Positions 1 through 64,000 of a DNA stretch of 64,000 nucleotides are shown here, piece by piece. The translations under genes and the position numbers were made by a program. Location of the stretch: positions 5,673 to 69,672 of the IMG/VR virus record IMGVR_UViG_3300042295_001370; one strand, 5' to 3'. Each line of letters starts with the position of its first letter. Positions within the stretch are counted from its first letter, which is position 1. The stretch is from a virus. Lineage: Duplodnaviria > Heunggongvirae > Uroviricota > Caudoviricetes. The notes beneath the pieces are model-generated. The model was given only the letters and a program-made list of their open reading frames with translations, searched no databases and was not told the origin of the DNA.

Positions 1-525
1 GATGATATAAAAAAGATAATTCAACTAGGGCAGGCTAGACAGCCAGGAAAAGCGGTAATTGGTGGATTTGATCCCGCTCAAAATTATGAACAAATACGCA
101 AAAGCAAAACCAGTTGGATTGAAGCCAGTCCTGACACTGATTGGATTTATCAACGCTTGGGTAATATTGTTCGTAATTTAAATGGCCAGCATTTTCGCTT
201 TGATTTGTGGGGATTTGGTGAACACCTGCAATACACTGAATACTACGGGGATGATGAGGGTCACTACACCTGGCATATTGACAGTGGCATCACTTCCACA
301 AACCACGGTCCTCGAAAACTCAGTGTAGTTTTACAATTGAGCGATCCCTGTGAGTATGAAGGTGGCAATCTACAAGTTAAGTTAGGCGCTGATCCACAAA
401 CCATTAGCAAGGATCTAGGCCTTGTAGCCGTTTTTCCCAGCTTTGTTCTGCATAGAGTAACACCCGTTACAAGTGGGTTACGCCGCACTTTGGTGGCTTG
501 GTTAACTGGTCCAGCACTGCGTTAA
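1..525 (+). CDS. 2OG-Fe(II) oxygenase (PKHD/prolyl-hydroxylase-like), 5'-truncated by window edge
   Basis: Frame is open from base 1 (DDIKKIIQ...IRKSKTSWI...); HxD (WHID), distal His (VLHRVTPV) and 2OG-binding Arg (RRTLVAW). Confidence 0.85.
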
Positions 526-1457
526 GGACCTACAGCAACATATTCTATAAGAACTGCACCTGGTTGTCCACCTGATGCTGATGTATCGTCTCGGCCCACG
601 CCCCCGTAACCAAACCTAAGGCCTAAGTCAGCATTCAAGTAAACCAGCGGGCCTATGCTGGTGGCAGTTCCTCTCGCACCATTGGCACCGGGTGTGAAGA
701 TGTTGGCATTGAGGCCGCCGCTTCCACCACCTGCTGTAACAAGGGCTATTCCACTTTGATCCAAAAGTTGGCTGGGCGTGCCAGGGTTTCCAGAATTACT
801 AATGTTAGCAGCCCCACCACCTCCAACTATTACTTGCAAATTACTGCCTGCCGTGACCGGTATCCATGTTTCTATAGCGGCACCTGGTCCACCCTTGCCT
901 CCAATTAGTTTTATAGTGGGACCATCAGCATAGCCGCCGTCAGCACCTGTGTAATCCTGTGTTGTATAAATTGCTCCCCAACCACCTGCTCCTCCTCCGC
1001 CCACAGTTGTGATTTTTACATTAGTAGTTGTAGCAGGCACAGCCCATGTACTGGGAGACAAAAAGCCAGCTACTGCTAATTTTTGGCCTGTCCCTTGGGG
1101 TCCTGGAAAACCAAGAGTTCCTGTTGCCCCTGGGTCTCCGGTCGGGCCAGCGCCACCTACTGGCCCGGTTGCCCCTAGTGTGCCTGGTGGTCCTGCTAAT
1201 GGGCCAGGCTGCCCAGCAGACCCAGTGGCACCTTTTACACCTGGAGGGGCAGGAAATCCACCAAATCCTGGCGCTCCTCCCAATCCTGTAGGCCCTGTAG
1301 GCCCCCTTACGCCTGGAAAACTTGTGGCTGGACCCAACAGCAAAGCGGCGCCTGTTGGCGCCACTATAAGGGGCAACCCAGCAGGCACACCAATCAGTAT
1401 TGTATTCAGGACGTCTGCAGACCCGCCTATTATACGCTTATCAAGAAGTTTTGGCAT
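522..1457 (-). CDS. Collagen-like fibre protein with C-terminal glycine-rich domain (paralog 1)
   Basis: Gly-X-Y run (GPTGPTGLG...GPQG), N-terminus [11 protein letters not shown] and C-terminal GGGGAGG...VLIEY shared with neighbours. Confidence 0.8.
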
Positions 1458-1460
1458 CTT

Positions 1461-2390
1461 TTAAATCCATTCTATAAGTGCTGCACCAGGGCCGCCCTGT
1501 TGTTCTGCTCCTGCCCCAAATCCATAGACTGTTGCCACACCCAATCCCACACTTAAGGGGGAATTCACTCCAGGAGTACCCAGAATTCCTGCGGGGGTGC
1601 CTGCTGATGGGCCGCCGCCTGCTACGACTGTGGGACTGCCTGGACCACTCCATGTTGTAGGGGTGCCAGGACTTGGTGGAACGTATATATATTGTGGGTA
1701 ATATGTTGGAATATTATTTTCATTGGGGTACACCCCACCTCCAGATATTATAGCTCCACTACCCCCAACTCCTATTGTGACATTGTAATTTTGTCCGCCC
1801 TGCACAGTTACCCATTGTTCATTTACGCCACCACTGCTTCCAGGAATACCTTGTATTGTCCAACCAGATTGAGCACTATTGTCAAATTCAATTGGACTAC
1901 CCCCACTCACGGGCAAACTACCGCCTCCCCCTGCTCCAATAAGTGTCAGCTTAACAGAAAACACACCTGGGGGTGCTGTCCATACACCAGGAGACACAAG
2001 TTGTGCTGCATTTATATCTTGATTGCCACTAGGCGGCCCAATAGGTCCAGTAATTCCAGGCGGTCCTGGAGGACCCACTGGTCCCCCGCCTGGTCCCGTT
2101 GGTCCAGTTAAACCTGCAGGACCAGGAGGTCCTCCTGCAGGACCAGGAGGACCTGGGGGACCTGTATCACCTACTAATGCACTGCTGGCTCCAGGTGGCC
2201 CAACAGGCCCTGCTAGTCCAGCGGGGCCAGGAGGACCTGGAGGACCCAGTGGGCCACCTGGGGTTGTGACCACAAGTGTATCTCCTGTGGGGGATACTCG
2301 TAACACATACCCGGCAGGTGCCCCATATAATGTTGTAGTCAAAACGTCTCGTGATGGGCCAACAATACGGTTATCAAGTAAGCGAGGCAT
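1461..2390 (-). CDS. Collagen-like fibre protein (paralog 2)
   Basis: [10 protein letters not shown] repeats; N-terminus [11 protein letters not shown]; C-terminal glycine-rich domain ending ALIEWI. Confidence 0.8.
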
Positions 2391-2770
2391 TAGTTAATCC
2401 ATTCAATCAAAATAAGGCCAGCTGAGCCATTTGACCCTGCAGGATTTGGCTTAGTGGGATCGCCTCCTGCACCTGCCAAACCATGGAGATATGATCCAGG
2501 TACCAAGGGCCAAATTATGTTTGGTGTCGTGCCTGCATTGCCTCCACTCACTGCTACGCCGCCTCCAGCAGAATAAAATACTCCACCTGGTCCGCTCATA
2601 GTAGTGTTGCCTCCATTTGTTGGAGGAACTGTGGCAGATGTTTGCCCTTGACCTCCAGCACCAACTTGAAGATTATAGGTGGCATTTGGGATTATATCTA
2701 CCCACAGCCGTAAAATTGCTCCAGAGCCTCCAGCCAGGCCAGTAAACCATCCGCCAATGCTTCCACTCAT
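2390..2770 (-). CDS. C-terminal half of collagen-like paralog 3 (glycine-rich domain)
   Basis: [28 protein letters not shown] aligns to the C-terminal halves of paralogs 1 and 2; AGAGGA RBS upstream. Confidence 0.7.
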
Positions 2771-2896
2771 AACAGTAATCCTCTATAGCTATCCATTGTT
2801 ACACCCCAACTGTTTAGTCCCAGCGTTGCATAGCCTTAAATCCCTATAATAGACAATGGCTGTCTTATGCTACGACTCTGTTACTACTTATGGTAA

Positions 2897-3451
2897 TCAA
2901 AATAGTCCTCCGCCGCCAGCCCCAGGGCCACCTTCTGTAGGTGGAACTGAACCTGGAGGCACATAAATGCCCAACGTTCCCCCAGCCCCTCCACCGATCA
3001 GTGTTATTCTAGCACGCCTAACACCAGGTGGCGCTGTCCATGTTTGTGGACCAGCAGTGCTGAAAACTGCTGCATAATGTTGTTGATCAGTTATTTGTGG
3101 TCCTGTTGGCCCAGTATCACCATTGGGTCCTTGATCGCCTGGCGGGCCTTTGTTTGGACCTGGAGGTCCTTGAACTCCTGGGCTTCCAGGAATTCCCCCT
3201 CCCATACCAGGAGGACCAGGAGGCCCAGGTGGACCAACAACAAATGTGTCATCTCCTGGTGGTCCTTGAGGGCCAGGGCTCCCTGCTGTGCCAATAATAC
3301 CTGGAGGTCCAGGTGGTCCAATTTGTTGCCCAAAAAAGAATTGCTCTCCGTTGGCAGAGACTTTCAATACCAAGCCAGCTGGAACACCTTCCAGTTGCAC
3401 ATCAATAAGATCAGCTGATCCAACAACGCGGTTATCAAGTAGCTTTGGCAT
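2897..3451 (-). CDS. N-terminal half of collagen-like paralog 3
   Basis: [11 protein letters not shown] start, GPP-rich collagen tract, stops partway into the glycine-rich domain. Confidence 0.75.
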
Positions 3452-3460
3452 GCTTAGTCC

Positions 3461-3931
3461 TTAATTGGCAGTCGCATTGGCAATTTCCAATAGGCTTACA
3501 ACAACATCAACACAGTTATCAGTACTGGTATTGGTTGTTTCTGCTGGAGGATTACTTACTTGTACAACCAAGGTATCTCCGCTGCTCATGATCAAATTGC
3601 CATTCAAGGGGTCAAAAGCGTTGTTGGGAATAATTGTGTAATTGTTAACAAGGTAACGTCTACCAGTGGGCAGATAGGCTGGATCAGGAGGATTATCAAT
3701 CCATACACTGAGATTGATGGTTTTCCGTAGAGTAGGACTGCTGGGACTGCCTGTAATGTTGCTGCATTGAACAGTCAACAACACAATACTGACTTCAGTT
3801 GGATCTACACCTGGAGGCAATGTTGTGTTGGGAATAGTTTGATCGTAACTTGAAACTTTGTAAATGGTTGTGGGTTGATCATTTGTAACTCTAACTTTGA
3901 CATTACGAAAGTTAAAAATAGGTGCAGGCAT
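3461..3931 (-). CDS. Putative virion structural / tail-fibre-associated protein
   Basis: 156-aa beta-rich ORF tightly packed between the tail fibre and collagen genes. Confidence 0.55.
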   Translation of the reverse strand: MPAPIFNFRNVKVRVTNDQPTTIYKVSSYDQTIPNTTLPPGVDPTEVSIVLLTVQCSNITGSPSSPTLRKTINLSVWIDNPPDPAYLPTGRRYLVNNYTIIPNNAFDPLNGNLIMSSGDTLVVQVSNPPAETTNTSTDNCVDVVVSLLEIANATAN

Positions 3932-3934
3932 ATG

Positions 3935-5911
3935 TTAAGATCCTTTGCGTGAAAGAGCAAGTATAAAGGGAGTCATAAATCCAAAGATGCTTTGATAAAA
4001 GCTGCGTCCATCAATAGCACCTCGTCTCTGATTTATGCGGAAACTGGGTCTGGCAGGAGGTTTCTCCCACACGAAGTTAAAAGTAGCTGACGATCCACCA
4101 CCACTTGTTGACGTTGCACTAATGGGATTTGTGGGCAAACTGCCAATTGTTGTGCTACCTGGCGCCGAAAGTAGATAGTATCCAGGAATAAGAATCGCAA
4201 CACTTGTAATAACACCACTGGACACACTCAAAACCTTAAGTGTTGTGGGCACAGCATAGGTGCTGTTAACGTTGGCTGGGGTAATGAAATTCAATGTATC
4301 CCCTACGTTATAGCTGCCTCCGCCATTGGCAATAGTCAATCCGCCAACTTGAAACGCTGGATTGGGTGTCACAGCCCCCACATAAAAGTCTCCGCTTTCG
4401 TCAGTTGTGGTATGGAATACACGTCCACCAGCTAGTGCAATAGTATATTTGTTGGGATCAGCGTAGCCACTGCCATCTTGACTGGGGCTGAGTTTGGCAT
4501 AATCCAAGCCAGCACCAGCATAGCTCATGGTATAGCCGCTGGCTTCAATCAAGGAGCCAAACTTGATCCTGGCTCGCAATTGCCGGCCAGCTATGGGCAA
4601 AGACTTCAAGCTAATAACTGAACAAGGCAAACCACCCGCTGTTACACCTTTTGATATTGTATAGTCAACAGTGGGCAGCAACGGTGTTGCAGTGTCTAAA
4701 AATTGCACTTCCAAGTCACTGAATTGATTTGGCAAAACATAAGTGCCACCCGTTGTGACAAAATCAGAACTGACACCATTGGTGGCCCAAGTTTGATTTA
4801 CAGCCACAGGGCTGTCAGTGGTTTCAAGATACCGGTGTCCTTGACTCCAAAGAGCATAATTGCCAAAACTGCAATTGCTGTTCAATGCAGTCACGTGACC
4901 ACCATCAAGGCACAGCAAGCCAAACTGGCAGAAGTTAACGAAAAAACTCACCAACTGCATGTAGCCTTTGCCAATGACTTTGACGCCGATACCACCAAGA
5001 TTGATTTGAGTAAATGCGTCAATAACAATGCTGTGAATCCTATTATTGGGTCCCAAAACACTGGGATCAATCAACACACCGCCACCACCTGGGTAAATCC
5101 CTGATCCAGTGTCTGGATCGCCACTAATGCTGGAACAGTTTTGTACATAGGGACTGACCAAGATGTCTGCACCTGGAGCAAAGCCAAAGGCAAATCCTGT
5201 TTGTCGAGTTGTAGAGATCAGTGCAGATGTATTCACTCCACTTGTGTTGGCATAACCTGCTGGAGTTATATCCAATGCTGATGGATTCAATCTATGATCT
5301 CTTACAGTAATGCCATACACATAACACTTGCTGTTCAAATAAAATACATCAGTAGTTGCGACTCTTGGTCGTATGGAAACAGCTCTAAGATTATCGCCAA
5401 TAATGCTGACACCTGGCGGAATTTCAATAGGACAGTCTTCAGTATAGTCACCAGCTGCTACTAATATAGCTGTGTGATCAGGTCGGAATGCACCTGTGGC
5501 AATTTGTCTAGCTGCTTCAGCACATGCAGCTTTCACAGTTCGCTTGGCGCTATACCAACTTTGTCCACTGTTGGTATCATTACCACTTTCTGCAACGTAA
5601 ATGCGATTTTTAACAATTGCATCAGCAATCTGTTGCAGGCTTTCTGCATTTAGCAGTTTCCAAACACTGCCTTCCCAAACATACATTTGTTTGTCTGTGG
5701 TTTTGTACCAAAGCTGTCCTTGTGTGGGACTTTGTGGAGGACTTTGGTCGGCAAAATTTTCCATGAGATGAACAAGATTTTCATTCAAATAAGTACCGTA
5801 ATTGGCAAAATTCTTACCAAATAGGATCAAACTGGAAACTGTGCTGTTATACTGTCCTGGCGGAATACTTGCCAGCGTAGTGCCATTGGTCTTTGTGATA
5901 TTTGTATTCAT
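3935..5911 (-). CDS. Tail fibre / tailspike with predicted beta-helix
   Basis: N-terminal virion-attachment-type segment (GKNFANYG..NENLVHLMENFA..GQLWY) then YVAESGND.NSG motif and pectin-lyase-like repeats. Confidence 0.7.
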   Translation of the reverse strand: MNTNITKTNGTTLASIPPGQYNSTVSSLILFGKNFANYGTYLNENLVHLMENFADQSPPQSPTQGQLWYKTTDKQMYVWEGSVWKLLNAESLQQIADAIVKNRIYVAESGNDTNSGQSWYSAKRTVKAACAEAARQIATGAFRPDHTAILVAAGDYTEDCPIEIPPGVSIIGDNLRAVSIRPRVATTDVFYLNSKCYVYGITVRDHRLNPSALDITPAGYANTSGVNTSALISTTRQTGFAFGFAPGADILVSPYVQNCSSISGDPDTGSGIYPGGGGVLIDPSVLGPNNRIHSIVIDAFTQINLGGIGVKVIGKGYMQLVSFFVNFCQFGLLCLDGGHVTALNSNCSFGNYALWSQGHRYLETTDSPVAVNQTWATNGVSSDFVTTGGTYVLPNQFSDLEVQFLDTATPLLPTVDYTISKGVTAGGLPCSVISLKSLPIAGRQLRARIKFGSLIEASGYTMSYAGAGLDYAKLSPSQDGSGYADPNKYTIALAGGRVFHTTTDESGDFYVGAVTPNPAFQVGGLTIANGGGSYNVGDTLNFITPANVNSTYAVPTTLKVLSVSSGVITSVAILIPGYYLLSAPGSTTIGSLPTNPISATSTSGGGSSATFNFVWEKPPARPSFRINQRRGAIDGRSFYQSIFGFMTPFILALSRKGS

Positions 5912-5919
5912 CTTGATAT

Positions 5920-7677
5920 TTACTGTGTTTCAGTTGGAGGTGTTTCAGCACCTGGAGCAACTTCAGGTGTTTCAAATCCCGGTGTCTCAAGCGGGGCTTC
6001 AGGAGGCATCTCAGGTCCACCCATACCAAAATCAGGCTCTGGTGAAGGGCGTATCCCTATTGATCCCAGTCCCACACCCCTGTCTTCAATGGGGCTGGTG
6101 CCAGTCTTGCCTTTGACTTTGTCGTTGTTTTCTTCTTTCCACATCCGCTCATTTTCCAGAATATCTTCTTCTGTCCATCCTAGATAACGCTTGAGCGCAT
6201 ATCTCTTGCTCATGTAAGCTCTTGCATCACTGTTCATAGCTGAACTGAAGAGGTTAACACGCTCAGTGTCAATGCTCATGTTGCGATATTGACTGAAACT
6301 TTGTGGAACGTTAAATGCCAACTCAAACAAACTGCTGTGTACCTCAATGCCACGGAACTTCAAAAACAATTTAAATTCCATATCCAATGTTGGCGCAAGA
6401 CTGTTCTGCAATCTTTGGCAATATTTGTTGAATCTATACTCTTGGATAAATGCTGTTCCCACTTTGCCATCGTTGTAAACTGCTGTGCCATCATCTGGTC
6501 CAGTGGGCAAATAGCTGCTGGGAATACCCAGCCCGCGCATCAACTTGTTGTTGAAGTATTTCAAGTCGTCAATAGTGCCCAAGTTTTCGCCAGCGTTCAA
6601 AGTGTCAATAGTTGTGCCGCGTTGTTCACTGTTGGTTGCAAGGAAGAAATCTTCTGTAATGCTTATGGGATTATAGGCGCTGTCAATAATACTTGAGCCA
6701 CCACCTGTGCGGTTTGGGAGTCGCCTTTGGTAAATTTCGTTTTTGACTCTTTCAACATACTGCATGGCACGTTGACCTTGCAGCTGACCCACGTCAATCT
6801 TAAACACTCTGCGCTCAGGTGCACGCACAATACGGTAAATGAGAATGCAGTCTTCCAAAAGGTCTTTTTGTTTGTAAGTTTTGTAAACTGCTTCAATGAT
6901 GCTGGTGCCAAAAGGCCAATATTGATCCAAGCCTTCACTTAAACTGAGATGCACCACGTGGTTGGCATCAATTGCCATGCTGTTGGCTGGATTGTAAAAT
7001 CTGCTGGTACGGCCGCCAGGTGTTGTGGGCTGTCCATAGTTGATGTTGCCTGCACCAGCTGCTGGGTTCGCACTACGAGGGTAACCTCCTGGGAAACTGT
7101 ATTGATCATGCACAAGAGGGTTGGTTGCCACTAGACTTTGTAAATTGAAATCCAAATCTCTAATCACATATTGTTCAATTTTTTTGCCTTGTGCCTCATT
7201 GACAATGATTTTTTCCACTTTGGCTGAATCTACCCACAACAGCTCATAGGTTTCTGGATCTCGGACGAAAAATTGATCACCGTATTTGACAGTATTACGG
7301 AATATTTTGAAGATTCGTTGATTCAGTTTATTGATGCTGCACCATTGTTGAAGTGCACTGGCCAAAAGTTCTGTTTCAGTTTCAGTAACATCACCTTTCC
7401 AAATAAATCGGAAAGGAATAGGCTCATCATCACTTTGGTTTTGTGTGCAGAACTCAGCAATAGTGTCCAAGCTGCGATTGATTTCACTATCTAAATCAGC
7501 TTGTTCATAAGCCACATAGCGTTCAACTCGGTTTGGAGCACCAGCATAGACTTCAGGCAAATAACTGCTGAATTTTGTAGTGGTTGCACCTTGACTGTTG
7601 TCTTTGTTGATTTCTGCTAGTCTTGCAGTGAGTCTAGCTTGACTCGGTACTGTTGTGAAATATTTTTTCCAAGCCAT
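5920..7677 (-). CDS. gp20: Portal vertex protein, T4 gp20-like
   Basis: Motifs IYRIVRAPERRVFKIDVG, EDFF, IDTL..GENLG.IDDLKYF..KL.RGL.IP.S. Confidence 0.95.
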   Translation of the reverse strand: MAWKKYFTTVPSQARLTARLAEINKDNSQGATTTKFSSYLPEVYAGAPNRVERYVAYEQADLDSEINRSLDTIAEFCTQNQSDDEPIPFRFIWKGDVTETETELLASALQQWCSINKLNQRIFKIFRNTVKYGDQFFVRDPETYELLWVDSAKVEKIIVNEAQGKKIEQYVIRDLDFNLQSLVATNPLVHDQYSFPGGYPRSANPAAGAGNINYGQPTTPGGRTSRFYNPANSMAIDANHVVHLSLSEGLDQYWPFGTSIIEAVYKTYKQKDLLEDCILIYRIVRAPERRVFKIDVGQLQGQRAMQYVERVKNEIYQRRLPNRTGGGSSIIDSAYNPISITEDFFLATNSEQRGTTIDTLNAGENLGTIDDLKYFNNKLMRGLGIPSSYLPTGPDDGTAVYNDGKVGTAFIQEYRFNKYCQRLQNSLAPTLDMEFKLFLKFRGIEVHSSLFELAFNVPQSFSQYRNMSIDTERVNLFSSAMNSDARAYMSKRYALKRYLGWTEEDILENERMWKEENNDKVKGKTGTSPIEDRGVGLGSIGIRPSPEPDFGMGGPEMPPEAPLETPGFETPEVAPGAETPPTETQ

Positions 7678-7742
7678 CAGGGTTCTGTTTCTCTCGGTTT
7701 TTGATATTTATGTGAGAAAAATACCCAGAAAAAAGATTACCT

Positions 7743-10067
7743 CTAGGCAAAGTCACCAATTATTCCAGCTGTGATACGTGCTTGTCTTGCTTGATCTTGG
7801 ATGTAGGGTGTTTGTGCTGCCACTGTGCTGTTCAAGGTAGTGACCATACCTAATAGTGCATCGTTTTGCGGTGCTATTGGTGGAGCAAGACTAGTCATAG
7901 TGGCTTGTGCTGCTACTCTACTTACAAGTGCAGCCATAGCAGAAACATATGACGTGCTGCTTGCTTGCATTTCAACAAGTGCAGTTGAATCTTGTAATAA
8001 ACCACCAGCATTGCCAGTTTGATCACCTGGCCTTGCTTCTGATGCACTTGCTGAACTTATAAGCATAGGTAGTGCAGCACCCAGACCACCTACAAGTGCC
8101 CCCACCGGCCCACCCATCAAGAAGCCGCCTGCTGCCCCACCTAATACGCCTAAGGCACCACTACCAAATGAGCCAAGGCCCAGCATGCTACCAAGTCCTG
8201 CGCCCGCCATCCCTCCTGCGAGTCCTCCTAAACCTCCTCCTAAAATGCCTCTACTTAACCCCGAACCTAGTAAGCGATTTCCTGTCATTCCTAACAACCC
8301 TCCTCTAGCAGCAAGATTACCAGCCCCGCCCATCATACCAGACATCATTCCTGTTGAGCCCAGCATTGAAGTCAAACCCAAGCCTCCTCCTCCCAGTAAC
8401 CGTGGTATTGCAGCTTTTAAAGCTGTACTTGCCAGCAATTTAGGCATCAATGCCACAGCAGCTCCTGTCATTAAGGCCGAAGCTGCTCCGGACATACCAC
8501 TGGCAGCCATTCCATAAAATGAGTTTGCTGCTCCTGCGCCTGCGCCAGTTGCTGCTGCCAAGGGTTCAAGAACTTTCGTAAACAAGCCCAACTGTTGTGT
8601 AGCTGCCCAGAGCGCTGCCTTGAAGTCACCAGTGATACGAGCAGTATCCATAGTCACTTTTTGCATGGCAGTAGTAGCTTGATCTAAGTTTCCACCTCTT
8701 CCGGTGAAGATATCAAGTATCCTCTGCATACCTCCTGGCTGCGCTTCAGCCGCCTTTGCCCGTGCTGCGTCTCCATATAATTCATCAGCTATGTCACCTG
8801 CTCCTGCGTACTTACTTCCCAGATACGCCTGTGTTACAAAATCATTTAAGCCCTGTCCTTGGCTAAAATTACGTTTTAAATTCCCAGCTCCTTCCATCAT
8901 GTCTAAGGTAGATCCTGATGTTAGCTGCCTAGACAATTGCTCCATTCCAGACATTGTCCCGCCTATGCTCATAAAGGCGCGCATTTGCTCGTCAGGAGGC
9001 ATAAGCCCATATTGCATGCCTGCTATGGCTCTTGTCAATTTAGGCCCTATGTCCATTGCCAATTGGCCAGTGTTTTTCTTAAATGTTGCTGCCGCTTCAG
9101 GATTGGTCTGTTCCAATTGCCTAACCCGAAGTCTAATAAATCTATCTTGATCTAGCTCTTTTTGTCTAGCCTCTAATGTTTTTCTATCTTTGCCAGTTAA
9201 AATAGTAAGTGCTGTAAGCTCACGCAAATATTGTGCAGTGCCTTGTTCGTTCATTGCGCTTGCTTGCTGGAATGAAAGCCCACCTTCGACTAAGCTGTTC
9301 ACAAAGAAACTAACGGACTCAGCCTGTTGTTGAGACGTCTGGCCGTACATACCAAACTCCCTAGTAGCTGTTTGTGTTGCCCGAATCAATTTGGCAAAAT
9401 TTTCTTCACCCACTCCACCAATTGTAGTACCAAATTGCCCAACAAGTCCTTGAAACTCTTCCAGCTTCAAACCTGTACGACCAACCATTTCCTGCATCTT
9501 TTCAAGACTGCCGCCAAAAGTAACACCGGTGTTTGCCATGGCCTGAAAAGCTGGCATTCCGCTAGCAAAAATTCCCACACCAGCAGCAACAACAGCCACC
9601 ACTTTGTTCAAGCCAGCAAATGCTGTGCTTAACCCAGTTGCACTACCATCTGCCTTACGGAAATTATAGCTTAAGCTGTTGATACCACTTGTGACACCTT
9701 CATACAGTCTACTGCTGTCAAATCGACTCATTTTGTCTAAGCTTGAGCGTAAATCATCAACACTGCGTTTGTAATTGCCTTTGATTTCCTGTTCATAGCC
9801 TTGCATGCGTTGTTCATGACGCAGTTGATTGACCTGAGCCCTTTTAGCTTTCTCCGCACTATTTTGAAGTTCTGTCAAGCCATCTTTGGCATCATCAATA
9901 GCATCTTCAAATGAGCGAATAGTTGCAGCATCTAAGTTGAACTTTTCTTTAGCAATAGCAGCCAAAATACTGTTGTTTGACGCCATCTTGTCACGCAACT
10001 CTCCGAGAGTGCGCTCCTGGGCCCAATTCTTGCTGATATCTTTCAATTCACTAGCTGTAAAACTCAT
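7743..10067 (-). CDS. Tape measure-like protein
   Basis: 774-aa Ala/Gly-rich helical protein with hydrophobic GLG-rich segments, next to the gp26-like chaperone gene. Confidence 0.65.
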   Translation of the reverse strand: MSFTASELKDISKNWAQERTLGELRDKMASNNSILAAIAKEKFNLDAATIRSFEDAIDDAKDGLTELQNSAEKAKRAQVNQLRHEQRMQGYEQEIKGNYKRSVDDLRSSLDKMSRFDSSRLYEGVTSGINSLSYNFRKADGSATGLSTAFAGLNKVVAVVAAGVGIFASGMPAFQAMANTGVTFGGSLEKMQEMVGRTGLKLEEFQGLVGQFGTTIGGVGEENFAKLIRATQTATREFGMYGQTSQQQAESVSFFVNSLVEGGLSFQQASAMNEQGTAQYLRELTALTILTGKDRKTLEARQKELDQDRFIRLRVRQLEQTNPEAAATFKKNTGQLAMDIGPKLTRAIAGMQYGLMPPDEQMRAFMSIGGTMSGMEQLSRQLTSGSTLDMMEGAGNLKRNFSQGQGLNDFVTQAYLGSKYAGAGDIADELYGDAARAKAAEAQPGGMQRILDIFTGRGGNLDQATTAMQKVTMDTARITGDFKAALWAATQQLGLFTKVLEPLAAATGAGAGAANSFYGMAASGMSGAASALMTGAAVALMPKLLASTALKAAIPRLLGGGGLGLTSMLGSTGMMSGMMGGAGNLAARGGLLGMTGNRLLGSGLSRGILGGGLGGLAGGMAGAGLGSMLGLGSFGSGALGVLGGAAGGFLMGGPVGALVGGLGAALPMLISSASASEARPGDQTGNAGGLLQDSTALVEMQASSTSYVSAMAALVSRVAAQATMTSLAPPIAPQNDALLGMVTTLNSTVAAQTPYIQDQARQARITAGIIGDFA

Positions 10068-10097
10068 ACAAATTTTCTCACAACAGGAGACTACCCA

Positions 10098-10116
10098 TAT
10101 TTAAGCCCCTTAAATA
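10098..10116. promoter_or_regulatory. Back-to-back late promoters (CTTAAATA on both strands)
   Basis: Perfect inverted repeat TATTTAAG-CCC-CTTAAATA between the divergent tape measure and gp26-like genes. Confidence 0.7.
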
Positions 10117-10153
10117 CTAGGGAATAACATACTTAGATAATAGGGCGCCAGTA

Positions 10154-10987
10154 ATGAGTAATCCATTGAGTCAATACTTTCACACACCCAAGGCCTATGC
10201 ACAATTGCCAACACGAGGCAAATTTTATCCTAGTGATTTCCTTGAGACTTCAGCCAATGGCGAAATGGCAGTGTATCCGTTGACTGCTATTGATCAAATC
10301 ATGTTGAAAACTCCTGATGCGCTGTTGAATGGCGATGCATTGTTGAGTGTTTTCCGAAACTGTGTTCCTGGAGTCAAAGATCCCAAGAAGCTTGTGGAGC
10401 CTGACATCAACACCCTACTTGTTGCCATAAGAATTGCCAGTGCAGGGTCAACTATGGAAATAGACACCACATGTCCCAGTTGTGGAAAAGAGCACAACTT
10501 TGGTATAGACCTCTCTGCATTTATCGAAACACAAACTTATGTTGAAGGCCCCACCTATATTGAAATAGATGGAGCACTCCAAGTTTTCCTGCGTCCTTAC
10601 AACTTTGAGCAGAGAAATCTACAACTGTTGAATGAAGTGGAACAAGCCAGAAGCATCAAAGTGTTACAAGAAACAGACACAACTGATGCAGAAAAGATCA
10701 GTAGTGTGACCAAACAAGTGAATCACATGGCCAAACGCACATTGGACATCATGGCCATGAGCATAACTGAAATCAAAATAATCAGTAGTGGTGAACTGGT
10801 CACCAATCAAGAATACATTCAAGAGTTTGTGAAAGGTATTCCCACAACCAGTGCCAACGCCATCATCGACAAGTTGAAAGAGCTCAACAAAACTGGTATT
10901 GATACCGAAACCTCTTTTCAATGCGACGGTTGCTCACACACTTGGAGCCAGTCAATTGACTTTGATCCCACAAGTTTTTTCGACTAA
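10154..10987 (+). CDS. gp26: Baseplate hub assembly / tail chaperone, T4 gp26-like
   Basis: NPLSQYF..PK.Y..LPT.GKFY, P.T..DQI.LKTPDALLNG, IRIAS.G and CPSC motifs. Confidence 0.8.
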   Translation: MSNPLSQYFHTPKAYAQLPTRGKFYPSDFLETSANGEMAVYPLTAIDQIMLKTPDALLNGDALLSVFRNCVPGVKDPKKLVEPDINTLLVAIRIASAGSTMEIDTTCPSCGKEHNFGIDLSAFIETQTYVEGPTYIEIDGALQVFLRPYNFEQRNLQLLNEVEQARSIKVLQETDTTDAEKISSVTKQVNHMAKRTLDIMAMSITEIKIISSGELVTNQEYIQEFVKGIPTTSANAIIDKLKELNKTGIDTETSFQCDGCSHTWSQSIDFDPTSFFD

Positions 10988-11035
10988 AGCTTCTCAGGGG
11001 TGATCATGTAGCCATCACCCAAGTACTGAGAAGCT
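10975..11035 (+). promoter_or_regulatory. Programmed -1 ribosomal frameshift signal
   Basis: Slippery heptamer T TTT TTC (10975-10981), 6-nt spacer, stem AGCTTCTCAG/CTGAGAAGCT enclosing GGGTGAT/ATCACCC. Confidence 0.8.
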
Positions 11036-11220
11036 GCGAAAAAGAAGTGGAAATGATTGAAAGCGATATTGCCAACCTAGTGTATTACATGAACGGAGGA
11101 CTCACCTACAGTGAAGCTTGGCGTCTCACCACTTCACAGATGAAATCTTTGAGTGGAACTATTTCCAAACACTATGAGATGCAAGCCGAAGCTTATAGGA
11201 AGGCTCAATCAAAGAAGTGA
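10981..11220 (+). CDS. gp51-like chaperone extension in the -1 frame (not in ORF track)
   Basis: 79-codon open frame RLKLLRG...LVYYMNGGLTYSEAWRLT...KK*; first ATG is 24 codons in. Confidence 0.7.
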   Translation, partial: RLKLLRGDHVAITQVLRSCEKEVEMIESDIANLVYYMNGGLTYSEAWRLTTSQMKSLSGTISKHYEMQAEAYRKAQSKK

Positions 11221-11329
11221 TAATTTTAGCTGGGCGTGATCTAGTATGAATCTCAATGATCTTATTGATGATATTATTGGATCTGGAATAGGATACTTGT
11301 TGGACTGATAATAGTTCTGGGTATTTCGT

Positions 11330-11700
11330 TAGGGAGGAAGTCACACTTCTCCCCACCGGGAGGAGAAGTGTGAAAAGGCTTTCGTATAGGGCTTCGGCCT
11401 GCCTGTCTCGTCTTGGGAATTGCTTCCAGCTGGCGGAGAACCTATTTCCAGCGTTCCTGACTCTCTTCTCGGACTTATGCTCATGGAGCTGCCTTCTCGG
11501 TTATGTGCTCATCACACACGCAGGGAATTCAGTCAGACAGGCTGTTGACTGAACCCCTTCCAGCGTCACGGGACAGTGAGAGGCTGGATCCTTTTTGTTC
11601 ACTTTTGTGGCGAGGGCATAGAACCGTAAACCCTCATACGCAATTTTCCCCGGCCTTCGCGCCTGGTAGATACGGATGGACACTACACCATCATATAAAG
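11330..11700. ncRNA. Putative structured non-coding RNA, unknown family
   Basis: GC-rich intergenic stretch with hairpins TCACACTTCTCC/GGAGAAGTGTGA, GGC-TTCG-GCC, TTCAGTCA/TGACTGAA, TCCAGC/GCTGGA, GAGGG/CCCTC; no credible ORF. Confidence 0.5.
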
Positions 11701-11726
11701 CCACTATGTTTTAAAAATATACTCTG

Positions 11727-12536
11727 TTATGCGTAGTTGCTGATTCTATAATTGCCTGGACTACGTGCTGTGCTGTCTAGATATTTCAAAAGATAATTGT
11801 TTTTTGTATTTTTGAAGTCAATTACCCAAGGTGTGTTGTATTCACAGAATCTACCACTCTCTTGCTTGACTATTGCTGTTGTCCATCGATTGTATTCGTT
11901 AAGGTTAAAATGCGGAATAATAATGGGTTTTGTAGTTAACGGAGTCCAAATTTCTGTATGTTGTTCAGTGTTGTTGTATTTGTATTTGATTTCATTACGA
12001 GGGATCTGTGCATGACGTTTGTTGCTGATTTCCAACTCACTCAAGCTGCTGGGTGGTGTCTTGTAAGCCACCTCAATTATATCGCTTGATTGGGGATGAG
12101 CCAAAATGTCTGCTTGCTCTTTGTAAAAATCAATAACTGCTCTAGCCATCTGTTTTTTGGCTTCTGGAATCATAATCCAGCGATTGGCTCCGGCAGATTC
12201 AAACATCATAATTTGCGCTTCGGTCAAAATTGTTTTTTGTGTGAGTCTGTCAAAAGCAACTGGAAAATAACTTTTCAGTTGTTCAGGCCATTCTTGAGGC
12301 TTTTTCACCAATTCGCGAATGTTGAGATTGTATTTGGCTAGATCACAAAAGAGTGATGCTTGATCGTGTGTGATGTTGAGAATAGTTTGTGGAAATGCTC
12401 TTACACGACTTCCAAAGGTTCCTACAAGGGTATTGTAAAATCCCAACTCTTGTCGGAAAAAACTATTGAGCCGATTTTGATCTACTGGATCAACTACAAT
12501 AAAAATGCTGCGGTGTTGTGGCTTGTTGTGCTTCAT
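11727..12536 (-). CDS. Hypothetical protein, possible TnpB N-terminal-like fold lacking RuvC
   Basis: Likely start MKHNKPQHR at 12536 below a TTGATT-17-TATAAT promoter (12561-12589); TnpB resemblance is pattern-level only. Confidence 0.6.
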   Translation of the reverse strand: MKHNKPQHRSIFIVVDPVDQNRLNSFFRQELGFYNTLVGTFGSRVRAFPQTILNITHDQASLFCDLAKYNLNIRELVKKPQEWPEQLKSYFPVAFDRLTQKTILTEAQIMMFESAGANRWIMIPEAKKQMARAVIDFYKEQADILAHPQSSDIIEVAYKTPPSSLSELEISNKRHAQIPRNEIKYKYNNTEQHTEIWTPLTTKPIIIPHFNLNEYNRWTTAIVKQESGRFCEYNTPWVIDFKNTKNNYLLKYLDSTARSPGNYRISNYA

Positions 12537-12628
12537 TTGAAATGCTCTTTTGTTATTTTGATTATAGCCATCTAAAACTATAAAATCAAAGACTTCCAGA
12601 GCTTTTTCTGGATTACAGGAAAAAACAT

Positions 12629-12715
12629 ATGGCAGGGTCCAAAGGCAAGGCAAAAGGAAATGCAGGCGAATTACGGATAGCCAAGTTTCTCACAACGTTA
12701 TATGAAGCCAAATTT
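12629..12715 (+). pseudogene. 5' fragment of a disrupted Holliday junction resolvase
   Basis: AGGA RBS then MAGSKGKAKGNAGELRIAKFLTTLYEAKF, the K.KG...E..IA..L start of this resolvase family. Confidence 0.8.
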
Positions 12716-13205
12716 AATCAAAAAAATAGGTGTCAGGCTGTTGCATCAAATTATCAAGCTTGTATAGGTTAAACCCTTTGTAGTGCAGAATAAGATTACC
12801 TTGCGGGAGCAAGTCTGCCAAAAGGACTAAATCAGGAACATTGTTATATTTGATTATTAGCAATACCTTTTTTCCAGCACTTTGCGCGTCTTGCACAGCT
12901 TGATCAATCCATTCATCCCATGCAGTAATTTTTTGGTTCACTAACGCAGTAAATGTGGGAGGTGTTTTATTGTGTTTGCACTCTATGCTAAATTTGAAGT
13001 GTTTTGGACATATTATATCGCCAAACACTGCATAATCTAAATTATGCGTCTGAAGTTTAGCTATATTTGATCCTCCAAAGTAACTACCGCTATCGGGATT
13101 ACGTCTAAATCCTTTGTCCTCGTTCAATAATGATTTGAACTTTCCAGATAGGAGATTGGAAATCTTCCTCTCATAAGTGTTACCTTTATTTTTACTGTTC
13201 ATCAC
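12714..13205 (-). CDS. Holliday junction resolvase, PD-(D/E)xK (intact copy)
   Basis: SKNKGNTYERKIS..RRNPDSGSYFGG..GDIICP..SIECK. Confidence 0.8.
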   Translation of the reverse strand: MMNSKNKGNTYERKISNLLSGKFKSLLNEDKGFRRNPDSGSYFGGSNIAKLQTHNLDYAVFGDIICPKHFKFSIECKHNKTPPTFTALVNQKITAWDEWIDQAVQDAQSAGKKVLLIIKYNNVPDLVLLADLLPQGNLILHYKGFNLYKLDNLMQQPDTYFFD

Positions 13206-14028
13206 AAACTTCCGTAAACACCATCATATAATAATCCCATTTGTTCTTAATTTGCCAAACTAATGAGTAATCAACATCTAATTGTTTGGCTATTTGTTTA
13301 ACATCATATCCAGCAGTTAAGCTTTCCAATATGCTCTTATATATGTGAGGATTGGCGCGTATTTTAATTTTTTGTAATTCAATGCCCCTTCTGACATTTG
13401 AGAGTCTAGTAGCCTGTTTGTGTTGTTCAGTTTGATTTTTATTTCTCTCTGATATGCGAACGGACGCTTGAATTCTTCGTTGTTCAGAGAATGAATCTTT
13501 AAATTTTTGAATAGTTTCAGGGCTGCGTTTATATCCTTTTTCTCTCGGACATTTCTCTGACAAAATTTTACGTGTCTCTTCAGTGTGAGTCTTACCGTAA
13601 AACCCATTAAGTGGTCCTTTGCGACCTTTTGATGGATTCGGACCGCGCATCTTTTGTTTAGTTTCTTCAGATCTTGGTGACATTACTTGAAGCTTCCGCT
13701 TAGCCTTAATTTTGAGCCTAGTTGAGAGCGGCATAGGAATCTCAAATCTCTTACGCTTCAACCATCCGTATAATTTATTATTCCGTTGGTTTCCGACAGT
13801 CATCATAAATGCAGCATAAACGAGTTTTGCATTATCTGGATGCATCTTCATCAATAATAAATGAGCCACAAAGTGTTCTTCAGGTGTTAATACTGCTAAA
13901 TTTTCAGGGTTATCATCACCGCCTATACATCTAGGAACAATATGATGAATTTCTGTGTACACTGCGATAGGTCCAAACCTAGACTGTGCTGTTTCAATCA
14001 AGCTCTTATAAATCTTTGAATAATTCAT
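13192..14028 (-). CDS. HNH homing endonuclease with NUMOD3-type repeats
   Basis: EIHHIVPRCIGG.D...NL..LT.EEHF.AH; later FYGKTHTEETR motif. Confidence 0.9.
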   Translation of the reverse strand: MNYSKIYKSLIETAQSRFGPIAVYTEIHHIVPRCIGGDDNPENLAVLTPEEHFVAHLLLMKMHPDNAKLVYAAFMMTVGNQRNNKLYGWLKRKRFEIPMPLSTRLKIKAKRKLQVMSPRSEETKQKMRGPNPSKGRKGPLNGFYGKTHTEETRKILSEKCPREKGYKRSPETIQKFKDSFSEQRRIQASVRISERNKNQTEQHKQATRLSNVRRGIELQKIKIRANPHIYKSILESLTAGYDVKQIAKQLDVDYSLVWQIKNKWDYYMMVFTEVCDEQ

Positions 14029-14034
14029 TCTTAA

Positions 14035-14063
14035 CTCCTAAACATTATTTAGGTGTATTTATA
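14035..14063 (-). promoter_or_regulatory. Late promoter TATAAATA plus RBS-sequestering hairpin of the HNH gene
   Basis: Minus strand TATAAATA-CA-CCTAAA-TAATG-TTTAGG-AG-TTAAGA-ATG; the stem covers AGG of AGGAG. Confidence 0.7.
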
Positions 14064-14082
14064 GGTGGCAATAATAATTTAT

Positions 14083-14496
14083 TCTGGTGCCTTCATTGGA
14101 GGAGCAAACACCAAGAGAAAAGACACTATGGATGCTACGCAAATCAGCTACTTCAAAAGTGATCTCATTCCACCTTCCCATATGAAAAAGCTGGTGATTG
14201 AAAGTAAGTTTTATCAAGACTTTCCGTGGCATCGACTCATGTGCAATGGAGATATCAAACAACTGGATGCTTGGATAGAGCAAACACTTGACACATGTGA
14301 TCCAGAAGATTTGTGGTTTGTTGTCATACGCATCAATCACAAAGGAAGTTATGCTTGTTTTGATCAAAAACATTTGGCTGACTTCACGGTTGAAAACCAC
14401 GCACGTTACAAAACCTTTGTAATAACAGAGTTTGAGCCATTTTTTGAACAAAACAAGCTGAAGATTGCTGAACTGAGTTATACTGCTGGTGTATAA
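14083..14496 (+). pseudogene. 3' fragment of the disrupted Holliday junction resolvase
   Basis: Begins SGAFIGGAN..SDLIPP..LVIESKFY..DAWIEQ; lacks the N-terminal motif found at 12629. Confidence 0.8.
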
Positions 14497-14511
14497 TCCC
14501 AATCGAATCGC

Positions 14512-15336
14512 CTATAGTAGTTGGTTAGGTTGAGTTTTGCAATTAGGACCATGCCATCTGATATAGTTCGCTAAACCAAAGATATTCCCGCAATGTTCAC
14601 AAGTTTGTTTTGTTGCTTCGAATATCTGTGCTCTCTTCTTCAAAATTTCTTCAGAGACTTTTTGGCCAGACCTTACTGCGGACATTCGGACTCCAAAGCC
14701 TGCAGGTTTTTTCTTGCCTCGATTTGCTAAACTTATCTTTTCTTTGGTCTCAGCAGACAGACTTCGTCCCCGAGATTTTTGTGAGCGTGCAGCTCGCATC
14801 TCTTCTGCTTTTGGGCCATAAATTTCTTCATAGGACCTGCCTTTTTTAGCTTCGCTCATTTTAGATCTAGCTTCATCAGAATGCTTTTTGCCATATAACG
14901 GATGATTCTCTCCTGACCTGTCGATAAGAGATAATGCATCTTTTATGTTCTTGATTGTTTCTGCACTTCTTTTTTTGCCACAATTGTTAACACTTGCTTT
15001 CATTCTTGATTCATCAGAGACTATCTTCCCAACTGCCCCATCCCCGCCATCAGTTCGATTGTGTAATATACCTGTGTTATTATCCAGGCGTCCCCACCAG
15101 AGTATCAGCCTTCTTTCGAGCGCAACAGCACCAAGATTAGTTAATCCTTGTTCAAGGACAACAATCCTCCATGCTTCTTTTGGTACAGGTAGAGTTCCGT
15201 GGTTTTCTTTGTAACGTATGCCGGTCCCTTTTCCAATATAATAAGGGGTTCCTGCAGGACCATTGTTGGATGTTGTTTTTCTTAAGTAGGCATACACATA
15301 AAACCCAAAGGGTTTGATATTACGATAAATAGACAT
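14512..15336 (-). CDS. GIY-YIG homing endonuclease (Seg-like) with NUMOD3 repeats
   Basis: FYVYAYLR..PYYIGKG, LHNRTDGGDG, HSDEARSKMSEAKKG; start MSIYRN after AAGGGAG. Confidence 0.9.
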   Translation of the reverse strand: MSIYRNIKPFGFYVYAYLRKTTSNNGPAGTPYYIGKGTGIRYKENHGTLPVPKEAWRIVVLEQGLTNLGAVALERRLILWWGRLDNNTGILHNRTDGGDGAVGKIVSDESRMKASVNNCGKKRSAETIKNIKDALSLIDRSGENHPLYGKKHSDEARSKMSEAKKGRSYEEIYGPKAEEMRAARSQKSRGRSLSAETKEKISLANRGKKKPAGFGVRMSAVRSGQKVSEEILKKRAQIFEATKQTCEHCGNIFGLANYIRWHGPNCKTQPNQLL

Positions 15337-15421
15337 AGCTGTTGCTCCCTTAAAGCGATAGAGCCGGTGGACCTGCCAGGGTCGTGACCGGCATATATCT
15401 ATATTTATGGAGTACAGATAA

Positions 15422-17203
15422 TTACTCACCGCTTTCATAGCTGAAACGAGTGAAACCTAACTCTTTGATAACATACAAAACTCGATCGCAGCGACTTGTT
15501 AGCTCTTCTCTATGTGAGATCAACAAAATGTTCTTGTTCCGATCTCTGCTCATAGCCTTAAGCGTCTCTAGAGATCTTTCAAGTCCTGTGCTGTCAAGTC
15601 CCACATCAAGGATCTCATCAACAGCCATGAAGTTGATGCTGGTGTTCATGTTTTCAAAAATGTCTCGGAATGCCCAGCTGAGTGCCAAACAAACTCTTGT
15701 GCGTTCACCTCGGCTGAGACTGTCAAAGTCAAAGTCTACGCCCATATGCATGATCTCAACTCCCAAGTCGTTGCTGAATTTAACTTGGTGTGGCAACATC
15801 AATCCAGCTAGATATTCACCCAGTCTGTGATTCAAGTAGCTGAGGTTTTGATCAATAATACGCTTTCGGATGAAGCTGTCTTTGTTTGTTAGCAGCTTCA
15901 AGAGAAACTCTTGATGGTCTTTGAGTTGGCTGAGTTCATTTAGTGAATCATAAGTGACTTCTTGCAGTGTGTCATTTAAATTACCCACTTGGGCTTGATA
16001 AGGATTGGTTTCAAGCTTAAGTTTGTCCAGTTCACCACTAAGAAGTGTGAGACTGTTTCGATGCTCATATGCCTCATCAATGCTTTTGTAAAATGTTTGG
16101 TTTAGCGATACAGCACTAGACAGACCCATGAGCTCATCCAGTTCTTGTGTCAAACTCAGGCATTCCTGTTCCAGTGTTTGAATGCTGCTGTCCAGTTTGG
16201 TAATTTTGTGCTCAAGGTCGTCCAGCAGATGTGTTTGTTTCTCGTCATGAATCTTTTGACCACACATTGCGCAGTTGTGGTCTTGAATTTGACTATACTG
16301 AGTTAACCAGTTGTTTTGTTGCGCCTTCAGCTGTGTTCCATGCTGTGTTTTTGTTTGGCTTTGGCTGCGCACATTCTTCAATGCTGTTTGAAGTTCACGA
16401 TACACAAGATTGTCTTTGTGACTTTGAATTTCCTGCTCAACATCAAGATGACTCAAAGCATCTAGTGCATTTTCCAAGTCTTGAATTTTGTTCTGATGTT
16501 GAGTATCCCACTGTTGGGTTTTTTGATTCAAACTTTCAATAGTGCTCAAAATACGTGTATTGCTGTTTTTGATAGTATGTATTTTGAACTCTTCTTGTTC
16601 AATAGTTTGTTTGGTTGTTTGAATAAGCTTTTTGAGGTTTTCTGCCTTCTGAGACAGTAATGTAATTCCCAACAGCTCTTCAATTATTTCTCGCTGTTTT
16701 CCAGCACCCATGCTCAAAAATGGCTCAGTATAGGTGTTCAAAGCCACAATGTGTTTGAACATGGTGTGGCTGATGCCCAATACCTTCTCAATCTCTTTCT
16801 GAGTATCTTTGTTTTCGCCTTGAGCTTCGTCTGCACTTTTGTTTTCATTTACTGATTCATCATTTACAACATAGCGGAAAAAACTAGGGGCACGGCCACG
16901 TTCAATTTTGTAGCTGTTGCCGTGGGCTTCAAACTCAATACTCACCACCATGTTCTTTTTGTTGATGCTGTTGATGAGATTGTTTTTCTTGATGTTAGTA
17001 AGAGCTTGACCATACAGGGCATAACAAATGGCTGAAATCAGCGTCGATTTGCCAACACCATTCCGGTTGCCGTTGCCGCCCAAGTCTAGATTCTCGCCCA
17101 ATACAAGAGTCAAGCCAGGTTGTGTGAGAGTAACTGATTGTGTAACAGCACCCACACTCATGAAGTTTTTGATTGTGACGTTTTTGAGGATGATCAAGTT
17201 CAA
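15422..17203 (-). CDS. gp46: Recombination endonuclease ATPase subunit (gp46/SbcC/Rad50)
   Basis: Walker A NGVGKST, coiled coil with CAMC zinc hook, LSRGE signature, Walker B AVDEILD. Confidence 0.95.
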   Translation of the reverse strand: MNLIILKNVTIKNFMSVGAVTQSVTLTQPGLTLVLGENLDLGGNGNRNGVGKSTLISAICYALYGQALTNIKKNNLINSINKKNMVVSIEFEAHGNSYKIERGRAPSFFRYVVNDESVNENKSADEAQGENKDTQKEIEKVLGISHTMFKHIVALNTYTEPFLSMGAGKQREIIEELLGITLLSQKAENLKKLIQTTKQTIEQEEFKIHTIKNSNTRILSTIESLNQKTQQWDTQHQNKIQDLENALDALSHLDVEQEIQSHKDNLVYRELQTALKNVRSQSQTKTQHGTQLKAQQNNWLTQYSQIQDHNCAMCGQKIHDEKQTHLLDDLEHKITKLDSSIQTLEQECLSLTQELDELMGLSSAVSLNQTFYKSIDEAYEHRNSLTLLSGELDKLKLETNPYQAQVGNLNDTLQEVTYDSLNELSQLKDHQEFLLKLLTNKDSFIRKRIIDQNLSYLNHRLGEYLAGLMLPHQVKFSNDLGVEIMHMGVDFDFDSLSRGERTRVCLALSWAFRDIFENMNTSINFMAVDEILDVGLDSTGLERSLETLKAMSRDRNKNILLISHREELTSRCDRVLYVIKELGFTRFSYESGE

Positions 17204-18231
17204 ATACTCTGATAGATTTCAATCAAGCGTTGTTTGTTCATTGTAGTGCTTTCAATACTATTCAAATGTGACACCACAATTGAGTCAACGCTTTCAAAAT
17301 TGATTTCACTATCATCAAGAACAGTGTCATCTCCATCACTTCTGCCATGAATAAAACTCACATCCAAGGCAGCTAGCTGAGTTTCAAATAACTCTCTAAT
17401 GAAGGCAAGGTCTTCATAAGTTAAGTCAGCATCTACTGTTATCCGTGCGAAAGTTTTGTTGTCTATCAAGCCGGTAGGATCCTGAAGTGCCTCTGTAAGG
17501 TTATACGTGCGATACTTGGGTGCACTAAGCCATTTTTCAAATATGGGATCAGTTCCAGGAGTCCAGATCATCAACCCTCTATCATCGTCTCCCGCATCTG
17601 CAAAGTTGTGAGGAAAGGCATTGCCAATATAACAAATGTTGCCCTTTCGCTGCCTTTTGTGAAAATGCCCACTGAACACCAATTTTTGATTTTGAAAGTG
17701 TTCACTGTTCAAGCCGCCATGATCGGGCATTTCCACCATGGCATTCATCCGGAACTTGGCAATTTCAGCATGACAAAACAAATAAGGCTGTTTGATTTTT
17801 TGAATCAACTTATACTCATCACCCACCAACCAAGGAACAAAACAATAGTCTTTGACTGTGGTGATTTTGTCAATTAGGTGAATATTTGAAAAATCCTGTG
17901 CATAGGGAATACTGTGCAGCTCTAGAGTATCTCGAAAATAGAGATCATGGTTGCCCAAGAGCATTATCACATTGTCAAAATTGTTGTTTAGCAGTTTCAT
18001 GCCATTGTGGCTGTAATTGAGTGTGCTGATGTTCACACTGTTGCGGTTGTGACTCCAGTCGCCCAAAAACAAGAGTGTTTTGATTTTCAGCTCTTGTGCT
18101 CGTTTGACCACAAACTCCAAAAACTCAGTACACCAAGTGTTGTGCTGTTTGGAGTTGTTCCGCATGCCAAAATGCACATCAGTTATGGCAATTACTTTTG
18201 AAAAATCAACATTGTCTAGATTGATAGTCAT
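17200..18231 (-). CDS. gp47: Recombination endonuclease nuclease subunit (gp47/SbcD/Mre11)
   Basis: Metallophosphoesterase motifs TDVHFG, LGDW, GNHD, SGHFH. Confidence 0.95.
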   Translation of the reverse strand: MTINLDNVDFSKVIAITDVHFGMRNNSKQHNTWCTEFLEFVVKRAQELKIKTLLFLGDWSHNRNSVNISTLNYSHNGMKLLNNNFDNVIMLLGNHDLYFRDTLELHSIPYAQDFSNIHLIDKITTVKDYCFVPWLVGDEYKLIQKIKQPYLFCHAEIAKFRMNAMVEMPDHGGLNSEHFQNQKLVFSGHFHKRQRKGNICYIGNAFPHNFADAGDDDRGLMIWTPGTDPIFEKWLSAPKYRTYNLTEALQDPTGLIDNKTFARITVDADLTYEDLAFIRELFETQLAALDVSFIHGRSDGDDTVLDDSEINFESVDSIVVSHLNSIESTTMNKQRLIEIYQSI

Positions 18232-18358
18232 GACTCAAAAGTCTCCTTGAGTCAGAGTATAGCTGATAAAAACTGTTAGTTCAACAGGTGGGCAGGACCT
18301 AGATTTGTGATATTCATTATGATATATAAATAATATGCAATAGGGTTGGAGAAAAATT

Positions 18359-20080
18359 GTGAATTTGGCAGAATTGAAAGAACTTTGGTTGAACAAGGAG
18401 ATTACACCAAATAGGTTGACAAAGTTGTTGCCTATACACAAAGAAGAGCTAGACAAATTATTTCCTTGTGAAGGCCCAATTGCAGCTAAATTTTATGCAT
18501 ACGTTCATAACACTAATGCAGAAAACAGTTGGTGTGAACAGAGTGGTAAGTTCAGGACTTTCAATAATATGGTTCTAGGGTTCAGAAAATTCTGTGGTAA
18601 TCAATCTCAATGCTCCTGTAATCGTGAATATCAGGAAAGCGTTCGACACAGCCGCACTAGAGATGAAATAAATCATATTCACGAAAAACGTAAAAATACC
18701 AACCTTCAAAAGTATGGTTTTGAGTATGCAAGTCAACATGACAAGGTCAAAGCCAAAGCTGAGACCACATGTTTTGAAAAGTATGGCGCAAAAGCTCCAA
18801 CCTTAAATCCTGTTGTTTTAGACAAAGCACAAAAAACGATCCAGGAAAATTGGGGAGTAAACTTTCCTCAGCAACATCCTGATATAAGAACCAAAACTAT
18901 AGAGGTGTTTCAAAACACTTATGGAGCACCTGTTCCTGCTCAAAACCTGGAGGTGTTAGTTAAAACCAAAAAAACCAACCTCTCAAAATATGGTGTTGTG
19001 GCCCCGTTTTTGACAACAGAGCATAGGGAGACCAATAGGAAAACTTTTCGGCAAAAATCTTGGGATTCCTATATTACAAATAGGACTGATTACACTCCGT
19101 TATTCACTCAAGAAGAATTTTTGGACTCACATCGTTATTCTGAACATTCGTTTGTTTGCCAAAAATGCCATAACCAATTCAGTGTTGCCTTGAAAAGAGA
19201 ATCTGATTTGCGTTGTTTTGCTTGTTATCCAAGAAAAGAAAGTTGGGGAGAAACAAAGATCAAACAATGGTTGTGGGATAATAACATATCTTTTGAGCAA
19301 TGGAATAGGCAAGTTATCAAGCCATTGGAGATTGACTTTTATCTTCCAGATTTAAATGTGGGTATTGAGTTTAATGGCATCTTTTATCATTCAGATTGCC
19401 AAATAGGAGACAAAAAATATCATCAAAATAAATGGAAACAAGCTCTTGAAAAAGGTGTAAGGCTTGTTCAAATTTGGGAACATGAGATGGTGCAAAAACC
19501 CAATATTATATTTGACAGATTGTCACACGTAGTGGGTTTGAAAAAAACAATTGTTGGTGCACGTAAATGCAACATTACAGTTGTGGATTTTGGAACAGCT
19601 AAAACATTTATTCAGAACTCACACTTGCAGGGCAACATACCAACCAAACATATTTGGGGTTTGGAACACAACGGGTCGCTTGTTGCACTTGCTAGCTTTG
19701 TCAAAACTAGGTATAGCAAAGGGAGTGATTATGAGCTGGCCCGTTATTGTATTTTGCCTGGGTATCATGTGCCAGGAGGGCTTAGCAAGCTTTTGAATCA
19801 TGCACATCAGGAGTTGGGATTCAAAAGCTTGGTGTCCTACAGTAACTTGAACTGGGGACTGGGAAATGGTTACGAAAAAACAGGCTTTGAGTTAAGTCAT
19901 ATCAGTCCACCCAATTATTGGTATTGGAAAAATATAAATGACGTTCAGAGCCGACTTAAATTTCAAAAACACAAAATACAAGGCTTAGCTGCGGGCAATA
20001 CAGAGCAAGAAATTGCCAAAAATTTGGGCTACAATCGTTTTTATGATGCAGGCAACGCAGTGTGGATCAAAAAATACTAG
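18359..20080 (+). CDS. Hef-like homing endonuclease: KYG repeats, PD-(D/E)xK-type domain, C-terminal GNAT-like domain
   Basis: Repeated KYG..Q motifs, zinc motifs, EIDFYLPDLNVGIEFNG, then ARKC..ELARYC..GGLSKLL..VSYS; TATAAATA at 18325-18332. Confidence 0.75.
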   Translation: MNLAELKELWLNKEITPNRLTKLLPIHKEELDKLFPCEGPIAAKFYAYVHNTNAENSWCEQSGKFRTFNNMVLGFRKFCGNQSQCSCNREYQESVRHSRTRDEINHIHEKRKNTNLQKYGFEYASQHDKVKAKAETTCFEKYGAKAPTLNPVVLDKAQKTIQENWGVNFPQQHPDIRTKTIEVFQNTYGAPVPAQNLEVLVKTKKTNLSKYGVVAPFLTTEHRETNRKTFRQKSWDSYITNRTDYTPLFTQEEFLDSHRYSEHSFVCQKCHNQFSVALKRESDLRCFACYPRKESWGETKIKQWLWDNNISFEQWNRQVIKPLEIDFYLPDLNVGIEFNGIFYHSDCQIGDKKYHQNKWKQALEKGVRLVQIWEHEMVQKPNIIFDRLSHVVGLKKTIVGARKCNITVVDFGTAKTFIQNSHLQGNIPTKHIWGLEHNGSLVALASFVKTRYSKGSDYELARYCILPGYHVPGGLSKLLNHAHQELGFKSLVSYSNLNWGLGNGYEKTGFELSHISPPNYWYWKNINDVQSRLKFQKHKIQGLAAGNTEQEIAKNLGYNRFYDAGNAVWIKKY

Positions 20081-20922
20081 ATGGGGCCAGTTGGGCTCAT
20101 TTGGGGCACAACAAGTGGGACTGCTGCTTCTGCATTGTCAAATCCCAGTTGTTGTGCCAACTGATCCTCGGTCTGTCGGGTGTGACTGGGTGTTGCACCA
20201 TGCATGATCAAAAGATCATCTCTTATGTGTTGACTTCTCTTTTCCAGTTGTAATATCTTGAGAAAACTTGTACTACTTACGGTAGTATAATAAGCAAAGG
20301 GGTTTGAGCTTTTAGCTTCATCAAATTGAAGTCCCACTTGTGCCAATTGCACCAGTGCTTGCGCTTTCATTTCGTCAAGATAAGTGTAACCTCTCCAGTT
20401 GCCTCTATGCCCATAGCGATCAACCAATTTGATCCACATAGCAGCCAGTCTATCAGTAATCCTACCGCCAGTTAAGGTGAATTCACCCTTTTTGTGATGA
20501 CTCTTGCCCACACATTTCCATTCATTGTTTTGGAAAATCCAATGTTGAAAAGGAGGGAAATTGCATCTGATGTGTTTTTCTGCCTGATTTTTGGCTTTGT
20601 CAGCTTTGGCAGGGTTTAACGGAATGTGCACAAAAGTCATAAGCCTCACAACAATTTCATCCAAAGGCACATTATCCAATGTTAATGAAGATTCAAAAGT
20701 CTTGCTGCCGCTGGCTTTCTTTTCTTCAGCCATTTTGTTAGCTAGCTTTTTGTGTCGAGCAGCGTCCAAAACTTCTGGAGTTGCTGCTGCAAGATCATAT
20801 ACAATGACATCAAAATCAGTGTATTTTTTGTCAACAAATTCACAAAAAGTAAGCTTACTTTCATGGATTGCAGACAATAAATCTTTGTTTGTTAGATATT
20901 TGATCTTGGGAACCAATGCCAT
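20077..20922 (-). CDS. gp55: Late-transcription sigma factor, T4 gp55-like
   Basis: YLTNKDLL, NWRGYTYLDEMKAQA..FDEAKSSNPFAYYT; start MALVPK after AAAGGA. Confidence 0.9.
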   Translation of the reverse strand: MALVPKIKYLTNKDLLSAIHESKLTFCEFVDKKYTDFDVIVYDLAAATPEVLDAARHKKLANKMAEEKKASGSKTFESSLTLDNVPLDEIVVRLMTFVHIPLNPAKADKAKNQAEKHIRCNFPPFQHWIFQNNEWKCVGKSHHKKGEFTLTGGRITDRLAAMWIKLVDRYGHRGNWRGYTYLDEMKAQALVQLAQVGLQFDEAKSSNPFAYYTTVSSTSFLKILQLEKRSQHIRDDLLIMHGATPSHTRQTEDQLAQQLGFDNAEAAVPLVVPQMSPTGPI

Positions 20923-21042
20923 TATAGTCCTTTGTGTTTGAAACCCTAAATTTTGTAATTGGTTACAGAAGAAGTCAAAATGGACGCCTTGATCTGTTAA
21001 ATAATTCAATAGATTGCCAAAAGATTATGTTGGGGCGTAACA

Positions 21043-23262
21043 ATGAAGCTGTTTGACTTATTACCAGTAGTAAATCTCTCTTTGACTGAGGCCAAAGCCC
21101 GTATCGAGCATCCAGAAGACATGATCTTCGATGAGGGGTTAGATGGTGCCAAAAGAGCTTTTCATATACTGAGCACAACTGCTCATCAACCCGAGTATGT
21201 TAGTATAAAAATGGATGGAACACCAGCCTTGATTTCTGGATGGAAAGACTATAAATTTGTGTTAACAGACAAAGCTGGATTCAGCAGTAAAAAATACAAT
21301 GGTTTAACCACAAGCCCTGAGGATATTGTCAATATGCTCATGAGCAGGAAAATGAAAGACACCAGCCCCAGTGCAAAGAGTGCTCGACTGGCATATGCCA
21401 ACAAAATAGCCAGTCTCTACCCATTGTTGAAAAAAGTTACCCCAAAAGGATTTATCGGTTACGTTCAAGCGGATTTGTTGTGGACTGGTGTACCTCCCAT
21501 TGTAGATGGGGCATATGAATTTACACCCAACAAAATAACTTATCGTGTGCCTGTCAACAGTCAATATGGTGAAATGATTGCCAACAGCAGTGCTGGCGTG
21601 GTCATGCACAGTGTTTATCAAAGCCCTGAAGATCAGGAACCAGAAGCCTTGCGAAACATTAGTCAATATGGCTTTCGCACTGATCAAGGACTGGCTATCC
21701 TACCTCATGAAGCCACCATGCTCAAAAGTTTGAACCTGGATAAAAACTTAGTTGACAAATTATCCCACTTGTTTAGAGTGCATGCTGTAAGTGTGAAATC
21801 ATTTTTGGACAGAGGACAACTAGCCAGTCATGAAATCTTGAGCCTTCCTGGCTTGATGAAAAGCTTTTTGGCCAAAAAGGCAGAACGTGGTAGTTCCACA
21901 TTTAGCCATGTGAGTAGAGAGTTTTTGGAGTGGCTTACAGGGCTCAACAGTACTGCTAGCCCTGCAATGCAGGCCAAGTGTTTGAAATGGATTCAAAGCC
22001 ACATCCATGGTTACAATAGCGTGTGGCGGATAGTAAGTTTGTTAACAAGTTTGAAGCTGGATCTCAAGAAACAAATGGACCGTCAAACAGATGGGACAGT
22101 GGGTGCTAGTTTGGGTGGAGATCCAGGACATGAGGGATTTGTGGCTGTAACTCCCACTGGAATAGTGAAGTTTGTAAATCGTGCCCAATTTATGAGAAAA
22201 GGCGAGCCTGATTCATTGATGGAACAAGAACACAACCGGGTAGTTTGGACCTTTGGGAGGATGAATCCTCCCACTCGTGGTCATCAGCACTTGGTTAACA
22301 CAATGGCCAAACACGCTGGCAAGGGTGACTATTGGATCTTTTTGAGTCACAGTCAAGACGGAAAAAAGAATCCATTGCCTTGGGCGGAAAAGCTGGAGTT
22401 TTTCCAAGAGATTATGTCTCAACACCAAGATCATGTGGTGCAGGATGAGAGCATCAAAACTCCGCTGCAAGCCGCAGAATGGCTCTACAACAAAGGCTAT
22501 AGACATTTTGTATTTGTTGCCGGCGAAGATCGTGTGCAGGGCATGAAAGACCTTTTTGACTCTTGGAACAGTCCAGAAATACGTGAAAAACATCAACGTC
22601 AACCAGTGACGATTGAAATTGTATCAGCTGGAGAACGGCATCCAGATGGCATTGGCGTTAGTGGAATAAGCGGCACCAAGGCACGTGAGGCTGTTTTGAA
22701 CAAAGACAAAAAGGCTTTCCACCAAGCTGTGGGTTTGGATGATGAACTTTCCAATAGGCTGTTCCAATCAGTTCGACGCTATCTCAAGCACCCTAGGAAC
22801 ACAGTAATGGAAGCTCATGAGCACGCTGCTGGCACCATAGTTGTTTTGAGCATGAGTCCCAAAAATGCTCGAGAGCTCAAAGAATGGTGTGAAAGTCAAG
22901 GTGTTCCCTGTATGAATACTGATGATCTTCACATGACTGTTTTGTATAGCCAAAAACCAGTGCCTCACCTCATGAGCATGCATGGTAACACTGTGGTTGT
23001 GCCAGCACAAATAAAAGGTTGGACCAAAATGGGCGACAAAGCCCTGTGCCTAGACCTAGATTGTGACCTGGCACACAAATTTCATCATCATTTGAAGAGC
23101 AAGGGCGGAACTCACGATTTCCCCAACTTCATTCCACACAGCAGCGTAAATTACAATTGGTTGGAGAGAACAGACCTACCAAAAGTTTTGCCCAACTTTC
23201 CTCTGCTGTTTGATCAGATTCATGTCAAGCCAATTGATCCCCGATACGGAAACAAAAGCTAA
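21043..23262 (+). CDS. Three-domain protein: ligase-like nucleotidyltransferase + HxGH cytidylyltransferase-like + 2H phosphoesterase (Acb1/gp57B-like)
   Basis: KMDG..EGFV; FGRMNPPTRGH; LHMTVLYS..GTHDF..FIPHSSV. Confidence 0.75.
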   Translation: MKLFDLLPVVNLSLTEAKARIEHPEDMIFDEGLDGAKRAFHILSTTAHQPEYVSIKMDGTPALISGWKDYKFVLTDKAGFSSKKYNGLTTSPEDIVNMLMSRKMKDTSPSAKSARLAYANKIASLYPLLKKVTPKGFIGYVQADLLWTGVPPIVDGAYEFTPNKITYRVPVNSQYGEMIANSSAGVVMHSVYQSPEDQEPEALRNISQYGFRTDQGLAILPHEATMLKSLNLDKNLVDKLSHLFRVHAVSVKSFLDRGQLASHEILSLPGLMKSFLAKKAERGSSTFSHVSREFLEWLTGLNSTASPAMQAKCLKWIQSHIHGYNSVWRIVSLLTSLKLDLKKQMDRQTDGTVGASLGGDPGHEGFVAVTPTGIVKFVNRAQFMRKGEPDSLMEQEHNRVVWTFGRMNPPTRGHQHLVNTMAKHAGKGDYWIFLSHSQDGKKNPLPWAEKLEFFQEIMSQHQDHVVQDESIKTPLQAAEWLYNKGYRHFVFVAGEDRVQGMKDLFDSWNSPEIREKHQRQPVTIEIVSAGERHPDGIGVSGISGTKAREAVLNKDKKAFHQAVGLDDELSNRLFQSVRRYLKHPRNTVMEAHEHAAGTIVVLSMSPKNARELKEWCESQGVPCMNTDDLHMTVLYSQKPVPHLMSMHGNTVVVPAQIKGWTKMGDKALCLDLDCDLAHKFHHHLKSKGGTHDFPNFIPHSSVNYNWLERTDLPKVLPNFPLLFDQIHVKPIDPRYGNKS

Positions 23263-24092
23263 ACAGCTACACCTGTCAACTGCTCAATCCTTGCAGCTTC
23301 TTCTTCTGATTTGCGTTGCTCACTGGGAGATTTCTGCTTAAACTTCCCAGTTTTCACATCCATTGTGGGTTTGCCAGTGGGCCCTAATTTATCCAAGCTC
23401 CTTAGAGTTTGAATCAACTCAGTCAACCCTTGATGAATAGCCCTATTGCCTTTGATGGCTCGTTGAATAGTTTCAACACTTTGGAAGCTGTCGTGAGTGA
23501 ATCTGGGCCCCAATAGCTTTTGTGCAATCACATCAGGATCAGTGGAGATAACAGATTCATCTTCCCGATTCAACAGTCCACGTTGCCAACTGTATTTCAT
23601 TCCCAATGCTTTGGCAATACTGCTCATGAGTTGATTTCTTTCTGCACCAGTGTAGTTGCTGGCGTCTCCTGGACTCTGCATGCTGAATTTCATCCATTGA
23701 GGATCATCATGGAAGAAAAAGTCAGTTTGCACGAAGCCATTCTTGGGATCACCTGCAATTGGTGTCAACAGATGAACTTCTCCAGCAGGCTTCACATACT
23801 CTTTGGGGTTCAAACCTTGGCTCAACACCCAGTTTTGGAGACTTTGGGCAAATTGGGCTTTTGACATTTTCTTGCTGTCGACTACAATGTCGATATCCCC
23901 ACTGCTGGCTTTTTTGCCAACACTGCCCAAGGTCATGCCATGCATAGGCAGCCCTGTGATTTTTTCCAGCCAATCCAACGTGGGACTGATCAAAGCCAGT
24001 GGGATACGAGTGGTGCGTGGATAGCCATCTGAGGTTTTGAATACGTTGCCGCCTTCAAAAACTAATTGTGGGGAGAGTTCAAACTGTTTCAT
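23259..24092 (-). CDS. Pol-beta-superfamily nucleotidyltransferase
   Basis: LGSVGKKASSGDIDIVVD (hGS-x-DhD) and VQTDF third acidic strand. Confidence 0.65.
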   Translation of the reverse strand: MKQFELSPQLVFEGGNVFKTSDGYPRTTRIPLALISPTLDWLEKITGLPMHGMTLGSVGKKASSGDIDIVVDSKKMSKAQFAQSLQNWVLSQGLNPKEYVKPAGEVHLLTPIAGDPKNGFVQTDFFFHDDPQWMKFSMQSPGDASNYTGAERNQLMSSIAKALGMKYSWQRGLLNREDESVISTDPDVIAQKLLGPRFTHDSFQSVETIQRAIKGNRAIHQGLTELIQTLRSLDKLGPTGKPTMDVKTGKFKQKSPSEQRKSEEEAARIEQLTGVAV

Positions 24093-24099
24093 GATCTAG

Positions 24100-24134
24100 T
24101 ATTTAGATTCCAGCTGGTTTCCAGCACATAAATA
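24100..24134. promoter_or_regulatory. Divergent late promoters
   Basis: TCTAAATA on minus (24100-24107) and CATAAATA on plus (24127-24134). Confidence 0.6.
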
Positions 24135-24164
24135 TTTGGCTAATATTTTTGAGGAAAGAATTGC

Positions 24165-25124
24165 ATGCCTAGATTTGGTGGTTTTGGTGTTAACACTGGT
24201 TCTTTGGTTGGTGGACTTGTAAACAACGTTGTGGGGTCGGCTGCCTCTGCTATTTTTCCACGCGGGGTGTTTGGCGGTTTTGGAATTGGAGATGGTGTGA
24301 ATTTGTTGGGAACACTCAACAATCAAGATCCCACTAACCGACGTGTAAGCCTGCGGCCCAGACCAGCTGCTGCTAATCGCGTGTTGGGCAAGGGATTATT
24401 GGATCCTTTGCGAGAAACAAACAATGGCATGGTTTGGCCCTACACACCTACAATCAACTATCAACAAGACATTGATTATCAAACCATTAGCACTGTACAT
24501 ACAAACCAAGACTTTCATATATTTGCACGTACTCCTGCAACTTCATTCAGTGTGGATGGTCAATTCACTGTTCAAAATCAAAAAGAAGGACGCTATGCCT
24601 TGGCATGCATACACTTTTTGAGAACCATGAGCAAGATGCATTTTGGTGAAAATGACAAAGATGCAGGCACACCTCCTCCTATTCTCTTGTTCAATGCCTA
24701 CGGTCCCTTTGTGTTCAACAACTTGCCAGTCATAGTCAAGAGCTATAGTATTGGATTTCCAGATGATGTAGACTATGTTCAAGTGGCTAGTGGGCTGCCT
24801 GCTACTAATCAACCTACAGTGCGACCCACACCAATAATTAGGTCGCCACAACAGCTTGAAGATGCTGGCGAACCTGGCCTAGCGTTGCAAGGTTTGCCTG
24901 GTGTTACCCAGCCTGCAAACCGGAATTGGGACGATCCATTGAACAATCCTCCTGGAGCCAGTGTTCAACAACAAACACCGTCAGCTACAAAAGGTGTTTG
25001 GTTACCCAGCTTGTTTAAAATTTCAGTAACATTGATTGTGCAACACACTCCTACCACATTGCGGAAGAGATTCGAGTTGCCCAAATACATCAATGGTGAC
25101 CCAAGTCAAAGTGATTTCATCTAA
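24165..25124 (+). CDS. Baseplate / tail tube initiator protein (gp48/gp54-like)
   Basis: WPYTPTI, HFLRTMSKM.FG, GTPPP.L.FNAYG..FNNLPV; heads the baseplate operon. Confidence 0.55.
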   Translation: MPRFGGFGVNTGSLVGGLVNNVVGSAASAIFPRGVFGGFGIGDGVNLLGTLNNQDPTNRRVSLRPRPAAANRVLGKGLLDPLRETNNGMVWPYTPTINYQQDIDYQTISTVHTNQDFHIFARTPATSFSVDGQFTVQNQKEGRYALACIHFLRTMSKMHFGENDKDAGTPPPILLFNAYGPFVFNNLPVIVKSYSIGFPDDVDYVQVASGLPATNQPTVRPTPIIRSPQQLEDAGEPGLALQGLPGVTQPANRNWDDPLNNPPGASVQQQTPSATKGVWLPSLFKISVTLIVQHTPTTLRKRFELPKYINGDPSQSDFI

Positions 25125-25423
25125 TGACAACAGTAACTTATCTACGCAGTAGTCCTTACTATCGTACTCCACAAAACACTACATATCTGGATTTTTGGCG
25201 ACCTCCATTGCTCACAAGAACAACTGACGATCTAATTGTTACTTTGGCACAACGGCATCTACATCGGCCTGACTTATTGAGTTTTGAACTATATCAGAAT
25301 CCCCGGGCATGGTGGGCGTTTGCTATCCTAAATCCTGATCAAATTGTGGATCCAATTTATGATTTCGTTCCTGGGATAACAATTTATGCACCTAACCAGC
25401 TTAGTATAGAAAGTAGTTTGTAA
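25124..25423 (+). CDS. Baseplate wedge protein, gp53/LysM-like
   Basis: RPDLLSFELY.NP..WW.FA.LN.D.I.DP..DF..G..I. Confidence 0.75.
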   Translation: MTTVTYLRSSPYYRTPQNTTYLDFWRPPLLTRTTDDLIVTLAQRHLHRPDLLSFELYQNPRAWWAFAILNPDQIVDPIYDFVPGITIYAPNQLSIESSL

Positions 25424-27732
25424 TGGCTACCCCACTTGTGACTAATCATTATCTTCGACGCATTTTAAGTGAGCTCGCTCTTAAAGGCCTAAATTTCAGC
25501 CCAGAAGATAATATGCTAAATTCTCATGACAGATACACATATCATTTACAATTAGTTTTGGTAAATGATAGAGAAGCTGATGAAGATGATATTGATGAAA
25601 AATTGTACCTAAATGAGGTTAGATATGTTGTTGTGGCTGAAAGTGGAGTTACGGCTGGGTTCAATATAATAGAATGTGAAATAAAAGATGCTGTAAGCCA
25701 TAATTTTCGTACTAAAAATGCAACCTCAGTAGAAGTAGACATGGTGATTGCAGAACCGTATAATATGAGCTTACCTGACAAAATTTTTGAAAGCAGCAAG
25801 CAACTAGGTAACCTTAATTGGCGATTAGCTCCTATATTTTTGATGTTATGGTTCAACTATTACGATGCTGACGGAAATATAGTTGCCAATGCCCAAAGAA
25901 AGTTTTTTAAAGTCTACAAACTTAATATAGTTGATTTGTCGAATACACTTACGGCTGCAGGAACCATTTATAGAATGAAAGCCGCTGTTAATAATAATAT
26001 GGCATTCAAAAACTCATTCTATCTTTTACCACAAACTTATACTATTGAACTAGGAAGTGGAAGGATAGGCATTTCTGATCCAGGAGGGGTACTGCCTGGG
26101 CAAAATATTATAGACTTTGATAAAACAGTTGGTGAATTTTTTGGAAAATTGGAAGATGAACTAAATCAGTTTTATATTGATTTAAGAAGTAGTCAACGGC
26201 CACAAGATCAACAAACACAGGTTGTAATTTATCAATTTTTCATTGAGGAGGCATTGAGAAATCAAAAAATCCAGTTTAGCCCACAAATCAACAACCGGCG
26301 TGCTAGTTTTAGGCAAGTAGGAGACAAAGTTCAATTTATTGCTGGTAAAGGCATAAGCATTGGTGCGTTAGTAGATGACGTCTGTGCATCAATTCAAGAC
26401 ATTACATTTTTTATACCAGATGATAGGTCAGGTATCATAAAAGTTCCTTGGATTGAGTGTGTAGTAAAAAACATTGGGTGGGACTACATAAGAAATGATT
26501 ATATAAGGCAATTCCAATTTTATATTGGAGTTAAACAGACCCGCAGAGCTATAGCTAGCCAAGAATTTGGCCGAGCTTTCCAACTTGTAAACGAATTTCA
26601 CGATGCTAGATTAGCAAGTATTAATACTGGGACTGTTAAGCTACTGAAAAAGGCTTATTTGTATTTTTACACAGGAAACAACACAGAGATTATAAATCTT
26701 GATGTTCAATTCAATGCACTGCATTGGATACCTTTGCCTATGACAAATGAAACAGTTTTGCCAAGTGCATTTAGTGCACTGCGTACTTCTCTAGGCGACT
26801 TACAAAGCGCCTTAGCTCGTAGACAGACTGCGCTTCAAGAATACGATCAAACTCAACAAGAGTTACTTAGATTGCGGAGGCTTAGGGCTGGCGCACAGGC
26901 GTCTGATGCTGTTGTATTAGACACTCAAATTGCTGCTGGTGAGCGTCGTTTACGAGAAATAGAACAAGAAGATGAGGCAGCGCGCCGTGCCTTAGCTCAA
27001 GGGTCGTTAGTAGTATTTGACCCAAATGTGGCTCAGACATTAGAAGACGCATATGGACGTTTTGGTCAAGATCAATCTCCAGTAACCGGCTTACGGGAGC
27101 AGCTCCAAAGAGAGCGGGATGCTGCACGAACAAGGCGAAGACGTGTTGAATTTAGTGAGGACGAATTTAGTAGTAATAATAGGACATTGCCTGCTCAGCT
27201 TACCTACATCCAAGATACTAGAGATATTATAAATCAACTAAGGCCTCAGACTGCTACTGATACGGATGTTCGTAAAGTTTATGCCAGTGTAACACAACAA
27301 ATTTATGCTCGCATGCAAGATATGGTGAATATCACAATGGAGATACGTGGTGATCCTTACTGGTTAGGGGCTTCAAATATAGAAAGAGATAGACAGTTGA
27401 GAAGTTATATACAACAGACATATTTTGGTCAACAGTCAGGAGTTCCAGTCTATATAGATGAATACGCCGTTTACCAACCTTACGATGCATTTTTTATGTT
27501 GGCTTTCCGGGCAGGAACTATTCCTGACGAAAACACAGGGTTTATGGACTTGCGTGATGATGTTGATTTTTTCAATGCTCTCTATATGATGGTGCAAGTA
27601 ACACACATATTCAGAGACGGGAAATTTACCCAACGATGTGAAGCAACCCGTGACCTTTTGAGTAATTTGGGCGACTCGCGAACAGAGTTTGGTACTGTAC
27701 CGGCAGTTTTGAGAACAGGTATAAATCAATAA
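25423..27732 (+). CDS. Baseplate hub protein (gp27-like)
   Basis: Position between gp53-like and gp5-like genes; C-terminal ITMEIRGDPYWL..LYMMVQVTHIFRDGKFTQ. Confidence 0.55.
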   Translation: MATPLVTNHYLRRILSELALKGLNFSPEDNMLNSHDRYTYHLQLVLVNDREADEDDIDEKLYLNEVRYVVVAESGVTAGFNIIECEIKDAVSHNFRTKNATSVEVDMVIAEPYNMSLPDKIFESSKQLGNLNWRLAPIFLMLWFNYYDADGNIVANAQRKFFKVYKLNIVDLSNTLTAAGTIYRMKAAVNNNMAFKNSFYLLPQTYTIELGSGRIGISDPGGVLPGQNIIDFDKTVGEFFGKLEDELNQFYIDLRSSQRPQDQQTQVVIYQFFIEEALRNQKIQFSPQINNRRASFRQVGDKVQFIAGKGISIGALVDDVCASIQDITFFIPDDRSGIIKVPWIECVVKNIGWDYIRNDYIRQFQFYIGVKQTRRAIASQEFGRAFQLVNEFHDARLASINTGTVKLLKKAYLYFYTGNNTEIINLDVQFNALHWIPLPMTNETVLPSAFSALRTSLGDLQSALARRQTALQEYDQTQQELLRLRRLRAGAQASDAVVLDTQIAAGERRLREIEQEDEAARRALAQGSLVVFDPNVAQTLEDAYGRFGQDQSPVTGLREQLQRERDAARTRRRRVEFSEDEFSSNNRTLPAQLTYIQDTRDIINQLRPQTATDTDVRKVYASVTQQIYARMQDMVNITMEIRGDPYWLGASNIERDRQLRSYIQQTYFGQQSGVPVYIDEYAVYQPYDAFFMLAFRAGTIPDENTGFMDLRDDVDFFNALYMMVQVTHIFRDGKFTQRCEATRDLLSNLGDSRTEFGTVPAVLRTGINQ

Positions 27733-27747
27733 TTTGAGAAGCTATAA

Positions 27748-30525
27748 ATGGCAACATTAAAACAAACAGTAAATTTACCTGGAGCTTATGAGCTAGAGCC
27801 TGGGGGGCTACGTGCCACCTGGGACAAAATTTATCTTGGCCTAATACGAGACGTAAATGATGCTCGCAACATGGGACGTATCCGAGTTTGGATCCCTGAA
27901 CTTGGTGGAGCAATCAATAATGAAGCAACGTGGATCATTTGTGATTACGCCAGTCCATTTGCTGGGGCATCAAACGTAGCTGATGTAAACCTAAATCCCA
28001 CAAGCTCACAAACAGACTATGGTATGACATTCATACCACCTGACCTCAATAACCAAGTGCTGGTTTGTTTCATAAATGGCGATCCTAGCCGAGGGGTTTG
28101 GTTTGGATGTTTGTTCCAAGTTGACCGCAATCATATGACTCCCAGCACTCCTGCCAGCACTCCTGCCAGCAATCCACAAGAGCAGAACCCAAATATATTC
28201 ACTGGTGAATCACCAACGTTTTTATCAGGTTACGATGCAGCTCGAGAATCTGGAGGAGTTAACCTCCCTATTGAACAAGGTGGACCAGCACCGAGAGGTA
28301 TGCAACAGGGTATTCGCACTATGGGTATCCGAACCCCATATGGGCACACCTTCGTTATGGACGACACCCCAGAAGACGCTTTCATCCGCCTGCAAACTCG
28401 TGGCCTAGCTCAAATTGTTATTCATGATACAAAAGATAGAATCATAATCAACACTGGTCCAAACAGAGCCAGGATAGAGATGGACAAAGAAGGCAACATT
28501 GACATTTTTGGACAAAAGAGTGTAAGTGTCAGTGCCGGACAAGACATCAATTTACATGCTGACAGAGATGTGAATATTGAAGCTGGTGGCAGCATCAAAA
28601 TGAGAAGCCTAGATGAAACACGCATGTTCAGCAAAAAGCCCTTCAACATCAGCAGTGGTGGAGATGTTTTGTTGTTCAGTCAAGGAAATATGCATCTTGT
28701 CAGTAATTCAAATATCTACAACACTGCTGTAGGCAGCCTACAATACAGAAGCAATTATGGCATATTTCTCACCACTCAAGAAAGCAACATTGACATCAAA
28801 AACTTGACTGGTAATATTCGCTTGTTTGCAGGAGGCAATGTTGATGCCAGCAGCACAGGTGACGTAAGGTTAAGAAGCACAAATGGTAACTTAAATTTAG
28901 TTGCCAGTGCTGATGTAAAAGTTCAAAGCACAGGTACCTTGAATTTAGTAGGTGGTGCTGATGTCAAAGTTCAAGGCAATGGATCTGTAAACTTGCGTTC
29001 TGGTGCAGGAAGTGTGAACACTGGTCCAAAAACAGTCTTGAATGTTGCTAATTTACCAGATGCAGCCAAGCCCACCAATCCAGATAATCCCATAACTGCT
29101 GTACCAGGAGTAGTTGCATTATCGCCTGACATTCGAACGGAAGAAAGAGTGCAGTTGCAGAATGTAGTGAGTCCTGCAAGAAGCATTCAGATTGTTCAAA
29201 CCATTGTCAGCAGACTGCCAGGAGCTGATCCTTGGAGACAAAGAAGTGTTTCAGGCCCAGGTTATTCCAACACAGGCCTAGTGCAGAGGAAAATCACTCC
29301 ACCTGAAAGCACTTACAAAGTGGGGCAAGTGAGTCCAGCACAAGACAAACCACTCCAAGTATATGGAATAGTGAATGGTCAAACTGGCTTGCACATTGGG
29401 CAAAGTTGGGACGAAGGTGGGACTCCACAATATGAATTCAAACCGTTGGGTCCCAGAGTATTGCTCCCCTCCACAGAGTGGACAGTTAACAACCGTGGTA
29501 TTCAAATCATAATTGATCATGAAGGTTTGGGTGGCAATTTGATTGGCAAGCCCTTTGACGATGCATGCAAAAGCGGGCAAAAGCTGTTGGGTTATGGTCA
29601 TTTGTTATCAAGTGAAGAACTTCAAAACAACACAGTTACCTTGAATGCAACAGACGATTCTGGCACTCAGATCAGCACGCAATTGAATGTTGGAGAGGGT
29701 ATAAGCGAAACCAATATGAAGGTGTTGTTGAAAACAGACATCAAAAAAATTGAAGGCAAGATTCACAGCAGCATTGGTAGCAACCTATTAACACAAGATC
29801 AGTTCAATAGTTTAGCAGACTTCATCTACAACATTGGCTCTGACAACTTTGACAAGAGCGGCATCACTGGCATGATCAGCAGCGGAGACTACAACAAAGT
29901 TCCAAATGAAATGAGTCGATGGATTTTGGCTTGTAACAACGAAGAAAAGTTTGAACTCAAAACTCGCCGTCTCAACAACGCATTTTTGTTCAGTGGCCAA
30001 GCTAGACCTGATGCAGACTTCAGTGCAGCAGCAAGTGGGGCTGGCAAAGGATTTGATTCCAATCAAGCCAAAAAAGCTTGGTGTTACTTGAAGGGCAAAG
30101 GTTATCAACCCGAACACATTGCTGGCTTGCTGGGCAATTTCACTATTGAAAGTGCCTTGAATCCCCGAGTGGACAGCAACCCCACCTTCAAAGGCTTGGC
30201 TCAATGGAATTCCGATCGTTTCAAAAATATGCCACGGGCTATTGGTGTAAGTTGGCCACAATTGAGTCAACTATCAAACGACACTGCCTTGTATAAAAGC
30301 CTAGACTTTGTGGATTGGGAATTCAAGAACACACATCGCAGTGCCTACTCCAAGATGTTGGCAACCAACAGTCCTGAGTCAGCAGCTAGAGCAGTAAATG
30401 AATACTACGAGATCAGTTCATCAGGGCTGTTGGGACGGCAGGGAACAATTACCCCAGAAGCTCAAAACAGATTCAATACAGCAAAGACCATTTTTGATCA
30501 ACTGAATGGAACTCAGTGCGGCTAA
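27748..30525 (+). CDS. gp5: gp5/VgrG-like tail spike with two lysozyme-type domains
   Basis: OB-fold (D..NMGRIRVWIPEL), beta-helix repeats, GH24-like HEG..GYGH, C-terminal tail-lysozyme AG.LGNF..ES.LNP..GLAQWN. Confidence 0.8.
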   Translation: MATLKQTVNLPGAYELEPGGLRATWDKIYLGLIRDVNDARNMGRIRVWIPELGGAINNEATWIICDYASPFAGASNVADVNLNPTSSQTDYGMTFIPPDLNNQVLVCFINGDPSRGVWFGCLFQVDRNHMTPSTPASTPASNPQEQNPNIFTGESPTFLSGYDAARESGGVNLPIEQGGPAPRGMQQGIRTMGIRTPYGHTFVMDDTPEDAFIRLQTRGLAQIVIHDTKDRIIINTGPNRARIEMDKEGNIDIFGQKSVSVSAGQDINLHADRDVNIEAGGSIKMRSLDETRMFSKKPFNISSGGDVLLFSQGNMHLVSNSNIYNTAVGSLQYRSNYGIFLTTQESNIDIKNLTGNIRLFAGGNVDASSTGDVRLRSTNGNLNLVASADVKVQSTGTLNLVGGADVKVQGNGSVNLRSGAGSVNTGPKTVLNVANLPDAAKPTNPDNPITAVPGVVALSPDIRTEERVQLQNVVSPARSIQIVQTIVSRLPGADPWRQRSVSGPGYSNTGLVQRKITPPESTYKVGQVSPAQDKPLQVYGIVNGQTGLHIGQSWDEGGTPQYEFKPLGPRVLLPSTEWTVNNRGIQIIIDHEGLGGNLIGKPFDDACKSGQKLLGYGHLLSSEELQNNTVTLNATDDSGTQISTQLNVGEGISETNMKVLLKTDIKKIEGKIHSSIGSNLLTQDQFNSLADFIYNIGSDNFDKSGITGMISSGDYNKVPNEMSRWILACNNEEKFELKTRRLNNAFLFSGQARPDADFSAAASGAGKGFDSNQAKKAWCYLKGKGYQPEHIAGLLGNFTIESALNPRVDSNPTFKGLAQWNSDRFKNMPRAIGVSWPQLSQLSNDTALYKSLDFVDWEFKNTHRSAYSKMLATNSPESAARAVNEYYEISSSGLLGRQGTITPEAQNRFNTAKTIFDQLNGTQCG

Positions 30526-31745
30526 GTTTGTTGCACTGAGATTCCAGGAGGAATAAGGCCAGCCACTGCACTTCCCAGTCCCAAAATGGGACTTAACACC
30601 AGCCCAATAAATGTGCAGAAGGTGAAGGGAATGTACTTGAAGATTTCTTTGAGTATGGGAACAAACTTCAAGATAGCTTTGAAGAACCCCACGACAAGCT
30701 TCATCCACAGTTCCAATATCAGAGTAGGAATTTGTTCAAACAAGTCTTTCACAGCCTGCATTATGCTGTTGAAGCGGGTTTCCTTGCTCTCAAGATTGAG
30801 ATCTTTGGGTGGGTCAGATATTTTGAGAAGCTGTTTGACTTTTGTGGGAAAAGGCCAAGCTATGAATTTCAACAAGGGACTAAATGCCTTGTCCAAAAAG
30901 TTTTTTATATCAAACTCAAGAAAGTAATCAATCATGCGCTGCATTTTTTCATTAGCACTGATGGCCAAGTCTTTGATGGGTTGCCACACACTATTGAAAA
31001 GCTCTTCAAAATTTAGGGCCACCAAATTGGGAAGGTCTGGTAAGCGCAGGGCTTGCCAAATTTTTTTGATCGGTTCAGTCAAAGCTCTTAGTGCTCGGAA
31101 ACCTCTGTTGATTAGGCTCAATAAACCTTTGTGGAACTCACTCCATACTCTACTGATTAGGCTTTGTTGGCGCATTTCATCGTTCTTCAAACCCAATGTT
31201 CCATCAAATGTGATATTCCAAGGTAGGCCCAAGGCTTTTGCTATTTGATCTTGGCGAGCGCCAATTGCAGCTCTTATTTTAGCTCTACCCTCTGCACTAA
31301 GAAGATCACGCACTGTACAGTTGGGCAGGAACGGCAACGGTATATTCAAAAAGCTCAAGTTGGGAATAATCCTGCCCAAAATGTCCAATAACTTGAGTTC
31401 CAAATAGAGTTTGAACTCATTAAACAGTGCTCGCAGTCGTACACCCATTTCTTGTTCTGGGACTTTGAGGTTAGGGCCGTACACAGGATTGTCCACGCTG
31501 CCTAGTGTGGTCCCAAAGGTTTTGTCAAATAATTTCAGTAAACTGTCTATTGCATCCGAAATTTGTTTGGCTGTGGCAGTAACAGTGCATTGAGCTATCT
31601 GACCCAATTGCCCTGGTATGCTGCCTAGCCCTCGGCCAAACTCATCAAGATTGTTGAAATTGGGTAATACACCATCAGTGCATTCAAACTTTGGAAATGT
31701 AACTGTGAGGCTCACGCCCTGGCAAGGATCTATTGGTTGATTCAT
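30522..31745 (-). CDS. Hypothetical late protein, probably virion-associated
   Basis: 407-aa ORF with TAAATA 6 nt upstream of the ATG. Confidence 0.6.
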   Translation of the reverse strand: MNQPIDPCQGVSLTVTFPKFECTDGVLPNFNNLDEFGRGLGSIPGQLGQIAQCTVTATAKQISDAIDSLLKLFDKTFGTTLGSVDNPVYGPNLKVPEQEMGVRLRALFNEFKLYLELKLLDILGRIIPNLSFLNIPLPFLPNCTVRDLLSAEGRAKIRAAIGARQDQIAKALGLPWNITFDGTLGLKNDEMRQQSLISRVWSEFHKGLLSLINRGFRALRALTEPIKKIWQALRLPDLPNLVALNFEELFNSVWQPIKDLAISANEKMQRMIDYFLEFDIKNFLDKAFSPLLKFIAWPFPTKVKQLLKISDPPKDLNLESKETRFNSIMQAVKDLFEQIPTLILELWMKLVVGFFKAILKFVPILKEIFKYIPFTFCTFIGLVLSPILGLGSAVAGLIPPGISVQQT

Positions 31746-31832
31746 AACACTTATTTAAATTGACAATCACTCTTGGAAAAAATTAAAAGGAGGTATGAAT
31801 TTCAATACATGGCTAGTTACAATCTGCCGCGG

Positions 31833-31865
31833 AAAGCTAGGTGCCTTTAGGGCGTAGTAGTTCAC
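31833..31865 (+). mobile_element. Possible IS200/IS605-family right-end remnant
   Basis: AAAGCTAGGTGCCTTTAGGGCGTAGTAGTTCAC: imperfect subterminal hairpin around CTTTAG, ending TAGTTCAC; no transposase nearby. Confidence 0.4.
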
Positions 31866-31915
31866 ATGTCACTGGTTGGTATGCCACCGGCCTGTATGTA
31901 GAGGCATAACATATC

Positions 31916-32581
31916 TTAAAAATCACAAATTTTCCTGATTGAGTTCAAGTAAAAATACTTGCATAACCAAGACTGAACATAGCTGTGTTCCTTGCATGAC
32001 AAGAACTCACCTGGCGTCCTGGGTCCCCAATCTCGTTGTTTAAAACTGTCGGGCAATCTTTTATACATCTCAGTTGTGTTGACTGCATCCGGCCAACTGA
32101 TCCATTTTTCTTGAAAATAGCTTATGCCAAGATATTGTCCTGAAGGGGCCCAAGTGCTGGGGGCCCAGAAATACTCAGCCTCTTGTGTAATATAGCAGGC
32201 TAGATTGTTGCCAATCAATCGCAATATGAAATCATCGTCTTCAAAGCCTCCAGGAAACTTCTCGTCCAAGCCACCTATTTGCCTAAACAATTCCTTTTTG
32301 ATACCAAAAAAACGGAAATCATACAACGCCACAAAGGCAAACCCTTCATCCAGCTTTTGTAAAATCAATTGAATATTTTCGTCAGAGGGGGCAACGCGAT
32401 TACAAAGTATGATAGTTGTTTCTGTAGGACTCTGGTGAACACAATCGTTCACCAGCAGGGAAAAACTGGGATAATTGCTGCCATTGAACCAATTCACTGT
32501 ATTGTTTTGTAATTTGCTGTTGGCAAATTGTAAATCGTCAAAATTTTGTGAAATAAGCCAAATGGAATAATCAAGTGTCAT
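31916..32581 (-). CDS. Glycosyltransferase family 2-like protein
   Basis: FFGIKKELFRQIGGLDEKFPGGFEDDDFILRL. Confidence 0.65.
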   Translation of the reverse strand: MTLDYSIWLISQNFDDLQFANSKLQNNTVNWFNGSNYPSFSLLVNDCVHQSPTETTIILCNRVAPSDENIQLILQKLDEGFAFVALYDFRFFGIKKELFRQIGGLDEKFPGGFEDDDFILRLIGNNLACYITQEAEYFWAPSTWAPSGQYLGISYFQEKWISWPDAVNTTEMYKRLPDSFKQRDWGPRTPGEFLSCKEHSYVQSWLCKYFYLNSIRKICDF

Positions 32582-32620
32582 ACTTAAAGCGTATCAGAAA
32601 CCCCAAAGGTTGTCAATATG

Positions 32621-32863
32621 CTACCTTCCCCACAAGAGGGCAAACAAGCTGGCATCCTCTTGGCTCCGAAAGCTCACCCAAATTTTTTCATAATGTTGGT
32701 GAGATGACAGAGAACGATAGCTCCATCGGCTACTTGCTTTGAAAAAGTCCGGTTGGCCCAAGGTATCTATCAACCACAGCAGCATGTTTTCGTGCTCAGC
32801 AAGAGACATGCCTTCCAGCACTACCATATGTGGCCATTGAGGCAAGACTGTGGTCTCATACAT
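32621..32863 (-). CDS. Small hypothetical protein (F..eDA..F.L.W family)
   Basis: C-terminus SFRSQEDASLFALLW. Confidence 0.6.
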   Translation of the reverse strand: MYETTVLPQWPHMVVLEGMSLAEHENMLLWLIDTLGQPDFFKASSRWSYRSLSSHQHYEKIWVSFRSQEDASLFALLWGR

Positions 32864-32866
32864 GCG

Positions 32867-33115
32867 CTAGGTCCACGTCAACCTGAACAGCAGAGCATCT
32901 TCTTCACGCTCAAACACCAGTTGATATCGTTTGGGGTTGACCCCACTGTGCCACTGGAGCCAGTAGCTGCCTCCAGGTGTCTTCTTCAGCCAACTCCATC
33001 GCAGCTCGCCCAACACGTCCAAAAGATGGGGCAAAGGCACTGGGTTGTCTGCCTCAATAGGCACCTCGTGCCACTGGCTGTAGTCCGCTTCCAGATCCCG
33101 GTTAACCCGCTGCAC
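32867..33115 (-). CDS. Small hypothetical protein (F..eDA..F.L.W family)
   Basis: C-terminus VFEREEDALLFRLTW. Confidence 0.6.
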   Translation of the reverse strand: MQRVNRDLEADYSQWHEVPIEADNPVPLPHLLDVLGELRWSWLKKTPGGSYWLQWHSGVNPKRYQLVFEREEDALLFRLTWT

Positions 33116-34709
33116 GCAAGTCCACTGTGTTCACCACAGCCCCACCATCCAATCCCGCATCCAGCACCTGCCCCTTGCTGAACAGCATGTCTGCCATCAT
33201 CTCTTCGATAGTATTTTCAGCCACCAAGTTGAAAATCGTAACCTGGTCGCTAGTTTGACCAATGCGGTGCACACGGTCTGCACACTGCTGAATTTCTCCA
33301 GGGCTCCACGGCGTCTGCACAAACGCCACCGCATTTGCAGCCGTAAGGGTAAGGCCAAAACCACCAGCAGAGATGCTAACCAAAATCACTCGGGTCTTGG
33401 GATCATTCTGAAAAGCCTCAACAGCCTGTGCACGCTCTTCGTTGCTGACCCCACCGTAGATAACTCCAACCTTTCCGCCCCACTCCTGGTCCGCAGCTAG
33501 CGCACCTTGGATATGGTCAATCACCGCCCGGTTGTGGGCAAACACCACCAGCTTCTCGCCGTTTTCAGTATAATCTCGAATCCACTCTACAGTGCTGGCG
33601 AGCTTGCTGAGCGCAGCCACCTCACGCAGCTTCTGCATCGCAACAATGCGCTCATCGCTCTTGGGAGCATTGCTGCCCAAGCGGATCATAGTCTCAAGGC
33701 CAGCTTTCCAATCAATTCCCTTGAAGGCTCGCTCTACGCTGTCATACTCCGCACGGTCAAACTCCAGTGGGATAACCTGATACACCTTGGGCGGCAGCTC
33801 CTTCAGCACGTCCCGCTTCAAGCGACGCAGCATGAGGTGGCTTGTCAGCAGCTGGTGCAGTTCATCCATGTTCGAGCTGCCACCGAAGTTCCAACCATGC
33901 CCGTTATTCACCGGGTTGCAGAAGCGCCATGCGAACTTGTTCCAAGTGCTGAACTGCGGCACATAGCTGGCCAAGCTCCTGACAGTGCTCCACAGCTCTG
34001 CCGGCCTGTTTACCATTGGAGTGCCTGAAATCAGAACCACACGCGGCACAGGCTTGCTGACCTTGTGAGTCTTGCGCACACCGCCCTTGAGCTTTTCCTC
34101 CACCTCACCAGTAGCTAGCCGCATGTAAGCCTGTGTGCGCTTGGCACTGGGATTCTTGATCTTGTGGCTCTCATCCACCGCCATGAACTTGAGATTCAAT
34201 GCCTCGATGTCGTCGAGGTTGCTACTGAGGATGTCGTAGTTCACAAGGTAGATGTCGCAACCGGCTGTGGGCCGCTTGCTGTAGATGACATTGGGATGCC
34301 GAGCAGCTCGCTCAGCAGTGGCACGCTTGCTGTAGGAAGTGCCCACCACATTGATTTGGTACCGAGTGCCAGTCATCGCGATGATTTCATTCCGCCAATT
34401 CAACTTAAGAGTATTGGGCAGCACTACCATCATAGGAAACAGCTGATTCTTGTGGGCGTAGGCCATAACCTCAACGGTCTTTCCCAGTCCCTGTTCTTCA
34501 GCCAACAGTCCAACTCCCAGCTGGCTCTCCAACCACGCAACAGCCTCTGCCTGGTAAGGCTTCAGCTTGAAGTTGAAACCTTCCAGCTGGGTGACCCGAG
34601 GGATGCTGTTCAAGAAAGCTTCAACTCGGGGATCAACCTTGAGGTTGTGCTTGGTGCTGAGTCGCAGCACCTTGCGAGCATTCTCAATCGAGGCTGGAAC
34701 AGTCAACAT
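33102..34709 (-). CDS. SNF2-family (SMARCAL1-like) helicase
   Basis: QGLGKT, DESH, SGTP..NRP.ELW, RRLK.DV, G.GLTLT, QCADRVHRIGQ. Confidence 0.92.
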   Translation of the reverse strand: MLTVPASIENARKVLRLSTKHNLKVDPRVEAFLNSIPRVTQLEGFNFKLKPYQAEAVAWLESQLGVGLLAEEQGLGKTVEVMAYAHKNQLFPMMVVLPNTLKLNWRNEIIAMTGTRYQINVVGTSYSKRATAERAARHPNVIYSKRPTAGCDIYLVNYDILSSNLDDIEALNLKFMAVDESHKIKNPSAKRTQAYMRLATGEVEEKLKGGVRKTHKVSKPVPRVVLISGTPMVNRPAELWSTVRSLASYVPQFSTWNKFAWRFCNPVNNGHGWNFGGSSNMDELHQLLTSHLMLRRLKRDVLKELPPKVYQVIPLEFDRAEYDSVERAFKGIDWKAGLETMIRLGSNAPKSDERIVAMQKLREVAALSKLASTVEWIRDYTENGEKLVVFAHNRAVIDHIQGALAADQEWGGKVGVIYGGVSNEERAQAVEAFQNDPKTRVILVSISAGGFGLTLTAANAVAFVQTPWSPGEIQQCADRVHRIGQTSDQVTIFNLVAENTIEEMMADMLFSKGQVLDAGLDGGAVVNTVDLRAAG

Positions 34710-34769
34710 GTAAGCTCTCCTTCCTACCCCTGCATTGTAGCAGGTTTGAAGGGATGGTCAATCCTAAAT

Positions 34770-34967
34770 CTAGAGATTCACATGATGAGTGATGAGAATC
34801 TGCTGGCGCTGATGAGGGTTGAGATATAGTTGGGCAAAGTAAGTGGCCTTGTGTCCACGCTTGGTCATCATCTCAACCAAGCGCCGGCTTTCGTGCTCAC
34901 TGAGCTTGTCGGCCAAAATTGTGCACACACCGTTGTCGTCTTGACGGATCACTAGGTAGCTGCTCAT
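34770..34967 (-). CDS. Hypothetical protein
   Basis: 65-aa ORF coupled to upstream gene. Confidence 0.55.
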   Translation of the reverse strand: MSSYLVIRQDDNGVCTILADKLSEHESRRLVEMMTKRGHKATYFAQLYLNPHQRQQILITHHVNL

Positions 34968-35335
34968 GCTCGGAGACTCTCCTCTACACTCATCAACTGT
35001 TCAAAATCCACTGCTTCGCTGTAGTAGCCGTTGCTCTCACCCAGCCATCTCAGTGTCACGCTGCCCTTGATGGTAGCTAGTTCGGAAAATGTCCAGGTCT
35101 CGTGCCCCCATTCAGTCTCGCTTCCATTCACACGCTCCTCAGCCACAAGAATAGGCGCACCAACGAGGTCACTTAGCTCGCCAATGATGTCTTGGAGGAC
35201 AACATTCTCACAGCAGTCTTGACAGTGCCACATTCGCCACCTACGCCCGCACTCGCTGTAAAACATGAGCTGGTCTGGCTCGCGTTCAAGCTCAATGTTG
35301 AGCAGAGTGATGCCCTTGAGATCTTCGATACCCAT
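34964..35335 (-). CDS. Conserved phage hypothetical protein
   Basis: MWHCQDCCENV..DIIG.LSDLVG.PIL.AEE..WTF..L.T.KG motif. Confidence 0.75.
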   Translation of the reverse strand: MGIEDLKGITLLNIELEREPDQLMFYSECGRRWRMWHCQDCCENVVLQDIIGELSDLVGAPILVAEERVNGSETEWGHETWTFSELATIKGSVTLRWLGESNGYYSEAVDFEQLMSVEESLRA

Positions 35336-35338
35336 ATT

Positions 35339-35620
35339 CTACCTTTCCATCATCAACGCAAATTGTGTCAAGTCATCCTTGGACCGGAACCAAAACCTCA
35401 CACATGAGAAATTATGGATGCTGATGGCATGCCATGACCATCGGCTGCTGCAACTCTCTGCATCAGGAGTGCCAAAAAGCTGTAGCCCCAGTGTTTGGTT
35501 TCTTTTCAAAGTAATATTGGGCACGTCTAAAACCTCAATCATATAGGGCCACTGATCAGCGTCACGGGTTTTGAGCAGATTGAGAGGGAATTGAATTTGG
35601 TCTAGAGCTGTCAGCGTCAA
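35339..35620 (-). CDS. Small hypothetical protein (F..eDA..F.L.W-like)
   Basis: C-terminus WFRSKDDLTQFALMM. Confidence 0.55.
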   Translation of the reverse strand: MTLTALDQIQFPLNLLKTRDADQWPYMIEVLDVPNITLKRNQTLGLQLFGTPDAESCSSRWSWHAISIHNFSCVRFWFRSKDDLTQFALMMER

Positions 35621-35898
35621 TGCATAGTATCCGGAAAATAATCTTCATCCTCATCCGCCATCAGCAGTTGCAGCTGGTAGAGGTCGCTGAACTCGGGCCA
35701 GATGCTGGTGCAACGCTGACAGATCTTGTCAGCCCAACCATCCCCAACCACTGCCTCACATGTGAGCACAGGCTTCTCACACCGTCCACACCAGCGGCGG
35801 CCATCGTCGAAGGTGGCACCATGTGGGGTAGGCATCTCTCGAAATGCCTCTGCCAGTAGGTCTCTGTCAATCCAATCAGGCGTCAGTGTTGAGCTCAT
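35617..35898 (-). CDS. Hypothetical zinc-finger-like protein
   Basis: CGRC..CQRC; likely start MSSTLT. Confidence 0.5.
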   Translation of the reverse strand: MSSTLTPDWIDRDLLAEAFREMPTPHGATFDDGRRWCGRCEKPVLTCEAVVGDGWADKICQRCTSIWPEFSDLYQLQLLMADEDEDYFPDTMH

Positions 35899-36598
35899 CT
35901 TCGATCTCCTTGAGAATGGCAGCGTCGTCAACCGACACAATCAGTGTGTCGCCTGCCAATGTCACATGCTGGCCGCCTGTCAGCATGAGATGAACTCGAC
36001 TTTCTTCCGTCTTTTCTCGCACACGCTCCAAGTAAGTGGTGAAACGATCTTCCACCTCAAACTCAAACTTATCTGCAACATCCATGATGCTCCAGATGCT
36101 GCTTTCGTTCACAGGGCACAACCAAACCTTGCGGGAGGGCTCCCACTGTGCCCGATACTTTTCGCCCTTGTGCTCGCCTCGGACCATCTTCAGCGCAGCC
36201 ACCAAGTCCGGATTGTAAGGGAAGTGGAACACCGCAGTCTTCTGTTCGCTGATGATACGCCGCGGATTGTGATGCCTGCCTTCGAGGTTGCCAACTGCTG
36301 CGTTGGGATCCAGCGGTGCAAGCTTGAACACTGGCTGTTCCAGGAACGCTTTCACAAAGTCCGTCCCACCAATTTGTCGGCGGTATTTGTTCACGAGCTT
36401 CAATGCAGCCTGCGCTTGCTTCAGCGTGAAGGGCCTACCTTGCTGAGCACGATTGGCCAAGCTGTGGCCAAACTCAGTGTCTGCACCAGAAAACCCTTGT
36501 TGGTCATGCTGCCTTGCACCGTCGCACACGCCTGCAAGAGAGCAGATCATGCCTTCCACCGTGTGCGGTGCAGCAGGTTCTACCTTCCAGTTGCTCAT
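35876..36598 (-). CDS. HARP-like domain protein (helicase-associated)
   Basis: CDGA..D.QGF..D..FG.SLA..TLKQ..KYRRQ then FHFPYNPDLVAALK..WEPSRKVW. Confidence 0.55.
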   Translation of the reverse strand: MSNWKVEPAAPHTVEGMICSLAGVCDGARQHDQQGFSGADTEFGHSLANRAQQGRPFTLKQAQAALKLVNKYRRQIGGTDFVKAFLEQPVFKLAPLDPNAAVGNLEGRHHNPRRIISEQKTAVFHFPYNPDLVAALKMVRGEHKGEKYRAQWEPSRKVWLCPVNESSIWSIMDVADKFEFEVEDRFTTYLERVREKTEESRVHLMLTGGQHVTLAGDTLIVSVDDAAILKEIEDELNTDA

Positions 36599-36829
36599 CT
36601 ACTGTCTCCGTGCTCTACCCCGCCAATATAGCAGCTTTTGATGGCATGTCAACCAGCTATTGGTAACCCATGATCCAAAGGCTGTAGACACAAGCTGCAC
36701 CGTAGAGGTATAGAGCCACTCGCTTCCAGCTCCACTTTCCAATGGAGGTGAAAAGATGATACCAAGTGTATAGCCCTGCCCCAAAAAGAACCATTTCGGG
36801 CAGGAAAAAACTCAACTCGATCAATTGGT

Positions 36830-37177
36830 TCATCGCATGCTCTTTGGATAGGAGCCCGCAAGGTGCTTCTCCAGCTTTTCATGGCTGATTTCTGGTAGCT
36901 CACGCATGACTCTGAGTTCGTTCATCAGTTTCAGCATGCGTTCTGAGGCCACTCTGTCCAGTGCACCAAACCTCATGAGGAAACCACTTGGAACTTTTGC
37001 ACCAGGATTTTTCTCGTGAAAATTCTTCACCCACTGATCTCGAAACCGCAAGCGGGCAAAGATTTCAATATCATCCCTGGTTCGCAGTTCTTCAATTAGC
37101 TCTAAGTAGCTGAGATCCTGGGCGGATCTGACGGACAGAGACGGCTGAGTAAACCAACTTTTCATGAAGCCAAACAT
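36830..37177 (-). CDS. Hypothetical protein
   Basis: 115-aa ORF with AGAGG RBS. Confidence 0.6.
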   Translation of the reverse strand: MFGFMKSWFTQPSLSVRSAQDLSYLELIEELRTRDDIEIFARLRFRDQWVKNFHEKNPGAKVPSGFLMRFGALDRVASERMLKLMNELRVMRELPEISHEKLEKHLAGSYPKSMR

Positions 37178-37232
37178 AGTTGCCTCTTTGCGGATTCAAG
37201 CGCACTATACAGAGAAGTGTTTAGATGTCAAC

Positions 37233-38132
37233 CTAAAACTTCCAAGGCACGCTGTCACTGAACATGTGGAGAAAGATAGCTTGACGCACATAGAGACCAT
37301 AGCGCATCTGCTTGAAGTACACGGCCCGGGGATCACTGTCCAAGCTGCTGGGCAGCTCGTCAACACGCGGCAAAGGGTGCATGATGATGCTGCTGCTCTT
37401 GGCCTGGCTCATGTGCTGAGGAGTGAGCTGATACTTGCCCATCGTGCTTTGTAGATTCGGCGCAATCCGCTCCTTCTGCACACGGGTAACATAGATCACA
37501 TCCACCTTGTCCACACATTCGTCAATGCTGGTGTAAAGCTTGTCTGTTTCCTCTGTGAGTTCTTGCGGCATCTCCAGACCTGGTGGACTCACCATGTGCA
37601 GTCTCACATCATATAGACGCAGTAACCTGGTGAGGCTGTGCACAGTTCGACCATGACGCAAGTCACCCATTAGGCACACGTCAATGGGACGAGTCAAGCC
37701 CACATGCCGCTGGATGGTATAGAGGTCTAGGAGAGCTTGTGTGGGATGCTCACCAACTCCATCGCCTGCATTGATGATAGGAACAGGACTTACAGCCGCA
37801 GCCCATTGAGCTGCCCCTTTTTCGGGATGGCGCAACACAATGCAGTCTGAATAGCTGGCCAAAGTGCGAATAGTGTCTTCTAGGTTCTCACCCTTGCTGA
37901 CAGAGCTGAAGCTGACATCATTGATGGGGATGACAGCGCCACCTAGCCGCACCATGGCTGAATAAAAACTACTGCTGGTGCGTGTGCTGGGCTCGTAGAA
38001 GAGGTTAGTACATACCTTCCCTTGAGCTACTGGTTGGGTGAGGCCCAGTTCAATGCCTTTCACAGTTGTGAATAATGTGTGTATACTTGTGAGGTCAAAC
38101 TGATCAATGCTCAGCAAGTGAGGAAGGGTCAT
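37233..38132 (-). CDS. pyrB: Aspartate carbamoyltransferase catalytic subunit
   Basis: FYEPSTRT, KGE.LEDT, NAGDG..EHPTQALLD, HPLPR. Confidence 0.97.
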   Translation of the reverse strand: MTLPHLLSIDQFDLTSIHTLFTTVKGIELGLTQPVAQGKVCTNLFYEPSTRTSSSFYSAMVRLGGAVIPINDVSFSSVSKGENLEDTIRTLASYSDCIVLRHPEKGAAQWAAAVSPVPIINAGDGVGEHPTQALLDLYTIQRHVGLTRPIDVCLMGDLRHGRTVHSLTRLLRLYDVRLHMVSPPGLEMPQELTEETDKLYTSIDECVDKVDVIYVTRVQKERIAPNLQSTMGKYQLTPQHMSQAKSSSIIMHPLPRVDELPSSLDSDPRAVYFKQMRYGLYVRQAIFLHMFSDSVPWKF

Positions 38133-38326
38133 ATTGTAATGCTTTCGGTTTGAACATATGGTCCCTTACTGAATGAGTACCAATCAGGAGCCAAAGGCAA
38201 GGTGTTGGCTAAGGTAGTGGATCTAGCTCTTGTAAGGGCGTCATCTAAGGTGTTGAACAGCAATACGTGAATAAGAGTGGGCTCTAAACCACGCACTGCC
38301 TCCCAAATCTCCACACGATACTTCAT
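38129..38326 (-). CDS. Hypothetical protein
   Basis: 65-aa ORF overlapping purM stop and pyrB start. Confidence 0.5.
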   Translation of the reverse strand: MKYRVEIWEAVRGLEPTLIHVLLFNTLDDALTRARSTTLANTLPLAPDWYSFSKGPYVQTESITI

Positions 38327-39321
38327 CGCTTATTGATTACATGCCCAATAAGGTAACAGGCTTGATCTTGCGCCCACAACAGCTCAACTACTTTGCTGGG
38401 TTGGTTGGAGATCAAACACATGCCCACGCCCATATTGAACACAGAGTGCATTTCAGTGTCTGAGACATGCCCTGCGGTTTGTAGCCAACGAAATACTTCA
38501 GGCACCGGACAACCTCTGGTTTTTTCAAAATCAAGATCACTTGGCAACACACGCTTGAGATTGCTATACAGGCCTCCACCAGTGATGTGTGCAGCAGCCG
38601 TAAGTAGGCCTTTTGTGTGCAGTTCCAAAATTGTGCTGACATAAAGGGCAGTGGGAGTAGATAACACTTGACCAAAAGTTTTTGTAAGGTCCCAAGGCAC
38701 AAGCGCATCAAGACTTGTGCCACTGTCGTGAAGGATTTTCCTCACGAGGCTGAACCCATTGCTGTGCACTCCGCTGCTGGGCAGAGCAATTACTGCATCA
38801 CCTACAGAAACATTTTTAGGAAGCAGCCTGTTGCGCTCTACAGCACCCACAGCGAATCCAGCCAAATCAAAATCGCCTGGGCTGTAGACTCCTGGCATTT
38901 CTGCTGTTTCACCGCCCACTAGTGCACAACCAGATGTTCTGCAAGCTTCTGCAATGCCCTCTATGATATCAACATGCGTAGAGGGATCCAGCTTGTTCAC
39001 AGCCAGATAGTCCAAGAAATAAAGTGGCGTTGCACCTGTTGTCACAAGATCATTCACACACATAGCAACTAGGTCTTGCCCCAAGCCTTGAAGGCGTGTG
39101 CCTGCCTCTTTGACAAGTGACAGCTTTGTTCCCACGCCATCAGTTGTGCTAACCAGCAGGGGGTCACGCATGCCCAAGCTGCCGATGTCAAACACTGCGC
39201 CAAAGCCGCCTATTGTGCCCAACACGCCCTTTCGGTGTGTGGATTGGGCCAAGGGCCTTATTTGGTCAACAAACTCTTCTCCAGCAGTTATGTTAACGCC
39301 AGCTTCTTGATATGTGCTCAT
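38323..39321 (-). CDS. purM: Phosphoribosylformylglycinamidine cyclo-ligase (AIR synthetase)
   Basis: TDGVGTK, AMCVND, GGETAEMP, SSG.HSNG.SL, HITGGG, FNMGVG. Confidence 0.97.
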   Translation of the reverse strand: MSTYQEAGVNITAGEEFVDQIRPLAQSTHRKGVLGTIGGFGAVFDIGSLGMRDPLLVSTTDGVGTKLSLVKEAGTRLQGLGQDLVAMCVNDLVTTGATPLYFLDYLAVNKLDPSTHVDIIEGIAEACRTSGCALVGGETAEMPGVYSPGDFDLAGFAVGAVERNRLLPKNVSVGDAVIALPSSGVHSNGFSLVRKILHDSGTSLDALVPWDLTKTFGQVLSTPTALYVSTILELHTKGLLTAAAHITGGGLYSNLKRVLPSDLDFEKTRGCPVPEVFRWLQTAGHVSDTEMHSVFNMGVGMCLISNQPSKVVELLWAQDQACYLIGHVINKR

Positions 39322-39352
39322 GGGTCAAGTATGCGATCTTATCAAGCTTGCG

Positions 39353-39754
39353 TCAAACAGTTTGCCCCATGGGAACATATGCCAAGATGCTTACACTAGC
39401 CTCCTTGGCAGCTTGCGCTCGGTGGTTGCCGTCAACAACACTGCCATTTGGTCCCATAATCACAGGGTCCACTTGCTCTCCACGCTCTAGTTTGATGGTT
39501 AGCTTTTTCACAATCTCATCGTCAATATCAATTACCCGATTAAAAGGATCATCTGGCAGCACATCACCATAGTGATCTGGAAAGTCTTGCGGGTTGATCA
39601 TTTTTATGCCCCAGTCTTGACTTTTGATCCAGTTGACCATAGCAGGATTAGTGGGCTCTTCGTGATGCATGCTTTTGTAGAGAGTCAGCATTTCGCTACC
39701 AGTTATGCTTTCAGTTAACTGAATTTTTGGCGACAAAAAATCACTTGCTCTCAC
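39353..39754 (-). CDS. ParB/Srx-like domain protein with N-terminal leader
   Basis: PVIM...VVDGNHR; GTAAATA late promoter at 39779-39785. Confidence 0.6.
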   Translation of the reverse strand: MRASDFLSPKIQLTESITGSEMLTLYKSMHHEEPTNPAMVNWIKSQDWGIKMINPQDFPDHYGDVLPDDPFNRVIDIDDEIVKKLTIKLERGEQVDPVIMGPNGSVVDGNHRAQAAKEASVSILAYVPMGQTV

Positions 39755-39788
39755 TGACCCATCCTTTGTTTGTTCCCCTATTTACTCA

Positions 39789-39878
39789 CAAGAAAGCGGC
39801 TGGGTTTACGGGTTCATCACCCCACCAGCCGCTTTCTTGGTGTCAAACTGGGTTTACGGGTTCGTCACCCCACCAGTT
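39789..39878. repeat. Two hairpins sharing a 29-nt core
   Basis: CTGGGTTTACGGGTTC(A/G)TCACCCCACCAG at 39800-39828 and 39848-39876, each closed by a different outer stem. Confidence 0.85.
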
Positions 39879-39892
39879 CCATATTCCTCTGC

Positions 39893-40375
39893 TTACTCCC
39901 CCGCCAGCTCACGCTCCACATCCACCCCAAACTCCTGGTCAACCGCCCCCATCAGCTGGTTGATGCCCTGCTGCTTAGCAGCCTCTTGAGCCGCACGCTC
40001 AGCAGCACGCTTCTCCCGCTTGCGAGCAGCGTCCCGGGCCCGCTTGGCAGCCAGCTTGCTCATGCTGTTGGTCTGCATCTCGGCCCAATCCTTGGCAGCC
40101 TTCTGAGCAGCAGCTTCCCGCTCAGCAGCCAAGATGGCCTCAATCTTCTTCTTGAGATTCTTGGCCGGCACCACAGCGTCCACGCCCTGGCTGCGCATCC
40201 AAGCCACAGCATCAGCCTTGGTCATGGGCTGCGGGAGGGTCTTGAACTGCACCTCAGTGTGCCCTTCGCGTGCCAGCACAGTCTCACGGTGCTTGATGCT
40301 GCCGTTGCTAACGCGGAAGGTCAGCACGCCCTGGAAGCGGCTAATACCAATGATGTTGAACTGCTTGGTGTTCAT
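39893..40375 (-). CDS. Hypothetical protein with Arg/Ala-rich helix
   Basis: Likely start MNTKQF; segment AKRARDAARKREKRAAERAAQ; own sigma70 promoter at 40411-40438. Confidence 0.65.
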   Translation of the reverse strand: MNTKQFNIIGISRFQGVLTFRVSNGSIKHRETVLAREGHTEVQFKTLPQPMTKADAVAWMRSQGVDAVVPAKNLKKKIEAILAAEREAAAQKAAKDWAEMQTNSMSKLAAKRARDAARKREKRAAERAAQEAAKQQGINQLMGAVDQEFGVDVERELAGE

Positions 40376-40427
40376 CGTGTAGCATCCTCTGTTTCGTTGC
40401 CTACAACCGCATAATAGCATCACCATC

Positions 40428-41063
40428 TCAGCTGTCTACCGGTTTTTCCAGCGAAATGCCTTTTTCTCCCACTATTTTTTTGTCGCAGAGTTGCTGGGAA
40501 ACCAAGGACAATGCCTGGGGATAGATTAGGTGTTCTTGCACCAATACCCTAAGACTCAAATCAGATTCTGTATCTCCAGGCTCTACAGGAACCTTGGCTT
40601 GTAGGATAATAGGACCAGCATCCAACACTTTTGTAACATAGTGTACCGTGCAACCGTGTTCTTGATCCCCTGCTGCCAAAGCCCTTTGGTGAGTGTGTAA
40701 TCCAGGATATTTGGGCAACAAGCTGGGATGAATATTGATAATTCGTTGACTCCATTGTGCAACAAACCACGGAGTCAAAACCCGCATGTAGCCAGCCAGC
40801 GCAACTAGCTCAATCTTTTGTTCCACCAAAAGTTGGTGAATAGCCCCCTCTTGACCTTCCCTATCTTTTTTGTACGCACTGTTGGGAAAGATTGCCCATT
40901 GCACGCCATGATCTTGTGCTAGTTTCAATCCGCCCGCATCCTCATTGTTACTAACCACCAATTGAATTTGAAAGGGGCAATGGGAATCATTTTGTGCCTT
41001 GAGAAGGCTCAAGAGATTGCTGCCTCGTCCACTGATAAAAACTGCGGTTGTTACCTTAGGCAT
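40428..41063 (-). CDS. purN: Phosphoribosylglycinamide formyltransferase
   Basis: [36 protein letters not shown]. Confidence 0.97.
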
Positions 41064-41997
41064 TGGTCAGCACCTGTTGGAAATAGGCTATAGTTTTTTG
41101 TAGTCCTTGCTCAAGAGGGATTTTTGGCTCCCAACCCAGTATGCTTGTTGCTCTAGTAATATCAGCTTGACGCTGTTGTGGATCATCTACAGGCAACGGT
41201 AAATTTAAAATCCGGCTAGTGGACCCTGTGAGGCGTTGGATTTGCTCTGCAAGGCTCCTGACTGTTACCTCATGAGGATTGCCTAAATTCACAGGTTGTG
41301 AGCCAGAAGATGTGGACTCCATCAATGTCAAAATGCCATCAATTAGGTCATCAACATAACAGAAGCTACGTGTTTGGGTGCCTTCACCATACACACTCAA
41401 AGGCAGCCCTTGTAACGCCTGCACAATAAAATTACTAACTACTCTCCCATCATCAACACTCATGCGCGGTCCGTAGGTGTTGAAGATCCTAGCCACCCGA
41501 ACGTCAACATTGTGTTGCCGGTTATAGTCCATAAAAAGTGTTTCAGCAGCACGTTTGCCTTCATCGTAACAGGCACGCGGGCCCAGAGGATTTACATTGC
41601 CCCAGTAGGATTCTGGTTGCGGATGAACAAAAGGATCGCCATAAATTTCGCTAGTGCTGGCTTGAAAGATCTTTGCTTTTGTGCGTTTGGCCAAGCCTAA
41701 TAGATTATAAGATCCCATAAAACTGGTTTTCATGGTTTGAATAGGATCTTTTTGATAACTTTTGGGACTTGCAGGACAGGCAAGATTATAGATTTCATCT
41801 ACCTCCACATATAAGGGCACACAGACGTCATGACGTATGACCTCAAAATTGGAACTGCTTAACAAATGCTGTATGTTGGATTTTGATCCAGTAAAATAGT
41901 TGTCCACACACAGCACATGGTGTCCTCGGGCCACAAGTCTTTCACACAAGTGGCTGCCCAAAAACCCAGCCCCACCAGTTACAAGTATTTTCTTCAT
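41056..41997 (-). CDS. uxs: UDP-glucuronic acid decarboxylase (UDP-xylose synthase)
   Basis: [45 protein letters not shown]. Confidence 0.9.
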
Positions 41998-42049
41998 TCA
42001 TGTTTCTCCTGCCTTGAGTATAGCAGGAGTCTTGATCAAGACCTAAAAA

Positions 42050-42481
42050 TTATGAGTCTATGCGACAATATACTGGCCGCACATCAGCCCCTGCTGGAAT
42101 GGTATAGAGTTGACTTAGGATGTGGATCATCCCCAACACCCTCCGTTGATCGTTCCTACAGTGCACGTTCTCGCGGCATCGTTGGGGATTGTTCTCAAAA
42201 AAGATCCATTCTATGGGCCGGTTATACCAACCCGTCAGCAAAGTCTCTGCACGTACCCTGGTGCTCTCTCTACAGAAGTGAGGATCGGCGATAATGAGAT
42301 GGTCAAGATGGAATACAGCATGCACTCCTGGCAACTGCCCCAGCTCGGTTATGTCATCTACCGCCCATGCTCTGAGCGGTGGGTATTGGTCGCTAATCTT
42401 GTCCATGAGATGGGTTTTGCCACTGCCGGGCAGGCCAGCGATACAGGTAATCAGCACTTCCAAACTTCCTGGCACAACCAC
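42050..42481 (-). CDS. Small P-loop protein
   Basis: AGLPGSGKT Walker A; true start probably a few codons downstream. Confidence 0.55.
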   Translation of the reverse strand: MVVPGSLEVLITCIAGLPGSGKTHLMDKISDQYPPLRAWAVDDITELGQLPGVHAVFHLDHLIIADPHFCRESTRVRAETLLTGWYNRPIEWIFFENNPQRCRENVHCRNDQRRVLGMIHILSQLYTIPAGADVRPVYCRIDS

Positions 42482-42849
42482 TTGTAGAGGTCCTTGAAGG
42501 ATACAACCTTCTTGCCACGTGTGGTGTGGTTGCCATAATACTCGTAGTCAGTGTAGCTGTCTCGATAAGGAACCTCTGCAAGTAGCCGGCGATACTGCCG
42601 AGCAGTGAGATCTGGGCACACCTCATCCAAGAATTGATCCAGCAGTTCAAGAGAGGGCTCAGGCTCACTGCTCACACTGTGCTCAGCACTGTCCCCCCAA
42701 CAGTTGCCCCCTGTCATCCCACCTGTGATCCATGTGACCTCGTAGTAGAGATCGGTTCCATGTGGCCACCAAATGTGGTCTTCGCCGCGCCAATTGCTTG
42801 CGCTGCTGAACACCAGCCGAATGTAACCGTCAAACTCGTTTCGAGTCAT
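42451..42849 (-). CDS. Hypothetical protein
   Basis: 132-aa ORF, GAGGA RBS. Confidence 0.6.
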   Translation of the reverse strand: MTRNEFDGYIRLVFSSASNWRGEDHIWWPHGTDLYYEVTWITGGMTGGNCWGDSAEHSVSSEPEPSLELLDQFLDEVCPDLTARQYRRLLAEVPYRDSYTDYEYYGNHTTRGKKVVSFKDLYKWLCQEVWKC

Positions 42850-42899
42850 GTATGTTTCCTCGCTATCGCAATGCAGGGTTAAGGCGCATGTTTTCCAAA

Positions 42900-43133
42900 C
42901 TAGGCTACGCAGATGAACTCACCAACTCCTAGGCTCACAGTGCTGTAGATCGACACTGATTGGCCTGGATACATCTGGCCATAGCTGTGTCGCATGATCT
43001 CTACCTGACGACGTACTTCTCTCTGAGCACCCCAATGAGTTCGAGCCATCACTGAGAACTCACTAGTGCCCAACTCTCTCTGACGATCATCTCTAAAGCT
43101 GAGTTTGACCAGCCATAGACGCTTTTCAAACAC
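42900..43133 (-). CDS. Hypothetical protein
   Basis: GTG start overlapping upstream stop. Confidence 0.5.
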   Translation of the reverse strand: MFEKRLWLVKLSFRDDRQRELGTSEFSVMARTHWGAQREVRRQVEIMRHSYGQMYPGQSVSIYSTVSLGVGEFICVA

Positions 43134-43557
43134 CTTTGCTAACCTTCTCAAAAACGTAGGGCTTGTTCCAACGACCAATGCCCATTGAAACGTGCCATCC
43201 ACGGTCAAAATAATCGGTCTGGACATCGCTCCGGTTCCAGTTGCCTTCGTTCATAGCGTTCAGCAACTCCTGGAGGCACTTTTCTGCACGTCCGGAAAAG
43301 TGGCTCCCAATGTGATGCACATTCACATCAATGTGGTCCGGAACCTCTGTGGGCTGATGTGCAGTGGGGCGGCGCGCATGTTCGGCAGTCCACTTGTCAT
43401 ACCAATTCTGGCAGAAATCAATGCTGCCGGATTTGATGCTCAGCACCAAGGTGCTGTGATTGCGCACACTCAGCGTGCCCTTGATCTTATACTTGCTCAG
43501 CACACGCTTCACAGCAGGAGTGATCTCATTCTTGCGAGTTTGGTTCATGTAGGCCAT
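43126..43557 (-). CDS. Conserved phage hypothetical protein
   Basis: MAYMNQ..K..LSVR.HSTL..SD.QTDYF..GW; own promoter at 43585-43613. Confidence 0.7.
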   Translation of the reverse strand: MAYMNQTRKNEITPAVKRVLSKYKIKGTLSVRNHSTLVLSIKSGSIDFCQNWYDKWTAEHARRPTAHQPTEVPDHIDVNVHHIGSHFSGRAEKCLQELLNAMNEGNWNRSDVQTDYFDRGWHVSMGIGRWNKPYVFEKVSKGV

Positions 43558-43599
43558 ATCACCGTGTCCCTGTTGTGCAAACTCAATATAGCACCAGCT

Positions 43600-43851
43600 T
43601 CAAAGCCCTGCAAGCACTTTTTCAGCCTCATCGGGACGGAGACGCATGTTTTCCACACGGATCATCACCACAAACTTTTCACAGACCGCGTCATAAGCCT
43701 GGGTGAGAGCCCCATGCGTCCACATGGGATGCTGGGAGTCAGTCCTCTTGATGATGACCCAACCATCCTCGTCCACTGTAATGCGATACACGTAGTCCTC
43801 ACGCTCTAGCGCATATGTGGTCTGGATCACTTTGAGCTTGCTGAGGTTCAT
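43600..43851 (-). CDS. Hypothetical protein
   Basis: Start MNLSKL after GAGGGAG. Confidence 0.55.
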   Translation of the reverse strand: MNLSKLKVIQTTYALEREDYVYRITVDEDGWVIIKRTDSQHPMWTHGALTQAYDAVCEKFVVMIRVENMRLRPDEAEKVLAGL

Positions 43852-43856
43852 CTCTA

Positions 43857-44135
43857 CTACTCCCTCTTCATTGAAGCGCCGCACAGCAAAAAATCCGCCA
43901 CATCAGAGCCTGCACGCTCCGTACGCCGGGTCTCGTATCCCGTCCCTGCCAGCAGTTCGGCAGCAAGGGCGATACGGTCAGCGTCTGACATGGAGAGCAG
44001 TTCCTGTGCCATCCACTCGCCTCCACCGTTTGACCCAAACGACACATCTGTAAGGCTGTCATTAACCACCTTACGCCAGCCCATCAACGCTTTCACAGCC
44101 CTCATCATGTCTGCGGTCTCCTCTCTTGCAACCAC
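43857..44135 (-). CDS. Hypothetical protein
   Basis: ORF directly below promoter 44136-44163; start probably near 44108. Confidence 0.5.
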   Translation of the reverse strand: MVAREETADMMRAVKALMGWRKVVNDSLTDVSFGSNGGGEWMAQELLSMSDADRIALAAELLAGTGYETRRTERAGSDVADFLLCGASMKRE

Positions 44136-44159
44136 ACTATAGCAGGGTTTGAGCAGGGG

Positions 44160-44321
44160 TCAACCCAAAGAATCTACATCCAGCCAACTTTCCTCACTGC
44201 CCCGAGAGCCCACAGTGAGACAGGTGCCATCATCAAAGCGAATCTCGAGATACTCATCACCATAGCGAGTGATGCTCTCCACAGTGCGACCCACAAACTT
44301 CCTAAGCTCTTCGTCCCACAT
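44160..44321 (-). CDS. Small hypothetical protein (not in ORF track), paralog of 45916-46071
   Basis: MWDEELRKFVGRTVESITRYGDEYLEIRFDDGTCLTVGSRGSEESWLDVDSLG*. Confidence 0.6.
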   Translation of the reverse strand: MWDEELRKFVGRTVESITRYGDEYLEIRFDDGTCLTVGSRGSEESWLDVDSLG

Positions 44322-44333
44322 TTGCTGTCTCCA

Positions 44334-44576
44334 TCAACTCTTGGGAGTTTCGACAGGAATGCACATCGTCAGCTTGAAGTCCACACCAGTCTCGCCTGAC
44401 CTTGCACTCCCTCTCTCATTTTGGAGACGCTTGTTGATCCCGGTGATTTGTGCCAGGGCGGTCAAACACGCCTCTTGGGTCGCAAACCCATTTATCTGGG
44501 TAGATTCCAAGGAACTGCTGGATGCTCGAGATTCGGCCCACAGCAGCATGGTCCAAAGTGTGATGGTGGCTATCAT
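44334..44576 (-). CDS. Small protein with signal-peptide-like N-terminus
   Basis: Hydrophobic start MIATITLWTMLLW; F.TQEAC..A..CIP motif. Confidence 0.55.
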   Translation of the reverse strand: MIATITLWTMLLWAESRASSSSLESTQINGFATQEACLTALAQITGINKRLQNERGSARSGETGVDFKLTMCIPVETPKS

Positions 44577-44586
44577 TTTTGTGTTC

Positions 44587-44868
44587 CTAGGCCAGCATCA
44601 CATAGTGCCCGGCAGCATAGGTGACTGAGTCAGGCTTGTCCTCATCATCCATGTGCTGGTCATACTCGTCCTCCTGGATCAATCGGAGGTCCGGGGTACC
44701 ATCGTCAAAGTCCGTGGTGCAGTCCCAGTTGCCGTTGTAGAGCTGAGTATCAAACAGCAGAGCAATCTCGGCACGCTTGTGGCTGTAGTCATAGCCTGCT
44801 TCCTTCAGGCTCTGGATCACCTCGTCAGCTTCCTGGAGGCATTCGGAAACAGAAGTTTGCGTGTTCAT
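44587..44868 (-). CDS. Acidic hypothetical protein
   Basis: 93-aa ORF. Confidence 0.55.
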   Translation of the reverse strand: MNTQTSVSECLQEADEVIQSLKEAGYDYSHKRAEIALLFDTQLYNGNWDCTTDFDDGTPDLRLIQEDEYDQHMDDEDKPDSVTYAAGHYVMLA

Positions 44869-44912
44869 TTTTGGTACCTCAGTTCTGCTTGTTGCTGTGG
44901 TGGGTGTGGCTG

Positions 44913-45143
44913 TTACGCCACAGCCTCCTCGCCAAAGTCGTCATAAATGCAATCGTAGATGCGTTCCATGATCTCTTCAGAGGCATCGTCCCGATGCAGG
45001 AAGTGCTCAGCAGCAATCTCGTCATACATGTTCTGCAGGTAGTTATGCTCCTCGTTGGTGCAGCCTTCACCATATGCCACCGCATCATAGATGTCGATCT
45101 CGTCCGAGAGGATCTTCCGAGCCAGTTCAGTGCTGATACCCAT
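44913..45143 (-). CDS. Acidic hypothetical protein
   Basis: Start MGISTE after AAGAAGG. Confidence 0.55.
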   Translation of the reverse strand: MGISTELARKILSDEIDIYDAVAYGEGCTNEEHNYLQNMYDEIAAEHFLHRDDASEEIMERIYDCIYDDFGEEAVA

Positions 45144-45237
45144 TGTAACCTTCTTTCCTGTTGTGCAACCAGCCCCTGCTGCTTGCGTGCTCACATATTA
45201 GCAAAGTTTTGGTTTCAGTCAACCAGTTTTTTCTGGA

Positions 45238-45555
45238 TTATGCCACACTCCACGGCATTTTATCTTCTCGCAAGATATATTCGCTGCCATCATAGTCATG
45301 CACCACAAACCGTGTGCCCTCAGGGATCCATGAGACTGCGAGCTGATCCAACCCGCCAATCCCGAATTCCTCACCGTAAGCTAGAGCGAGATAGGTTATA
45401 ATTTCTCTCAATTGGCTTTTGGGTTTTCCCGCCATCACCCAATCTACTACTGCGGGATCAGTTAGGCAGGAGGGAAAGCTGGGGTCATACCAACATGATC
45501 CAAAACCTGGGCTGTAGAGCACAGCCACATGACCATCTGTCACCAGTTTACTCAC
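45238..45555 (-). CDS. Conserved phage hypothetical protein
   Basis: VAVLYSPGFGS.W..F.V..YDG.E motif; GTG start just after upstream stop. Confidence 0.65.
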   Translation of the reverse strand: MSKLVTDGHVAVLYSPGFGSCWYDPSFPSCLTDPAVVDWVMAGKPKSQLREIITYLALAYGEEFGIGGLDQLAVSWIPEGTRFVVHDYDGSEYILREDKMPWSVA

Positions 45556-45556
45556 G

Positions 45557-45865
45557 TCAGCTGCTCCAGTAACTCTCACTACCGACTGAACAGTGCCACG
45601 GTGTGTCAGCACGCTCGAGCACGGTGGCTCCCGTCATAAGATTAGTGACCTCCCGCATGGGCACCTGTGCCTTGTATGTTGCCTCGTCCATAACCTCATA
45701 GTCGGAGCGAGGATACTTTTTGCCTGCGAGATAGGCGTCCATATCAATTTTGGTCAAGCGGGTCTTCGCCGCTTTGGCAGCACGCTCAGTGCTGTAGGTT
45801 TCCTTCCGAGTGCGCGGATGCTTCACCAGGCAGCGAGTCTTGAGATCAATAACAACAAACTGCAT
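45557..45865 (-). CDS. Conserved phage hypothetical protein
   Basis: TERAAKAAKTR..V.NLMTG..V.E..DTPW.CSV.SE.YWS; GAGGAG RBS. Confidence 0.65.
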   Translation of the reverse strand: MQFVVIDLKTRCLVKHPRTRKETYSTERAAKAAKTRLTKIDMDAYLAGKKYPRSDYEVMDEATYKAQVPMREVTNLMTGATVLERADTPWHCSVGSESYWSS

Positions 45866-45915
45866 AGCACAACTCCTCTTTTGGTAGCGCATACTAGCTG
45901 AAGGCTACTGCTCTG

Positions 45916-46071
45916 TCAATCGGTGAAGTCAACACTCAACCACTGCGGCTCAGTGCCGTGCGCCATCACATCCAGCTCGCTTCCGTCCTCAAACGTGAGC
46001 CGGAAATAACCGTCTCCAAACATTTCGGCTTTGGCTACAGTGCGCCCAATCAGTTTGCTGAGGTCGTCCAT
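45916..46071 (-). CDS. Small hypothetical protein, paralog of 44160-44321
   Basis: MDDLSKLIGRTV..GDGYFRLTFEDGSEL..WLSVD. Confidence 0.55.
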   Translation of the reverse strand: MDDLSKLIGRTVAKAEMFGDGYFRLTFEDGSELDVMAHGTEPQWLSVDFTD

Positions 46072-46135
46072 CGCTCTAGCTCCTTGCTTGCCCCGCCATT
46101 GTAGCAGCCTAGAGAAGATTGTCAACCAGAAAAAT

Positions 46136-46450
46136 TCACTTGTCTTCCTCATGCTCTGGCACAACTGGATCAAACCACACATGGGGAAACATCTGCTCGA
46201 GACTTCTAACATCTAGGTCGCGGAGCTCACTCCCATCAATCCCCGGAGGGGGAGCACCGTGAGCCCGAGTTTCGAGCCAAGGTTCAGGGTCACGCTTTTT
46301 GCTAATTATCAATCCTGTTGCTCTATCAGCGAGATTACCATTGGCGTACTCTCGCTGATAGAGATGCGTGACCACAAACAAGCTGTCAGGCTTGCGCTTT
46401 TTTGAAGCCAGGATCATGCCCACACAAATCATCTTTGAAACTTCATTCAT
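46136..46450 (-). CDS. Hypothetical protein
   Basis: 104-aa ORF coupled to upstream gene. Confidence 0.5.
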   Translation of the reverse strand: MNEVSKMICVGMILASKKRKPDSLFVVTHLYQREYANGNLADRATGLIISKKRDPEPWLETRAHGAPPPGIDGSELRDLDVRSLEQMFPHVWFDPVVPEHEEDK

Positions 46451-46697
46451 CGTCCAGCACCTCCACAGTGACTCGCACTCGCTTGTTCAGCAACTGAGCC
46501 ATTTCGGTATGCTCGCGCTGATCATCCCAGCTCTGCAAGCGCACAAACAGCCCGGTCTCACTGGTGTTTGCAAACTCCACAAGCTGTGCCTGTCCACCAT
46601 CTTGCACCTCCACGGCTGTCTCATGCTCCTCAAGTCGACGACGCTTGCCTGAGGCATCACGCTCAGCAACTACGGACAGAGTCCATTCCCATTTCAT
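46443..46697 (-). CDS. Hypothetical protein
   Basis: 84-aa ORF in minus-strand run. Confidence 0.55.
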   Translation of the reverse strand: MKWEWTLSVVAERDASGKRRRLEEHETAVEVQDGGQAQLVEFANTSETGLFVRLQSWDDQREHTEMAQLLNKRVRVTVEVLDDE

Positions 46698-46698
46698 A

Positions 46699-46923
46699 CT
46701 AGCACCATGTAAGTTGAAACATCAAGGCTATAGCGGGGTCGCGAAACTTGAATTCCCAAGGGCCATAATGGTAACACCAGTCACCTCTGTAGACTCCAGC
46801 ATGAGCGTTGCACCACCTTTTGGCCGCTTCGAAATCAGTGTAGGATCCTCGCCCCTTGCGAGTCCACTTGACTGCATGCCAAGTTTTCTGTGGTGTTTGA
46901 AACGCCTTGCGGTTGATGGTCAC
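46699..46923 (-). CDS. Small hypothetical protein (F..A..F.L.W family)
   Basis: C-terminus FKFRDPAIALMFQLTW. Confidence 0.6.
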   Translation of the reverse strand: MTINRKAFQTPQKTWHAVKWTRKGRGSYTDFEAAKRWCNAHAGVYRGDWCYHYGPWEFKFRDPAIALMFQLTWC

Positions 46924-46931
46924 TTTTCCCC

Positions 46932-47201
46932 CTAGTAGCCGTCAGCGTTGCGACGCTCGTCTCGCTCACCTTCTCGCCGACTCTCGTCCCGAATAGTCAG
47001 CATGCGATCATACAGGCTTTCAGCAGAATAGGGATTTTCGCGTTCCCAACTGAAAGTTTTGGGCATGCTGTTGAGCTCACGGCAGGCAGCTTCAGCCTCC
47101 TCCCGCTTGAGGTAGACCGTGTCCGGCATGCCAGTGTCAAAGCTGTAGGGATTATTGTGGATATAGACCACAACCCAAAGCTCACTGGTGTTGATTGACA
47201 T
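46932..47201 (-). CDS. Hypothetical protein
   Basis: Start MSINTS after GAGGA; promoter 47227-47254. Confidence 0.55.
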   Translation of the reverse strand: MSINTSELWVVVYIHNNPYSFDTGMPDTVYLKREEAEAACRELNSMPKTFSWERENPYSAESLYDRMLTIRDESRREGERDERRNADGY

Positions 47202-47250
47202 GGTGCTGTCCTCGCTTGATGTGGGGATTATAGCAGACTCGAGCTGAATG

Positions 47251-47469
47251 TCAAGAGGTAAAATGTTCTGGGGCTTTGACCAAATCACCGGGAGGTCGAA
47301 GGATTGTGGTCTCCTCCGTATCGCCATACCGGCGTCGTCGCTCATAGCTGACTCGCACCTGCTGTGCTGTGAATCCTACAATCGTGCCAACAACCAGGCT
47401 CTTGTATCCGTGCGGGGTCAGAGCCACCTTATCGCCAACGTTCAAATCCTGACCAAATACGTCCTGCAC
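47251..47469 (-). CDS. Small SH3/KOW-like hypothetical protein
   Basis: D.FG..L.VGDKV..G.IVGFT..V.V pattern. Confidence 0.55.
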   Translation of the reverse strand: MQDVFGQDLNVGDKVALTPHGYKSLVVGTIVGFTAQQVRVSYERRRRYGDTEETTILRPPGDLVKAPEHFTS

Positions 47470-47490
47470 TATCCGGTACTCCTTGAGATA

Positions 47491-47718
47491 TCAAACTGAC
47501 ACTGGAGTTTCTGGTTCCACATCCAAAACACCCGGGAGGATGCGAGCTGCCTCGGCAATAGACTGATCTGCCCTGCCGGTGATCACGCCAATTGCATCCA
47601 TTACCGTCAACTGCAAGAATCCTAGTTTCTTGAGCTCAACAACCACATTATGGGCCTGTTGAGTTCCATCGAGCGTGACAAGCCAAACTTGTAGATCTCT
47701 GTCCTGCTGGTGATTCAT
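47491..47718 (-). CDS. Hypothetical protein
   Basis: 75-aa ORF under promoter 47742-47769. Confidence 0.55.
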   Translation of the reverse strand: MNHQQDRDLQVWLVTLDGTQQAHNVVVELKKLGFLQLTVMDAIGVITGRADQSIAEAARILPGVLDVEPETPVSV

Positions 47719-47754
47719 GAGCTTTCCTCGTTTGTGTGACCACTATAGCAGGCT

Positions 47755-48111
47755 TTAGGACATTGTCAAGCTATTCCTGGCATCTCGAACCAAGGCAGCC
47801 AACTCTTCTGGCGTGAGCTTTTGGCGAGCCTGCTCCAGCAGCCTCTGCTCCTTGCTTTTGCGTGGTGTGGGATTCTGGGCGCGACGAGCAGCAGCCGCAT
47901 CGAGCTTTTTGACTCGAGCCCTCCACTCTTCCTCACTCTCTAGCTCTTCCCAGGCAAGATACACTGAGGTTTCATCATACCAGCTGTCAAGAACCAATAC
48001 AGCACCATGTTGCAGCTCAGGTAGGTCCTCTAGACGGTAAGGTCCGCTGTATTGGTCAAGATCACGACGACGTTCAACAGTGCGCCGGTCTCTAGCATTG
48101 GGCTTGCTCAT
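47755..48111 (-). CDS. Hypothetical protein
   Basis: Likely start MSKPNA; ends LTPEELAAL. Confidence 0.55.
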   Translation of the reverse strand: MSKPNARDRRTVERRRDLDQYSGPYRLEDLPELQHGAVLVLDSWYDETSVYLAWEELESEEEWRARVKKLDAAAARRAQNPTPRKSKEQRLLEQARQKLTPEELAALVRDARNSLTMS

Positions 48112-48344
48112 GGTGTGAGTTCCTTGCCTTTGAGAAGAGTGTGGATGTATTCGGCTGCCACACCAGGAATGGTGATGGTTTTGGGAAACGGACCAGGACC
48201 CTGTTGAAACACTGCGCTTTCTCGATCGGTCCACCCAATCAACACGCAGTTGGGAGGAGCGGCTGCCATCCACCAATCGTGATCCTTGCGGATCTCTGCA
48301 AGATCCTGATCATCAAGCTTGGGCTTGAGTGCAGCCCGGCTCAC
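48108..48344 (-). CDS. Hypothetical protein
   Basis: 78-aa ORF overlapping both neighbours. Confidence 0.55.
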   Translation of the reverse strand: MSRAALKPKLDDQDLAEIRKDHDWWMAAAPPNCVLIGWTDRESAVFQQGPGPFPKTITIPGVAAEYIHTLLKGKELTP

Positions 48345-48658
48345 TGCTTGTCCCCATATAGCTCGAGGATGGCCTGTGCCACCAGCACAGCTTGCTCGCG
48401 CCCTATGAAGAAGCGAGCGTCAATCTTGCCCTCGCTATTGACATCTCGAATCTCCATACCATCAAGTCCGTCAGCATCGGGACCCACATAAAAGTGGTTA
48501 CCGGTGTCCTCATCATAGACCTTGATCACACGCTCGATGGTAAAACGCTTGGTCATGGGACGGATCTCCTCATATGGGGGAAGTTGTGGAATGCTGCCTT
48601 GGCAGCCACGCTGTCTGCACCACATGCTGTCACAGTCTGGGCACTCGTTTGGCATCAC
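48341..48658 (-). CDS. Hypothetical protein
   Basis: Under promoter 48681-48708. Confidence 0.55.
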   Translation of the reverse strand: MMPNECPDCDSMWCRQRGCQGSIPQLPPYEEIRPMTKRFTIERVIKVYDEDTGNHFYVGPDADGLDGMEIRDVNSEGKIDARFFIGREQAVLVAQAILELYGDKQ

Positions 48659-48717
48659 CTAGCCTTTGCTCTACGCCTGGATAATAGCACAAATCACAGA
48701 GGTGTCAACTGGAATTT

Positions 48718-48909
48718 TCAATAAAATTTCACCGGAATTTTGTTGCCGCATCCCGGGCAAGCCAGCTCTCTAATCTGCTCACGGTCACCGCTGTAGTCTC
48801 CTACCCACCGTGTGGTGGTCTCGCTCTGGGTGTACTCCAAAATGCTGGCGCAGAACCGACAGGTCACACGCCGCATCTCCCGCTCGTCCTTGCCAATGAT
48901 CCTTACCAT
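48718..48909 (-). CDS. Small zinc-ribbon protein
   Basis: CRFC...CPGC. Confidence 0.65.
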   Translation of the reverse strand: MVRIIGKDEREMRRVTCRFCASILEYTQSETTTRWVGDYSGDREQIRELACPGCGNKIPVKFY

Positions 48910-48921
48910 CTACTCTATCCT

Positions 48922-49251
48922 TTAGGGCACGCGGCAGTCCCGTGCCCAGCCAGTATGCATGACATTGCACACCACAGTGGCGGGGTTGGTTTTGAGGATG
49001 GCCAGCACAGTTTCGGCCTGGCCGGTGCTGGTGGCTGTCTTCTCACCCGCCTCATCACACAGCAGCTTGACGCGGATGGTCTCGCTGCCGCTGACAACTT
49101 CGCCCACCTCACACCGTGCGTCAGAGGTTCGCACTCGAGTTTCTTTGCTGCCTAGGACCATGAAAAACAGCGCCAGGCTGGTGACAGCCACAGCCACCAC
49201 TGCTCCCATTGGGGGGATCAAAAAGCTGCCGTTGCGGATGATGTTAATCAT
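48922..49251 (-). CDS. Membrane-anchored hypothetical protein
   Basis: Start MINII; N-terminal TM segment, four Cys. Confidence 0.55.
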   Translation of the reverse strand: MINIIRNGSFLIPPMGAVVAVAVTSLALFFMVLGSKETRVRTSDARCEVGEVVSGSETIRVKLLCDEAGEKTATSTGQAETVLAILKTNPATVVCNVMHTGWARDCRVP

Positions 49252-49726
49252 TGTTGTTGTCCTTAATGGTGATGGTGGGGCAAAAACGCTGTTTGACGCC
49301 AATGAGATAGCGCCCAAACACCTGTAGGAATGTGGGCGCACGCTGAGGAGCTTTCTTGACTGCGCTGCTGGTCTTTCTTGCCACCCACCGGATGGCCTCA
49401 GGTGCTCCCACAACAGCCGTTGCCACCAACATAGCGGCAGCAAACACACCAACAAAAAGTCCCACAGTCATGGCCACCGTTGTGACATTGAACAGCAGGA
49501 AGGGCATCACCAGCATCACAAACGCCACCCACGCCCACACAGCCAAGTTCAGCAGGGCCACCAGGGTGCCCAGCAGGATTGTGCGGAAGAAGGTGCAGAG
49601 GTCGGTGCCCTTATTCATAGCCCTCTCTACTCGTCGACTAGCGTATCCTGGATTGAGCCACCGGTCCAGAATATTGCAGTTCCATAGGAACCACTTCACA
49701 TACCATTGATCACTGTTGACTTGCAC
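49244..49726 (-). CDS. Membrane protein, two TM helices
   Basis: DLCTFFR followed by two hydrophobic helices. Confidence 0.65.
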   Translation of the reverse strand: MQVNSDQWYVKWFLWNCNILDRWLNPGYASRRVERAMNKGTDLCTFFRTILLGTLVALLNLAVWAWVAFVMLVMPFLLFNVTTVAMTVGLFVGVFAAAMLVATAVVGAPEAIRWVARKTSSAVKKAPQRAPTFLQVFGRYLIGVKQRFCPTITIKDNNND

Positions 49727-49729
49727 GGT

Positions 49730-50425
49730 TTACACTCCTGTCAAAATGTCTTGAATCATTGCCTTGACCTTGATGTTGAATGCCCGTTGGCGTGAGCACC
49801 AAGATTCATAGCTGGCTGGCCGACCACCATCACCAAAACGTTGAGCCAAGTGAGCCGAAGTTTGGCTCGCAAACTGGATGTTGGCCTCGTGCTGTTTCGC
49901 ATTGGTTTCAGGGTCAAATCCATACTGGTCAGGCTCACTGCGAAACACTACAAAAATCATCTCACGCACTGCTGCAAGCCATTCGGGGTCAACATCATCT
50001 GGCACCTGGCTCATCCGGCTGTAGGCACAGAGAGGATAAATGCTTTTGGCTGAGAAGCTGTCTCTGAGCCTGGTCGGTGTGTTGTGGCTCCACTCCACTA
50101 GTGCCAGATCATTGGCATTTTCGACGGTGGCCCTAATCCGCATGCTCTCCTGCTGGATCATCACACGATATCGAGCCAAAGTAGAGGCATCCATCTCGTT
50201 GGCATCTTCCTCCAGCCGCTCTCTCATCCACTTGGTGTTTTCTGCTACCAGCTGTTCCACAGTGCGCAAAGGTGGCTCGTCAAATATGCTCACTAGCTGT
50301 CCATCCTGCCATTCCATGCCATTGCCAATCACACAAAACCACTGTTCCAGCACATCAGTACGGCAGCGATAAAGAGTGGGGTAGCGTCGGATGCTGTCTG
50401 CAATACGCTTGTTGATCAGGCTCAC
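49730..50425 (-). CDS. Hypothetical protein
   Basis: 231-aa ORF under promoter 50453-50480. Confidence 0.65.
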   Translation of the reverse strand: MSLINKRIADSIRRYPTLYRCRTDVLEQWFCVIGNGMEWQDGQLVSIFDEPPLRTVEQLVAENTKWMRERLEEDANEMDASTLARYRVMIQQESMRIRATVENANDLALVEWSHNTPTRLRDSFSAKSIYPLCAYSRMSQVPDDVDPEWLAAVREMIFVVFRSEPDQYGFDPETNAKQHEANIQFASQTSAHLAQRFGDGGRPASYESWCSRQRAFNIKVKAMIQDILTGV

Positions 50426-50522
50426 GTTCTCACCTCTTGCGTGTCAATAGGCATAGTAGCACAGACATAGACTGAGTCAAGAGAAAAAGTGAGGGGCACG
50501 GTCACACCCCTCACTTGAGCAA

Positions 50523-50927
50523 TCAGCCGTCCAGCTGGGCCAGGCGGGCCAGCAGCTCATCCTTGCTGGCCTTGGTGAGCTCTTCGGATTCGCGAGCTGC
50601 CAGTGCATCCAGGATGCGAGCACGCTCCACAGCACGCTGGGCACGCTGCTCGGCCAGCCGGTTCTCTTCCTGTCGCACAGCGATGATGGATTTGACCAGT
50701 TCCAGCTTGCCTTCAGCAGTGGAGCGAGCAGGGTTGCTCCGTGTTTCCACAAAGCTTTCCTCGCCTAGGTCCTTGACCTCTTGGTTGAGGCCCCGAGCCA
50801 CGGAGTTGAGGTCAAAGCCATTCTTGGCTAGGAGTGGCATGCTCCACAGTTGCTCGGTGGTGAGCTCGCCACGAGTGCTGGGAAAGCGCCAAGCCTGTCG
50901 AGAAGCGGTAACAAAAAGATCGTTCAT
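50523..50927 (-). CDS. Conserved coiled-coil phage protein
   Basis: LF..ASR..RF.S.RG.LT.EQLW..PL; AAAGGA RBS. Confidence 0.7.
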   Translation of the reverse strand: MNDLFVTASRQAWRFPSTRGELTTEQLWSMPLLAKNGFDLNSVARGLNQEVKDLGEESFVETRSNPARSTAEGKLELVKSIIAVRQEENRLAEQRAQRAVERARILDALAARESEELTKASKDELLARLAQLDG

Positions 50928-50940
50928 GTTGGGTGTCCTT

Positions 50941-52917
50941 TCAAAAAATGATGTTGTAGGCACGAGTTGAGTTGTTGGTTGAGACTCGCACAGTGACCTC
51001 GTCGTTGCGTCCACGTGAGAAGCCCACGCCACTGAGTTGCTGATCTGAGGGTGCACACTTGGTCTTGTTGCCTAGCACCTCAAACACCTTGCGATGAGGC
51101 TCGAGGTCGCCTCGCAGGAACTCGTTGTAGATGCCTCGAGTGGCCTCGGGATTCTTGCAGCCTTCCAGGATGAAGAACCAATGCTGGTTGCCCACACCGC
51201 CTGCGTTTTCCCAGTGGTTGGGACTGCACATCAGCGTGCTGACCGGCACAAAGTTTTCCGTAGCCACACCCCACTTCTGGGTTGACACGTCACCGCCTCG
51301 GATTGACTTGTTGACAATCTTGAGATCAGTGAGTTCGCCACGCACCATCTGGAAGGTGATGCAGTCCACCGTGCCTTTGACACCTAGTGGATAGCTCAGC
51401 TGAGAGACCTTGCCCTCGCACTCAATCTCCAGTGTGAAGCCCACGTTGTCAGTCTCACGCTGACTGAACTGGTTGACCTGAATGCGGTAGACACCATCAA
51501 GCGGACGAGTCCAGCTGAGGTTCTCCACAGGCTCTCGAGTGGTGCCTCGGCCTGCATTCATGTCCACGTCCAGGATGCGCCCAGGGTTGCCGTAGTAGAT
51601 GTGACCGTCAGGGCAGTGAGCATGGATGTCAAGGTCGTCATAGTTGCTCCAGGCCAAACTCACTCGGAGTGCTGCATTGGTGTTGCCACCTGCCCGCTTG
51701 ACACGAGCCTTGATGCTGTCTGCGACCTCGCCATCATAGCTCCACGCAAAATCGTTGTTCCAGCGGAACAGCCGACCAGCATCCACATGCACATGCACAG
51801 GTGCAGTCACGCTCACAAAGTTGCCCAGGTGCTGATTCTTCAGCAGCACCTCAACTCGGCGCGCCTTGGGCAGCACATCGCTCACAAACTCAGCCACCGG
51901 GATGCCAGTGACACCACTCACGTTCTTGGGCGGCGCTGAGCCGACTGCCTCCATGAGCAGGCTGGTGAGACCATCTCGCATCTGTGCCTGCACACTGTTG
52001 TCCACAAACAGCACGTCGTTGACACTCACATCTTCCAGTCGGGCAAACCGCCGCTCGATGCTCCGCTCCAGATCCAGCTCACGCAACTTCTCCACTGCCT
52101 TGGTGACCATGGCAGGCGTGATGAGTGCAGTGGTGCGCTTGTAGTTGGTGGGGGCCACCTTCTGCTCAAAACCGCGCACGGCACGCTCGAGGTCCACACC
52201 ATCACTGAGGTCCTGGATCAGCGTGCCAATCACCGTGTTGCGAAAGCGTGCCACAGGGTTGCCGACGTTGCTCCACACATGCAGGCTGCCGTCACCTGAG
52301 GCACGGTAGGCACGCTGGAGGCTTTGAAACTCCTGCACAGCTCGACGGTGCTCACTACCACGGTAGAGGGCGTTGCTGTCGATGAGGTCCAGCACTGTCT
52401 GGAAGGTGTCGTCACCCAAGGTGTCTAGGCCGCGACGCAGCACTTGAGCAGTGGTGTTGATGCTGCCTCGCTCTTCGTCGGGACGAGCACAGCGGTGACG
52501 AGTTGCCACCTCAGCATGGAAGTGGTCCCAGCGTCGGTTGTCACTGTCATAGGTGTGTGAGGCACCAAAGCGAGTTTCCTTGGTGCGGAACACGCTTTTG
52601 ATGGGAAGCTGTTGCACTAGTGCATCCATGGCCGCAGCCACAGTGGCATAGGGCTCGGGGAGGTTGGGAACGCTCCACACGCTTTCCTTGCGGCCGTTGA
52701 CGATAGCCACCACACCGCCCATGTTGCGCACAAAGTTCTTGCAGCAAGAGCAGTCATGCGTGGTGCGAACCCGGAACATGGGGTCAGTGCCCTCGGGAAA
52801 ACTCAGCAGGTAGCTGGTGAAGAGGTCAATACCCTCTACCACATACAGCTCATGCTGGCTGAGGCTCTTGACTCGATTGGCTACAGCAGTGCTGAAGCTG
52901 GGGAAATCAGCTGTCAT
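50941..52917 (-). CDS. Large conserved phage protein with DUF2135/YfaP-like domain
   Basis: HDCSCC; LRVSLAW...DDLDIH..LDVDMNAG..PVEN. Confidence 0.7.
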   Translation of the reverse strand: MTADFPSFSTAVANRVKSLSQHELYVVEGIDLFTSYLLSFPEGTDPMFRVRTTHDCSCCKNFVRNMGGVVAIVNGRKESVWSVPNLPEPYATVAAAMDALVQQLPIKSVFRTKETRFGASHTYDSDNRRWDHFHAEVATRHRCARPDEERGSINTTAQVLRRGLDTLGDDTFQTVLDLIDSNALYRGSEHRRAVQEFQSLQRAYRASGDGSLHVWSNVGNPVARFRNTVIGTLIQDLSDGVDLERAVRGFEQKVAPTNYKRTTALITPAMVTKAVEKLRELDLERSIERRFARLEDVSVNDVLFVDNSVQAQMRDGLTSLLMEAVGSAPPKNVSGVTGIPVAEFVSDVLPKARRVEVLLKNQHLGNFVSVTAPVHVHVDAGRLFRWNNDFAWSYDGEVADSIKARVKRAGGNTNAALRVSLAWSNYDDLDIHAHCPDGHIYYGNPGRILDVDMNAGRGTTREPVENLSWTRPLDGVYRIQVNQFSQRETDNVGFTLEIECEGKVSQLSYPLGVKGTVDCITFQMVRGELTDLKIVNKSIRGGDVSTQKWGVATENFVPVSTLMCSPNHWENAGGVGNQHWFFILEGCKNPEATRGIYNEFLRGDLEPHRKVFEVLGNKTKCAPSDQQLSGVGFSRGRNDEVTVRVSTNNSTRAYNIIF

Positions 52918-53005
52918 AGGGTGTGTTTCTTTCAACTGTTGTGTGACTATAGCAAGGTTGCTGAGTTGTGTCTAGGACTTTTTCAGTAGATCAACGTGTG
53001 CTGCT

Positions 53006-53680
53006 TCATACTGCGCCAATCATGTTTTGCACCCACTCGGGGCACATCTTGATACGGCTCTGGGTGATGGCTGCATGATCGTAGTTGGTGTCCTTGGTGT
53101 CCTGGTAGTGCAGCAACCAAAGCCAAGGACGATGCCTCCACTGGGGCAGGAGATCGCCAGCACTCTGCAGGCCTTGGATCTTGTGGCGCAGTGCCTCGCG
53201 AGCATCATGGTCGCCACACCACACACCGGGATTTTCCTGGTCTACATAGCCCTCAAAATGCCCGCTGCTGGTGTAGCACCAACGGTCTGTGCCGCTGTGA
53301 GGAATCCAGTTGTAGTAGACTTTTGCACCGTTCACATGGTCACCGCAGAAGGTGTCGAAACACAGCAGCAGCCCGTCCCGGTGAGCGTAGATGAAATAGC
53401 GTTCTTCACGATCGGGATCAGTGCTGTCGTATCCCCGTACCACAAAGGGCAGCTCCAGCGCCAACTCAAAACCCATGAGGGTGATGATCTCCTGGTAGCG
53501 AACCAGCCGGTTGCTGAAGGTGGTGTCGCCCAACTCCTCTAGAGCCCTTTGCTTGCGCTGGTTGTGGCTGACGTGCAGCGCCATACCAAGGTTGACACTA
53601 TCGGGATTGTTGCGGCCCAGCATGCGCTCAGCTGTGTCCAGTGGGTCAAACTTCAGCAAGCGATCAATTTCGTCACTCAC
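53006..53680 (-). CDS. Hypothetical protein
   Basis: GTG start under promoter 53708-53735. Confidence 0.65.
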   Translation of the reverse strand: MSDEIDRLLKFDPLDTAERMLGRNNPDSVNLGMALHVSHNQRKQRALEELGDTTFSNRLVRYQEIITLMGFELALELPFVVRGYDSTDPDREERYFIYAHRDGLLLCFDTFCGDHVNGAKVYYNWIPHSGTDRWCYTSSGHFEGYVDQENPGVWCGDHDAREALRHKIQGLQSAGDLLPQWRHRPWLWLLHYQDTKDTNYDHAAITQSRIKMCPEWVQNMIGAV

Positions 53681-53738
53681 GGCTGGGTTCCTTTTCTCTA
53701 TGTGGGCATTATAGCAGGATGCTGTTTTATGTCTAGCC

Positions 53739-54005
53739 TTAATTTTTTGGTGGACCAAACTTGTTGGCTAGCCTGAGATACTCTTGATACTCAGCATCCT
53801 GCTGCCGAACATGTTTCTCAATGATGGGTTCCCAAGAGCCTGGCACTGTGCCGGCCTGGCCGGCTTGATAAGCCTCTACCTCACGCAGCAGAGCGCCGTA
53901 TCCACCATCATCATAACGTCCAGAATAACCAGCATTGTCTAGGCGAGCTTGCGCTTCGGCTTTGACCCAAGAGATGATTTGGTTGGAAGTGGGATTTTTG
54001 CTCAT
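53739..54005 (-). CDS. Hypothetical protein
   Basis: Start MSKNPT after GAGG. Confidence 0.6.
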   Translation of the reverse strand: MSKNPTSNQIISWVKAEAQARLDNAGYSGRYDDGGYGALLREVEAYQAGQAGTVPGSWEPIIEKHVRQQDAEYQEYLRLANKFGPPKN

Positions 54006-54012
54006 GTCTGCC

Positions 54013-54489
54013 TCAGATAATATCCACGGTTTCTTGTCCGCCTGTAAACAACAGGGCCTCAACAAAAGGCAACGGATGATCATTGTTGGTGGTGCAATAG
54101 GCAATCAGCGCCTTTGCACGGGTTTCAACATCTTGATCAGGGATGTTGAACAATTCTTGCTGATTTTGCGGACCGCGTACCTGATCGTTCATGAAAAGAT
54201 AATGAGCATATTTTTCTGCCTGTTTGGCAGCATCAGCTGATTGAAAACACAGCTCAGCTAGAATTCTAAAATCACCACCCGCTTGGTTTCGGCCACGTTG
54301 CAGCGAATTGAACAAAGTGCTTTGGCCAATCTTGAGATGTGCTCCGCTTACAGTTCCTGTAAGATAATCAGTCACATACTGTCGTGCAAAGTAGATTACA
54401 TATCGATGCACTAGCTCGAGCTTGCCGCGTGCTAGCCCTTCTCGACTGATTCGTATGTTACAGTAGTCTGCATGTCCGGCGCCGTTCAT
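54013..54489 (-). CDS. Hypothetical protein, possibly nuclease-like (GIY-YIG/T5orf172-type C-terminal pattern)
   Basis: LKIGQS..LQRG..A...E...H..ELF; weak. Confidence 0.5.
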   Translation of the reverse strand: MNGAGHADYCNIRISREGLARGKLELVHRYVIYFARQYVTDYLTGTVSGAHLKIGQSTLFNSLQRGRNQAGGDFRILAELCFQSADAAKQAEKYAHYLFMNDQVRGPQNQQELFNIPDQDVETRAKALIAYCTTNNDHPLPFVEALLFTGGQETVDII

Positions 54490-54529
54490 AATTACCCCGT
54501 GGGTTAGATATTGATACCAAAAGCGTTGT

Positions 54530-54769
54530 TTACATCTGAAACAACATCTCCACCAAGAGCATGTTACATTTGATCCCGCTTATAACACTCGTGGAGAGAT
54601 AGGCAGCACAGGCATCAGCTTCCTCTTTTGTGTGGAATCTCATGGCTGCCACCCTATGATTACTCCAAAAACCCTGTGTTGTATCAACAGGATACAACCC
54701 TGATGGATGTCGCAAGATCCAATAGCCCATTGTATTCCGCTGATACAGCACTTTTCCTTCAGCAGTCAT
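54530..54769 (-). CDS. Hypothetical protein
   Basis: 79-aa ORF; A.RF.TKEEA motif. Confidence 0.45.
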   Translation of the reverse strand: MTAEGKVLYQRNTMGYWILRHPSGLYPVDTTQGFWSNHRVAAMRFHTKEEADACAAYLSTSVISGIKCNMLLVEMLFQM

Positions 54770-55023
54770 TAGATCTGTTCCGCAATGATGGCAGCAGCCA
54801 GTGCCTCGCGGCTCTCAAACAGCATGGCTTCTTCATGCTCTCCATGGCAGGTGGCATACACCACACGGCAGGGACCAAAACGCTGGAAAAACTCCGCCTG
54901 CTTGTCGGTGGCATTCCACTTGGGATGCTGATTCTCCACCAGCATGCGGCACAACACCGGAGCACTGCACACCCGGTTGTCCATGAGATAGTAGACAGTC
55001 TGGTCCAGCTCGAACTTGAACAT
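54769..55023 (-). CDS. Hypothetical protein
   Basis: MFKFELDQTVYY..LFESRE; promoter 55052-55079. Confidence 0.6.
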   Translation of the reverse strand: MFKFELDQTVYYLMDNRVCSAPVLCRMLVENQHPKWNATDKQAEFFQRFGPCRVVYATCHGEHEEAMLFESREALAAAIIAEQI

Positions 55024-55091
55024 TGGTGTTGCTTCCTCTCTCTGTGTGCCCATTATAGCAGGGTTTGGCCTGCTGTCAACCGCTTTTTTGT

Positions 55092-55505
55092 CTATTCAGC
55101 CACAAAAATCCGGTGCAGCTTGCCTACCACGGGCACATCCTTGTTCACCACAGTGAACGCACCGCTCTGGTAGAACTCGATCTCTACACCAGTGGCATTG
55201 TAGCTGCCATCTACGTTCAGCTTGCGAGCCCGGATGTGCCAACCGTCGGGGTAAATGTCATGGGGTCCGTGACCAGTGCCGCCGCCCTCACTCCGAGCAT
55301 GCTCCACCACATAGCGACCCTTGAGGTAGCCGAGATCCAGTGCATGATCGTCTCGCCACATGAGGCATCCCACTCGCACCTCAGTTTTTGCAGGAGTGGG
55401 ATCGTTGGGCCGGTTGACATAGGCAAAGTGGCTGGGGATTTTGGCATAAACACTCATGTTCTTGCAGGCCTCAAACACGTCGCCTACTTCCAGTTTCTTG
55501 CTCAT
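55092..55505 (-). CDS. Hypothetical protein
   Basis: GGGTGHGPHD.YPDGW motif; promoter 55533-55560. Confidence 0.65.
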   Translation of the reverse strand: MSKKLEVGDVFEACKNMSVYAKIPSHFAYVNRPNDPTPAKTEVRVGCLMWRDDHALDLGYLKGRYVVEHARSEGGGTGHGPHDIYPDGWHIRARKLNVDGSYNATGVEIEFYQSGAFTVVNKDVPVVGKLHRIFVAE

Positions 55506-55556
55506 GTCCCGTGCTCCTGTCTCTATATGCCCATTATAGCACAGCTCAAGGGGCTG

Positions 55557-56111
55557 TCAACCGTTTTGTTCTTTCTGTAGGCGAACCACAACCTTAAGCA
55601 GCTCGTTGGCAGCACTCTGTCGACCTTGCTGGTGAAACAGTTCGGTGTGATACCCTATTTCTTTTGCCTTTTTGATCTCATCCTCAGCACGGTTCAAAAT
55701 ATGCTGAATCTCTCCTTCAAGCTGGCTGAGAATGGCCCGGGGAGTTTGGCGGAGTGTGATACCAGGGCAAGGAAGCTTGAACACCGCAGGATCAATGCTC
55801 CAGCACACATCCTCCCACTCATCATCTCTCATGGTGATGTAGTCATCCTCAGTGTAGCCCAGCCTGTCTACACCTTGCCCAAGGCCAACAAACGTGCCAT
55901 CCTCAAGCCAGGCCGAGTAGCCATAGCTGTCGTAGCCCCACTCGTCATAGTTGACGAAATGGATCTTCTCATCATATTGGTCAACCCCTGCCTGGTAGGG
56001 AGAGGGAACCTCACCATAGGCGTTGCGATCGAACTGTTCGACCGCGTCGAGCTTCATGCGTGCGTCACTGTTCTTGCGAGGAGTTGCAGGGCTATATTTT
56101 CCGCGGCTCAT
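55557..56111 (-). CDS. Hypothetical protein
   Basis: MSRGKYSP..YD..GYD.YGY..DR.GYTE; promoter 56138-56165. Confidence 0.65.
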   Translation of the reverse strand: MSRGKYSPATPRKNSDARMKLDAVEQFDRNAYGEVPSPYQAGVDQYDEKIHFVNYDEWGYDSYGYSAWLEDGTFVGLGQGVDRLGYTEDDYITMRDDEWEDVCWSIDPAVFKLPCPGITLRQTPRAILSQLEGEIQHILNRAEDEIKKAKEIGYHTELFHQQGRQSAANELLKVVVRLQKEQNG

Positions 56112-56183
56112 AAGGTCGGCTCCTTGCTTGTGTGCGCATTATAGCACGATGCAGGGCGCTGTCAACCAGTTTTTCCCCGCAGC

Positions 56184-56504
56184 CTACCTGCCTATCTCCT
56201 CTCGGGTCACCAAGTGCTGGCCATCGCCCACGCTCAACAAATGGCCTATCTCGTTGAACCAACCCACACGCGATACCTGCCCCCTCAGAGGACTGTCTAC
56301 CCGGGCTTCAACAGGATACATGCCCATGGCACTCTCGCCCATGTCCGCTATAGTGAGCACACCATCAATCTCGCGGATCTCATACACATGGTTGGGCTTG
56401 AGAAGGTTGGTGGCGTGTTCCTCACACATGGCGCCCAGGATAAGGTCACCCTTTGAATACTGGTTGTCAGCAGGGCGGATGGCAAAGCGGGCTAGAGTTC
56501 GCAT
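56184..56504 (-). CDS. Hypothetical protein
   Basis: 106-aa ORF, AGGA RBS. Confidence 0.55.
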   Translation of the reverse strand: MRTLARFAIRPADNQYSKGDLILGAMCEEHATNLLKPNHVYEIREIDGVLTIADMGESAMGMYPVEARVDSPLRGQVSRVGWFNEIGHLLSVGDGQHLVTREEIGR

Positions 56505-56513
56505 GGTGTTTTC

Positions 56514-56927
56514 CTAATCTTCCCGGTTGGTATTACGGCGCACACTGCCTTGGTGGCATTTGAGCTCTAGGGCGTCAACCGGTCGCTCGTCCCAATCCTC
56601 GTATTCATAGTGCCTGCGGCCACCCATCCAACGCTCGACCAGGCCGAGATAATAAGTGAGCTCACCTAGCTTGTATGCCTTGCTAGCATCGCTACGGTTG
56701 CTGGGATCAAAGAGCTTCTCCAGCAGTTGGCCAATCCGTTCCGCGTCGCTGAGATGAGTCTTGGGCTTGAGGAGATCAACTTGATCGCTGCCATTCTCAT
56801 CATCATACCAAGTGCCGTCCTGCAAGCGTTCCTGTGCCACTTGGGCAAGGATCAGCTGCTTCTCCAATCCTGTGGAGTAAACAAACACACGGTCGTCATG
56901 CTTCTCGCGGAATCGAATCAGTCGCAT
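56514..56927 (-). CDS. Hypothetical protein, paralog of 57445-57837
   Basis: MRLIRFREKHDDRVF..LILAQVAQERL..WYD.ENGSDQVD. Confidence 0.7.
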   Translation of the reverse strand: MRLIRFREKHDDRVFVYSTGLEKQLILAQVAQERLQDGTWYDDENGSDQVDLLKPKTHLSDAERIGQLLEKLFDPSNRSDASKAYKLGELTYYLGLVERWMGGRRHYEYEDWDERPVDALELKCHQGSVRRNTNRED

Positions 56928-56954
56928 CAGAGGGTTCCTTGTGTGATGAGTGAA

Positions 56955-57182
56955 TTACTCGTCAACAATGTCGTCAGCTAGCACAAGTTGCAGGTGACTC
57001 ACACAGCCGCCGTTCACCTTCTGCAGGCCCCAAACACCATAGTCGCTGCATTCTAGCGTGCCCTTGATCTCGCTCAACACATAGCCTACATCAAAGGGAT
57101 AGGCCACCTGTTTGCCACGCACTGTCACAGTCTCGGGATGGTCGTAAATCAGTTCCAAAGTGACAACAACACGTTTCTTCAC
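56955..57182 (-). CDS. Hypothetical protein
   Basis: 75-aa ORF under promoter 57212-57239. Confidence 0.5.
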   Translation of the reverse strand: MKKRVVVTLELIYDHPETVTVRGKQVAYPFDVGYVLSEIKGTLECSDYGVWGLQKVNGGCVSHLQLVLADDIVDE

Positions 57183-57245
57183 AGCATGTCTCCCATTTGT
57201 TTCCTGTGCCTAGTGTAGCACACCACAGACGATTGTCAACGACTC

Positions 57246-57433
57246 TTATGGGTTGTTGTTCACCGCAATGATTTTGGCAGAGATGGATTGGATAGCCTCC
57301 CGAGTGAGGCGCTGGATCTCCGCTTGATGTTGATCAAAAAAAAGCTTGCTTGCGAGTTTGGTTTGGGCTGATCCACAGCACATTGTTCTTGTCCACACTC
57401 CATTCAAACACCAAACCTAGCCAGTGTTTTCAT
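57246..57433 (-). pseudogene. Frameshifted small gene (homopolymer insertions)
   Basis: Removing one A from ATGAAAA and one T from the T8 run (57336-57343) gives an open 61-aa frame. Confidence 0.4.
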
Positions 57434-57444
57434 GATATCAACCT

Positions 57445-57837
57445 CTATGTTGCAGAGCTGGTGCGACGCACGCTGCCCTCGTAGTGGGTGAGTTGACACT
57501 GTTCGACAGGCAGTTCATCCCAGCCCTCATACTCATAGTCCCGGCGAGCTCGCATCCATTGCGCAACCTGGTGCAGATAATAGCTGGTAGGGTTGGTGTT
57601 GGGCCGGGCAGAAGGGTCGTGCAGCCTCTTGAGCAGAAGTGCGATCTTGTCCGCATCACTGAGATGCCGCATGGGCCACAGCCTGTCAACCTGATCACTG
57701 CCATTCTCAGTGTCATACCAATAGCCTTCGTCCAGCCTTTCCTGTGCAACCTGCGCTAGGATCAGCTGAAGTTCCTCTTTGGTTTTGAAAAGGAAAACTC
57801 GATCGCCATGCTTCTCGCGGAATCGAAGAAGTTTCAT
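57445..57837 (-). CDS. Hypothetical protein, paralog of 56514-56927
   Basis: MKLLRFREKHGDRVF..LILAQVAQERL..WYD.ENGSDQVD. Confidence 0.7.
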   Translation of the reverse strand: MKLLRFREKHGDRVFLFKTKEELQLILAQVAQERLDEGYWYDTENGSDQVDRLWPMRHLSDADKIALLLKRLHDPSARPNTNPTSYYLHQVAQWMRARRDYEYEGWDELPVEQCQLTHYEGSVRRTSSAT

Positions 57838-57998
57838 TACTCAGCGGTCCTTGGGGCCCTGTAGTAGGAGATTAGTGCCTCTACCAGTTCATTTCTGGTG
57901 AAAGCTTCTGGGTTGGGCTCGCCACTCAAATCACATGATCTGCAATAGCAGAGCCTGTTATGCTCACAAAGTTCGCATGTTTCTCGGATTACTGTCAT
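57837..57998 (-). CDS. Small Cys-rich protein (not in ORF track)
   Basis: MTVIRETCELCEHNRLCYCRSC..., 53 aa, TAATG overlap with next gene. Confidence 0.5.
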   Translation of the reverse strand: MTVIRETCELCEHNRLCYCRSCDLSGEPNPEAFTRNELVEALISYYRAPRTAE

Positions 57999-58050
57999 GG
58001 GCAAAGGTCCTTACTCTGTCTCTGGCACTGTAGCATAACTCTAGTCAGTG

Positions 58051-58479
58051 TCAACCAGTTTGATGGGCCTTGTCAGCCCAGGCAGTGTAGTAGACGGCAT
58101 ATTCTGAGGTCTTGCTCTCCCAATGAGCCACAAACTTGTCACAGGCTTCCTGCTCAGTGTCAGCCAGCACCACCAGGGTCTCAACTCTCTGCTCGCGCCC
58201 ATCTTGCATGTAGTGGCTCACGCTCACCGTGCCCTGCACCAACCAACGAGGCTGATCCACACAACTCAGCAGTTGGTCCAGCTTGGCATTGAGCTGGGTG
58301 TTTATCCGAGCCTCACGCTCGTCACCTTGCTGGATGAAAATCTTTTGGCTTTCGATGACAGAGTAGGCTGCCAGCATGAGGTTGATCACATCCTTGGGAA
58401 ACTCATCTCGCCGGGTGTTGGCAATCTCCCAAAGATGCTGTTCCAGCGGTTGGGTCTTGCCAAATGCAGTGATGTCCAT
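58051..58479 (-). CDS. Hypothetical protein
   Basis: 142-aa ORF. Confidence 0.6.
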   Translation of the reverse strand: MDITAFGKTQPLEQHLWEIANTRRDEFPKDVINLMLAAYSVIESQKIFIQQGDEREARINTQLNAKLDQLLSCVDQPRWLVQGTVSVSHYMQDGREQRVETLVVLADTEQEACDKFVAHWESKTSEYAVYYTAWADKAHQTG

Positions 58480-58491
58480 GATCTTGATCCT

Positions 58492-58686
58492 TCAGTTGCT
58501 GAGCTTGATAAACTCAAAGCCTTCTGGCATGTTCCAGTTGCTGGGAAACTCATCTTGCTCTGTTACATAATGGGTAGCAATAATGCAATCCCATACGTCG
58601 CCATCGTCATTGCCTACCATCACAGGAACATCGCCGTGCTGCTCCTTCAAGGTTTGCAGCCGTTCAATCAGCTCGGAAACTTGCAT
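58492..58686 (-). CDS. Conserved small phage protein
   Basis: M.VSELIE.LQ..K..HGD.PV motif. Confidence 0.65.
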   Translation of the reverse strand: MQVSELIERLQTLKEQHGDVPVMVGNDDGDVWDCIIATHYVTEQDEFPSNWNMPEGFEFIKLSN

Positions 58687-58768
58687 CTCTCTACGTCCTT
58701 TAGCTTATGTAGGCATACTAGCATGGGTTGACCACCCTGTCAACCATTTGTTCTGAAAAAATCGCCTG

Positions 58769-58963
58769 TTAGCGCGTGTAGTTGTGGTTGTCCGAGCCCC
58801 TGGTGATCACAATGTCACCCAACTTAATGGTGACCTCAGTGGTAACGTAGCCTTGGCTGTAGTTCTCCTCATACACCTCCACCTCAACGGTGAGATGATC
58901 ACGGAGGAAATCTGCTAGGGCAGAAAGTGGGATCATGCCATCCAGTTGGGGTTCATCGCTCAC
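58769..58963 (-). CDS. Hypothetical protein
   Basis: GTG start after GGAGG; promoter 58989-59017. Confidence 0.55.
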   Translation of the reverse strand: MSDEPQLDGMIPLSALADFLRDHLTVEVEVYEENYSQGYVTTEVTIKLGDIVITRGSDNHNYTR

Positions 58964-59039
58964 AGCAGCCTCCTTGTTTACAGTAAGGAATGTAGCACAA
59001 GGAGGCTGGCCTGTCAACCATTTTTTGCGTAAATATCCC

Positions 59040-59867
59040 ATGCGTATAACAGATCTCAATCCCCGGATCCTACGGGAAAGCTTCTCCAACATCAGCGTTG
59101 AGCAGTTGGGCATCAAAAATCTAGTGGACCAAGCTGATGACAGTTTGACCGGAGAGGCTGCTGATGCCCTAGAGGGATTTGTAGGAGTGCCACCGGATGC
59201 CCAAAACAAGGGCATGTGGGGCGGAATCATGAAAAGTGCTCAACTGGAAGATGCCTACAGCCCACAGCCAAGTGAGCGGGGCCAACGGATCCGAGCCAGC
59301 CTGGAGCAGAGTTTTAGGCCAGTGCAAGCGGCCTTGCGGAGGAAGTTTGGCGACACCATACGTCTCTATCGAGCTCAAACCCCTGTGGGTGACAAAGGTG
59401 GTCCCCGGCACACACTCAGCTGGACAAGTGACCCCCGCGTTGCAGCTTGGTTTGCAGGAGTAGATCCCAGGCTCATGAAGGTCAAGCCCATAACTGATCA
59501 GGCTATTCAACAAGCAGTGCAAGAGTATAACCAAAAGGGCAAAGTCACTTGGAGAGGGAAACAATATGTGCGCACTGATGAGCCCACCAATGACCCTGAC
59601 CTAGACCCTTATTATTATCACATCTTTGACAGCGATGGTGACATGATAACTGATGGGGACGATTTAGAGGAGCAGTTCCGAGAAGACCAAACTTGGATCA
59701 CTGAGCTGTTGCAAAAGAGAGACCGCAAGCTTGAGAAAGTCCTGCAAGCTGACATACCTGTTAACAGCATCATCTGGATAACCGATCGTGCAGGACAAAG
59801 CGAGTTCATCCTGCACAACCAGCCCGGGCGCCCGGGATTTGTCACCAGCCTGGGCCAGCTGGGCTAG
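59040..59867 (+). CDS. Putative ADP-ribosyltransferase-fold protein with N-terminal leader
   Basis: IRLYR, LSWTSD..VA.WF and QSEFIL match R-S-E strands; TAAATA 4 nt before ATG; only plus-strand gene in the early region. Confidence 0.55.
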   Translation: MRITDLNPRILRESFSNISVEQLGIKNLVDQADDSLTGEAADALEGFVGVPPDAQNKGMWGGIMKSAQLEDAYSPQPSERGQRIRASLEQSFRPVQAALRRKFGDTIRLYRAQTPVGDKGGPRHTLSWTSDPRVAAWFAGVDPRLMKVKPITDQAIQQAVQEYNQKGKVTWRGKQYVRTDEPTNDPDLDPYYYHIFDSDGDMITDGDDLEEQFREDQTWITELLQKRDRKLEKVLQADIPVNSIIWITDRAGQSEFILHNQPGRPGFVTSLGQLG

Positions 59868-59871
59868 CCTA

Positions 59872-60288
59872 TTACTGCTTTTTGGTAGGATCCATGCTCC
59901 GGCGGATCTCAGCCGTTTCTTTTTGCATCCAGGTTGTCACCAGCTCTAGTCCAGGATCCACAACTTGGTTGAAGCGTGGGTGATTGAGCACTCGCTCGCC
60001 CATCTCACTGCCAGCAATCAGCAGCACTGTCTGTCGGCTGGGCACCAGTGCTGACACACTACCAACAAAAATCATCAGCACCAAAAACGCCCAAAGCCAG
60101 CGCCAGCTGTGGATTTTGACGTGATTGGCATATTCCACAGTGCGGAAATTGGTAGCGTCAAGACTTACGACCCAAACGACACCGCAGACTGCTATTCCAA
60201 ATCCAAACAGAACAGCAACAAATACCAGAAAGCTACCAATACTGCCTGTTACGCCAGCAAGGTAGATGAGAAGGCTGAGGTTGTTCAC
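59872..60288 (-). CDS. Membrane protein
   Basis: Three hydrophobic segments. Confidence 0.65.
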   Translation of the reverse strand: MNNLSLLIYLAGVTGSIGSFLVFVAVLFGFGIAVCGVVWVVSLDATNFRTVEYANHVKIHSWRWLWAFLVLMIFVGSVSALVPSRQTVLLIAGSEMGERVLNHPRFNQVVDPGLELVTTWMQKETAEIRRSMDPTKKQ

Positions 60289-60312
60289 AGCACGGTTTCC
60301 TTGTTTTTGAGG

Positions 60313-61257
60313 TTATAGAGTGTCATCAGTGTCGCAGTCATCATCGTCGCCACCGTTCAGCATCAGGTCCACATGCTGCTGGCAGCGAAGAAAAAAACTT
60401 TTGTAGAGAGGGTATTCGGCGCACTGACTGCCCTTGCCAGTTTGCGGGTGCCATGTCATGCGCAGTCCACACATGTTGTCTGATACCAACAGAAAGGCAC
60501 TCATCTCCCGGAGAAAGTCGTCAACTTCGGGATGATCGACGTCACGTCCTGCCACTGCCCACAGCCGCATGAGATCAGCGTAAGAGCGGATGCCAGTTGT
60601 GGCACCACCATAGCTTTCAAAGCTGCTGCCTCCAGTTAGCAAGGCAGCCCAGTGATCCCGTAGGGAGTGGGTGTCCCGCCAGCGCCAATAAGCCATCTCA
60701 AAGTTCATACCATCCGGGTGATCCTGTGCCAGCTTGAAGAGGCTGCGGTAGCGTTCCTGACCCCGCTTGTAGTTCATCTCCAGTGTGGTCACATCGCCAT
60801 TCCAGTGTTCACTCTGCTGGGCTAGATGGTCCCATGCCCAAGCGTGGCACATGGTCCAGCCCAGGAGATGCCCACCGCCCCGGGGATTGCGAGCACCTCT
60901 CACCCACACCCGATCAGATCGAATCCACTCCATGAGGGTTTCCATGCTGTCAAGCTGTAGTGGATCCACAGCGGGCTCGTGGTAGGGATTTTCTCCCTCT
61001 GGCATGCTCTCCATGCTTTCGCGAGTTTTGCCCAGGATCCAGCGTTGATTCCACTCTGTGCCCACATCTTCAATACCACCGTAGTCGTTGTAGACTGCAC
61101 GTAGCGGGAGCGCATAGGGCTTCCAGTAGTGGCTGGCATAGCAAGCGCCATCAGCACCACCAGAGTCAGTGACCTGGCTCAACATGATCAGCACCACAGG
61201 ATCGCCTGAATGGATGGGCAAGCGTGTGATCCCACAAGTTTCGTTCCAGCTGCCCAT
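60313..61257 (-). CDS. Conserved phage hypothetical protein
   Basis: MGSWNETCGITRLPI..GD.V..P.R..YNDYG; promoter 61283-61310. Confidence 0.7.
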   Translation of the reverse strand: MGSWNETCGITRLPIHSGDPVVLIMLSQVTDSGGADGACYASHYWKPYALPLRAVYNDYGGIEDVGTEWNQRWILGKTRESMESMPEGENPYHEPAVDPLQLDSMETLMEWIRSDRVWVRGARNPRGGGHLLGWTMCHAWAWDHLAQQSEHWNGDVTTLEMNYKRGQERYRSLFKLAQDHPDGMNFEMAYWRWRDTHSLRDHWAALLTGGSSFESYGGATTGIRSYADLMRLWAVAGRDVDHPEVDDFLREMSAFLLVSDNMCGLRMTWHPQTGKGSQCAEYPLYKSFFLRCQQHVDLMLNGGDDDDCDTDDTL

Positions 61258-61306
61258 CAACCTGTCTCCTTTGTATGCGCGGATTATAGCAGTGGCAGAG
61301 AGTATG

Positions 61307-62125
61307 TCAAGGGTTATCTGTTTTGTATTCAGGCGGTGCGTCTTCAAACAGCACAGCCACTCGGTTTGTGACTCGATTGAGAGGAGGCAGATCATAGCTT
61401 TGCACCTCGCTCCGGGCAAACAGTGTGCCGGGATCTGGCCTGTAGTTTTCCGGAATCAACCCCAGCTCAGAGTCATTCAACGTGCGTTGCACTACACGTC
61501 GACGTACCCAAGTTCCTCGCTTGAATGCTGCGGGATATGAGCTCCAGTTGACGCCACTTTGCCAAATGAGTTCCTGTTGCTGTTTTTGATCTAGGCCTTG
61601 CAGCTCTTTGTGGCTGCGATAGTGATGGGCAGCCATGCTCACGGAATTTTTGGCACAATCAAGATTGCGCCAAAGTAACATGTTCGCCGTCTCACTCAAA
61701 CTGGGCATGCTGATGACTCTTGCATCAAAGTGCGGCAGGCGGAGCACCAGCTGCTGCCAGTTGGGAAAATACTGAATAACATTCTCAATGAATGCTGCTG
61801 TGGCCAGGCCAGCCAGCACACTGGTCATCTTGGTTATCTTGCCATCAAACCAACCATGGCCATTGCCTGTGGGCACCCACACCAAGCTGATCTCGTCACT
61901 TTGAACATACCCGAGAGTAGCTTGGGTTTTCTCCACCAAGGTTCGAGTGGTTTCGATCATGCTAGTGGTCATGCCAGTGTCGTAAGGTCGCTCCATGTCC
62001 TTGGTGAACTTGCTGAAGCCCCGTCCGTCAATACGCGCATAGATGGGCAAGCTGAACAGGAAGCGTCGATCAGTTTCCTGCTGTTCCAGCAGCTTCATCC
62101 TGTCGCCAAGACTGTCCTTGCTCAT
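61307..62125 (-). CDS. thg1: tRNA(His) guanylyltransferase Thg1-like protein
   Basis: RIDGRGFSKFT, GYVQSDEISL, FDAR. Confidence 0.9.
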   Translation of the reverse strand: MSKDSLGDRMKLLEQQETDRRFLFSLPIYARIDGRGFSKFTKDMERPYDTGMTTSMIETTRTLVEKTQATLGYVQSDEISLVWVPTGNGHGWFDGKITKMTSVLAGLATAAFIENVIQYFPNWQQLVLRLPHFDARVISMPSLSETANMLLWRNLDCAKNSVSMAAHHYRSHKELQGLDQKQQQELIWQSGVNWSSYPAAFKRGTWVRRRVVQRTLNDSELGLIPENYRPDPGTLFARSEVQSYDLPPLNRVTNRVAVLFEDAPPEYKTDNP

Positions 62126-62132
62126 GTGACCC

Positions 62133-62720
62133 TCAAACTGGAGTGATGACAGTGGTGCGCACAGTTTCGGTCTGCACATCTGCCCAAATGTATGTGTCGT
62201 TCAAGCGATCCTGGTGGAGCCTGGCTGACTTGCGGTAGTCGCGCTCAACTACCTTCAGTCTCTTGAGGCGATTGTCTACATGTTCCAGCCACTCTTGATT
62301 TGGCGCATCAGCTTGCGTCCACCGGGAGAAGTCTGGGATGCCGACAGGCGGGTCCCAAAAGAAATATGGGGCGTTGGGTGGTTCAAGCCCTTGGCTCAGC
62401 TTTTCTGACACGGTGCGCCAATATTCTTGATCTAGCCTGATCTCATCAAGATACTTGAGAATATTTTCAAGATCTTTTTTGGTCTGCAACGTCACAAGCT
62501 CAATCAAATCTTGGCATTGCTTTGGTGTGAGCGCAGTTGCATCGAAATCAAGGGCAGGTGCTTGATTGTACCAATGAACCCAAAAAGCCAAAGTGGGATC
62601 AAAAGTATTTTTCTCCACAATGGAGCGCACGGCATCGCCCGACATTCTCACAAACTGTTTACCAGTTTGGCCCAAGAGTGCTCGACGATTTTGTGTGGAC
62701 TTTTTCACAATGGTGATCAT
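62133..62720 (-). CDS. Hypothetical protein
   Basis: 195-aa ORF under promoter 62742-62769. Confidence 0.6.
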   Translation of the reverse strand: MITIVKKSTQNRRALLGQTGKQFVRMSGDAVRSIVEKNTFDPTLAFWVHWYNQAPALDFDATALTPKQCQDLIELVTLQTKKDLENILKYLDEIRLDQEYWRTVSEKLSQGLEPPNAPYFFWDPPVGIPDFSRWTQADAPNQEWLEHVDNRLKRLKVVERDYRKSARLHQDRLNDTYIWADVQTETVRTTVITPV

Positions 62721-62765
62721 CAGCGTGTTCCTTTCCCCAGCACTATAGCAGTATTGATTGGATTG

Positions 62766-63224
62766 TCAATCAGCTAGCTTGAGTCGCTCGCAAATCTCCA
62801 GGTAAAACTCATGGTAGCGAGCCATGCGCCGAATGTCCTTCTCTGTGACACCTTTCAAGCGCCGGATATCCGAGTTGTGACGCAGGTCGCACTTTTTCAC
62901 ACGCATGGCATCGGGGTTGGCGAAAACTCGAGCCTTGTATTCGTCGAGTGTTTCACCCGGCACTTTGGTCAGTGCCCTCACGCCCGCAATCACACGCTCG
63001 GTGCAGCCAATATCTCTGAGATCAGCGTAGGTGGCATCAGTATCTTCACACACGTCGTGGAGCAAACTAATGCATTGCAGCTCTTCGTCCTCGGTGCGCA
63101 AATAGTGCATAACCTTTAGGACGTGGAGCAAATATGGAGCACCTCCCTTGTCAAACTGACCAGCATGTGCGTTGGTGGCAAAAACCAAACACTTGCCTAG
63201 CAGCTCACCTTTGGTCATAATCAT
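62766..63224 (-). CDS. HD-domain (p)ppGpp hydrolase-like protein (Mesh1/SpoT-HD type)
   Basis: AH.GQ.DK.G.PY..H..V..LLHDV.EDT..VK.CD..HN. Confidence 0.85.
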   Translation of the reverse strand: MIMTKGELLGKCLVFATNAHAGQFDKGGAPYLLHVLKVMHYLRTEDEELQCISLLHDVCEDTDATYADLRDIGCTERVIAGVRALTKVPGETLDEYKARVFANPDAMRVKKCDLRHNSDIRRLKGVTEKDIRRMARYHEFYLEICERLKLAD

Positions 63225-63246
63225 TCCTTCCGTGTCCCTTGATAAC

Positions 63247-63582
63247 TTACGCTGAAGGGCTGGGCTCGTCAACTGATGTTTTCTCAGCAGCGTTTTTGTC
63301 CATACGGCTTTTCAAGAAATGACGCCAATGAATGGGTTTCCGTTTCACAAGCTCTTCACAGAGAATAGTGCGCCACTCTTTAACCAACTCCAATTGGCCA
63401 ATGGGATAACCCAAACTTGGCATATTGAGATAGATAAGTATGAGATTGTCTTGAACTTCTTGGGTTGTGCGATACTTCAACAAAGCCAGTTCACAATCCA
63501 ATCTATCACGATCCAAGCTTAGCGGACAGCAGAGATCTGCAGAAACGCTCCAATCTTCAATTATCTCACCCATGTCAGCCAC
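63247..63582 (-). CDS. Hypothetical protein
   Basis: 111-aa ORF, GAGGA RBS. Confidence 0.5.
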   Translation of the reverse strand: MADMGEIIEDWSVSADLCCPLSLDRDRLDCELALLKYRTTQEVQDNLILIYLNMPSLGYPIGQLELVKEWRTILCEELVKRKPIHWRHFLKSRMDKNAAEKTSVDEPSPSA

Positions 63583-63764
63583 ATCATCATTGCATCCTCA
63601 AATTTTTGAAAATCCCACGTGCCATTCTCCCAACCAATGCTCCACAACACACCTTCATTGCCAAAATGCTCTACACACCAATGGTCCATAGGTGTCCAAT
63701 CCACCACATCAAAGTTCATTCTCACGCTCCAAGGAAACAATAGATTGTGTGTTTTTTCAATCAC
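63561..63764 (-). CDS. Small hypothetical protein (F..eDA..L.W family)
   Basis: GTG start; C-terminus WDFQKFEDAMMMWLTW. Confidence 0.55.
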   Translation of the reverse strand: MIEKTHNLLFPWSVRMNFDVVDWTPMDHWCVEHFGNEGVLWSIGWENGTWDFQKFEDAMMMWLTWVR

Positions 63765-64000
63765 CCTTGCCCCGTTGGATCTCCCAAGGAAAAACATACC
63801 AAATGGGATCTTGTTCCTTGTTGATTTTTGAGCCCCAAAAGTCACTTTGGTGAGAGCTGACTTCATTTTCCAACAGCACGCCAAATTTGATATTGTTTTT
63901 GGGCCATAATGATTGATGTTCTGGCAAACTGTTCACTACAGTGGTCCAAGTGTTTTTGATCTTGATCCCTGTTGCACCACTGTCGTTTATATCATCAACC
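63757..64000 (-). CDS. Type I phosphoribosyltransferase (Gpt-like), 5'-truncated (not in ORF track)
   Basis: Minus-strand frame VDDINDSGAT (PRPP-binding loop)..WYVFPWE*. Confidence 0.85.
   Translation of the reverse strand, partial: VDDINDSGATGIKIKNTWTTVVNSLPEHQSLWPKNNIKFGVLLENEVSSHQSDFWGSKINKEQDPIWYVFPWEIQRGKGD

Follow-up and report, generated by a model that had tools for sequence, protein, structure and literature searches.

A conserved slippery heptamer and a candidate downstream hairpin point to −1 frameshifting in a gp26-like tail chaperone gene of giant phages

The DNA analyzed here is a stretch of 64,000 nucleotides (the window) within a 133.7-kb IMG/VR record that is estimated to be ~30% complete. 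A gp26-like gene in this window ends in a slippery heptamer, T_TTT_TTC, that lies in register with the reading frame, and the in-register conservation of the heptamer in all 88 related loci examined is beyond chance. A transframe fusion is very probably made at this conserved TTTTTTC run by −1 ribosomal slippage, as judged from the sequences. In the mechanism that we propose, most ribosomes would stop at the TAA at position 10985 and yield a gp26-like protein of 277 aa, whereas a fraction would pause at the hairpin with two tRNA-Phe on UUU UUC; these tRNAs would slip one base back on U_UUU_UUC, re-pair on UUU UUU and read the −1 frame to position 11220. The long product would have 355 aa, with the same N-terminal body plus a helical domain of 79 aa. 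U_UUU_UUC is outside the classic high-efficiency bacterial heptamers. We infer the slippage, its ribosomal nature, its efficiency and the chaperone role.

The gp26-like gene and its neighborhood

The 3′ end of the open reading frame at 10154-10987 reads AGT TTT TTC GAC TAA, and the codons TTT (10976) and TTC (10979) are in the frame of this gene (Table 1). Every structural element named in the first-pass annotation could be read back from the sequence: the end of the open reading frame, the heptamer, the 6-nt spacer, the 10-bp and 7-bp stems, the 79 open codons and the 355-aa fusion. The 0-frame protein matches the Pfam family PF12322 (T4_baseplate) over residues 53-276 (E = 5.5e-18, 65.9 bits against a cut-off of 24.5) and the PHROG family phrog_150, baseplate hub (E = 4.5e-20). 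It has two CxxC pairs (C107/C110 and C257/C260) and a terminal FF motif; residues C110, C257, C260, F275 and F276 are invariant in a nine-sequence alignment with T4 gp26, and C107 is nearly invariant among 67 relatives. The AlphaFold2 model of the short-form protein has a pLDDT of 88.8, and a Foldseek search of the PDB with the gp26-like body gave zero matches at E ≤ 0.001. The 1067-nt region likewise had zero matches in the phage collection at the DNA level; relatives were found by protein-level searches. The nearest isolates, at 30-37% identity, are the giant phages PA5oct, Phosso, Atu_ph07, PBECO4/Rak2-like and PHA46.

Table 1. Coordinates of the features discussed, numbered from the first base of the window.
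Feature	Coordinates	Strand	Basis
Portal gene, next beyond the putative tape measure gene	5920-7677		
Divergent neighbor, 774 aa, putative tape measure protein	7743-10067	−	Language-model features only
0-frame gene, short form, gp26-like hub-assembly/tail chaperone, 277 aa	10154-10987	+	PF12322, phrog_150
Slippery heptamer T_TTT_TTC, in X_XXY_YYZ register with the upstream ORF	10975-10981	+	Read directly; an in-register heptamer in 88/88 related loci
Extension in the −1 frame (79 codons and a TGA), encoding the conserved helical C-terminal domain of the predicted long form	10981-11220	+	Translation, alignment of 67 relatives
Spacer of 6 nt, GACTAA, comprising the last 0-frame codon and the stop TAA (10985-10987)	10982-10987	+	Read directly
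Candidate stimulatory hairpin, 10-bp outer and 7-bp inner stem, 9-nt loop, 5-nt 3′ bulge	10988-11035	+	Folding, relatives

The gene adjoins a putative tape measure gene that is divergent on the opposite strand, and the gp26-like gene is not directly upstream of it. Neither a tube nor a hub protein was recognized among the products encoded in the window. The product of this 774-aa neighbor had no match in Pfam or PHROG; its protein-language-model features are nearest to tape measure clusters (score 0.93), which we treat as a lead and not as a finding. The PA5oct homolog of the 774-aa protein is annotated as a virion structural protein and was seen by mass spectrometry, whereas the PA5oct homolog of the gp26-like gene, unlike its neighbors, carries no ESI-MS/MS note. 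In four of the five isolates (PA5oct, Phosso, PBECO4 and PHA46), the gene likewise stands divergent from a neighboring gene for a large structural protein, and the portal gene comes next.

Conservation of the heptamer

The heptamer alone is not rare in the AT-rich window, where T_TTT_TTC occurs 25 times against 15.6 expected; the case therefore rests on comparison with relatives. We examined 12 related loci at first and then 88, of which 73 are distinct, with protein identities of 30-91%; the query that found them was a six-sequence alignment. Conservation of the heptamer, one of the checks suggested in the first-pass annotation, extends to 88 of 88 loci, each with the heptamer in register at the homologous spot: T_TTT_TTC in 63, A_AAT_TTT in 23 and T_TTT_TTT in two. 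In every locus, the 0-frame stop comes 9-39 nt after the point at which the heptamer's codons begin. We considered a sequencing error in the T run and ruled it out, since the frame break recurs in all 88 loci, which come from independent samples.

Third-position usage and substitutions around the site bear on what is conserved there. The codon preceding TTT TTY has T as its third base in 54 of 54 distinct sequences, which use seven codon types for seven amino acids, against a background frequency of 35% for T at the other third positions of these genes. All nine sequences of the alignment with T4 gp26 have the FF pair. Members of the A_AAT_TTT clade lose the pair in the 0 frame, which terminates NFS*, and keep it by the transframe reading only. 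Between two related loci (L084 and L048), a single T-to-C change is silent in the −1 frame and replaces F with S in the 0 frame.

The −1 frame extension

In the window, the extension reads RLKLLRGD...AQSKK and ends at a TGA (11218-11220), such that the predicted fusion comprises 276 + 79 = 355 aa with the junction ...PTSFFRLK. The −1 frame is open for 70-93 codons in every related locus with enough downstream sequence; in one further locus (L033), the contig ends after 51. An alignment of the extensions of 67 relatives is near-gapless, with the motifs R-h-x-L-L, PEEI, YMxGG and AWxxSxxDR, and conservation begins at codon 1. AlphaFold2 predicted the extension with a pLDDT of 91.5 and helices at residues 9-37, 43-47 and 51-78.

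Start codons are mostly late in this frame. The first ones in the window are GTG 11047 (codon 23) and ATG 11053 (codon 25), and no Shine-Dalgarno-like motif was found upstream of either; initiation at codon 23 would fall within the first long helix and shorten it. Among 72 distinct sequences, 54 have their first ATG, GTG or TTG no earlier than codon 10, and 33 no earlier than codon 31; the PA5oct extension has zero such codons. A start codon occurs within the first 6 extension codons in ~15 of the 72.

The 79-aa piece of the window, searched alone, had no family in Pfam, PHROG or NCBIfam. The extension had zero matches in the PDB at E ≤ 0.001. In these fold searches, a wide one with VIA-align returned generic helical hairpins only (Z 7-8), and neither the model of the short form nor that of the extension resembled a solved structure. 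The prediction that gene callers miss the fusion held in the isolates: nothing is annotated downstream in PA5oct, and stand-alone downstream ORFs of 40-76 aa are annotated in Phosso, PBECO4, PHA46 and Atu_ph07, the last having only a 40-aa fragment.

A candidate stimulatory hairpin

A 17-bp interrupted hairpin begins 6 nt past the heptamer in the window. Its outer stem of 10 bp pairs AGCTTCTCAG (10988-10997) with CTGAGAAGCT (11026-11035), and its inner stem of 7 bp pairs GGGTGAT (10998-11004) with ATCACCC (11014-11020). The 86-nt segment has a minimum free energy of −28.9 kcal/mol (z = −3.98, 200 shuffles). An intrinsic terminator was ruled out at this position, as no T run follows the hairpin.

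Hairpins are enriched at the same place in the relatives. A contiguous helix of at least 9 bp starting 3-9 nt past the heptamer is found in 47% of the 73 distinct sequences, compared with ~6.5% of controls, which were 2190 positions inside the same genes. The 85 nt past the heptamer have a mean folding energy of −18.9 kcal/mol, against −13.4 kcal/mol for windows from the same gene (5.5 kcal/mol stabler; Mann-Whitney p = 3e-17), and this energy falls in the lowest tenth for 45% of sequences. The arms of the hairpin vary by clade (AGCTTCTCAG/CTGAGAAGCT, GGCTCTTG/CAAGAGCC, AGGTCCTTAAT/ATTAAGGACCT and TTCCTAGGTGG/CTATCTAGGAA), and the 3′ arm lies 36-82 nt downstream at a clade-dependent position, in different codons of the extension.

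Covariation of the stem, which had been proposed as a further check, was obtained in part: the enrichment of hairpins past the heptamer is clear, but compensatory pairs are few and lie within clades (4 of 10 pairs in one comparison, 3 of 25 in another). RNAalifold predicted no structure for ten sequences of the GGCTCTTG/CAAGAGCC type because their 3′ arms are not positionally aligned; the comparison was accordingly based on helix and energy statistics computed for each sequence, with controls from its own gene. The conserved R-x-x-L-L codons overlap the 5′ arm and could explain part of its conservation, rather than RNA structure.

Correspondence with T4 gp26 and gp51

The whole PF12322 profile aligns with both T4 proteins (gp26, 215.6 bits, residues 1-206; gp51, 177.5 bits, residues 1-201), and gp26 and gp51 are therefore paralogs. 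T4 gp51 has ~48 C-terminal residues beyond the PF12322 body. Being a gp26 paralog with a tail, gp51 is the counterpart of the fusion rather than of the downstream ORF. The sequence comparisons thus support a correspondence of the predicted short form to T4 gp26 and of the predicted long form to gp51, rather than of the downstream ORF alone to gp51. Two claims of the first-pass annotation change accordingly in their wording. The downstream sequence had been called gp51-like; the 79-aa piece alone belongs to no Pfam or PHROG family, whereas the whole fusion has the architecture of gp51. The T4-type gp26/gp51 pair had been described as linked here by a frameshift; the shared PF12322 family and an alignment that runs through the junction agree with this, but the counterpart of gp51 is the whole fusion, and the T4 genes are divergent.

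Homology of the extension and transframe region to the gp51 tail is probable, based on several profile comparisons of differing strength. MAFFT aligned the gp51 stretch VFKLLVNPDEIF...MIPAERGFVLKLIEK over the transframe junction and the extension. Using hhalign, the transframe profile aligned to a nine-member gp51 family with a probability of 84% (P = 7e-6; window residues 15-346, gp51 residues 6-249), and the tails alone, with the gp51 family profile, gave P = 7.4e-5; a comparison of the extension profile with the T4 gp51 sequence alone fell short of significance (probability 0.4%). The tail HMM gave weak matches (3-12 bits) at the C-terminal end of nine of nine gp51 proteins. The gp51 family phrog_634 matched one of the 67 extensions (E = 0.002), which is not that of the window, and a genome search with phrog_634 found it only in T4; it was absent from the window's record and from four giant-phage genomes. 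A word-indexed protein search with gp51 tails returned only three proteins, all close T4-like.

The complete genomes of PA5oct, Phosso, Atu_ph07 and PBECO4, as well as the window's record, have one PF12322 gene each, and T4 has two. Genes 26 and 51 are adjacent in seven of seven T4-like genomes inspected; in T4 they are divergent neighbors, not tandem. The end of T4 gp26 is FFELL*, with FF encoded by TTC TTT and without a slippery site.

In-frame fusions and gene layouts

We searched 1.84 billion representative sequences with a profile of the extension; this search identified 781 proteins at E ≤ 0.001. Most of the matches are ORF calls of 55-98 aa; among the best 150, ~15 are longer, at 319-351 aa, and carry the extension domain at the C-terminus. 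All 10 fused proteins that were scanned have PF12322 followed by the extension in frame. Examples of such in-frame gp51-like proteins come from uncultured phages (P0023, P0038, P0044 and P0045), with extension-domain E values of 1e-13 to 1e-20. At the junction they read x-F-R-x-K-L, having one Phe only and neither a T run nor any other slippery run; the in-frame fusions are therefore not homopolymer errors. In the two fusion contexts examined (L096 and L099), a short PF12322 paralog lies just upstream in tandem. These in-frame proteins have the same two domains in the same order as the predicted long form, and the short form comes from the separate tandem gene. On this comparison of sequences, one product pair would be encoded in three layouts: a frameshifting single gene, tandem genes and the divergent genes of T4.

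Alternative explanations

The reading of the first-pass annotation, a programmed −1 frameshift, is supported by an in-register heptamer, a hairpin, a conserved open −1 frame, the lack of an early start in most relatives and natural in-frame fusions. Transcriptional slippage, with RNA polymerase inserting one additional U at the T run so that the mRNA itself joins the two frames, would lead to the same protein as ribosomal slippage, and we consider it improbable. The site is a run of six T, seven in two relatives, and the base in front is T without exception, making the run longer; however, 23 of 88 loci have just five T and still keep the canonical A_AAT_TTT in register, and a hairpin 5-7 nt downstream is a classic ribosomal stimulator with no role in transcript slippage. 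T runs of 5-6 are also shorter than those known to give efficient bacterial polymerase slippage. As summarized by the PRFect authors (PMC10885494), the 2022 Virology paper describes two separate genes, not slippage. It is very unlikely that the downstream frame is instead a separate small gene, with its own start or with termination-reinitiation, that no fusion is made and that the heptamer is a by-product of Phe-Phe codons. This would fit the GTG and ATG present in the window, the stand-alone ORFs that gene callers give in four isolates and the short length of most database matches. In a few relatives, moreover, the ATG overlaps the stop, and reinitiation could yield a small protein where a start lies in the first 6 codons. 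Against it, initiation at the ATG near 11053, which the first-pass annotation had named as a refuting outcome, is disfavored: a start at codon 23 or 25, neither with a Shine-Dalgarno-like motif, would remove the conserved LL...PEEI together with roughly one third of the first long helix. No start occurs in the first 9 codons in 54 of the 72 relatives or anywhere in the PA5oct extension. The in-frame fusions and T4 gp51 both indicate that the domain belongs at the C-terminus of a PF12322 body, and the T before the Phe codons, found in 54 of 54 sequences regardless of the residue encoded, is unexplained by Phe-Phe coding alone. Judging by the positions of start codons, only the minority of relatives with an early start could express this frame by independent initiation or by reinitiation.

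A further explanation accepts the fusion and holds that only the long form matters, either by a very efficient frameshift or as the correction of an inherited frame break, with the 277-aa product as a functionless by-product. The A_AAT_TTT clade, whose 0-frame product lacks the otherwise invariant second Phe, is in line with this, as is the selection visible on the −1 reading at the junction in the comparison of L084 with L048. We regard it as extremely unlikely, given that short gp26 and long gp51 genes stand side by side in 7/7 T4-like genomes inspected, that a short paralog stands ahead of the in-frame long gene in both L096 and L099, and that the 0-frame stop is kept close to the heptamer in all loci. 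Programmed −1 ribosomal frameshifting, giving both a short and a long form, is the reading that we adopt below.

Relation to published work

The principle is not new: tail-chaperone frameshifting has been known since 2004, and the assignment of gp26 and gp51 as chaperones was published in 2022. In papers that cite it, Vladimirov, Gautam and Davidson (Virology 2022, 566:9-15, PMID 34826709) is the source for gp26/gp51 as T4-like tail assembly chaperones, and two papers cite it for short and long T4-like chaperone genes and for poly-T slip signals. According to the PRFect paper (PMC10885494), some T4-like phages have a short tail-chaperone gene and a longer fused gene instead of frameshifting. 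We found no paper on frameshifting in these giant-phage genes; the 2022 article is known to us through citing papers only. We suggest, tentatively, that a frameshifting single gene is the rule in a very large clade of giant phages (PA5oct, Rak2/PBECO4-like phages, Atu_ph07, Phosso and hundreds of uncultured phages), in which it is undescribed, and that the helical domain of the long form may be a new adaptor module without a solved relative.

If this is true, the frameshifting, tandem and T4 divergent layouts would offer a natural three-way comparison of how the ratio of short to long chaperone is set. The annotation of a core tail-assembly gene would be corrected, given that a long form of the 355-aa type is missing from every record inspected and that the signal is present in at least 88 related loci. 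The need for two tail chaperones, one short and one long, which is the general rule in long-tailed phages, would extend to giant phages as well, and PA5oct, PBECO4 and Atu_ph07 would be cultivable systems for finding the binding partner of the extra domain.

Comparison with known systems

A familiar parallel outside phages is dnaX of E. coli (tau/gamma), in which one gene gives two products with different C-termini that serve in one assembly, by means of a −1 slip at a heptamer with a stem-loop behind it. The dnaX frameshift truncates the protein, whereas that in the window would extend it; dnaX has an extra Shine-Dalgarno-like stimulator upstream, and the protein families are unrelated.

The window protein has the PF12322 family in common with T4 gp26 (208 aa) and gp51 (249 aa), and its short form stops just past the FF motif, as does T4 gp26. 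T4 has two paralogous genes, whereas the window has one gene and a predicted frameshift for both forms; the body in the window is ~70 aa longer than that of T4, owing to a helical insert, and the extension has ~78 aa compared with ~48 aa in gp51. The T4 proteins gp26 and gp51 are hub assembly chaperones (Leiman et al. 2010, PMC3004832, Table 2), and gp51 is reported to be absent from particles (PMC3004832); one GenBank record calls gp51 a “tape measure protein assembly chaperone.”

[quoted passage not shown] The equivalence of gp26/gp51 to G/GT is a published proposal. Searches for a gpG-type likeness gave no chaperone family in Pfam or PHROGs, no Foldseek match in the PDB at E ≤ 0.001 and generic helical hairpins in VIA-align. 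The gene differs from lambda in being divergent from the putative tape measure gene, not just upstream of it, in the strong hairpin that follows the window's site and in its heptamer, U_UUU_UUC, that of lambda being G_GGA_AAG. Like gpG and gpGT, the two predicted forms would share an N-terminus, with a −1 slip near the 3′ end of the first ORF, and the long form would gain a small domain; the gene lies beside the putative tape measure gene, and the arrangement is usually missed by gene callers. By analogy, the function is likely to resemble that of lambda G/GT, with both forms acting on the tape measure or hub in tail initiation and being absent from the virion, and the extra domain of the long form would serve as an adaptor.

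Tandem short and long genes in uncultured relatives

Two loci from uncultured relatives carry the long form as a single-frame gene (336 aa in L096 and 340 aa in L099), and in each a short PF12322 paralog lies directly upstream of the long gene. The upstream paralog in L096 is 329 aa long and lacks CxxC pairs; its C-terminus reads ...GSNFLPDNQ, with an in-register T_TTT_TTA. Because this paralog and the next gene are in the same frame, a -1 slip at T_TTT_TTA would not fuse them. Immediately 3' of the tandem pair, a gene at L096:2097-3227 encodes a 376-aa protein with membrane-like segments at the N-terminus and a long helical middle; it may represent a hub protein or a short protein resembling a tape measure.

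Other genes in the window

The genes encoding two ~310-aa proteins lie upstream of the portal gene. A GC-richer, long non-coding stretch is found immediately downstream of the frameshift gene (window 11330-11700). Based on PHROG matches, two homing-endonuclease-like genes stand on either side of an SbcC-like/SbcD-like pair (window 14512-20080).

Features of the window and of the tandem loci
Feature	Location	Basis
Two ~310-aa proteins	window 522-2390	weak tail-fibre PHROG matches
658-aa protein	window 3935-5911	strong PHROG matches to tail-fibre and baseplate-wedge
Homing-endonuclease-like gene	window 14512-15438	PHROG match
SbcC-like nuclease gene	window 15422-17203	PHROG match
SbcD-like nuclease gene	window 17200-18231	PHROG match
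Homing-endonuclease-like gene	window 18359-20080	PHROG match
Tandem short paralog and long form	L096:51-2051	
Tandem short paralog and long form	L099:11-1247	

Annotation of the extension in known phages

In the giant phage PA5oct, the 73-codon -1 extension (L008:3856-4064) carries no RefSeq feature, and in Atu_ph07 RefSeq marks only the final 40 codons of the extension, as a hypothetical protein (L010:3933-4055). Among relatives of T4 gp51, the protein database listing assigns a newer Pfam family, PF28602, to the gp51 C-terminal part (proteins P0002, P0007, and P0011-P0013).

Follow-up and report, generated by a model that had tools for sequence, protein, structure and literature searches.

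What is the structured interval that lies between a T4-like baseplate hub gene and a gene for a small basic protein in the genome of an uncultured phage, and has it anything to do with that protein? The window considered here (the whole stretch of DNA analysed, 64,000 nt) comes from a viral record of 133,672 nt which is estimated to be 30% complete and is therefore assigned to a jumbo phage. A sequence-only reading had proposed a candidate novel structured RNA of about 370 nt at 11330-11700, and all the details it listed were found again. The gap is indeed richer in GC than its flanks (52.4% vs 41.1% and 37.2%), the hairpin at 11341-11373 has 12 perfect pairs, or 14 with one bulge (-22.3 kcal/mol), and the complementary segments TTCAGTCA (11528) and TGACTGAA (11546), TCCAGC (11559) and GCTGGA (11583), GAGGG (11612) and CCCTC (11631) are all in place, as is TTCCAGC in three copies (11424, 11446 and 11558). 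The CUUCGG loop is present at 11392, on a stem of merely 3 bp. As for the extent, the region is structured as described, with conserved limits shifted to 11707-11319 (389 nt). The features of the locus are collected in Table 1.

Table 1. Features of the locus, in window coordinates
Feature	Position	Strand	Remarks
T4-like portal gene	5920-7677		near the RNA element
T4-like baseplate hub gene	10154..10987	+	PF12322 and phrog_150
57-aa ORF, conserved, convergent	11047..11220	+	tblastn in syntenic loci
Variable 3' flank	11221..11318	.	98 nt here; -1 to 18 nt in 16/26 loci
Structured ncRNA, conserved, 389 nt (type A)	11319..11707	-	profile limits, homologs, pair counts, own-vs-swapped pairing
Short repeat R2	11322..11333	-	conservation ends here (3'); putative short guide or binding site
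Last long hairpin	11341..11373	-	between R1 and R2
Short repeat R1	11379..11390	-	before the last hairpin
Conserved core (UAACC, PK2, P10, P12)	11410..11503	-
Invariant UAACC	11503-11499		directly ahead of PK2
Pseudoknot PK2	11498-11494 with 11440-11436		inside the P10 loop
Helices P6 and P7	11522..11587	-
Pseudoknot PK3, long-range	11542-11537 with 11406-11401		first strand in the P7 loop
Invariant AGG	11590..11592	-	predicted long-range pairing with 11333-11331, just before R2 (RNAalifold)
5' domain (P1, P2, P3, P5, PK1)	11597..11707	-
Closing helix P1	11704-11700 with 11611-11607		98.5% of cells paired, two-sided changes
Pseudoknot PK1	11624-11621 with 11600-11597		own 5.8 bp vs swapped 4.1, 0/10000
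269-aa half-TnpB ORF	11727..12536	-
Sigma70-type promoter-like site	12561..12589	-	upstream of the 269-aa gene; 10/12 consensus matches only
Resolvase-like PD-(D/E)XK paralogs (two)	12714-13205 and 14065-14496
gp46-like ATPase gene			near the RNA element

Searching GenBank phages with the DNA alone found nothing, and the homolog search was therefore seeded with the upstream protein, which has 170 representatives when clustered at 50%. With a profile built from the DNA downstream of the gene, the element, here called type A, was recovered in full or in part from a further 34 distinct sequences (18 being less than 85% identical), and it could be traced down to about 25% identity of the accompanying protein; no relatives were found in GenBank phages and GTDB genomes. 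Two loci outside the training set of the covariance model scored 93 and 101 bits. Conservation against the relative L004 is higher in the RNA (96%) than in the genes on either side of it (about 83%). Most indels break the frame (256 out of 313 are not a multiple of 3), and a protein-coding reading was rejected on this ground. No match to Rfam was obtained at either gathering or E-value thresholds, GOLLD, ROOL, OLE, HEARO and RAGATH-18 included, the best weak match being to a generic hairpin (23.5 bits, cut-off 47). ARAGORN found neither tRNA genes in the window nor a tmRNA, in line with the earlier impression, and searches of Pfam, PHROGs, NCBIfam, PDB by single sequence and ESM Atlas by features yielded nothing useful. 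Nor was any likeness to twister, HDV-like ribozymes, RNase P or group I/II cores supported. The RNA lies outside every Rfam family, and the literature searched, outside the catalogue of 10,000 candidate viral RNAs (PMC10690425), yielded no description of it. We regard the RNA as almost certainly real, and apparently as an undescribed class found beside a TnpB derivative without nuclease lobe.

Covariation was tested on a sequence-only alignment of 26 loci from related phages. As a whole, 84% of the alignment cells are paired, and 63 of the 81 proposed pairs show two-sided changes. None of 500 shuffles reached the observed pairing and slid registers gave 41-45%, both controls flattering the structure somewhat, since it was drawn from the 26 tested sequences themselves. 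In a test that depends little on alignment, ten helices each paired better with their own partner than with that of another phage (0/10000 each). Strong covariation, the empty Rfam search and the mostly frame-breaking indels uphold the proposal of a novel structured ncRNA. Helix P2 is paired in 99.2% of cells, with two-sided changes, P10 in 95% and P12 in 97%. Three pseudoknots are among the covarying helices. PK2 is 100% paired, with two-sided change in 4 of its 5 pairs; PK3, which spans about 130 nt, is 88.5% paired with two-sided change in 6/6 pairs, and forms 8.1 bp with its own partner vs 4.5 when swapped (0/10000). The predicted contact of the invariant AGG is present in 100% of the loci, two of its pairs never varying and the third varying on one side only (GC in 14, GU in 12), and is modestly favoured. 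A possible base triple between 11690 and 11643 rests on few changes.

The strand had been left uncertain, with the gene context speaking for minus and the UUCG loop for plus. The former indication stood; the latter failed, the loop being kept in 2/26 homologs and thus uninformative on strand. The element is very likely a minus-strand RNA, because G-U exceeds A-C by 80 to 39 when read on that strand and the consensus folding energy is lower there (-35.4 vs -22.7 on the plus strand). Minus-strand folding of 11320-11730 beats shuffles (z -2.51, 0/100), while plus-strand folding hardly does so (z -1.35, 7/100); single-sequence folding z-scores across the homologs did not separate the strands (-2.7 vs -2.9). 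A discrete minus-strand transcript is predicted, and we infer its transcription from these patterns.

R1 and R2 have the same 5-nt core in 26/26 loci, over 9 variants, and their common stretch is 6.9 nt within a locus vs 4.4 when swapped (0/10000). Several of the cores are partly palindromic, and the three bases ahead of the R2 core are those predicted to pair with the invariant AGG (11592-11590). No complementary strand for R1/R2 at a fixed place inside the RNA was found. This joint change might mean that one protein binds at both repeats, that one repeat is a short guide and the other its cis site, or that the two make a symmetric contact of tertiary or multimer type; we infer a guide role of R2 as a putative one. 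The longest guide matches in the own record, 30% complete, were 12-14 nt, near chance and without a common flank, and among 35 local windows no consistent target was found, whether for the flank or for R1/R2. Enrichment of the R core was absent (z 0.9), and the sole matching site found for R2 is R1, in its own locus; a look-alike at 11904 was set aside, as it lies inside coding sequence. A short fixed guide is possible in principle, and R2 would be a candidate, because TldRs, which carry a C-terminal truncation, work with 9-nt guides and a 6-nt seed (10.1101/2023.11.30.569447; PMC13622181).

Beyond R2 the sequence varies. In 16/26 loci the RNA is separated from the convergent stop by 18 nt or less, and the identity between some relatives drops at this flank. 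In the pairs L037/L077 and L044/L045, in particular, identity stays at 90-100% over the RNA and the 2 kb upstream of it, then drops to about 60% where the RNA ends on its 3' side. This end is a junction of the recombination and virion modules, produced by real crossover or by chimeric assembly, and the variable flank therefore need not be a guide. In the window the flank (11221-11318) is AT-rich and exceeds its counterparts in L004 and a read-set contig by about 80 nt.

The RNA starts 20 nt past the stop of the 269-aa gene, of which the 134-kb record has one copy. The encoded protein is basic, and its predicted model has a pLDDT of 92.8. In a structural search (VIA) the top 30 matches were all TnpB/Cas12/Fanzor, unrelated folds appearing from Z 4.9, and residues 3-243 superposed on residues 1-173 of ISDra2 TnpB (Z 10.1, rmsd 4.0, 170 residues). 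The 27 top matches by Foldseek were again TnpB/Cas12/Fanzor, none reaching E 0.001, and the sequence profile weakly matched the Fanzor1 N-terminus (E 8e-4). The ORF stops about 25 residues beyond the WED match, ahead of RuvC. Across the protein family (150 members of 237-345 aa, median pI 9.3) the basic charge is kept in 99% and the end falls about 23 residues past the last conserved motif. As modelled, the 269-aa protein is the WED+REC lobe of TnpB/Cas12 without RuvC, here called half-TnpB. Weak tests found no longer form of the family and, in five records, no separate gene for the TnpB C-terminal or zinc-finger part; a census of TnpB (PMC10691335) mentions partial RuvC loss only. The RuvC-less gene, the three pseudoknots and the paired 3' repeats are additions to the sequence-only reading.

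The slot, a fixed core locus of T4-like jumbo phages, is constant, between the gp46/resolvase genes on one side and the small convergent ORF and baseplate hub on the other, at all loci with enough DNA, and every RNA copy with enough upstream DNA has the half-TnpB gene. Two pattern scans of IMG/VR made independently of the protein returned copies with the upstream gene, copies cut by a contig end and chance matches only, and the 26 matches of a scan of cellular genomes were all due to chance. In the close group the RNA lies on the strand of the gene, 16-135 nt past its stop. Identity of the RNA follows that of the half-TnpB protein more closely than that of gp46, the resolvase or the hub (0.54 vs 0.16-0.22 as partial rank correlation, over pairs that are not independent and with a resolvase set that mixes paralogs); simple linkage may account for this, since the crossovers lie at the RNA 3' end. 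No terminator-like site was found between the gene and the RNA in this window. In L009 and L043 terminator-like hairpins lie between the gene stop and the RNA start, the one in L043 having a U-run a few bases ahead of the RNA.

Among distant relatives the content of the slot changes. Three complete or near-complete genomes have the protein and no type A RNA, and in L062 a 66-nt gap after the gene leaves no room for an RNA. L052 and L053 code for identical proteins with two unalignable RNAs alongside, their DNA being 96% identical until about 50 nt past the stop and consisting of different blocks from there on. At eight distant loci the slot is filled by types B and C, two further non-coding blocks that are conserved, and at six a hairpin and a small ORF (92-97 aa) lie between the gene and the RNA, with a promoter-like site also present in several of the six.

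Type B (L047, L048, L052, L054) extends from about +190 to +660 past the gene stop and has a PK2-like core together with covarying 8-nt repeats around the last hairpin; type C (L046, L049, L051, L053), from about +300 to +810, has two UGAAAAG-loop hairpins and a similar last hairpin. Rfam searches with both were empty. The two types share a module in the first 200 nt past the stop (L046-L049, L051-L054), made of a conserved 25-mer, a TAAATA late-promoter-like motif and a conserved hairpin, which could be the real protein partner of that clade, or a promoter. The small ORFs between the half-TnpB gene and the RNA form an unnamed basic family of 88-97 aa (L055:3371-3649, L056, L058, L060, L063, L064 and L066), for which the Pfam search was empty. 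An AT-rich gap without profile match in L007 (4780-5360), in which a 9-nt direct repeat brackets a similar last hairpin, is perhaps a far-diverged family member. By eye, type B and L007 keep the repeat-hairpin-repeat 3' end, and type B also the PK2 core with one compensatory change; the kinship of types B, C and L007 with type A is by eye only, because a covariance model of the 3' half leaves them undetected.

Among known systems, ISDra2 TnpB with its omega-RNA (IS200/IS605, PDB 8H1J) shares with this locus the WED+REC fold and a pseudoknotted, structured RNA immediately past the 3' end of the gene and on its strand. It differs in that RuvC and zinc finger are absent here, in that the locus is one fixed core locus in all relatives examined and not a mobile element, and in that the RNA has 389 nt and three pseudoknots, with no guide-target pair found. 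The system is outside TnpB/omega-RNA, because it has no RuvC and is not mobile. The RAGATH-18 reRNA of IS607 TnpB (PMC11061315, PDB 8IAZ) is likewise structured and conserved and lies downstream of a TnpB gene, whose protein fold matches ours (Z 9.3), but there the nuclease is active and here Rfam gives no match. TldR and dCas12f are domesticated, non-cutting descendants of TnpB, some of them phage-borne, at a fixed locus as here. TldR, however, has retained RuvC in degenerate form and in contact with the RNA (Wiegand et al., 10.1101/2023.11.30.569447; PMC13622181) whereas RuvC is wholly absent here; its scaffold is about 97 nt, the RNA here being about four times larger and exchangeable; and its promoter targets are mapped, none being found here in the own record and 35 windows. 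GOLLD and ROOL (10.1101/2024.12.08.627333) are also phage-encoded, hundreds of nucleotides long and rich in pseudoknots, but our RNA has no Rfam match to them, sits in a window without tRNAs and is constantly linked to a TnpB-derived gene. Type V CRISPR-Cas (Cas12f/k/n) differs as well, with just two 6-9-nt repeats around a conserved hairpin here; neither a repeat-spacer array with variable spacers nor an anti-repeat at a fixed place is present in our locus. No reverse transcriptase (PF00078), the linked gene of DRT2-like and retron template RNAs, was found in five records; the own record among them is 30% complete, and the RNA in the complete ones is of another type.

The explanation we favour, tentatively and at slightly under even odds, is a non-cutting RNA-protein complex derived from TnpB/omega-RNA; that the RNA binds the half-TnpB protein we hold to be reasonably probable. 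Gene and RNA would be co-transcribed from a host-type promoter, the basic half-protein would hold the RNA as TnpB holds omega-RNA, and the enlarged RNA might stand in for the body once given by the lost RuvC lobe, in a complex that would not cut DNA. Recognition by pairing, if any, would proceed via the very short fixed segment R2 (6-9 nt), after the AGG pair, and R1, as the site of R2 in its own locus, might make the complex act as a regulator or a roadblock where the recombination module meets the virion module. This short-guide step is the weakest part of the explanation. The complex is favoured by the RNA occupying the omega-RNA position, by the gene accompanying all RNA copies with upstream DNA, by the correlation of RNA and protein identity, by the short guides of TldR and by a protein that keeps the TnpB N-lobe fold and basic charge. 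Against it, distant relatives carry other RNAs or none in the slot, the identical proteins of L052 and L053 adjoin different RNAs, the searches of the own record and local windows gave no guide target, the RNA is some four times the size of the TldR scaffold, and the TldR RNA also binds along RuvC, missing here (PMC13622181).

The exchange of RNAs next to identical proteins (L052, L053) lends some weight to the main rival account, which we think unlikely on balance: a stand-alone, large ornate phage RNA of the GOLLD/ROOL kind in an exchangeable slot, with R1/R2 as tertiary or multimerisation contacts and the protein acting otherwise. The distant loci have a promoter-like site and an ORF of their own, several repeat cores are partly palindromic, and the size and several pseudoknots resemble those of ROOL and GOLLD, ROOL having no known protein partner (10.1101/2024.12.08.627333). 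Against this account, the element was never found away from half-TnpB; the window has no tRNA genes, TnpB-type proteins are RNA-binding by descent, and the repeat-hairpin-repeat end seen by eye in type B and L007 could be a common protein handle.

A bolder version of the favoured complex has TnpB ceding its whole nuclease lobe to RNA, the half-protein holding interchangeable large RNAs (A, B, C) of which the RNA is the active and possibly catalytic part; this we judge improbable. The evolution of CRISPR effectors is usually described as a trend of protein for RNA, and such a transfer would, if true, run counter to it. Slightly less probable still is a true ribozyme, whose core at UAACC/PK2 would replace RuvC while the half-protein holds RNA and substrate, R1 and R2 serving as processing or recognition sites. 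Invariant unpaired bases do cluster around the pseudoknot, the RNA is conserved beyond its flanking genes, the nuclease lobe is wholly lost and the TnpB zinc-finger part was not found in five records; the Rfam ribozymes, on the contrary, gave no match even at E 10, and protein contacts would explain the invariant bases equally well.

A classical repressor like TldR, with the variable sequence 3' of 11319 as guide and a host or rival-phage promoter as target, would agree with the sharp end of conservation and the variable sequence that follows it. We consider it very unlikely: 16/26 loci have 18 nt or less before the convergent stop, the divergence continues through the downstream genes, as at a module junction and not a guide swap, and a consistent target is absent from the own record and local windows. 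A DNA element (an origin or recombination site at the module boundary) would fit the crossovers clustered at the 3' end in several pairs and the strong hairpin flanked by direct repeats, but is made extremely unlikely by a one-strand bias of G-U for G-C exchanges (80 vs 39), a consensus energy of -35.4 vs -22.7, three covarying pseudoknots and GNRA/UUCG loops on the minus strand.

At least, the locus provides a well-supported new class of large structured RNA from uncultured jumbo phages, with a testable secondary structure. If the RNA binds half-TnpB, about 250 residues without RuvC suffice for an RNA-protein complex, and the domestication of TnpB can move toward more RNA and less protein, which would bear on the evolution of RNA-guided systems and could lead to a programmable binder of very small size. 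Neither the half-TnpB gene nor the RNA is too long to be synthesised.

Free-standing homing endonuclease genes, of HNH/NUMOD3 and GIY-YIG-like type, lie around the resolvase-like paralogs of the window (13192-14028 and 14512-15438); most relatives are devoid of such genes beside these paralogs. An intein-like match is seen in the portal gene of the relative L013 (L013:8629-8822).

Follow-up and report, generated by a model that had tools for sequence, protein, structure and literature searches.

Homing endonuclease genes are thought to persist in self-splicing introns and inteins or between genes. The closest precedents of the element described here are the fungal mitochondrial mORFs and the intronless homing of phages. 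The mORFs bring a replacement gene end, as in atp6 of Allomyces macrogynus and atp6, atp9, cox2 and nad3 of Glomus (PMC3630166), and intronless homing is carried out by free-standing phage endonucleases such as SegF, SegG, SegE and MobE of T4 (PMC2988022; PMC2790892). Homing endonucleases have also split phage “genes in pieces”, namely Aeh1 nrdA/mobE, T4 genes 39/60 with mobA, and phage 25 gene 43 (PMC2988022), and in “HEG islands” endonuclease genes cluster at essential phage DNA-metabolism genes and mobilise their neighbours (PMC10448857). Gene drives have been engineered on home-and-rescue (HomeR, PMC7968924) and cleave-and-rescue (ClvR, PMC7183144) principles. Our full-text literature search retrieved no description of a phage endonuclease gene carrying a whole substitute for the gene that it splits.

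The window analysed here, i.e., the whole stretch of 64,000 nucleotides, comes from an uncultured T4-like jumbo phage whose record is ca. 30% complete. Its plus strand contains two pieces of a PDDEXK_15 (Hjc-like) putative resolvase gene, referred to as type 1. The 5′ fragment (12629-12716) has 29 codons, including that of the conserved first-helix Glu, and corresponds to positions 3-28 of the phrog_244 profile; its open reading frame continues to 12772 (47 aa), antisense to the end of the res2 gene introduced below. The 3′ fragment (14081-14496) has 137 codons starting at SGAF, contains the D and ExK residues without the first-helix Glu, and corresponds to positions 31-134 of Pfam PF24608 (PDDEXK_15; 31.5 bits vs. 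a cut-off of 27). Both pieces fit, end to end, onto one full-length homologue in each of Salicola phage SCTP-2, Pseudomonas phage PA5oct and Sinorhizobium phage Phosso, the 5′ piece matching the N-terminus. Both also align with an intact 171-aa gene in the near-identical sibling contigs L005-L007 (related contigs are designated by L numbers); in L005 this gene is at 5899-6414. The first-pass annotation, which had taken the two pieces for parts of one gene, was thus correct. The layout that it gave (12629-12715 and 14083-14496) also holds, with the ends adjusted: homology to the intact allele stops at 12716 and restarts at 14081. Nucleotide identity to the L005 allele is 100% up to 12716 and 99-100% over 14081-14280, and the 3′ fragment as a whole is 96% identical to the intact allele at the amino acid level.

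Between these two points lies a minus-strand cassette of exactly 1364 nt (12717-14080), previously estimated at about 1.37 kb, which substitutes for 12 nt (TTAGGGTGCCTA) of the type 1 gene. About five codons had been described as missing; the loss is of 12 nt, by which five codons, I-R-V-P-N, are disrupted. The insertion falls where the type 1 coding sequence is best conserved, in F-(I/M)-R-V-P-N-S-G, and a nearly invariant Arg sits within the disrupted part. As a result of this arrangement, the catalytic Glu is on one fragment and D/ExK on the other, and the pieces are in two different reading frames. The cassette comprises, on its coding strand, a promoter-like box with a Shine-Dalgarno site, an intact HNH/NUMOD3 gene and a complete second nuclease gene, res2. 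The upstream end (14029-14080) holds the Shine-Dalgarno sequence AGGAG at 14035-14039 and the TATAAATA box at 14056-14063, ca. 30 nt upstream of the HNH start codon. The cassettes of L012, L070 and L076 contain the box too, that of L075 has it with one mismatch, and in L013 it is found ahead of the HNH gene. It occurs twice in the 64 kb, which is not a significant enrichment, since 14 of 100 shuffled sequences had at least two matches. A scan for σ70 promoters and terminators gave matches no commoner than in shuffled sequences, and only short, chance-level terminal repeats of the insert were found. An inverted match between 13066-13078 and 14096-14108 was considered as a terminal repeat and rejected; it represents the GG.N motif common to both nuclease genes.

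The HNH gene (13192-14028, minus strand) encodes a 278-aa protein with an N-terminal HNH motif, a NUMOD3 motif and a C-terminal helix-turn-helix, and its 3′ end overlaps the start of res2. This translational overlap is kept even in L013. The protein matches phrog_655 (“homing endonuclease”) with an E-value of 1e-50 and NUMOD3 with 30.6 bits (cut-off 20.4). The Pfam HNH match is below the cut-off (19.3 vs. 21.4 bits, E 0.0012), and an HH..N..H pattern is visible and invariant across three diverged copies. At the DNA level, the gene is similar to homing-endonuclease genes of T4-like phages, some of which lie beside nrdA. With a dN/dS of ca. 0.1 (window vs. L012), the gene appears to be under purifying selection. 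DNA-binding modules together with the HNH pattern, presence/absence polymorphism at one fixed site, and horizontal spread, the features of free-standing HNH homing endonucleases, were all found here.

The res2 gene (12714-13205, minus strand; “type 2” PDDEXK_15 nuclease) is complete and encodes 162-163 aa, probably starting with the ATG at 13202. Its stop codon is at the left junction, as had been noticed; the exact fit described for it does not hold, since the stop (12714-12716) overlaps the last base of homology. The product matches PF24608 with 89.1 bits (cut-off 27), and a profile scan of its own genome likewise placed the res2 locus above the PF24608 cut-off. Residues E12, D63, E75 and K77 are invariant in a 71-sequence alignment of both subtypes. 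An AlphaFold model (pLDDT 86.3) has archaeal Hjc resolvases as its best PDB matches (2wcz, Foldseek E 7.5e-4, TM 0.4-0.5), followed by RecU; the predicted match to the Hjc fold is modest. The profile score, the E...D...ExK residues and the Hjc-like fold together suggest an Hjc-like putative resolvase, the PHROG label “RusA-like” being annotation only, and the location beside SbcCD homologues is suggestive of the same role. PDB sequence searches with the HNH and res2 proteins gave chance-level matches only, a scan of metagenome contigs with the res2 alignment found no relative, and in the literature no characterised PF24608 member and no paper on the function of PF24608 or T5 D14 was apparent. 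The presence of an HNH gene and a complete divergent resolvase in the insert, as first annotated, is well borne out by these matches. The description of the cargo as an allele had to be abandoned: res2 is a distant paralogue, only 25% identical to the split type 1 gene. We also considered whether the res2 stop (TAA in the window; TGA in L012, L070, L075 and L076) is supplied by the host Phe codon (TTT/TTC). This was rejected as evidence, because there is one independent contrast only and because res2-type proteins end at the same motif in cassette-free genomes.

Cassette-free relatives with an intact plus-strand gene were found. The cassette is absent from L005-L010, all of which have the intact gene, and the flanks of the 171-aa gene in sibling phages are 98-100% identical to the window. 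L005 and the window form a near-clonal pair: identity up to the very junctions is 100% in one flank and 99.5% in the other, and the backbone is 98.4% identical. Alignment places both junctions at the same position in the window and in three diverged type 1 lineages, L012, L070 and L075, with the same 12 nt replaced in all four. Each of these lineages has an empty-site counterpart (L005, L079, L077 and L078), giving four occupied/empty pairs. Two loci beyond these four carriers have the left junction only; L076 shares this junction, and in L082/L083 a divergent cassette stops a few nt away from it. A type 1 tree of 77 sequences scatters the four carrier fragments, placing each beside its own closest intact alleles; four changes (gain or loss) are needed, at least three of them forced by well-supported branches. 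The HNH and res2 open reading frames are intact in all copies that are fully covered.

Other relatives present related arrangements. L076 lacks the 3′ fragment, though it is ca. 90% identical in nucleotide sequence to the carrier L070. In L080, whose backbone belongs to the type 1 clade, res2 directly follows SbcC, without the HNH gene and without either fragment. L071 and L073 have type 2 genes after SbcC, co-oriented and without the HNH gene; thus, the res2 subtype occupies the same locus in sister phages that have no HNH gene there. In L013, the HNH-res2 pair directly follows SbcC, and the intergenic sequence that runs from the SbcC stop codon to HNH is similar to the cassette's upstream end. 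The cassette probably originated in an L013-like phage. In L013 the HNH gene is a free-standing endonuclease gene of the usual kind, with SbcC on one side and a type 2 resolvase gene on the other. The portal gene of L070 and L076 contains an intein.

We used SbcC as a marker of the backbone to compare the history of the cassette with that of its hosts. Between L075 and L070, SbcC is 58% and the 3′ fragment 61% identical, but HNH is 88% and res2 86.5% identical. Along the same pair, nucleotide identity rises from ca. 60-65% in the flanks to 82-98% inside the cassette, with a sharp step at both borders. L012 is sister to L070/L076 for SbcC (100/100) and lies outside L070/L076 for res2 (87/96). 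Between L082/L083 and the window, a backbone gene is 78% identical, yet HNH and res2 are only 54% and 61% identical. The trees of the cassette and of the backbone disagree, and the element thus appears to have a history different from that of its hosts, i.e., to have spread horizontally. No co-conversion tract was found next to the cassette, either between the window and L005 or in the flanks of L075, which are lineage-specific from the first bases past both junctions. Such tracts may have been short or later erased; classical homing across flanks this diverged (ca. 60-65% at the nucleotide level) should be inefficient.

A second free-standing homing-endonuclease gene (14512-15438, minus strand, 308 aa) lies between the type 1 3′ end and SbcC, only 16 nt past the split gene. 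It contains three NUMOD3 motifs and matches phrog_314 (“homing endonuclease”); its N-terminus looks GIY-YIG-like by eye, although a profile search gave no GIY-YIG match. The gene is absent from L005-L010 and present in L011, L060, L061 and L063, and it is not part of the cassette. Around it, a tract that diverges from L005 (14281-15560; 83-88% identity at its edges by sliding identity) is probably a co-conversion tract. The tract also altered SbcC, the C-termini of which differ between the window and L005. SbcC itself (15422-17203, minus strand) is an SbcC/gp46-like recombination nuclease subunit with AAA_23 and SMC_N domains, and an SbcD-like gene (17200-18231) follows; the region is syntenic with gp342-345 of PA5oct.

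We consider it likely that the insert is a homing cassette with a rescue gene of its own, by which the resident gene is displaced non-orthologously; that the HNH enzyme cleaves the intact allele, that res2 rescues the function, that carriers are immune and that the resolvase gene is essential are the parts of this scheme that we infer. The window would represent the occupied allele of a site-specific mobile cassette consisting of a promoter-like leader, the HNH gene and a complete type 2 Hjc-like nuclease gene. When phages co-infect a cell, the HNH enzyme would cut the intact type 1 gene of cassette-free phages at or near the F-(I/M)-R-V-P-N-S-G stretch, and the recombination system of the phage would repair the break by copying the cassette-bearing genome, with the type 1 halves serving as homology arms. 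Once the cassette had been copied in, the 12 nt would be gone and, with them, a portion of the presumed target, so that carriers would be immune. The sequence at the site in res2 that corresponds to the lost 12 nt differs from type 1, and both observations are compatible with immunity to HNH cleavage. The type 1 gene would thereby be destroyed without splicing, Glu and D/ExK being left on separate, out-of-frame fragments, and the co-transferred res2, coupled to the HNH gene, would provide the nuclease function. Later loss of the orphan fragments and of the HNH gene would leave a non-orthologous, oppositely oriented resolvase gene at the locus.

Two extensions of this reading can be put forward. 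On balance, we somewhat favour the view that the cassette is a natural whole-gene “home-and-rescue” drive, in which the best-conserved coding stretch of one resolvase subtype is the target of the HNH enzyme, the broken halves act as homology arms and the cargo paralogue keeps the phage viable. Repeated invasion, followed by decay of the fragments and of the HNH gene, would then form a general route for in situ displacement of phage core genes by non-orthologous and even inverted substitutes, and environmental jumbo phages appear to provide samples of every stage of it. More boldly, the exact-ended insertion without the usual co-conversion may point to a mechanism unlike classical double-strand-break repair homing.

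The same evidence has to be weighed against other explanations. It is unlikely, in our view, that the cassette is mobile but the type 1 gene is still alive, with the 3′ fragment (and perhaps the 29-aa 5′ peptide) made and used, e.g., as a truncated subunit or regulator. Such use would agree with the absence of stops and of excess non-synonymous change in the orphan fragments. The 3′ fragments remain open in the window, L012, L070 and L075, their lineage-specific changes are mostly synonymous (one non-synonymous vs. nine synonymous in L070), pN is 0.28 and pS ca. 0.8 between the window and L012, and three of the four lineages have an in-frame Met (MDA.Q). Split genes also have precedents in nrdA of Aeromonas phage Aeh1 and T4 genes 39/60 (PMC2988022). 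However, recent insertions predict the synonymous-rich pattern equally well, and a relative-rate test of whether constraint on the orphan 3′ fragments has relaxed, with few informative sites, was not significant. The absence of the 3′ fragment from L076 and of both fragments from L080, the separation of the catalytic residues on different pieces and frames and the disruption around the nearly invariant Arg speak against a living type 1 gene, as does the full second nuclease gene that always accompanies the split one; nor was a Shine-Dalgarno site evident, on direct reading of the sequence, ahead of possible internal starts. The orphan fragments may be recent, or refreshed by recombination, or still in use.

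A role of the HNH gene as a mere passenger appears distinctly improbable. The res2 segment would then have spread by ordinary homologous or illegitimate recombination, possibly because res2 is advantageous, and the shared junction would reflect one old insertion followed by recombination of the flanks. This would account for the lack of visible co-conversion tracts and for the res2-type genes without an HNH gene in L080, L071 and L073, and the changes on the type 1 tree can be read as gain or as loss. It is disfavoured because four type 1 lineages have both junctions aligned at one position, the flanks being lineage-specific to the border and the identity step falling exactly at the cassette ends, which is hard to obtain by general recombination alone. 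Moreover, wherever a split-gene carrier covers the HNH gene fully, this gene is linked and intact, besides being apparently selected for function, and, as homing sites usually do, the site falls within the best-conserved part of the coding sequence. Least probable by far is a chimeric assembly, or a group I intron or intein whose removal would keep the type 1 gene whole; nothing speaks for it beyond how often phage genes carry introns and inteins, an example being the portal-gene intein mentioned above. The identical res2 protein is found on at least 16 contigs assembled independently (JGI, ENA and Logan samples; different samples and assemblers), with the same layout wherever the contig is long enough, which rules out an assembly artefact at the junctions. 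In JGI sample 3300042907, two contigs break off within the 3′ fragment. No group I intron or other structured RNA was matched in an Rfam scan of 12300-14800 (E up to 1), and the opposite-strand genes of the insert, the out-of-frame fragments and the missing 12 nt speak against a group I intron or intein. The homing element without splicing proposed in the first-pass annotation is supported by the same insertion site in several diverged lineages, scattered carriers, identity steps, discordant trees and the lack of an intron signal.

Comparison with the known systems sets this probable homing cassette apart from each of them. Genes in pieces have co-oriented, translated pieces that reassemble into an active enzyme, without a replacement copy, whereas the type 1 pieces are out of frame, one is of 29 codons, the pieces can disappear (L076, L080), and the cassette supplies a substitute gene. 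The second endonuclease gene so close to the split gene recalls HEG islands; these, however, are exchanges of homologous regions bracketed by endonuclease genes rather than insertions with a substitute paralogue as cargo. With intronless homing, the cassette shares a free-standing HNH-type gene in a T4-like phage, presence/absence polymorphism and a linked gene version that travels along. Classical intronless homing takes place between genes and replaces a neighbouring allele by homologous co-conversion, leaving no remnants, whereas the cassette interrupts its target, shows no co-conversion tract alongside, and has as its linked gene a distant paralogue and not a resistant allele. As in mORFs, an endonuclease gene is located inside a protein-coding gene without an intron, foreign coding sequence replaces the displaced native part, the native part stays nearby as an orphan nearly identical to the gene of close relatives, and the element spreads horizontally. 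Unlike mORFs, which bring a C-terminal end only, in phase, and form a same-strand hybrid gene, the cassette brings a whole, separately expressed, opposite-strand gene of 25% identity. The target is left as two orphaned halves, in a phage rather than in an organelle, and no hybrid gene, i.e., no in-phase fusion of a foreign end to the native part, is formed.

Next to persistence in introns or inteins and between genes, the cassette would thus represent a third route in its most complete form, in which a gene is broken and its whole replacement is carried along. For annotation, this means treating short orphan gene fragments, together with the endonuclease gene and the paralogue that they flank, as a single element instead of as pseudogenes plus unrelated genes. 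If confirmed, the cassette would provide a concrete mechanism for non-orthologous gene displacement at a fixed phage locus, that of a recombination nuclease beside SbcCD homologues, as well as a compact nuclease with a defined conserved target and natural occupied, empty and possibly resistant alleles. A candidate for a resistant target is the L009-type allele, in which R and S at the site are encoded by different codons. Its logic, a nuclease that breaks a needed gene and a linked, cleavage-immune rescue copy at the target locus, would be that of HomeR and ClvR. The likeness is an analogy only, as those drives are synthetic, Cas9-based, intended for diploid animals and rescued by a recoded version of the same gene; if the cassette is confirmed, the engineered home-and-rescue design would already exist in nature.

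The IMG/VR record from which the window is taken is 133.7 kb long (CheckV completeness about 30%). Since the window encodes SbcC and SbcD homologues of gp46/47 and a T4-type baseplate gene, and relatives carry a T4-type portal gene, its source is an uncultured T4-like jumbo phage. In two of these relatives, L070 (10045-10489) and L076 (10067-10489), the portal genes contain an intein (Pfam order Portal_T4, Intein_splicing, Portal_T4).

The first-pass annotation had described a resolvase gene split by an inverted cassette carrying an HNH nuclease gene and a second resolvase gene, and this description was confirmed. A 5′ piece (12629-12716, plus strand, 29 residues) and a 3′ piece (14081-14496, plus strand, 137 residues) together align full length with single proteins of ~170 amino acids from Salicola phage SCTP-2, Pseudomonas phage PA5oct (gp342) and Sinorhizobium phage Phosso, and the insert occupies positions 12717-14080. 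The split gene, referred to here as type 1, belongs to Pfam family PF24608 (PDDEXK_15). Its PA5oct homologue is placed identically relative to the SbcCD homologues and, therefore, the split gene holds its usual syntenic position. The break leaves the conserved Glu of the first helix on the 5′ piece and the D and ExK residues on the 3′ piece; it also disrupts the codon of a nearly invariant Arg and leaves the two pieces in different frames.

Both genes located between the type 1 pieces are on the minus strand, and both are conserved. One codes for a 278-amino acid HNH/NUMOD3/helix-turn-helix protein (PHROG 655 “homing endonuclease”, E 1e-50), is unbroken in every copy with full coverage and has a dN/dS of about 0.1 (window versus L012, another cassette carrier). 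It is preceded by an AGGAG site 6 nt before the ATG and, at a distance of about 30 nt, by a TATAAATA box. The sole other TATAAATA within the 64-kb window (18325-18332, plus strand) is located 27 nt upstream of the start (18359) of a 573-amino acid gene, in a divergent region beside SbcD. The other cassette gene, res2, overlaps the 3′ end of the HNH gene and is a complete PDDEXK_15 gene (162-163 amino acids, 89 bits) with only 25% identity to the split gene. The nearest structures to the res2 model (pLDDT 86) are archaeal Hjc Holliday-junction resolvases, followed by RecU. Since the match to Hjc is modest (Foldseek E 7.5e-4, TM 0.4-0.5), res2 is a predicted resolvase; no characterised PF24608 member is apparent in the literature.

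Cassette-free relatives were found. On three IMG/VR contigs (L005-L007), which match the window at 98-100% identity across many kilobases, the type 1 gene is intact (171 amino acids), as it is on three more contigs (L008-L010) with about 84% nucleotide identity. The empty site reads AAATTTA-TTAGGGTGCCTA-ATTCTGG, and the window has 1364 nt (12717-14080) instead of the central 12 nt. Identity to L005 is 100% over 12500-12716 and 99-100% over 14081-14280. The polymorphism is a discrete insertion with a deletion. At the same site, L008-L010 spell the Arg and Ser codons CGT...AGT versus AGG...TCT, leaving the protein unchanged (L009 5975-6010 versus L005 5975-6010); such a spelling may make the target resistant to cleavage. 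An assembly artefact was rejected, since JGI, ENA and Logan assemblies of different samples yielded an identical res2 protein in matching layout, on at least 16 contigs. An intron was rejected as well: a search of Rfam revealed neither an intron nor another RNA family, and the genes of the insert lie on the strand opposite to that of the host gene, which is disrupted without splicing. Two contigs from JGI sample 3300042907, L011 and L062, break off within the 3′ fragment. Mapped onto the intact type 1 protein, L062 spans residues 35-96 and L011 starts at residue 108, near the onset of divergence between the window and L005 (14281), which suggests population heterogeneity around this point.

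The HNH-res2 cassette also interrupts the type 1 gene of diverged phages. Both cassette junctions are positioned as in the window in L012/L014, L070 (a 333-kb contig) and L075, while L076 has the left junction alone in common with it. In the window, L012, L070 and L075, an identical 12 nt, T(T/G)AGGGTGCC(C/T)A, has been replaced, and for each lineage a counterpart was found in which, in matching context, the site is empty and the gene intact (L005, L079, L077 and L078). The cassette has a single common site, within a highly conserved coding stretch. In a more distant variant, L082/L083, the left end lies within a few nucleotides of the window left junction; the flanking gene is 78% identical to that of the window, with only 54% identity for HNH and 61% for res2.

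On a type 1 tree of 73 intact proteins and four orphan 3′ fragments, carriers are scattered, each clustering with the intact alleles nearest to it (87-93% identity), and the orphan fragments are mutually only 55-76% identical. The tree requires four changes, at least three of them forced by well-supported branches. Between L075 and L070, identity is 58% for SbcC and 61% for the 3′ fragment versus 88% for HNH and 86.5% for res2; along the alignment of the two, identity is ~60-65% outside and 82-98% within the cassette, with steps at both borders. L012 is sister of L070/L076 in the SbcC tree (100/100) and falls outside the group of the window, L070, L075 and L076 in the res2 tree (87/96). The history of the cassette differs from that of the backbone; the cassette has spread horizontally relative to its flanks, as a mobile unit that inserts at one site. 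No co-conversion tract adjoining the cassette was seen, the L075 flanks being lineage-specific from the first bases. Transfers may have occurred via close relatives; alternatively, tracts may have been very short or have disappeared since, or the cassette may insert by an unusual mechanism.

The orphan 3′ fragments of the four carriers show neither decay nor a non-synonymous excess, which fits recent insertion or flank refreshment. It would also be compatible with a residual role of the 3′ fragment, a reading that we consider improbable. The insertion leaves the promoter region and the start codon of the type 1 gene unchanged (window 12537-12628 and 12629-12772); a transcript from this promoter would encode a 47-amino acid peptide and extend into res2 and the HNH gene in antisense orientation, and such RNA could regulate the cassette.

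Other states of the locus were also found. L076, about 90% identical to carrier L070 at the nucleotide level, retains both cassette and 5′ fragment but has no 3′ fragment. L080 has a type 1-clade backbone (SbcC 68-69% identical to L012/L070) with res2 (73-74% identical to cassette copies) directly 3′ of SbcC, and neither an HNH gene nor fragments; either the replacement has been completed in L080 or this contig represents the donor lineage. In L071 and L073 (a 493-kb contig), a type 2 gene, i.e., of the res2 type, lies directly downstream of SbcC, co-oriented and without an HNH gene. L013, which groups with these two in the SbcC tree, has the order SbcC, 33 nt, HNH, res2, with the HNH/res2 overlap of the cassette, and its SbcC stop is followed by a T-rich stretch and TATAAATAG, resembling the upstream end of the cassette. 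The cassette matches this layout and sequence, and it probably originated as the segment of an L013-like genome that begins just past the SbcC stop and ends at the res2 stop. An Acb1-family (anti-CBASS phosphodiesterase) gene is convergent with the type 2 resolvase gene in L071 (5501-5980); in L072 (3038-3517) such a gene is called as two pieces.

A second, free-standing homing-endonuclease gene (14512-15438, minus strand, 308 amino acids, three NUMOD3 motifs) separates SbcC from the 3′ end of the split gene. It is absent from L005-L010, where the type 1 gene and SbcC overlap tail to tail. The divergent tract 14281-15560 belongs to this second, independent insertion, which altered the last ~15 SbcC residues and is bordered by diverged sequence of about 200 nt on one side and about 100 nt on the other, which probably represents a co-conversion tract. 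Outside the window, a 354-amino acid open frame (G000:C1:127707-128537) is weakly similar to the HNH gene (36% over 138 amino acids) and to the NUMOD3-containing part of the second endonuclease gene; by these similarities, it is probably a third homing-endonuclease gene of the phage.

The first-pass annotation took the cassette for a homing element that destroys its target and complements it. Site-specific polymorphism, horizontal spread and absence of splicing support this reading, while the enzymatic part is what we infer. The HNH enzyme would make a double-strand break in the intact type 1 allele near the 12 nt; repair of the break, templated by a carrier, would copy the cassette in, with the gene halves serving as homology arms. 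Carriers would be immune, part of the target being gone; res2 would escape cutting through a different spelling of the matching stretch and would supply the nuclease function.

Free-standing endonuclease genes of T4-like phages are intergenic and spread by intronless homing, in which homologous flanks are converted and linked alleles carried along (PMC2988022). Where endonuclease genes lie inside genes (Aeh1 nrdA, T4 39/60, phage 25 gene 43), the two pieces reassemble into an active enzyme (PMC2988022). The nearest natural precedent is the fungal mitochondrial mORFs, in which a foreign C-terminal end arrives with an endonuclease ORF and is fused in phase, orphaning the native end (PMC3630166). 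Unlike all of these, the present cassette orphans both halves of its target, and the gene that it brings is whole, separately expressed, in opposite orientation and only distantly related. By analogy, its logic would match that of the synthetic HomeR (PMC7968924) and ClvR (PMC7183144) drives.

Follow-up and report, generated by a model that had tools for sequence, protein, structure and literature searches.

A three-enzyme chain with an Acb1-family domain in a T4-like phage is a possible head-packaged polyprotein

In the window of 64,000 nucleotides analyzed here, which comes from a giant T4-like phage, an open reading frame at positions 21043–23262 (plus strand; 739 amino acids plus stop) encodes a chain of three enzyme domains: a ligase-type domain (DUF6267), a nucleotidyltransferase (NT) of the HIGH superfamily, and an Acb1-family 2H phosphodiesterase. 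Acb1 is a nuclease that destroys the alarm nucleotides of bacteria, that is, the signals of CBASS. We propose, with a probability of roughly one half, that this chain is a late, head-packaged polyprotein which would be cut into three enzymes by the prohead protease and injected together with the DNA. An N-terminal tag of the form M-K-L-x-x-L-L...L-T-E would direct the chain to the prohead's scaffolding core, in the way of the capsid-targeting sequences of T4 internal proteins, and a gp21-type prohead protease would then cut after Glu at three positions (E16/A17, E394/Q395, and E590/A591; here and below, a slash marks the bond after Glu). The three released enzymes, of about 378, 196, and 149 residues, would be retained in the capsid until they pass, together with the DNA, into the next host cell. 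The C-terminal product may act as an Acb1-type 2H phosphodiesterase that cleaves the cyclic di- and trinucleotide signals of CBASS, the N-terminal product as a ligase-type enzyme with a lysyl-NMP intermediate at K56, and the middle product as an adenylyltransferase-type enzyme. The latter two products, along with a separately tagged Pol-beta neighbor, might constitute a toolkit for modifying nucleotides and nucleic-acid ends.

All three domains were detected by Pfam in the 739-amino acid protein, each above its own curated cut-off: DUF6267 at residues 21–384 (E = 2e-27), CTP_transf_like (PF01467) at residues 403–549 (E = 7e-6, 26.7 bits against a cut-off of 21), and Acb1 (PF23474) at residues 597–733 (E = 1e-18, 67.6 bits against a cut-off of 27). 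The same three identities (ligase-type, nucleotidyltransferase, and Acb1-like 2H) had been proposed in a sequence-only reading of this DNA, and Pfam, fold matches, and motifs bore them out. The strings quoted in that reading are all found in the frame: SIK56MDG, Q142ADLL, H363EGFV, and VK376FV in the first domain, T411RGH414 in the second, and LH630MT632VLYS and GGTHDF693PNFIPH699SS701VNYN in the third. Both structure models of parts of the chain have a pLDDT of 92, and the pTM of 0.61 for the model of NT plus Acb1 suggests that these two domains do not pack against each other in a fixed manner.

The C-terminal domain (residues 597–739; 22831–23259, plus strand) is a true Acb1-family 2H phosphodiesterase. 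Its sequence matched PDB entry 7t26 (phmmer, E = 1e-8) and aligned with T4 Acb1 (57B) at 27% identity (BLASTP pairwise alignment, E = 3e-14). Foldseek matched its model to Acb1 structures 7t26/7t27 (E = 8e-10, TM 0.68–0.72 normalized to the target), which is the 2H fold expected from the sequence-only reading; the two T4 Acb1 strings quoted there, HSTICYS and GATHDFDDYTPHITLSYN, agree with the T4 record. The catalytic tetrad of T4 Acb1 (H44, T46, H113, and T115) corresponds to H630, T632, H699, and S701, arranged as H630-x-T632 and H699-x-S701. Both His are invariant, and at least 90% of 35 relatives have T/S at the other two positions. T4 Acb1 stacks nucleobases on the aromatic residues Y12, W74, F107, and W147 and contacts adenine N6 through E141 (PMC9117128). 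Three of these four aromatics are kept, as W660, F693, and Y735, the last of which corresponds to W147 of the C-terminal lid; the Acb1 part of the model has a pLDDT above 90. I599 stands in the place of Y12 and K729 in that of E141, where many relatives have E.

The middle domain (residues 400–578; 22240–22776, plus strand) was assigned to the HIGH superfamily by Pfam, by a PHROG cytidyltransferase match (E = 2e-44), and by its motifs FGRMNPPT411RGH414 and GIS543GTKAR548. Foldseek matches were FMNAT, NaMNAT, and PPAT structures (E = 2e-5 to 7e-4, probability 1.00), consistent with the Rossmann-like fold of PF01467. T and H of T411-R-G-H414 are invariant in the family, as are S and R of I542-S543-G-T-K-A-R548. 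What had been read as an HxGH motif is actually TxGH, as in phosphopantetheine adenylyltransferase. HxGH is present in the cyanophage homologs of this domain.

The DUF6267 domain (residues 17–384; 21091–22194, plus strand) was modeled, with a helical insert at about residues 234–349, as a covalent nucleotidyltransferase fold of the ligase type. The best 20 of 48,161 chains were all NTase domains of RNA or DNA ligases (VIA; 160–200 residues), and the best fold matches include the RNA ligases Trl1-LIG, NgrRnl, REL1, Rnl2, and Rnl1. Residues H23, E25, D26, K56, D58, G59, H189, K338, E364, G365, K376, and R380 are invariant in the family. Motif I, KxDG, corresponds to K56-M-D58-G59, with K, D, and G present in every one of 54 DUF6267 sequences; K...HN occupies this position in 5 of the 35 relatives (alignment A1). 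Further candidates, placed by eye, are D144 (strand 138–148) for motif III, F160/Y167 for motif IIIa, E364-G365-F-V (strand 365–370) for motif IV, and K376 (strand 373–377) for motif V. Candidates III–V are invariant and follow the ligase order, with motif V reading K-x-V...R380, not K-x-K. A Foldseek search with the DUF6267 model gave zero matches at E <= 0.001, and the family profile matched none of the PDB sequences. The putative assignment as a ligase rests on the fold, with Z of just 5.0–6.2, and on motif order; a sequence-level link to a solved ligase was not found. Though large, this family is not mentioned in the literature searched.

The neighboring gene, which converges on the fusion gene (23259–24092, minus strand, 277 amino acids) and whose stop codon overlaps that of the fusion gene, encodes a Pol-beta-superfamily nucleotidyltransferase with the motifs G56-S57...D66-x-D68 and D124 (alignment A4). 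Among named Atlas clusters, NTP_transf_2 and DNA_pol_B_palm are closest to it. The two genes adjoin each other in relatives down to 46% identity, and Pol-beta nucleotidyltransferases are N-terminally fused to DUF6267 in other phages (L074/L076/L086 and proteins of roughly 613 amino acids); this enzyme belongs to the same module as the fusion. It begins with the leader MKQFELSPQLVFE/GGNVFK. Because many proteins of its family start directly with M-x-hydrophobic-x-E/GGNVFK, the Glu in this family belongs to the domain.

Residues 1–16 of the chain (21043–21090, plus strand), the tag MKLFDLLPVVNLSLTE, are a predicted capsid-targeting propeptide with the site L14-T15-E16/A17; residues 1–20 have a pLDDT of 58–68. 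Followed by A17, the tag resembles the capsid-targeting leaders in the T4 record (IPI, MKTFKEF...ITE/A; IPII/III, MKTYQEFIAE/A; Alt, MELITELFDE), and its S-L-T-E16/A17 is identical to the maturation site L-T-E/A of T4 gp23, the propeptide of which has 65 residues (PMC9026906). Leaders of the type M-[KLRF]-L-x-x-L-F-E were found in 55 of 84 proteins that begin with DUF6267 and 18 of 20 that begin with NT, compared with 3 of 724 unrelated ORFs from the retrieved loci and 3 of 191 ORFs of the phage's own record. This tag is common to standalone DUF6267 and standalone NT proteins, which have unrelated folds, and is enriched more than 40-fold over background.

Similar predicted sites are present between the domains. 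Linker 1 (residues 385–399; 22195–22239, plus strand), with low pLDDT in both models, contains L392-M393-E394/Q395, and the disordered linker 2 (residues 579–596; 22777–22830, plus strand) contains V588-M589-E590/A591. The pLDDT falls below 50 at residues 586–591 (N586–A591) and exceeds 90 in the flanking domains. Among relatives both linkers are variable except for hydrophobic-x-E, and E590 is nearly invariant. Hydrophobic-x-E occurred in 35 of 35 relatives in linker 1 (6.1 expected), linker 2 (11.2 expected), and the N-terminal tail (20.1 expected), where the expected counts come from composition-preserving shuffles and the significance is overstated because the 35 relatives are not independent. 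Its density is 4–9 per 100 amino acids in the tag and linkers versus 0.7–1.3 within domains. Standalone NT proteins start at the point equivalent to linker 1.

A late-promoter-like core, TTAAATA, is located at 20997–21003 (plus strand), 39 nt upstream of the ATG, with a Shine-Dalgarno-like GGGG run at 21032–21035. In the window, 8 of 10 [AT]TAAATA sites are within 50 nt upstream of a same-strand gene start, and the genes so preceded include those for portal, baseplate hub, and a virion protein. In each of 10 distinct relatives, TAAATA is kept 16–53 nt ahead of the fusion gene, and this conserved motif suggests that the fusion gene is transcribed late. The same phage encodes a gp21-type prohead protease (Peptidase_S77, PF03420, E = 1.3e-23; G000:C1:3203-3628), a gp22-like scaffold, and a gp23 capsid protein. 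The fusion gene has a conserved position between gp55 late sigma factor and baseplate genes; with this locus and three enzyme domains in one chain, the protein belongs among the polyvalent proteins described in phages and conjugative elements by Iyer, Burroughs, Anand, de Souza, and Aravind in 2017 (PMC5512222).

Two other genes in the window may encode tagged cargo. One (39353–39754, minus strand, 133 amino acids) has the leader (M)RASDFLSPKIQLTE/S, a ParB-like DGxHR, and TAAATA ~25 nt upstream; its product aligns with the ParB_N segment that a relative, P0034, carries as an insertion in its chain (E = 1e-4). The second (59040–59867, plus strand, 275 amino acids) has the leader MRITDLNPRILRE/S and TAAATA 3 nt before the ATG, and no family match was found for its product.

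The fusion is kept in more than 60 protein clusters. Besides the ParB_N insertion in P0034, variant chains are reduced to NT plus Acb1 or to Pol-beta plus DUF6267, and hydrophobic-x-E was present at each junction examined (P0034 and the Pol-beta–DUF6267 fusions). A chain of another lineage, P0117, joins Acb1 to a portal protein and an ADP-ribosyltransferase. Such domain shuffling agrees with the polyvalent proteins, for which injection is predicted (PMC5512222). The cyanophage protein S-SZBM1_140, which is homologous to the middle domain (33% identity, E = 7e-27), was found by LC-MS in purified virions (PMC9146016). It is a separate gene product whose N-terminus reads MRFRQFIIE/A, and its gene adjoins a DUF6267 gene; the latter's product has no tag and is absent from the S-SZBM1 virion list. 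Virions of S-CREM2 contain a cytidylyltransferase (ORF154) that is alike by annotation to the NT domain (PMC10665884). Both virion detections are based on 2–3 peptides (PMC9146016, PMC10665884). Taken with the tag, the protease-type sites in the linkers, and the late-promoter-like motif, the virion-detected homolog favors a polyprotein over the single fused enzyme of the sequence-only reading; the counter-defense role suggested there is reasonable given the domain identities, the Acb1 tetrad, and most stacking residues.

It is conceivable, although unlikely, that the chain is packaged and processed but serves as part of a four-enzyme kit for repairing nucleic-acid ends and not as an anti-CBASS device. 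The Pol-beta enzyme, in the manner of RlaP, would replace missing 3' nucleotides, the 2H domain would open 2',3'-cyclic phosphate ends, and DUF6267 would seal RNA cut by tRNA- or mRNA-cutting defenses, or the ends and nicks of injected DNA; such a kit could be likened to LigD, with polymerase, phosphoesterase, and ligase drawn from non-homologous parts. The Pol-beta nucleotidyltransferase is indeed fused to or adjoins DUF6267 in many phages, which parallels the association of RlaP with RNA ligase (PMC7824862), and RlaP adds a 3'-NMP to damaged RNA (bioRxiv 10.64898/2025.12.29.696909). However, PF10127 was matched by neither P0260 nor any of all 10 family members (E <= 1), and RlaP was rejected as the identity of the neighbor, while one true RlaP and two PF09414 RNA ligases are encoded elsewhere in the phage record. 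Likewise, 2H enzymes classically heal 2',3'-cyclic ends (PMC5512222) and the two altered substrate contacts (I599 and K729) would suit this role, as would RNA ligases being the top fold matches of DUF6267; yet the 2H domain scores as Acb1, not LigT/CPD, and retains the tetrad and the equivalents of W74, F107, and W147. In addition, such a kit lacks a kinase to supply a 5'-phosphate and leaves no role for the HIGH nucleotidyltransferase.

We regard as somewhat less probable again that the protein is an uncut, unpackaged, late cytoplasmic enzyme with three functions, either healing and sealing RNA like Trl1 or combining counter-defense activities, in which the conserved linker Glu and the N-terminal segment would be structural or regulatory features. 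The hydrophobic-x-E motif is short, and the Glu before each domain, which lies at constant spacing to the fold (relative to RIEHPED and the first NT strand), could be structural. The persistence of the fusion across so many clusters also speaks for this possibility, as stable fusions usually mean coupled activities, but the free shuffling of domains between chains does not point to a fixed pathway. In T4 infection it is gp21 itself that sets off CBASS, at a late stage (PMC12991175), and for this reason a late cytoplasmic Acb1 without packaging would also be sensible, the system firing when gp21 becomes active; moreover, T4 Acb1 itself is not known as a head protein. Against these points stand the enriched tag on unrelated folds, the disordered linkers that vary except at hydrophobic-x-E, the NT homolog in virions (PMC9146016), and the pTM of 0.61 for NT plus Acb1. 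As for the analogy to the ligase–middle–2H order of Trl1 drawn in the sequence-only reading, it fails at the middle domain, which is a HIGH-superfamily nucleotidyltransferase and not the P-loop polynucleotide kinase demanded by that architecture; no kinase family was matched, and a Trl1-type tRNA ligase was rejected.

Finally, an auxiliary metabolic enzyme for nucleotide-cofactor or NAD+ salvage (an NMN/NaMN adenylyltransferase that aids replication or restores NAD+ depleted by defenses) is highly improbable, since, although homologs go by the name "nicotinic acid mononucleotide adenylyltransferase" in several sources, Foldseek matched NaMNAT structures among others, and a cyanophage paper lists the S-SZBM1 gene as an auxiliary metabolic gene (PMC9146016), the NCBIfam equivalog TIGR00482 scored only 15 bits against a cut-off of 112.45, the fold is equally close to PPAT and FMNAT, so that the NAD-related role suggested earlier has no specific support, and the ligase-like domain, Acb1 domain, tag, late promoter, and virion detection would all be left unexplained.

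If the packaged polyprotein is real, an anti-CBASS nuclease would be pre-made virion cargo, already in place before phage gene expression starts, which would change the view of timing in the arms race between CBASS and phages. Head maturation proteases would be processors of polyprotein effector chains, and T4 capsid targeting would be linked to polyvalent proteins. DUF6267 would acquire a fold, catalytic lysine, and biological setting together with a tied Pol-beta partner, and might represent a virion-delivered polynucleotide ligase family, not recognized before, with Pol-beta and TxGH partners. The "cytidylyltransferase" of hundreds of marine cyanophages would be injected head cargo and not the product of an auxiliary metabolic gene, in agreement with two published virion proteomes (PMC9146016, PMC10665884). 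More generally, giant T4-like phages may pre-load their capsids with a nucleotide-enzyme chain cut by the maturation protease, as may many marine T4-like phages in which the genes are separate; to this wider reading, together with what it would mean for Acb1, DUF6267, and the cyanophage cytidylyltransferase, we give a little short of even odds. The leader and linker sites could also serve as a natural system for packing multiple proteins into T4-like capsids.

[quoted passage not shown] Each of these T4 proteins is one functional unit, whereas the present chain has three enzymes with a protease-type site at each joint. The tag here, through which packaging and cleavage would take place, comprises 16 residues with two possible sites and is identical to no T4 capsid-targeting sequence.

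Polyvalent proteins share with this chain the combination of disparate enzymatic domains in one polypeptide, a late or virion gene context, and predicted injection (PMC5512222). Among their domains are 2H phosphoesterases, ParB-like nucleases, and ADP-ribosyltransferases, and their portal–2H fusions match P0117 (PMC5512222). On the other hand, their 2H domains were reportedly never seen with RNA ligases (PMC5512222), whereas here the 2H domain (Acb1) is fused to a ligase-type domain. Their processing is attributed to built-in peptidase domains, and their targeting goes through MuF or portal fusion; the proposed counterparts here are the head maturation protease acting at the linkers and a T4-type leader.

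Acb1 of T4 (gp57B) and of Erwinia phage FBB1 (7t26/7t27) has the same Pfam family, 2H fold, HxT/HxS pairs, and lid motif as the C-terminal domain, and the predicted released fragment of 149 residues is close to the 152 of T4 Acb1 (PMC9117128). The T4 protein is free, whereas here Acb1 is the C-terminal module of a 739-amino acid chain with a late-promoter-like motif and a proposed head-cargo context, and the two differ at Y12/E141 versus I599/K729. Fungal and plant Trl1 (LIG-KIN-CPD) has the same order of a ligase-type adenylyltransferase, a nucleotide-binding middle domain, and a C-terminal 2H domain, and Trl1-LIG is among the best fold matches of DUF6267 (Z = 6.2). However, its middle domain is a P-loop kinase and its 2H domain is of the CPD type, as opposed to HIGH nucleotidyltransferase and Acb1 type here, where the linkers also resemble cleavage sites. 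RlaP (PF10127) of RNA-repair operons is similar in linking a Pol-beta nucleotidyltransferase with a ligase-type enzyme (PMC7824862), although the neighbor here does not match PF10127, and both a true RlaP and canonical RNA ligases are encoded separately in this phage. The cyanophage cytidylyltransferase S-SZBM1_140 is homologous to the middle domain, adjoins a DUF6267 gene, has the leader MRFRQFIIE/A, and was detected in virions; it differs in being a separate gene without Acb1, in having HxGH instead of TxGH, and in its publication as an auxiliary metabolic gene.

The ORF at 21043-23262 (+) is open over 739 residues, and its product contains three Pfam domains above the curated cut-offs: DUF6267 (residues 21-384), CTP_transf_like (403-549) and Acb1 (597-733), with concordant PHROGs assignments. 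The sequence-only reading, which had placed a ligase-type domain, a nucleotidyltransferase and an Acb1-like 2H domain in one polypeptide, was borne out in this respect. NCBIfam searches of the protein returned sub-threshold matches only, and PADLOC gave no match for either the fusion protein or the product of its convergent neighbour. The best-supported reading, to which we assign a probability of about 0.5, is that the chain is a putative late head-cargo polyprotein: its leader (residues 1-16) would tag it for the head in the manner of T4 internal proteins, the prohead protease would split it into three enzymes, and these would enter the host along with the DNA, the Acb1 part being aimed at CBASS signals.

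The window comes from a 133.7-kb IMG/VR virus record which CheckV rates as ~30% complete, so that the phage genome is very large. The left half of the window contains T4-type late and replication genes (portal, baseplate hub and wedge, gp5-like spike-lysozyme, gp46/gp47-like SbcCD, and gp55-like late sigma factor), and the right half contains small genes and sigma-70-type promoters. The fusion gene is flanked by the gp55-like gene on one side and the baseplate genes on the other, an order kept in relatives down to 46% identity, whose gene contexts were taken from IMG/VR loci. Three homing-endonuclease-type genes lie among the core genes, at 13192-14028 (-), 14512-15438 (-) and 18359-20080 (+), the third being of the HNH type and situated between gp47 and gp55. 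The window yielded no tRNAs, and a megablast search with 7 kb around the fusion gene found nothing among 50,697 phage records.

An AlphaFold model of residues 1-392 (54 homologs) has a pLDDT of 92 except in residues 1-20 and 381-392. Foldseek comparison of the DUF6267 domain model with PDB gave nothing at E <= 0.001, with unrelated helical proteins in the top rows, and the family profile had no match at E <= 10 among PDB sequences and no profile link to a solved ligase. The ligase fold surfaced only with an exhaustive structural comparison (48,161 chains), in which the top 20 were all adenylyltransferase domains of ATP-dependent RNA/DNA ligases, at modest Z scores of 5.0-6.2 over 160-200 residues; they include Trl1-LIG, Naegleria RNA ligase, TbREL1, T4 Rnl2 and Rnl1, LigIII/IV, and the T7 and Chlorella virus ligases. 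Residues invariant in 54 DUF6267 proteins are H23, E25 and D26 (HPED), K56, D58 and G59 (KxDG), H189, K338, E364, G365, K376 and R380, and their order on the predicted strands is compatible with that of ligase motifs I, III, IIIa, IV and V; K56, D144, E364 and K376 are the candidates for I, III, IV and V. The helical insert comprises ~115 residues. Judging from the model, DUF6267 is most likely a divergent covalent nucleotidyltransferase of the polynucleotide ligase kind. A tRNA ligase of the Trl1 type, to which the chain had been likened, was rejected because the chain has no kinase domain. In five three-domain relatives (P0026, P0053, P0056, P0061 and P0062), the leader, HPED helix and KxDG are replaced by MKVTSVQPLNE↓KFEE...YVKAGD...HN (↓, predicted or known cut, or domain border) and every downstream ligase-type invariant is retained; their ligase domain may have been inactivated, or motif I may have been rebuilt. 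No mention of DUF6267 was found in the searched literature.

The convergent neighbour at 23259-24092 (-) encodes a Pol-beta-superfamily nucleotidyltransferase of 277 aa with G56-S57...D66-x-D68, D124 and the leader MKQFELSPQLVFE↓GGNVFK. It belongs to a virus-only family without a Pfam model, whose signature is LGSxGKKxSSGD[IL]D[IL]xVD plus the invariant D124; for this product (P0260), no Pfam family was found at E <= 10 beyond chance matches, nor any PDB sequence match or Atlas structure. Every diverged relative has this gene next to the fusion gene. Elsewhere among phages, the Pol-beta enzyme makes up the N-terminal part of a fusion with DUF6267 (~613-aa proteins, junction P-I-F-E-[AG]-[AV]↓RIEHPED), which links the two in the Rosetta-stone sense. 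RlaP, an RNA-ligase-associated Pol-beta nucleotidyltransferase, extends the 3' ends of damaged RNA by one or two nucleotides (PMC7824862; bioRxiv 10.64898/2025.12.29.696909). The neighbour resembles it in being a Pol-beta enzyme tied to a ligase-type protein, but it is not a detectable RlaP. It is possible, but unlikely, that the packaging is the same and the whole set has a nucleic-acid end-repair function. A true RlaP (PF10127, E 1.5e-17; G000:C1:122557-123444) and two PF09414 RNA ligases (111205-111780 and 103655-104086), all on the (-) strand of the record and outside the window, form its canonical RNA-repair set. Because these lie elsewhere, the tagged module is a second, separate set.

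The evidence for tagging and cleavage, on which the head-cargo reading depends, comes from the N-terminus and linkers. The N-terminus of 35 aligned full-length relatives reads M-K-L-x-x-L-(F/L)...hydrophobic-x-E, followed by AKARIEHPED, and both linkers (residues 385-399 and 579-596) are variable in length and sequence save for one hydrophobic-x-E. All 35 relatives have this motif in each of the three segments, versus 6.1 (linker 1), 11.2 (linker 2) and 20.1 (N-terminal tail) expected from per-segment shuffles, a comparison which is not a formal probability since the 35 sequences are related. Its density is 4-9 per 100 residues in the tail and linkers versus 0.7-1.3 within the domains. In the model, linker 2 is disordered exactly at N586-A591, around V588-M589-E590, and linker 1 and residues 1-20 have low confidence too. 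Standalone nucleotidyltransferases start with MKLRQLFE, MFITELFE, MLLNELFE or MRLRELFE, with 7-28 spacer residues separating this start from the fold, and DUF6267 proteins, standalone and fused, have the same type of start (MKLAHLFES, MLLSTLFES). The leader pattern matches 18/20 nucleotidyltransferase-first and 55/84 DUF6267-first N-termini, against a background of 3/191 ORFs of the phage's own record (the fusion gene among them) and 3/724 unrelated ORFs of the fetched loci. A purely structural role of the conserved Glu was considered; it leaves the variable-length spacers after the nucleotidyltransferase tags and the linker disorder unexplained, but it does hold for the Pol-beta family: many members begin M-x-hydrophobic-x-E↓GGN, so the Glu before GGNVFK is part of that domain, which calls for caution in taking every such Glu as a cleavage site.

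The leaders of the fusion family are similar to those of T4 internal proteins (IPII/IPIII, MKTYQEFIAE↓A; IPI, MKTFKEFTSTTTPVSTITE↓A; Alt, MELITELFDE), and the T4 gp23 maturation site FLTE65↓A has the same L-T-E↓A as S-L-T-E16↓A17 of the fusion. In T4, the first 10 residues of IPIII are enough for capsid targeting, gp21 cleaves on the C-terminal side of Glu, the propeptides taken off are 7 to 65 residues long, and the internal proteins are diverse anti-defence proteins with only the targeting sequence in common (PMC9026906, PMC3012670). The present phage has genes for gp23, a gp22-like scaffold and a Peptidase_S77 (gp21) protease, the last at about 3068-3790 (-) of G000:C1. Cleavage at the predicted sites would yield residues 17-394, 395-590 and 591-739, with masses of about 42, 22 and 17 kDa; the third product would have 149 residues versus the 152 of free T4 Acb1. 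An uncleaved trifunctional enzyme acting in the cytoplasm appears quite unlikely; the recent finding that CBASS is set off late in infection by gp21 itself (PMC12991175) makes it more plausible.

Late expression of the putative head cargo is likely, judging from promoter-like motifs, because the core [AT]TAAATA precedes gene starts in the window and TAAATA is kept upstream of the fusion gene. The window has 10 [AT]TAAATA sites, 8 of which lie 6-39 nt upstream of a same-strand gene start: those of portal, a 774-aa gene, baseplate hub, a virion protein gene, two homing endonucleases, a 407-aa gene (30522-31745) and the fusion gene itself (site at 20997-21003 (+), ATG at 21043). In relatives, TAAATA is found 16-53 nt before the start in 10/10 distinct upstream regions despite diverged flanks. 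The exact T4 late promoter TATAAATA has 2 occurrences in the window, not above chance, so that the informative motif of the two is the shorter core; a sigma-70 promoter scan near the fusion gene was not above shuffles. The late-promoter-like sites just before two of the three homing-endonuclease-type genes read ATAAATA (14056-14062 and 18326-18332). In addition, TAAATA at 59031-59036 (+) and 24101-24106 (-) lies 3-8 nt before the ATGs of the 59040 (+) and 24092 (-) genes; should these sites be late promoters, the transcripts of both genes would have little or no leader.

Leaders of the M-R-x-x-D-(F/L)...hydrophobic-x-E type occur in two more genes of the window, each with an upstream TAAATA, and the products of these genes have no Pfam match. 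The gene at 39353-39754 (-) has the leader (M)RASDFLSPKIQLTE↓S and a ParB-type DGxHR motif, and its product aligns with the ParB_N segment inside the chain of relative P0034; that at 59040-59867 (+) has the leader MRITDLNPRILRE↓S and no family match. At seven phage loci (L038, L062, L067, L071, L074, L076 and L082), genes near standalone DUF6267 often start M-[KR]-x-x-[DE]-[LFI], for example MKVNDLKRPKLEE↓G, MKAHEFRDELFE↓S and MRAKDLEE↓A. Such gene starts suggest that many marine phages carry tagged cargo genes in clusters.

By sequence and by model, the C-terminal domain is a true Acb1, in agreement with the sequence-only reading: its best PDB match by both sequence and fold is FBB1 Acb1, and it shares 27% identity (E 3e-14) with T4 Acb1 (sequence from the T4 record). 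Mapping of T4 residues with reported roles (PMC9117128) placed the catalytic H44/T46 at H630/T632 and H113/T115 at H699/S701, and the aromatic W74, F107 and W147 at W660, F693 and Y735. Y12 corresponds to I599, and the adenine contact E141 to K729, a position at which many relatives keep E. In T4 (NC_000866; L007, 73591-74410), acb1 (57B) directly adjoins ipI, and the 57B N-terminus MMEFKDF is like the IPI leader MKTFKEF, but without a hydrophobic-x-E site before the fold.

The model of residues 386-739 (pLDDT 91.5, pTM 0.61) suggests that the nucleotidyltransferase and Acb1 domains are each well folded without a fixed mutual orientation. The expected nucleotidyltransferase identity of the middle domain held; its motif is TxGH (T411-x-G-H414) rather than the HxGH first read, and is invariant across the family together with I-S543-x-T-x-x-R548. 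FMN, NaMN and phosphopantetheine adenylyltransferases match its fold about equally, and a metabolic role in NAD or cofactor chemistry is very improbable. NMNAT identity was rejected, the NMNAT equivalog model scoring far under its cut-off.

Relatives of the middle domain bear on head packaging. In the T4-like cyanophage S-SZBM1, the 'cytidylyltransferase' S-SZBM1_140 was detected by LC-MS of purified virions (PMC9146016); it shares 33% identity with the middle domain (E 7e-27), its N-terminus is MRFRQFIIE↓A, and the gene upstream of it encodes a DUF6267 homolog (E 2e-17), which is untagged and absent from the S-SZBM1 virion list. The S-CREM2 virion proteome also includes its cytidylyltransferase (matched here by annotation only), for which the authors suggest encapsidation (PMC10665884). 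Peptide counts for these detections are low (2-3). S-SZBM1_139 (L005 4816-6189), a 457-aa hypothetical protein whose gene lies immediately downstream of that for the cytidylyltransferase, was likewise found in virions (PMC9146016) and may be further cargo from this cluster.

The three-domain chain is present in >60 metagenomic clusters (90% identity) that are 42-83% identical, in some cases on contigs 250-476 kb long. In the collection of 50,697 records, no isolated phage covers >=80% of the protein, so the fusion is known so far from metagenomic contigs only. Hundreds of T4-like cyanophages, and also Melnitz-type phages, encode DUF6267 and the nucleotidyltransferase in two neighbouring genes. 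Other combinations among relatives are nucleotidyltransferase+Acb1 and DUF6267+ParB_N+nucleotidyltransferase+Acb1, and the junctions of P0034 are ELDE↓T, EITE↓M and ALKE↓H. In P0117, a 1080-aa metagenomic protein of another lineage, a Phage_portal_3 domain is followed by Acb1 (E 5e-41) and an ADP-ribosyltransferase exoenzyme/toxin domain, and Acb1 is thus physically joined to a virion component there.

No report of a packaged Acb1 was found in the searched literature. The kinds of component are already known, namely T4 capsid-targeted cargo, polyvalent proteins and Acb1. What is new is the combination of a T4-type leader, internal sites of the maturation-protease type, Acb1 and ligase-type DUF6267 in one chain, together with the tie between this chain and a new Pol-beta enzyme, and a changed interpretation of the cyanophage 'cytidylyltransferase'. 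Polyvalent proteins, which are predicted to be head-packaged and injected, include portal-2H fusions and ParB-like nucleases (PMC5512222), and the portal-Acb1 fusion P0117 and the ParB_N-bearing chain P0034 are similar to them. Their 2H domains reportedly never occur with RNA ligases (PMC5512222), and the DUF6267-Acb1 family is an exception.
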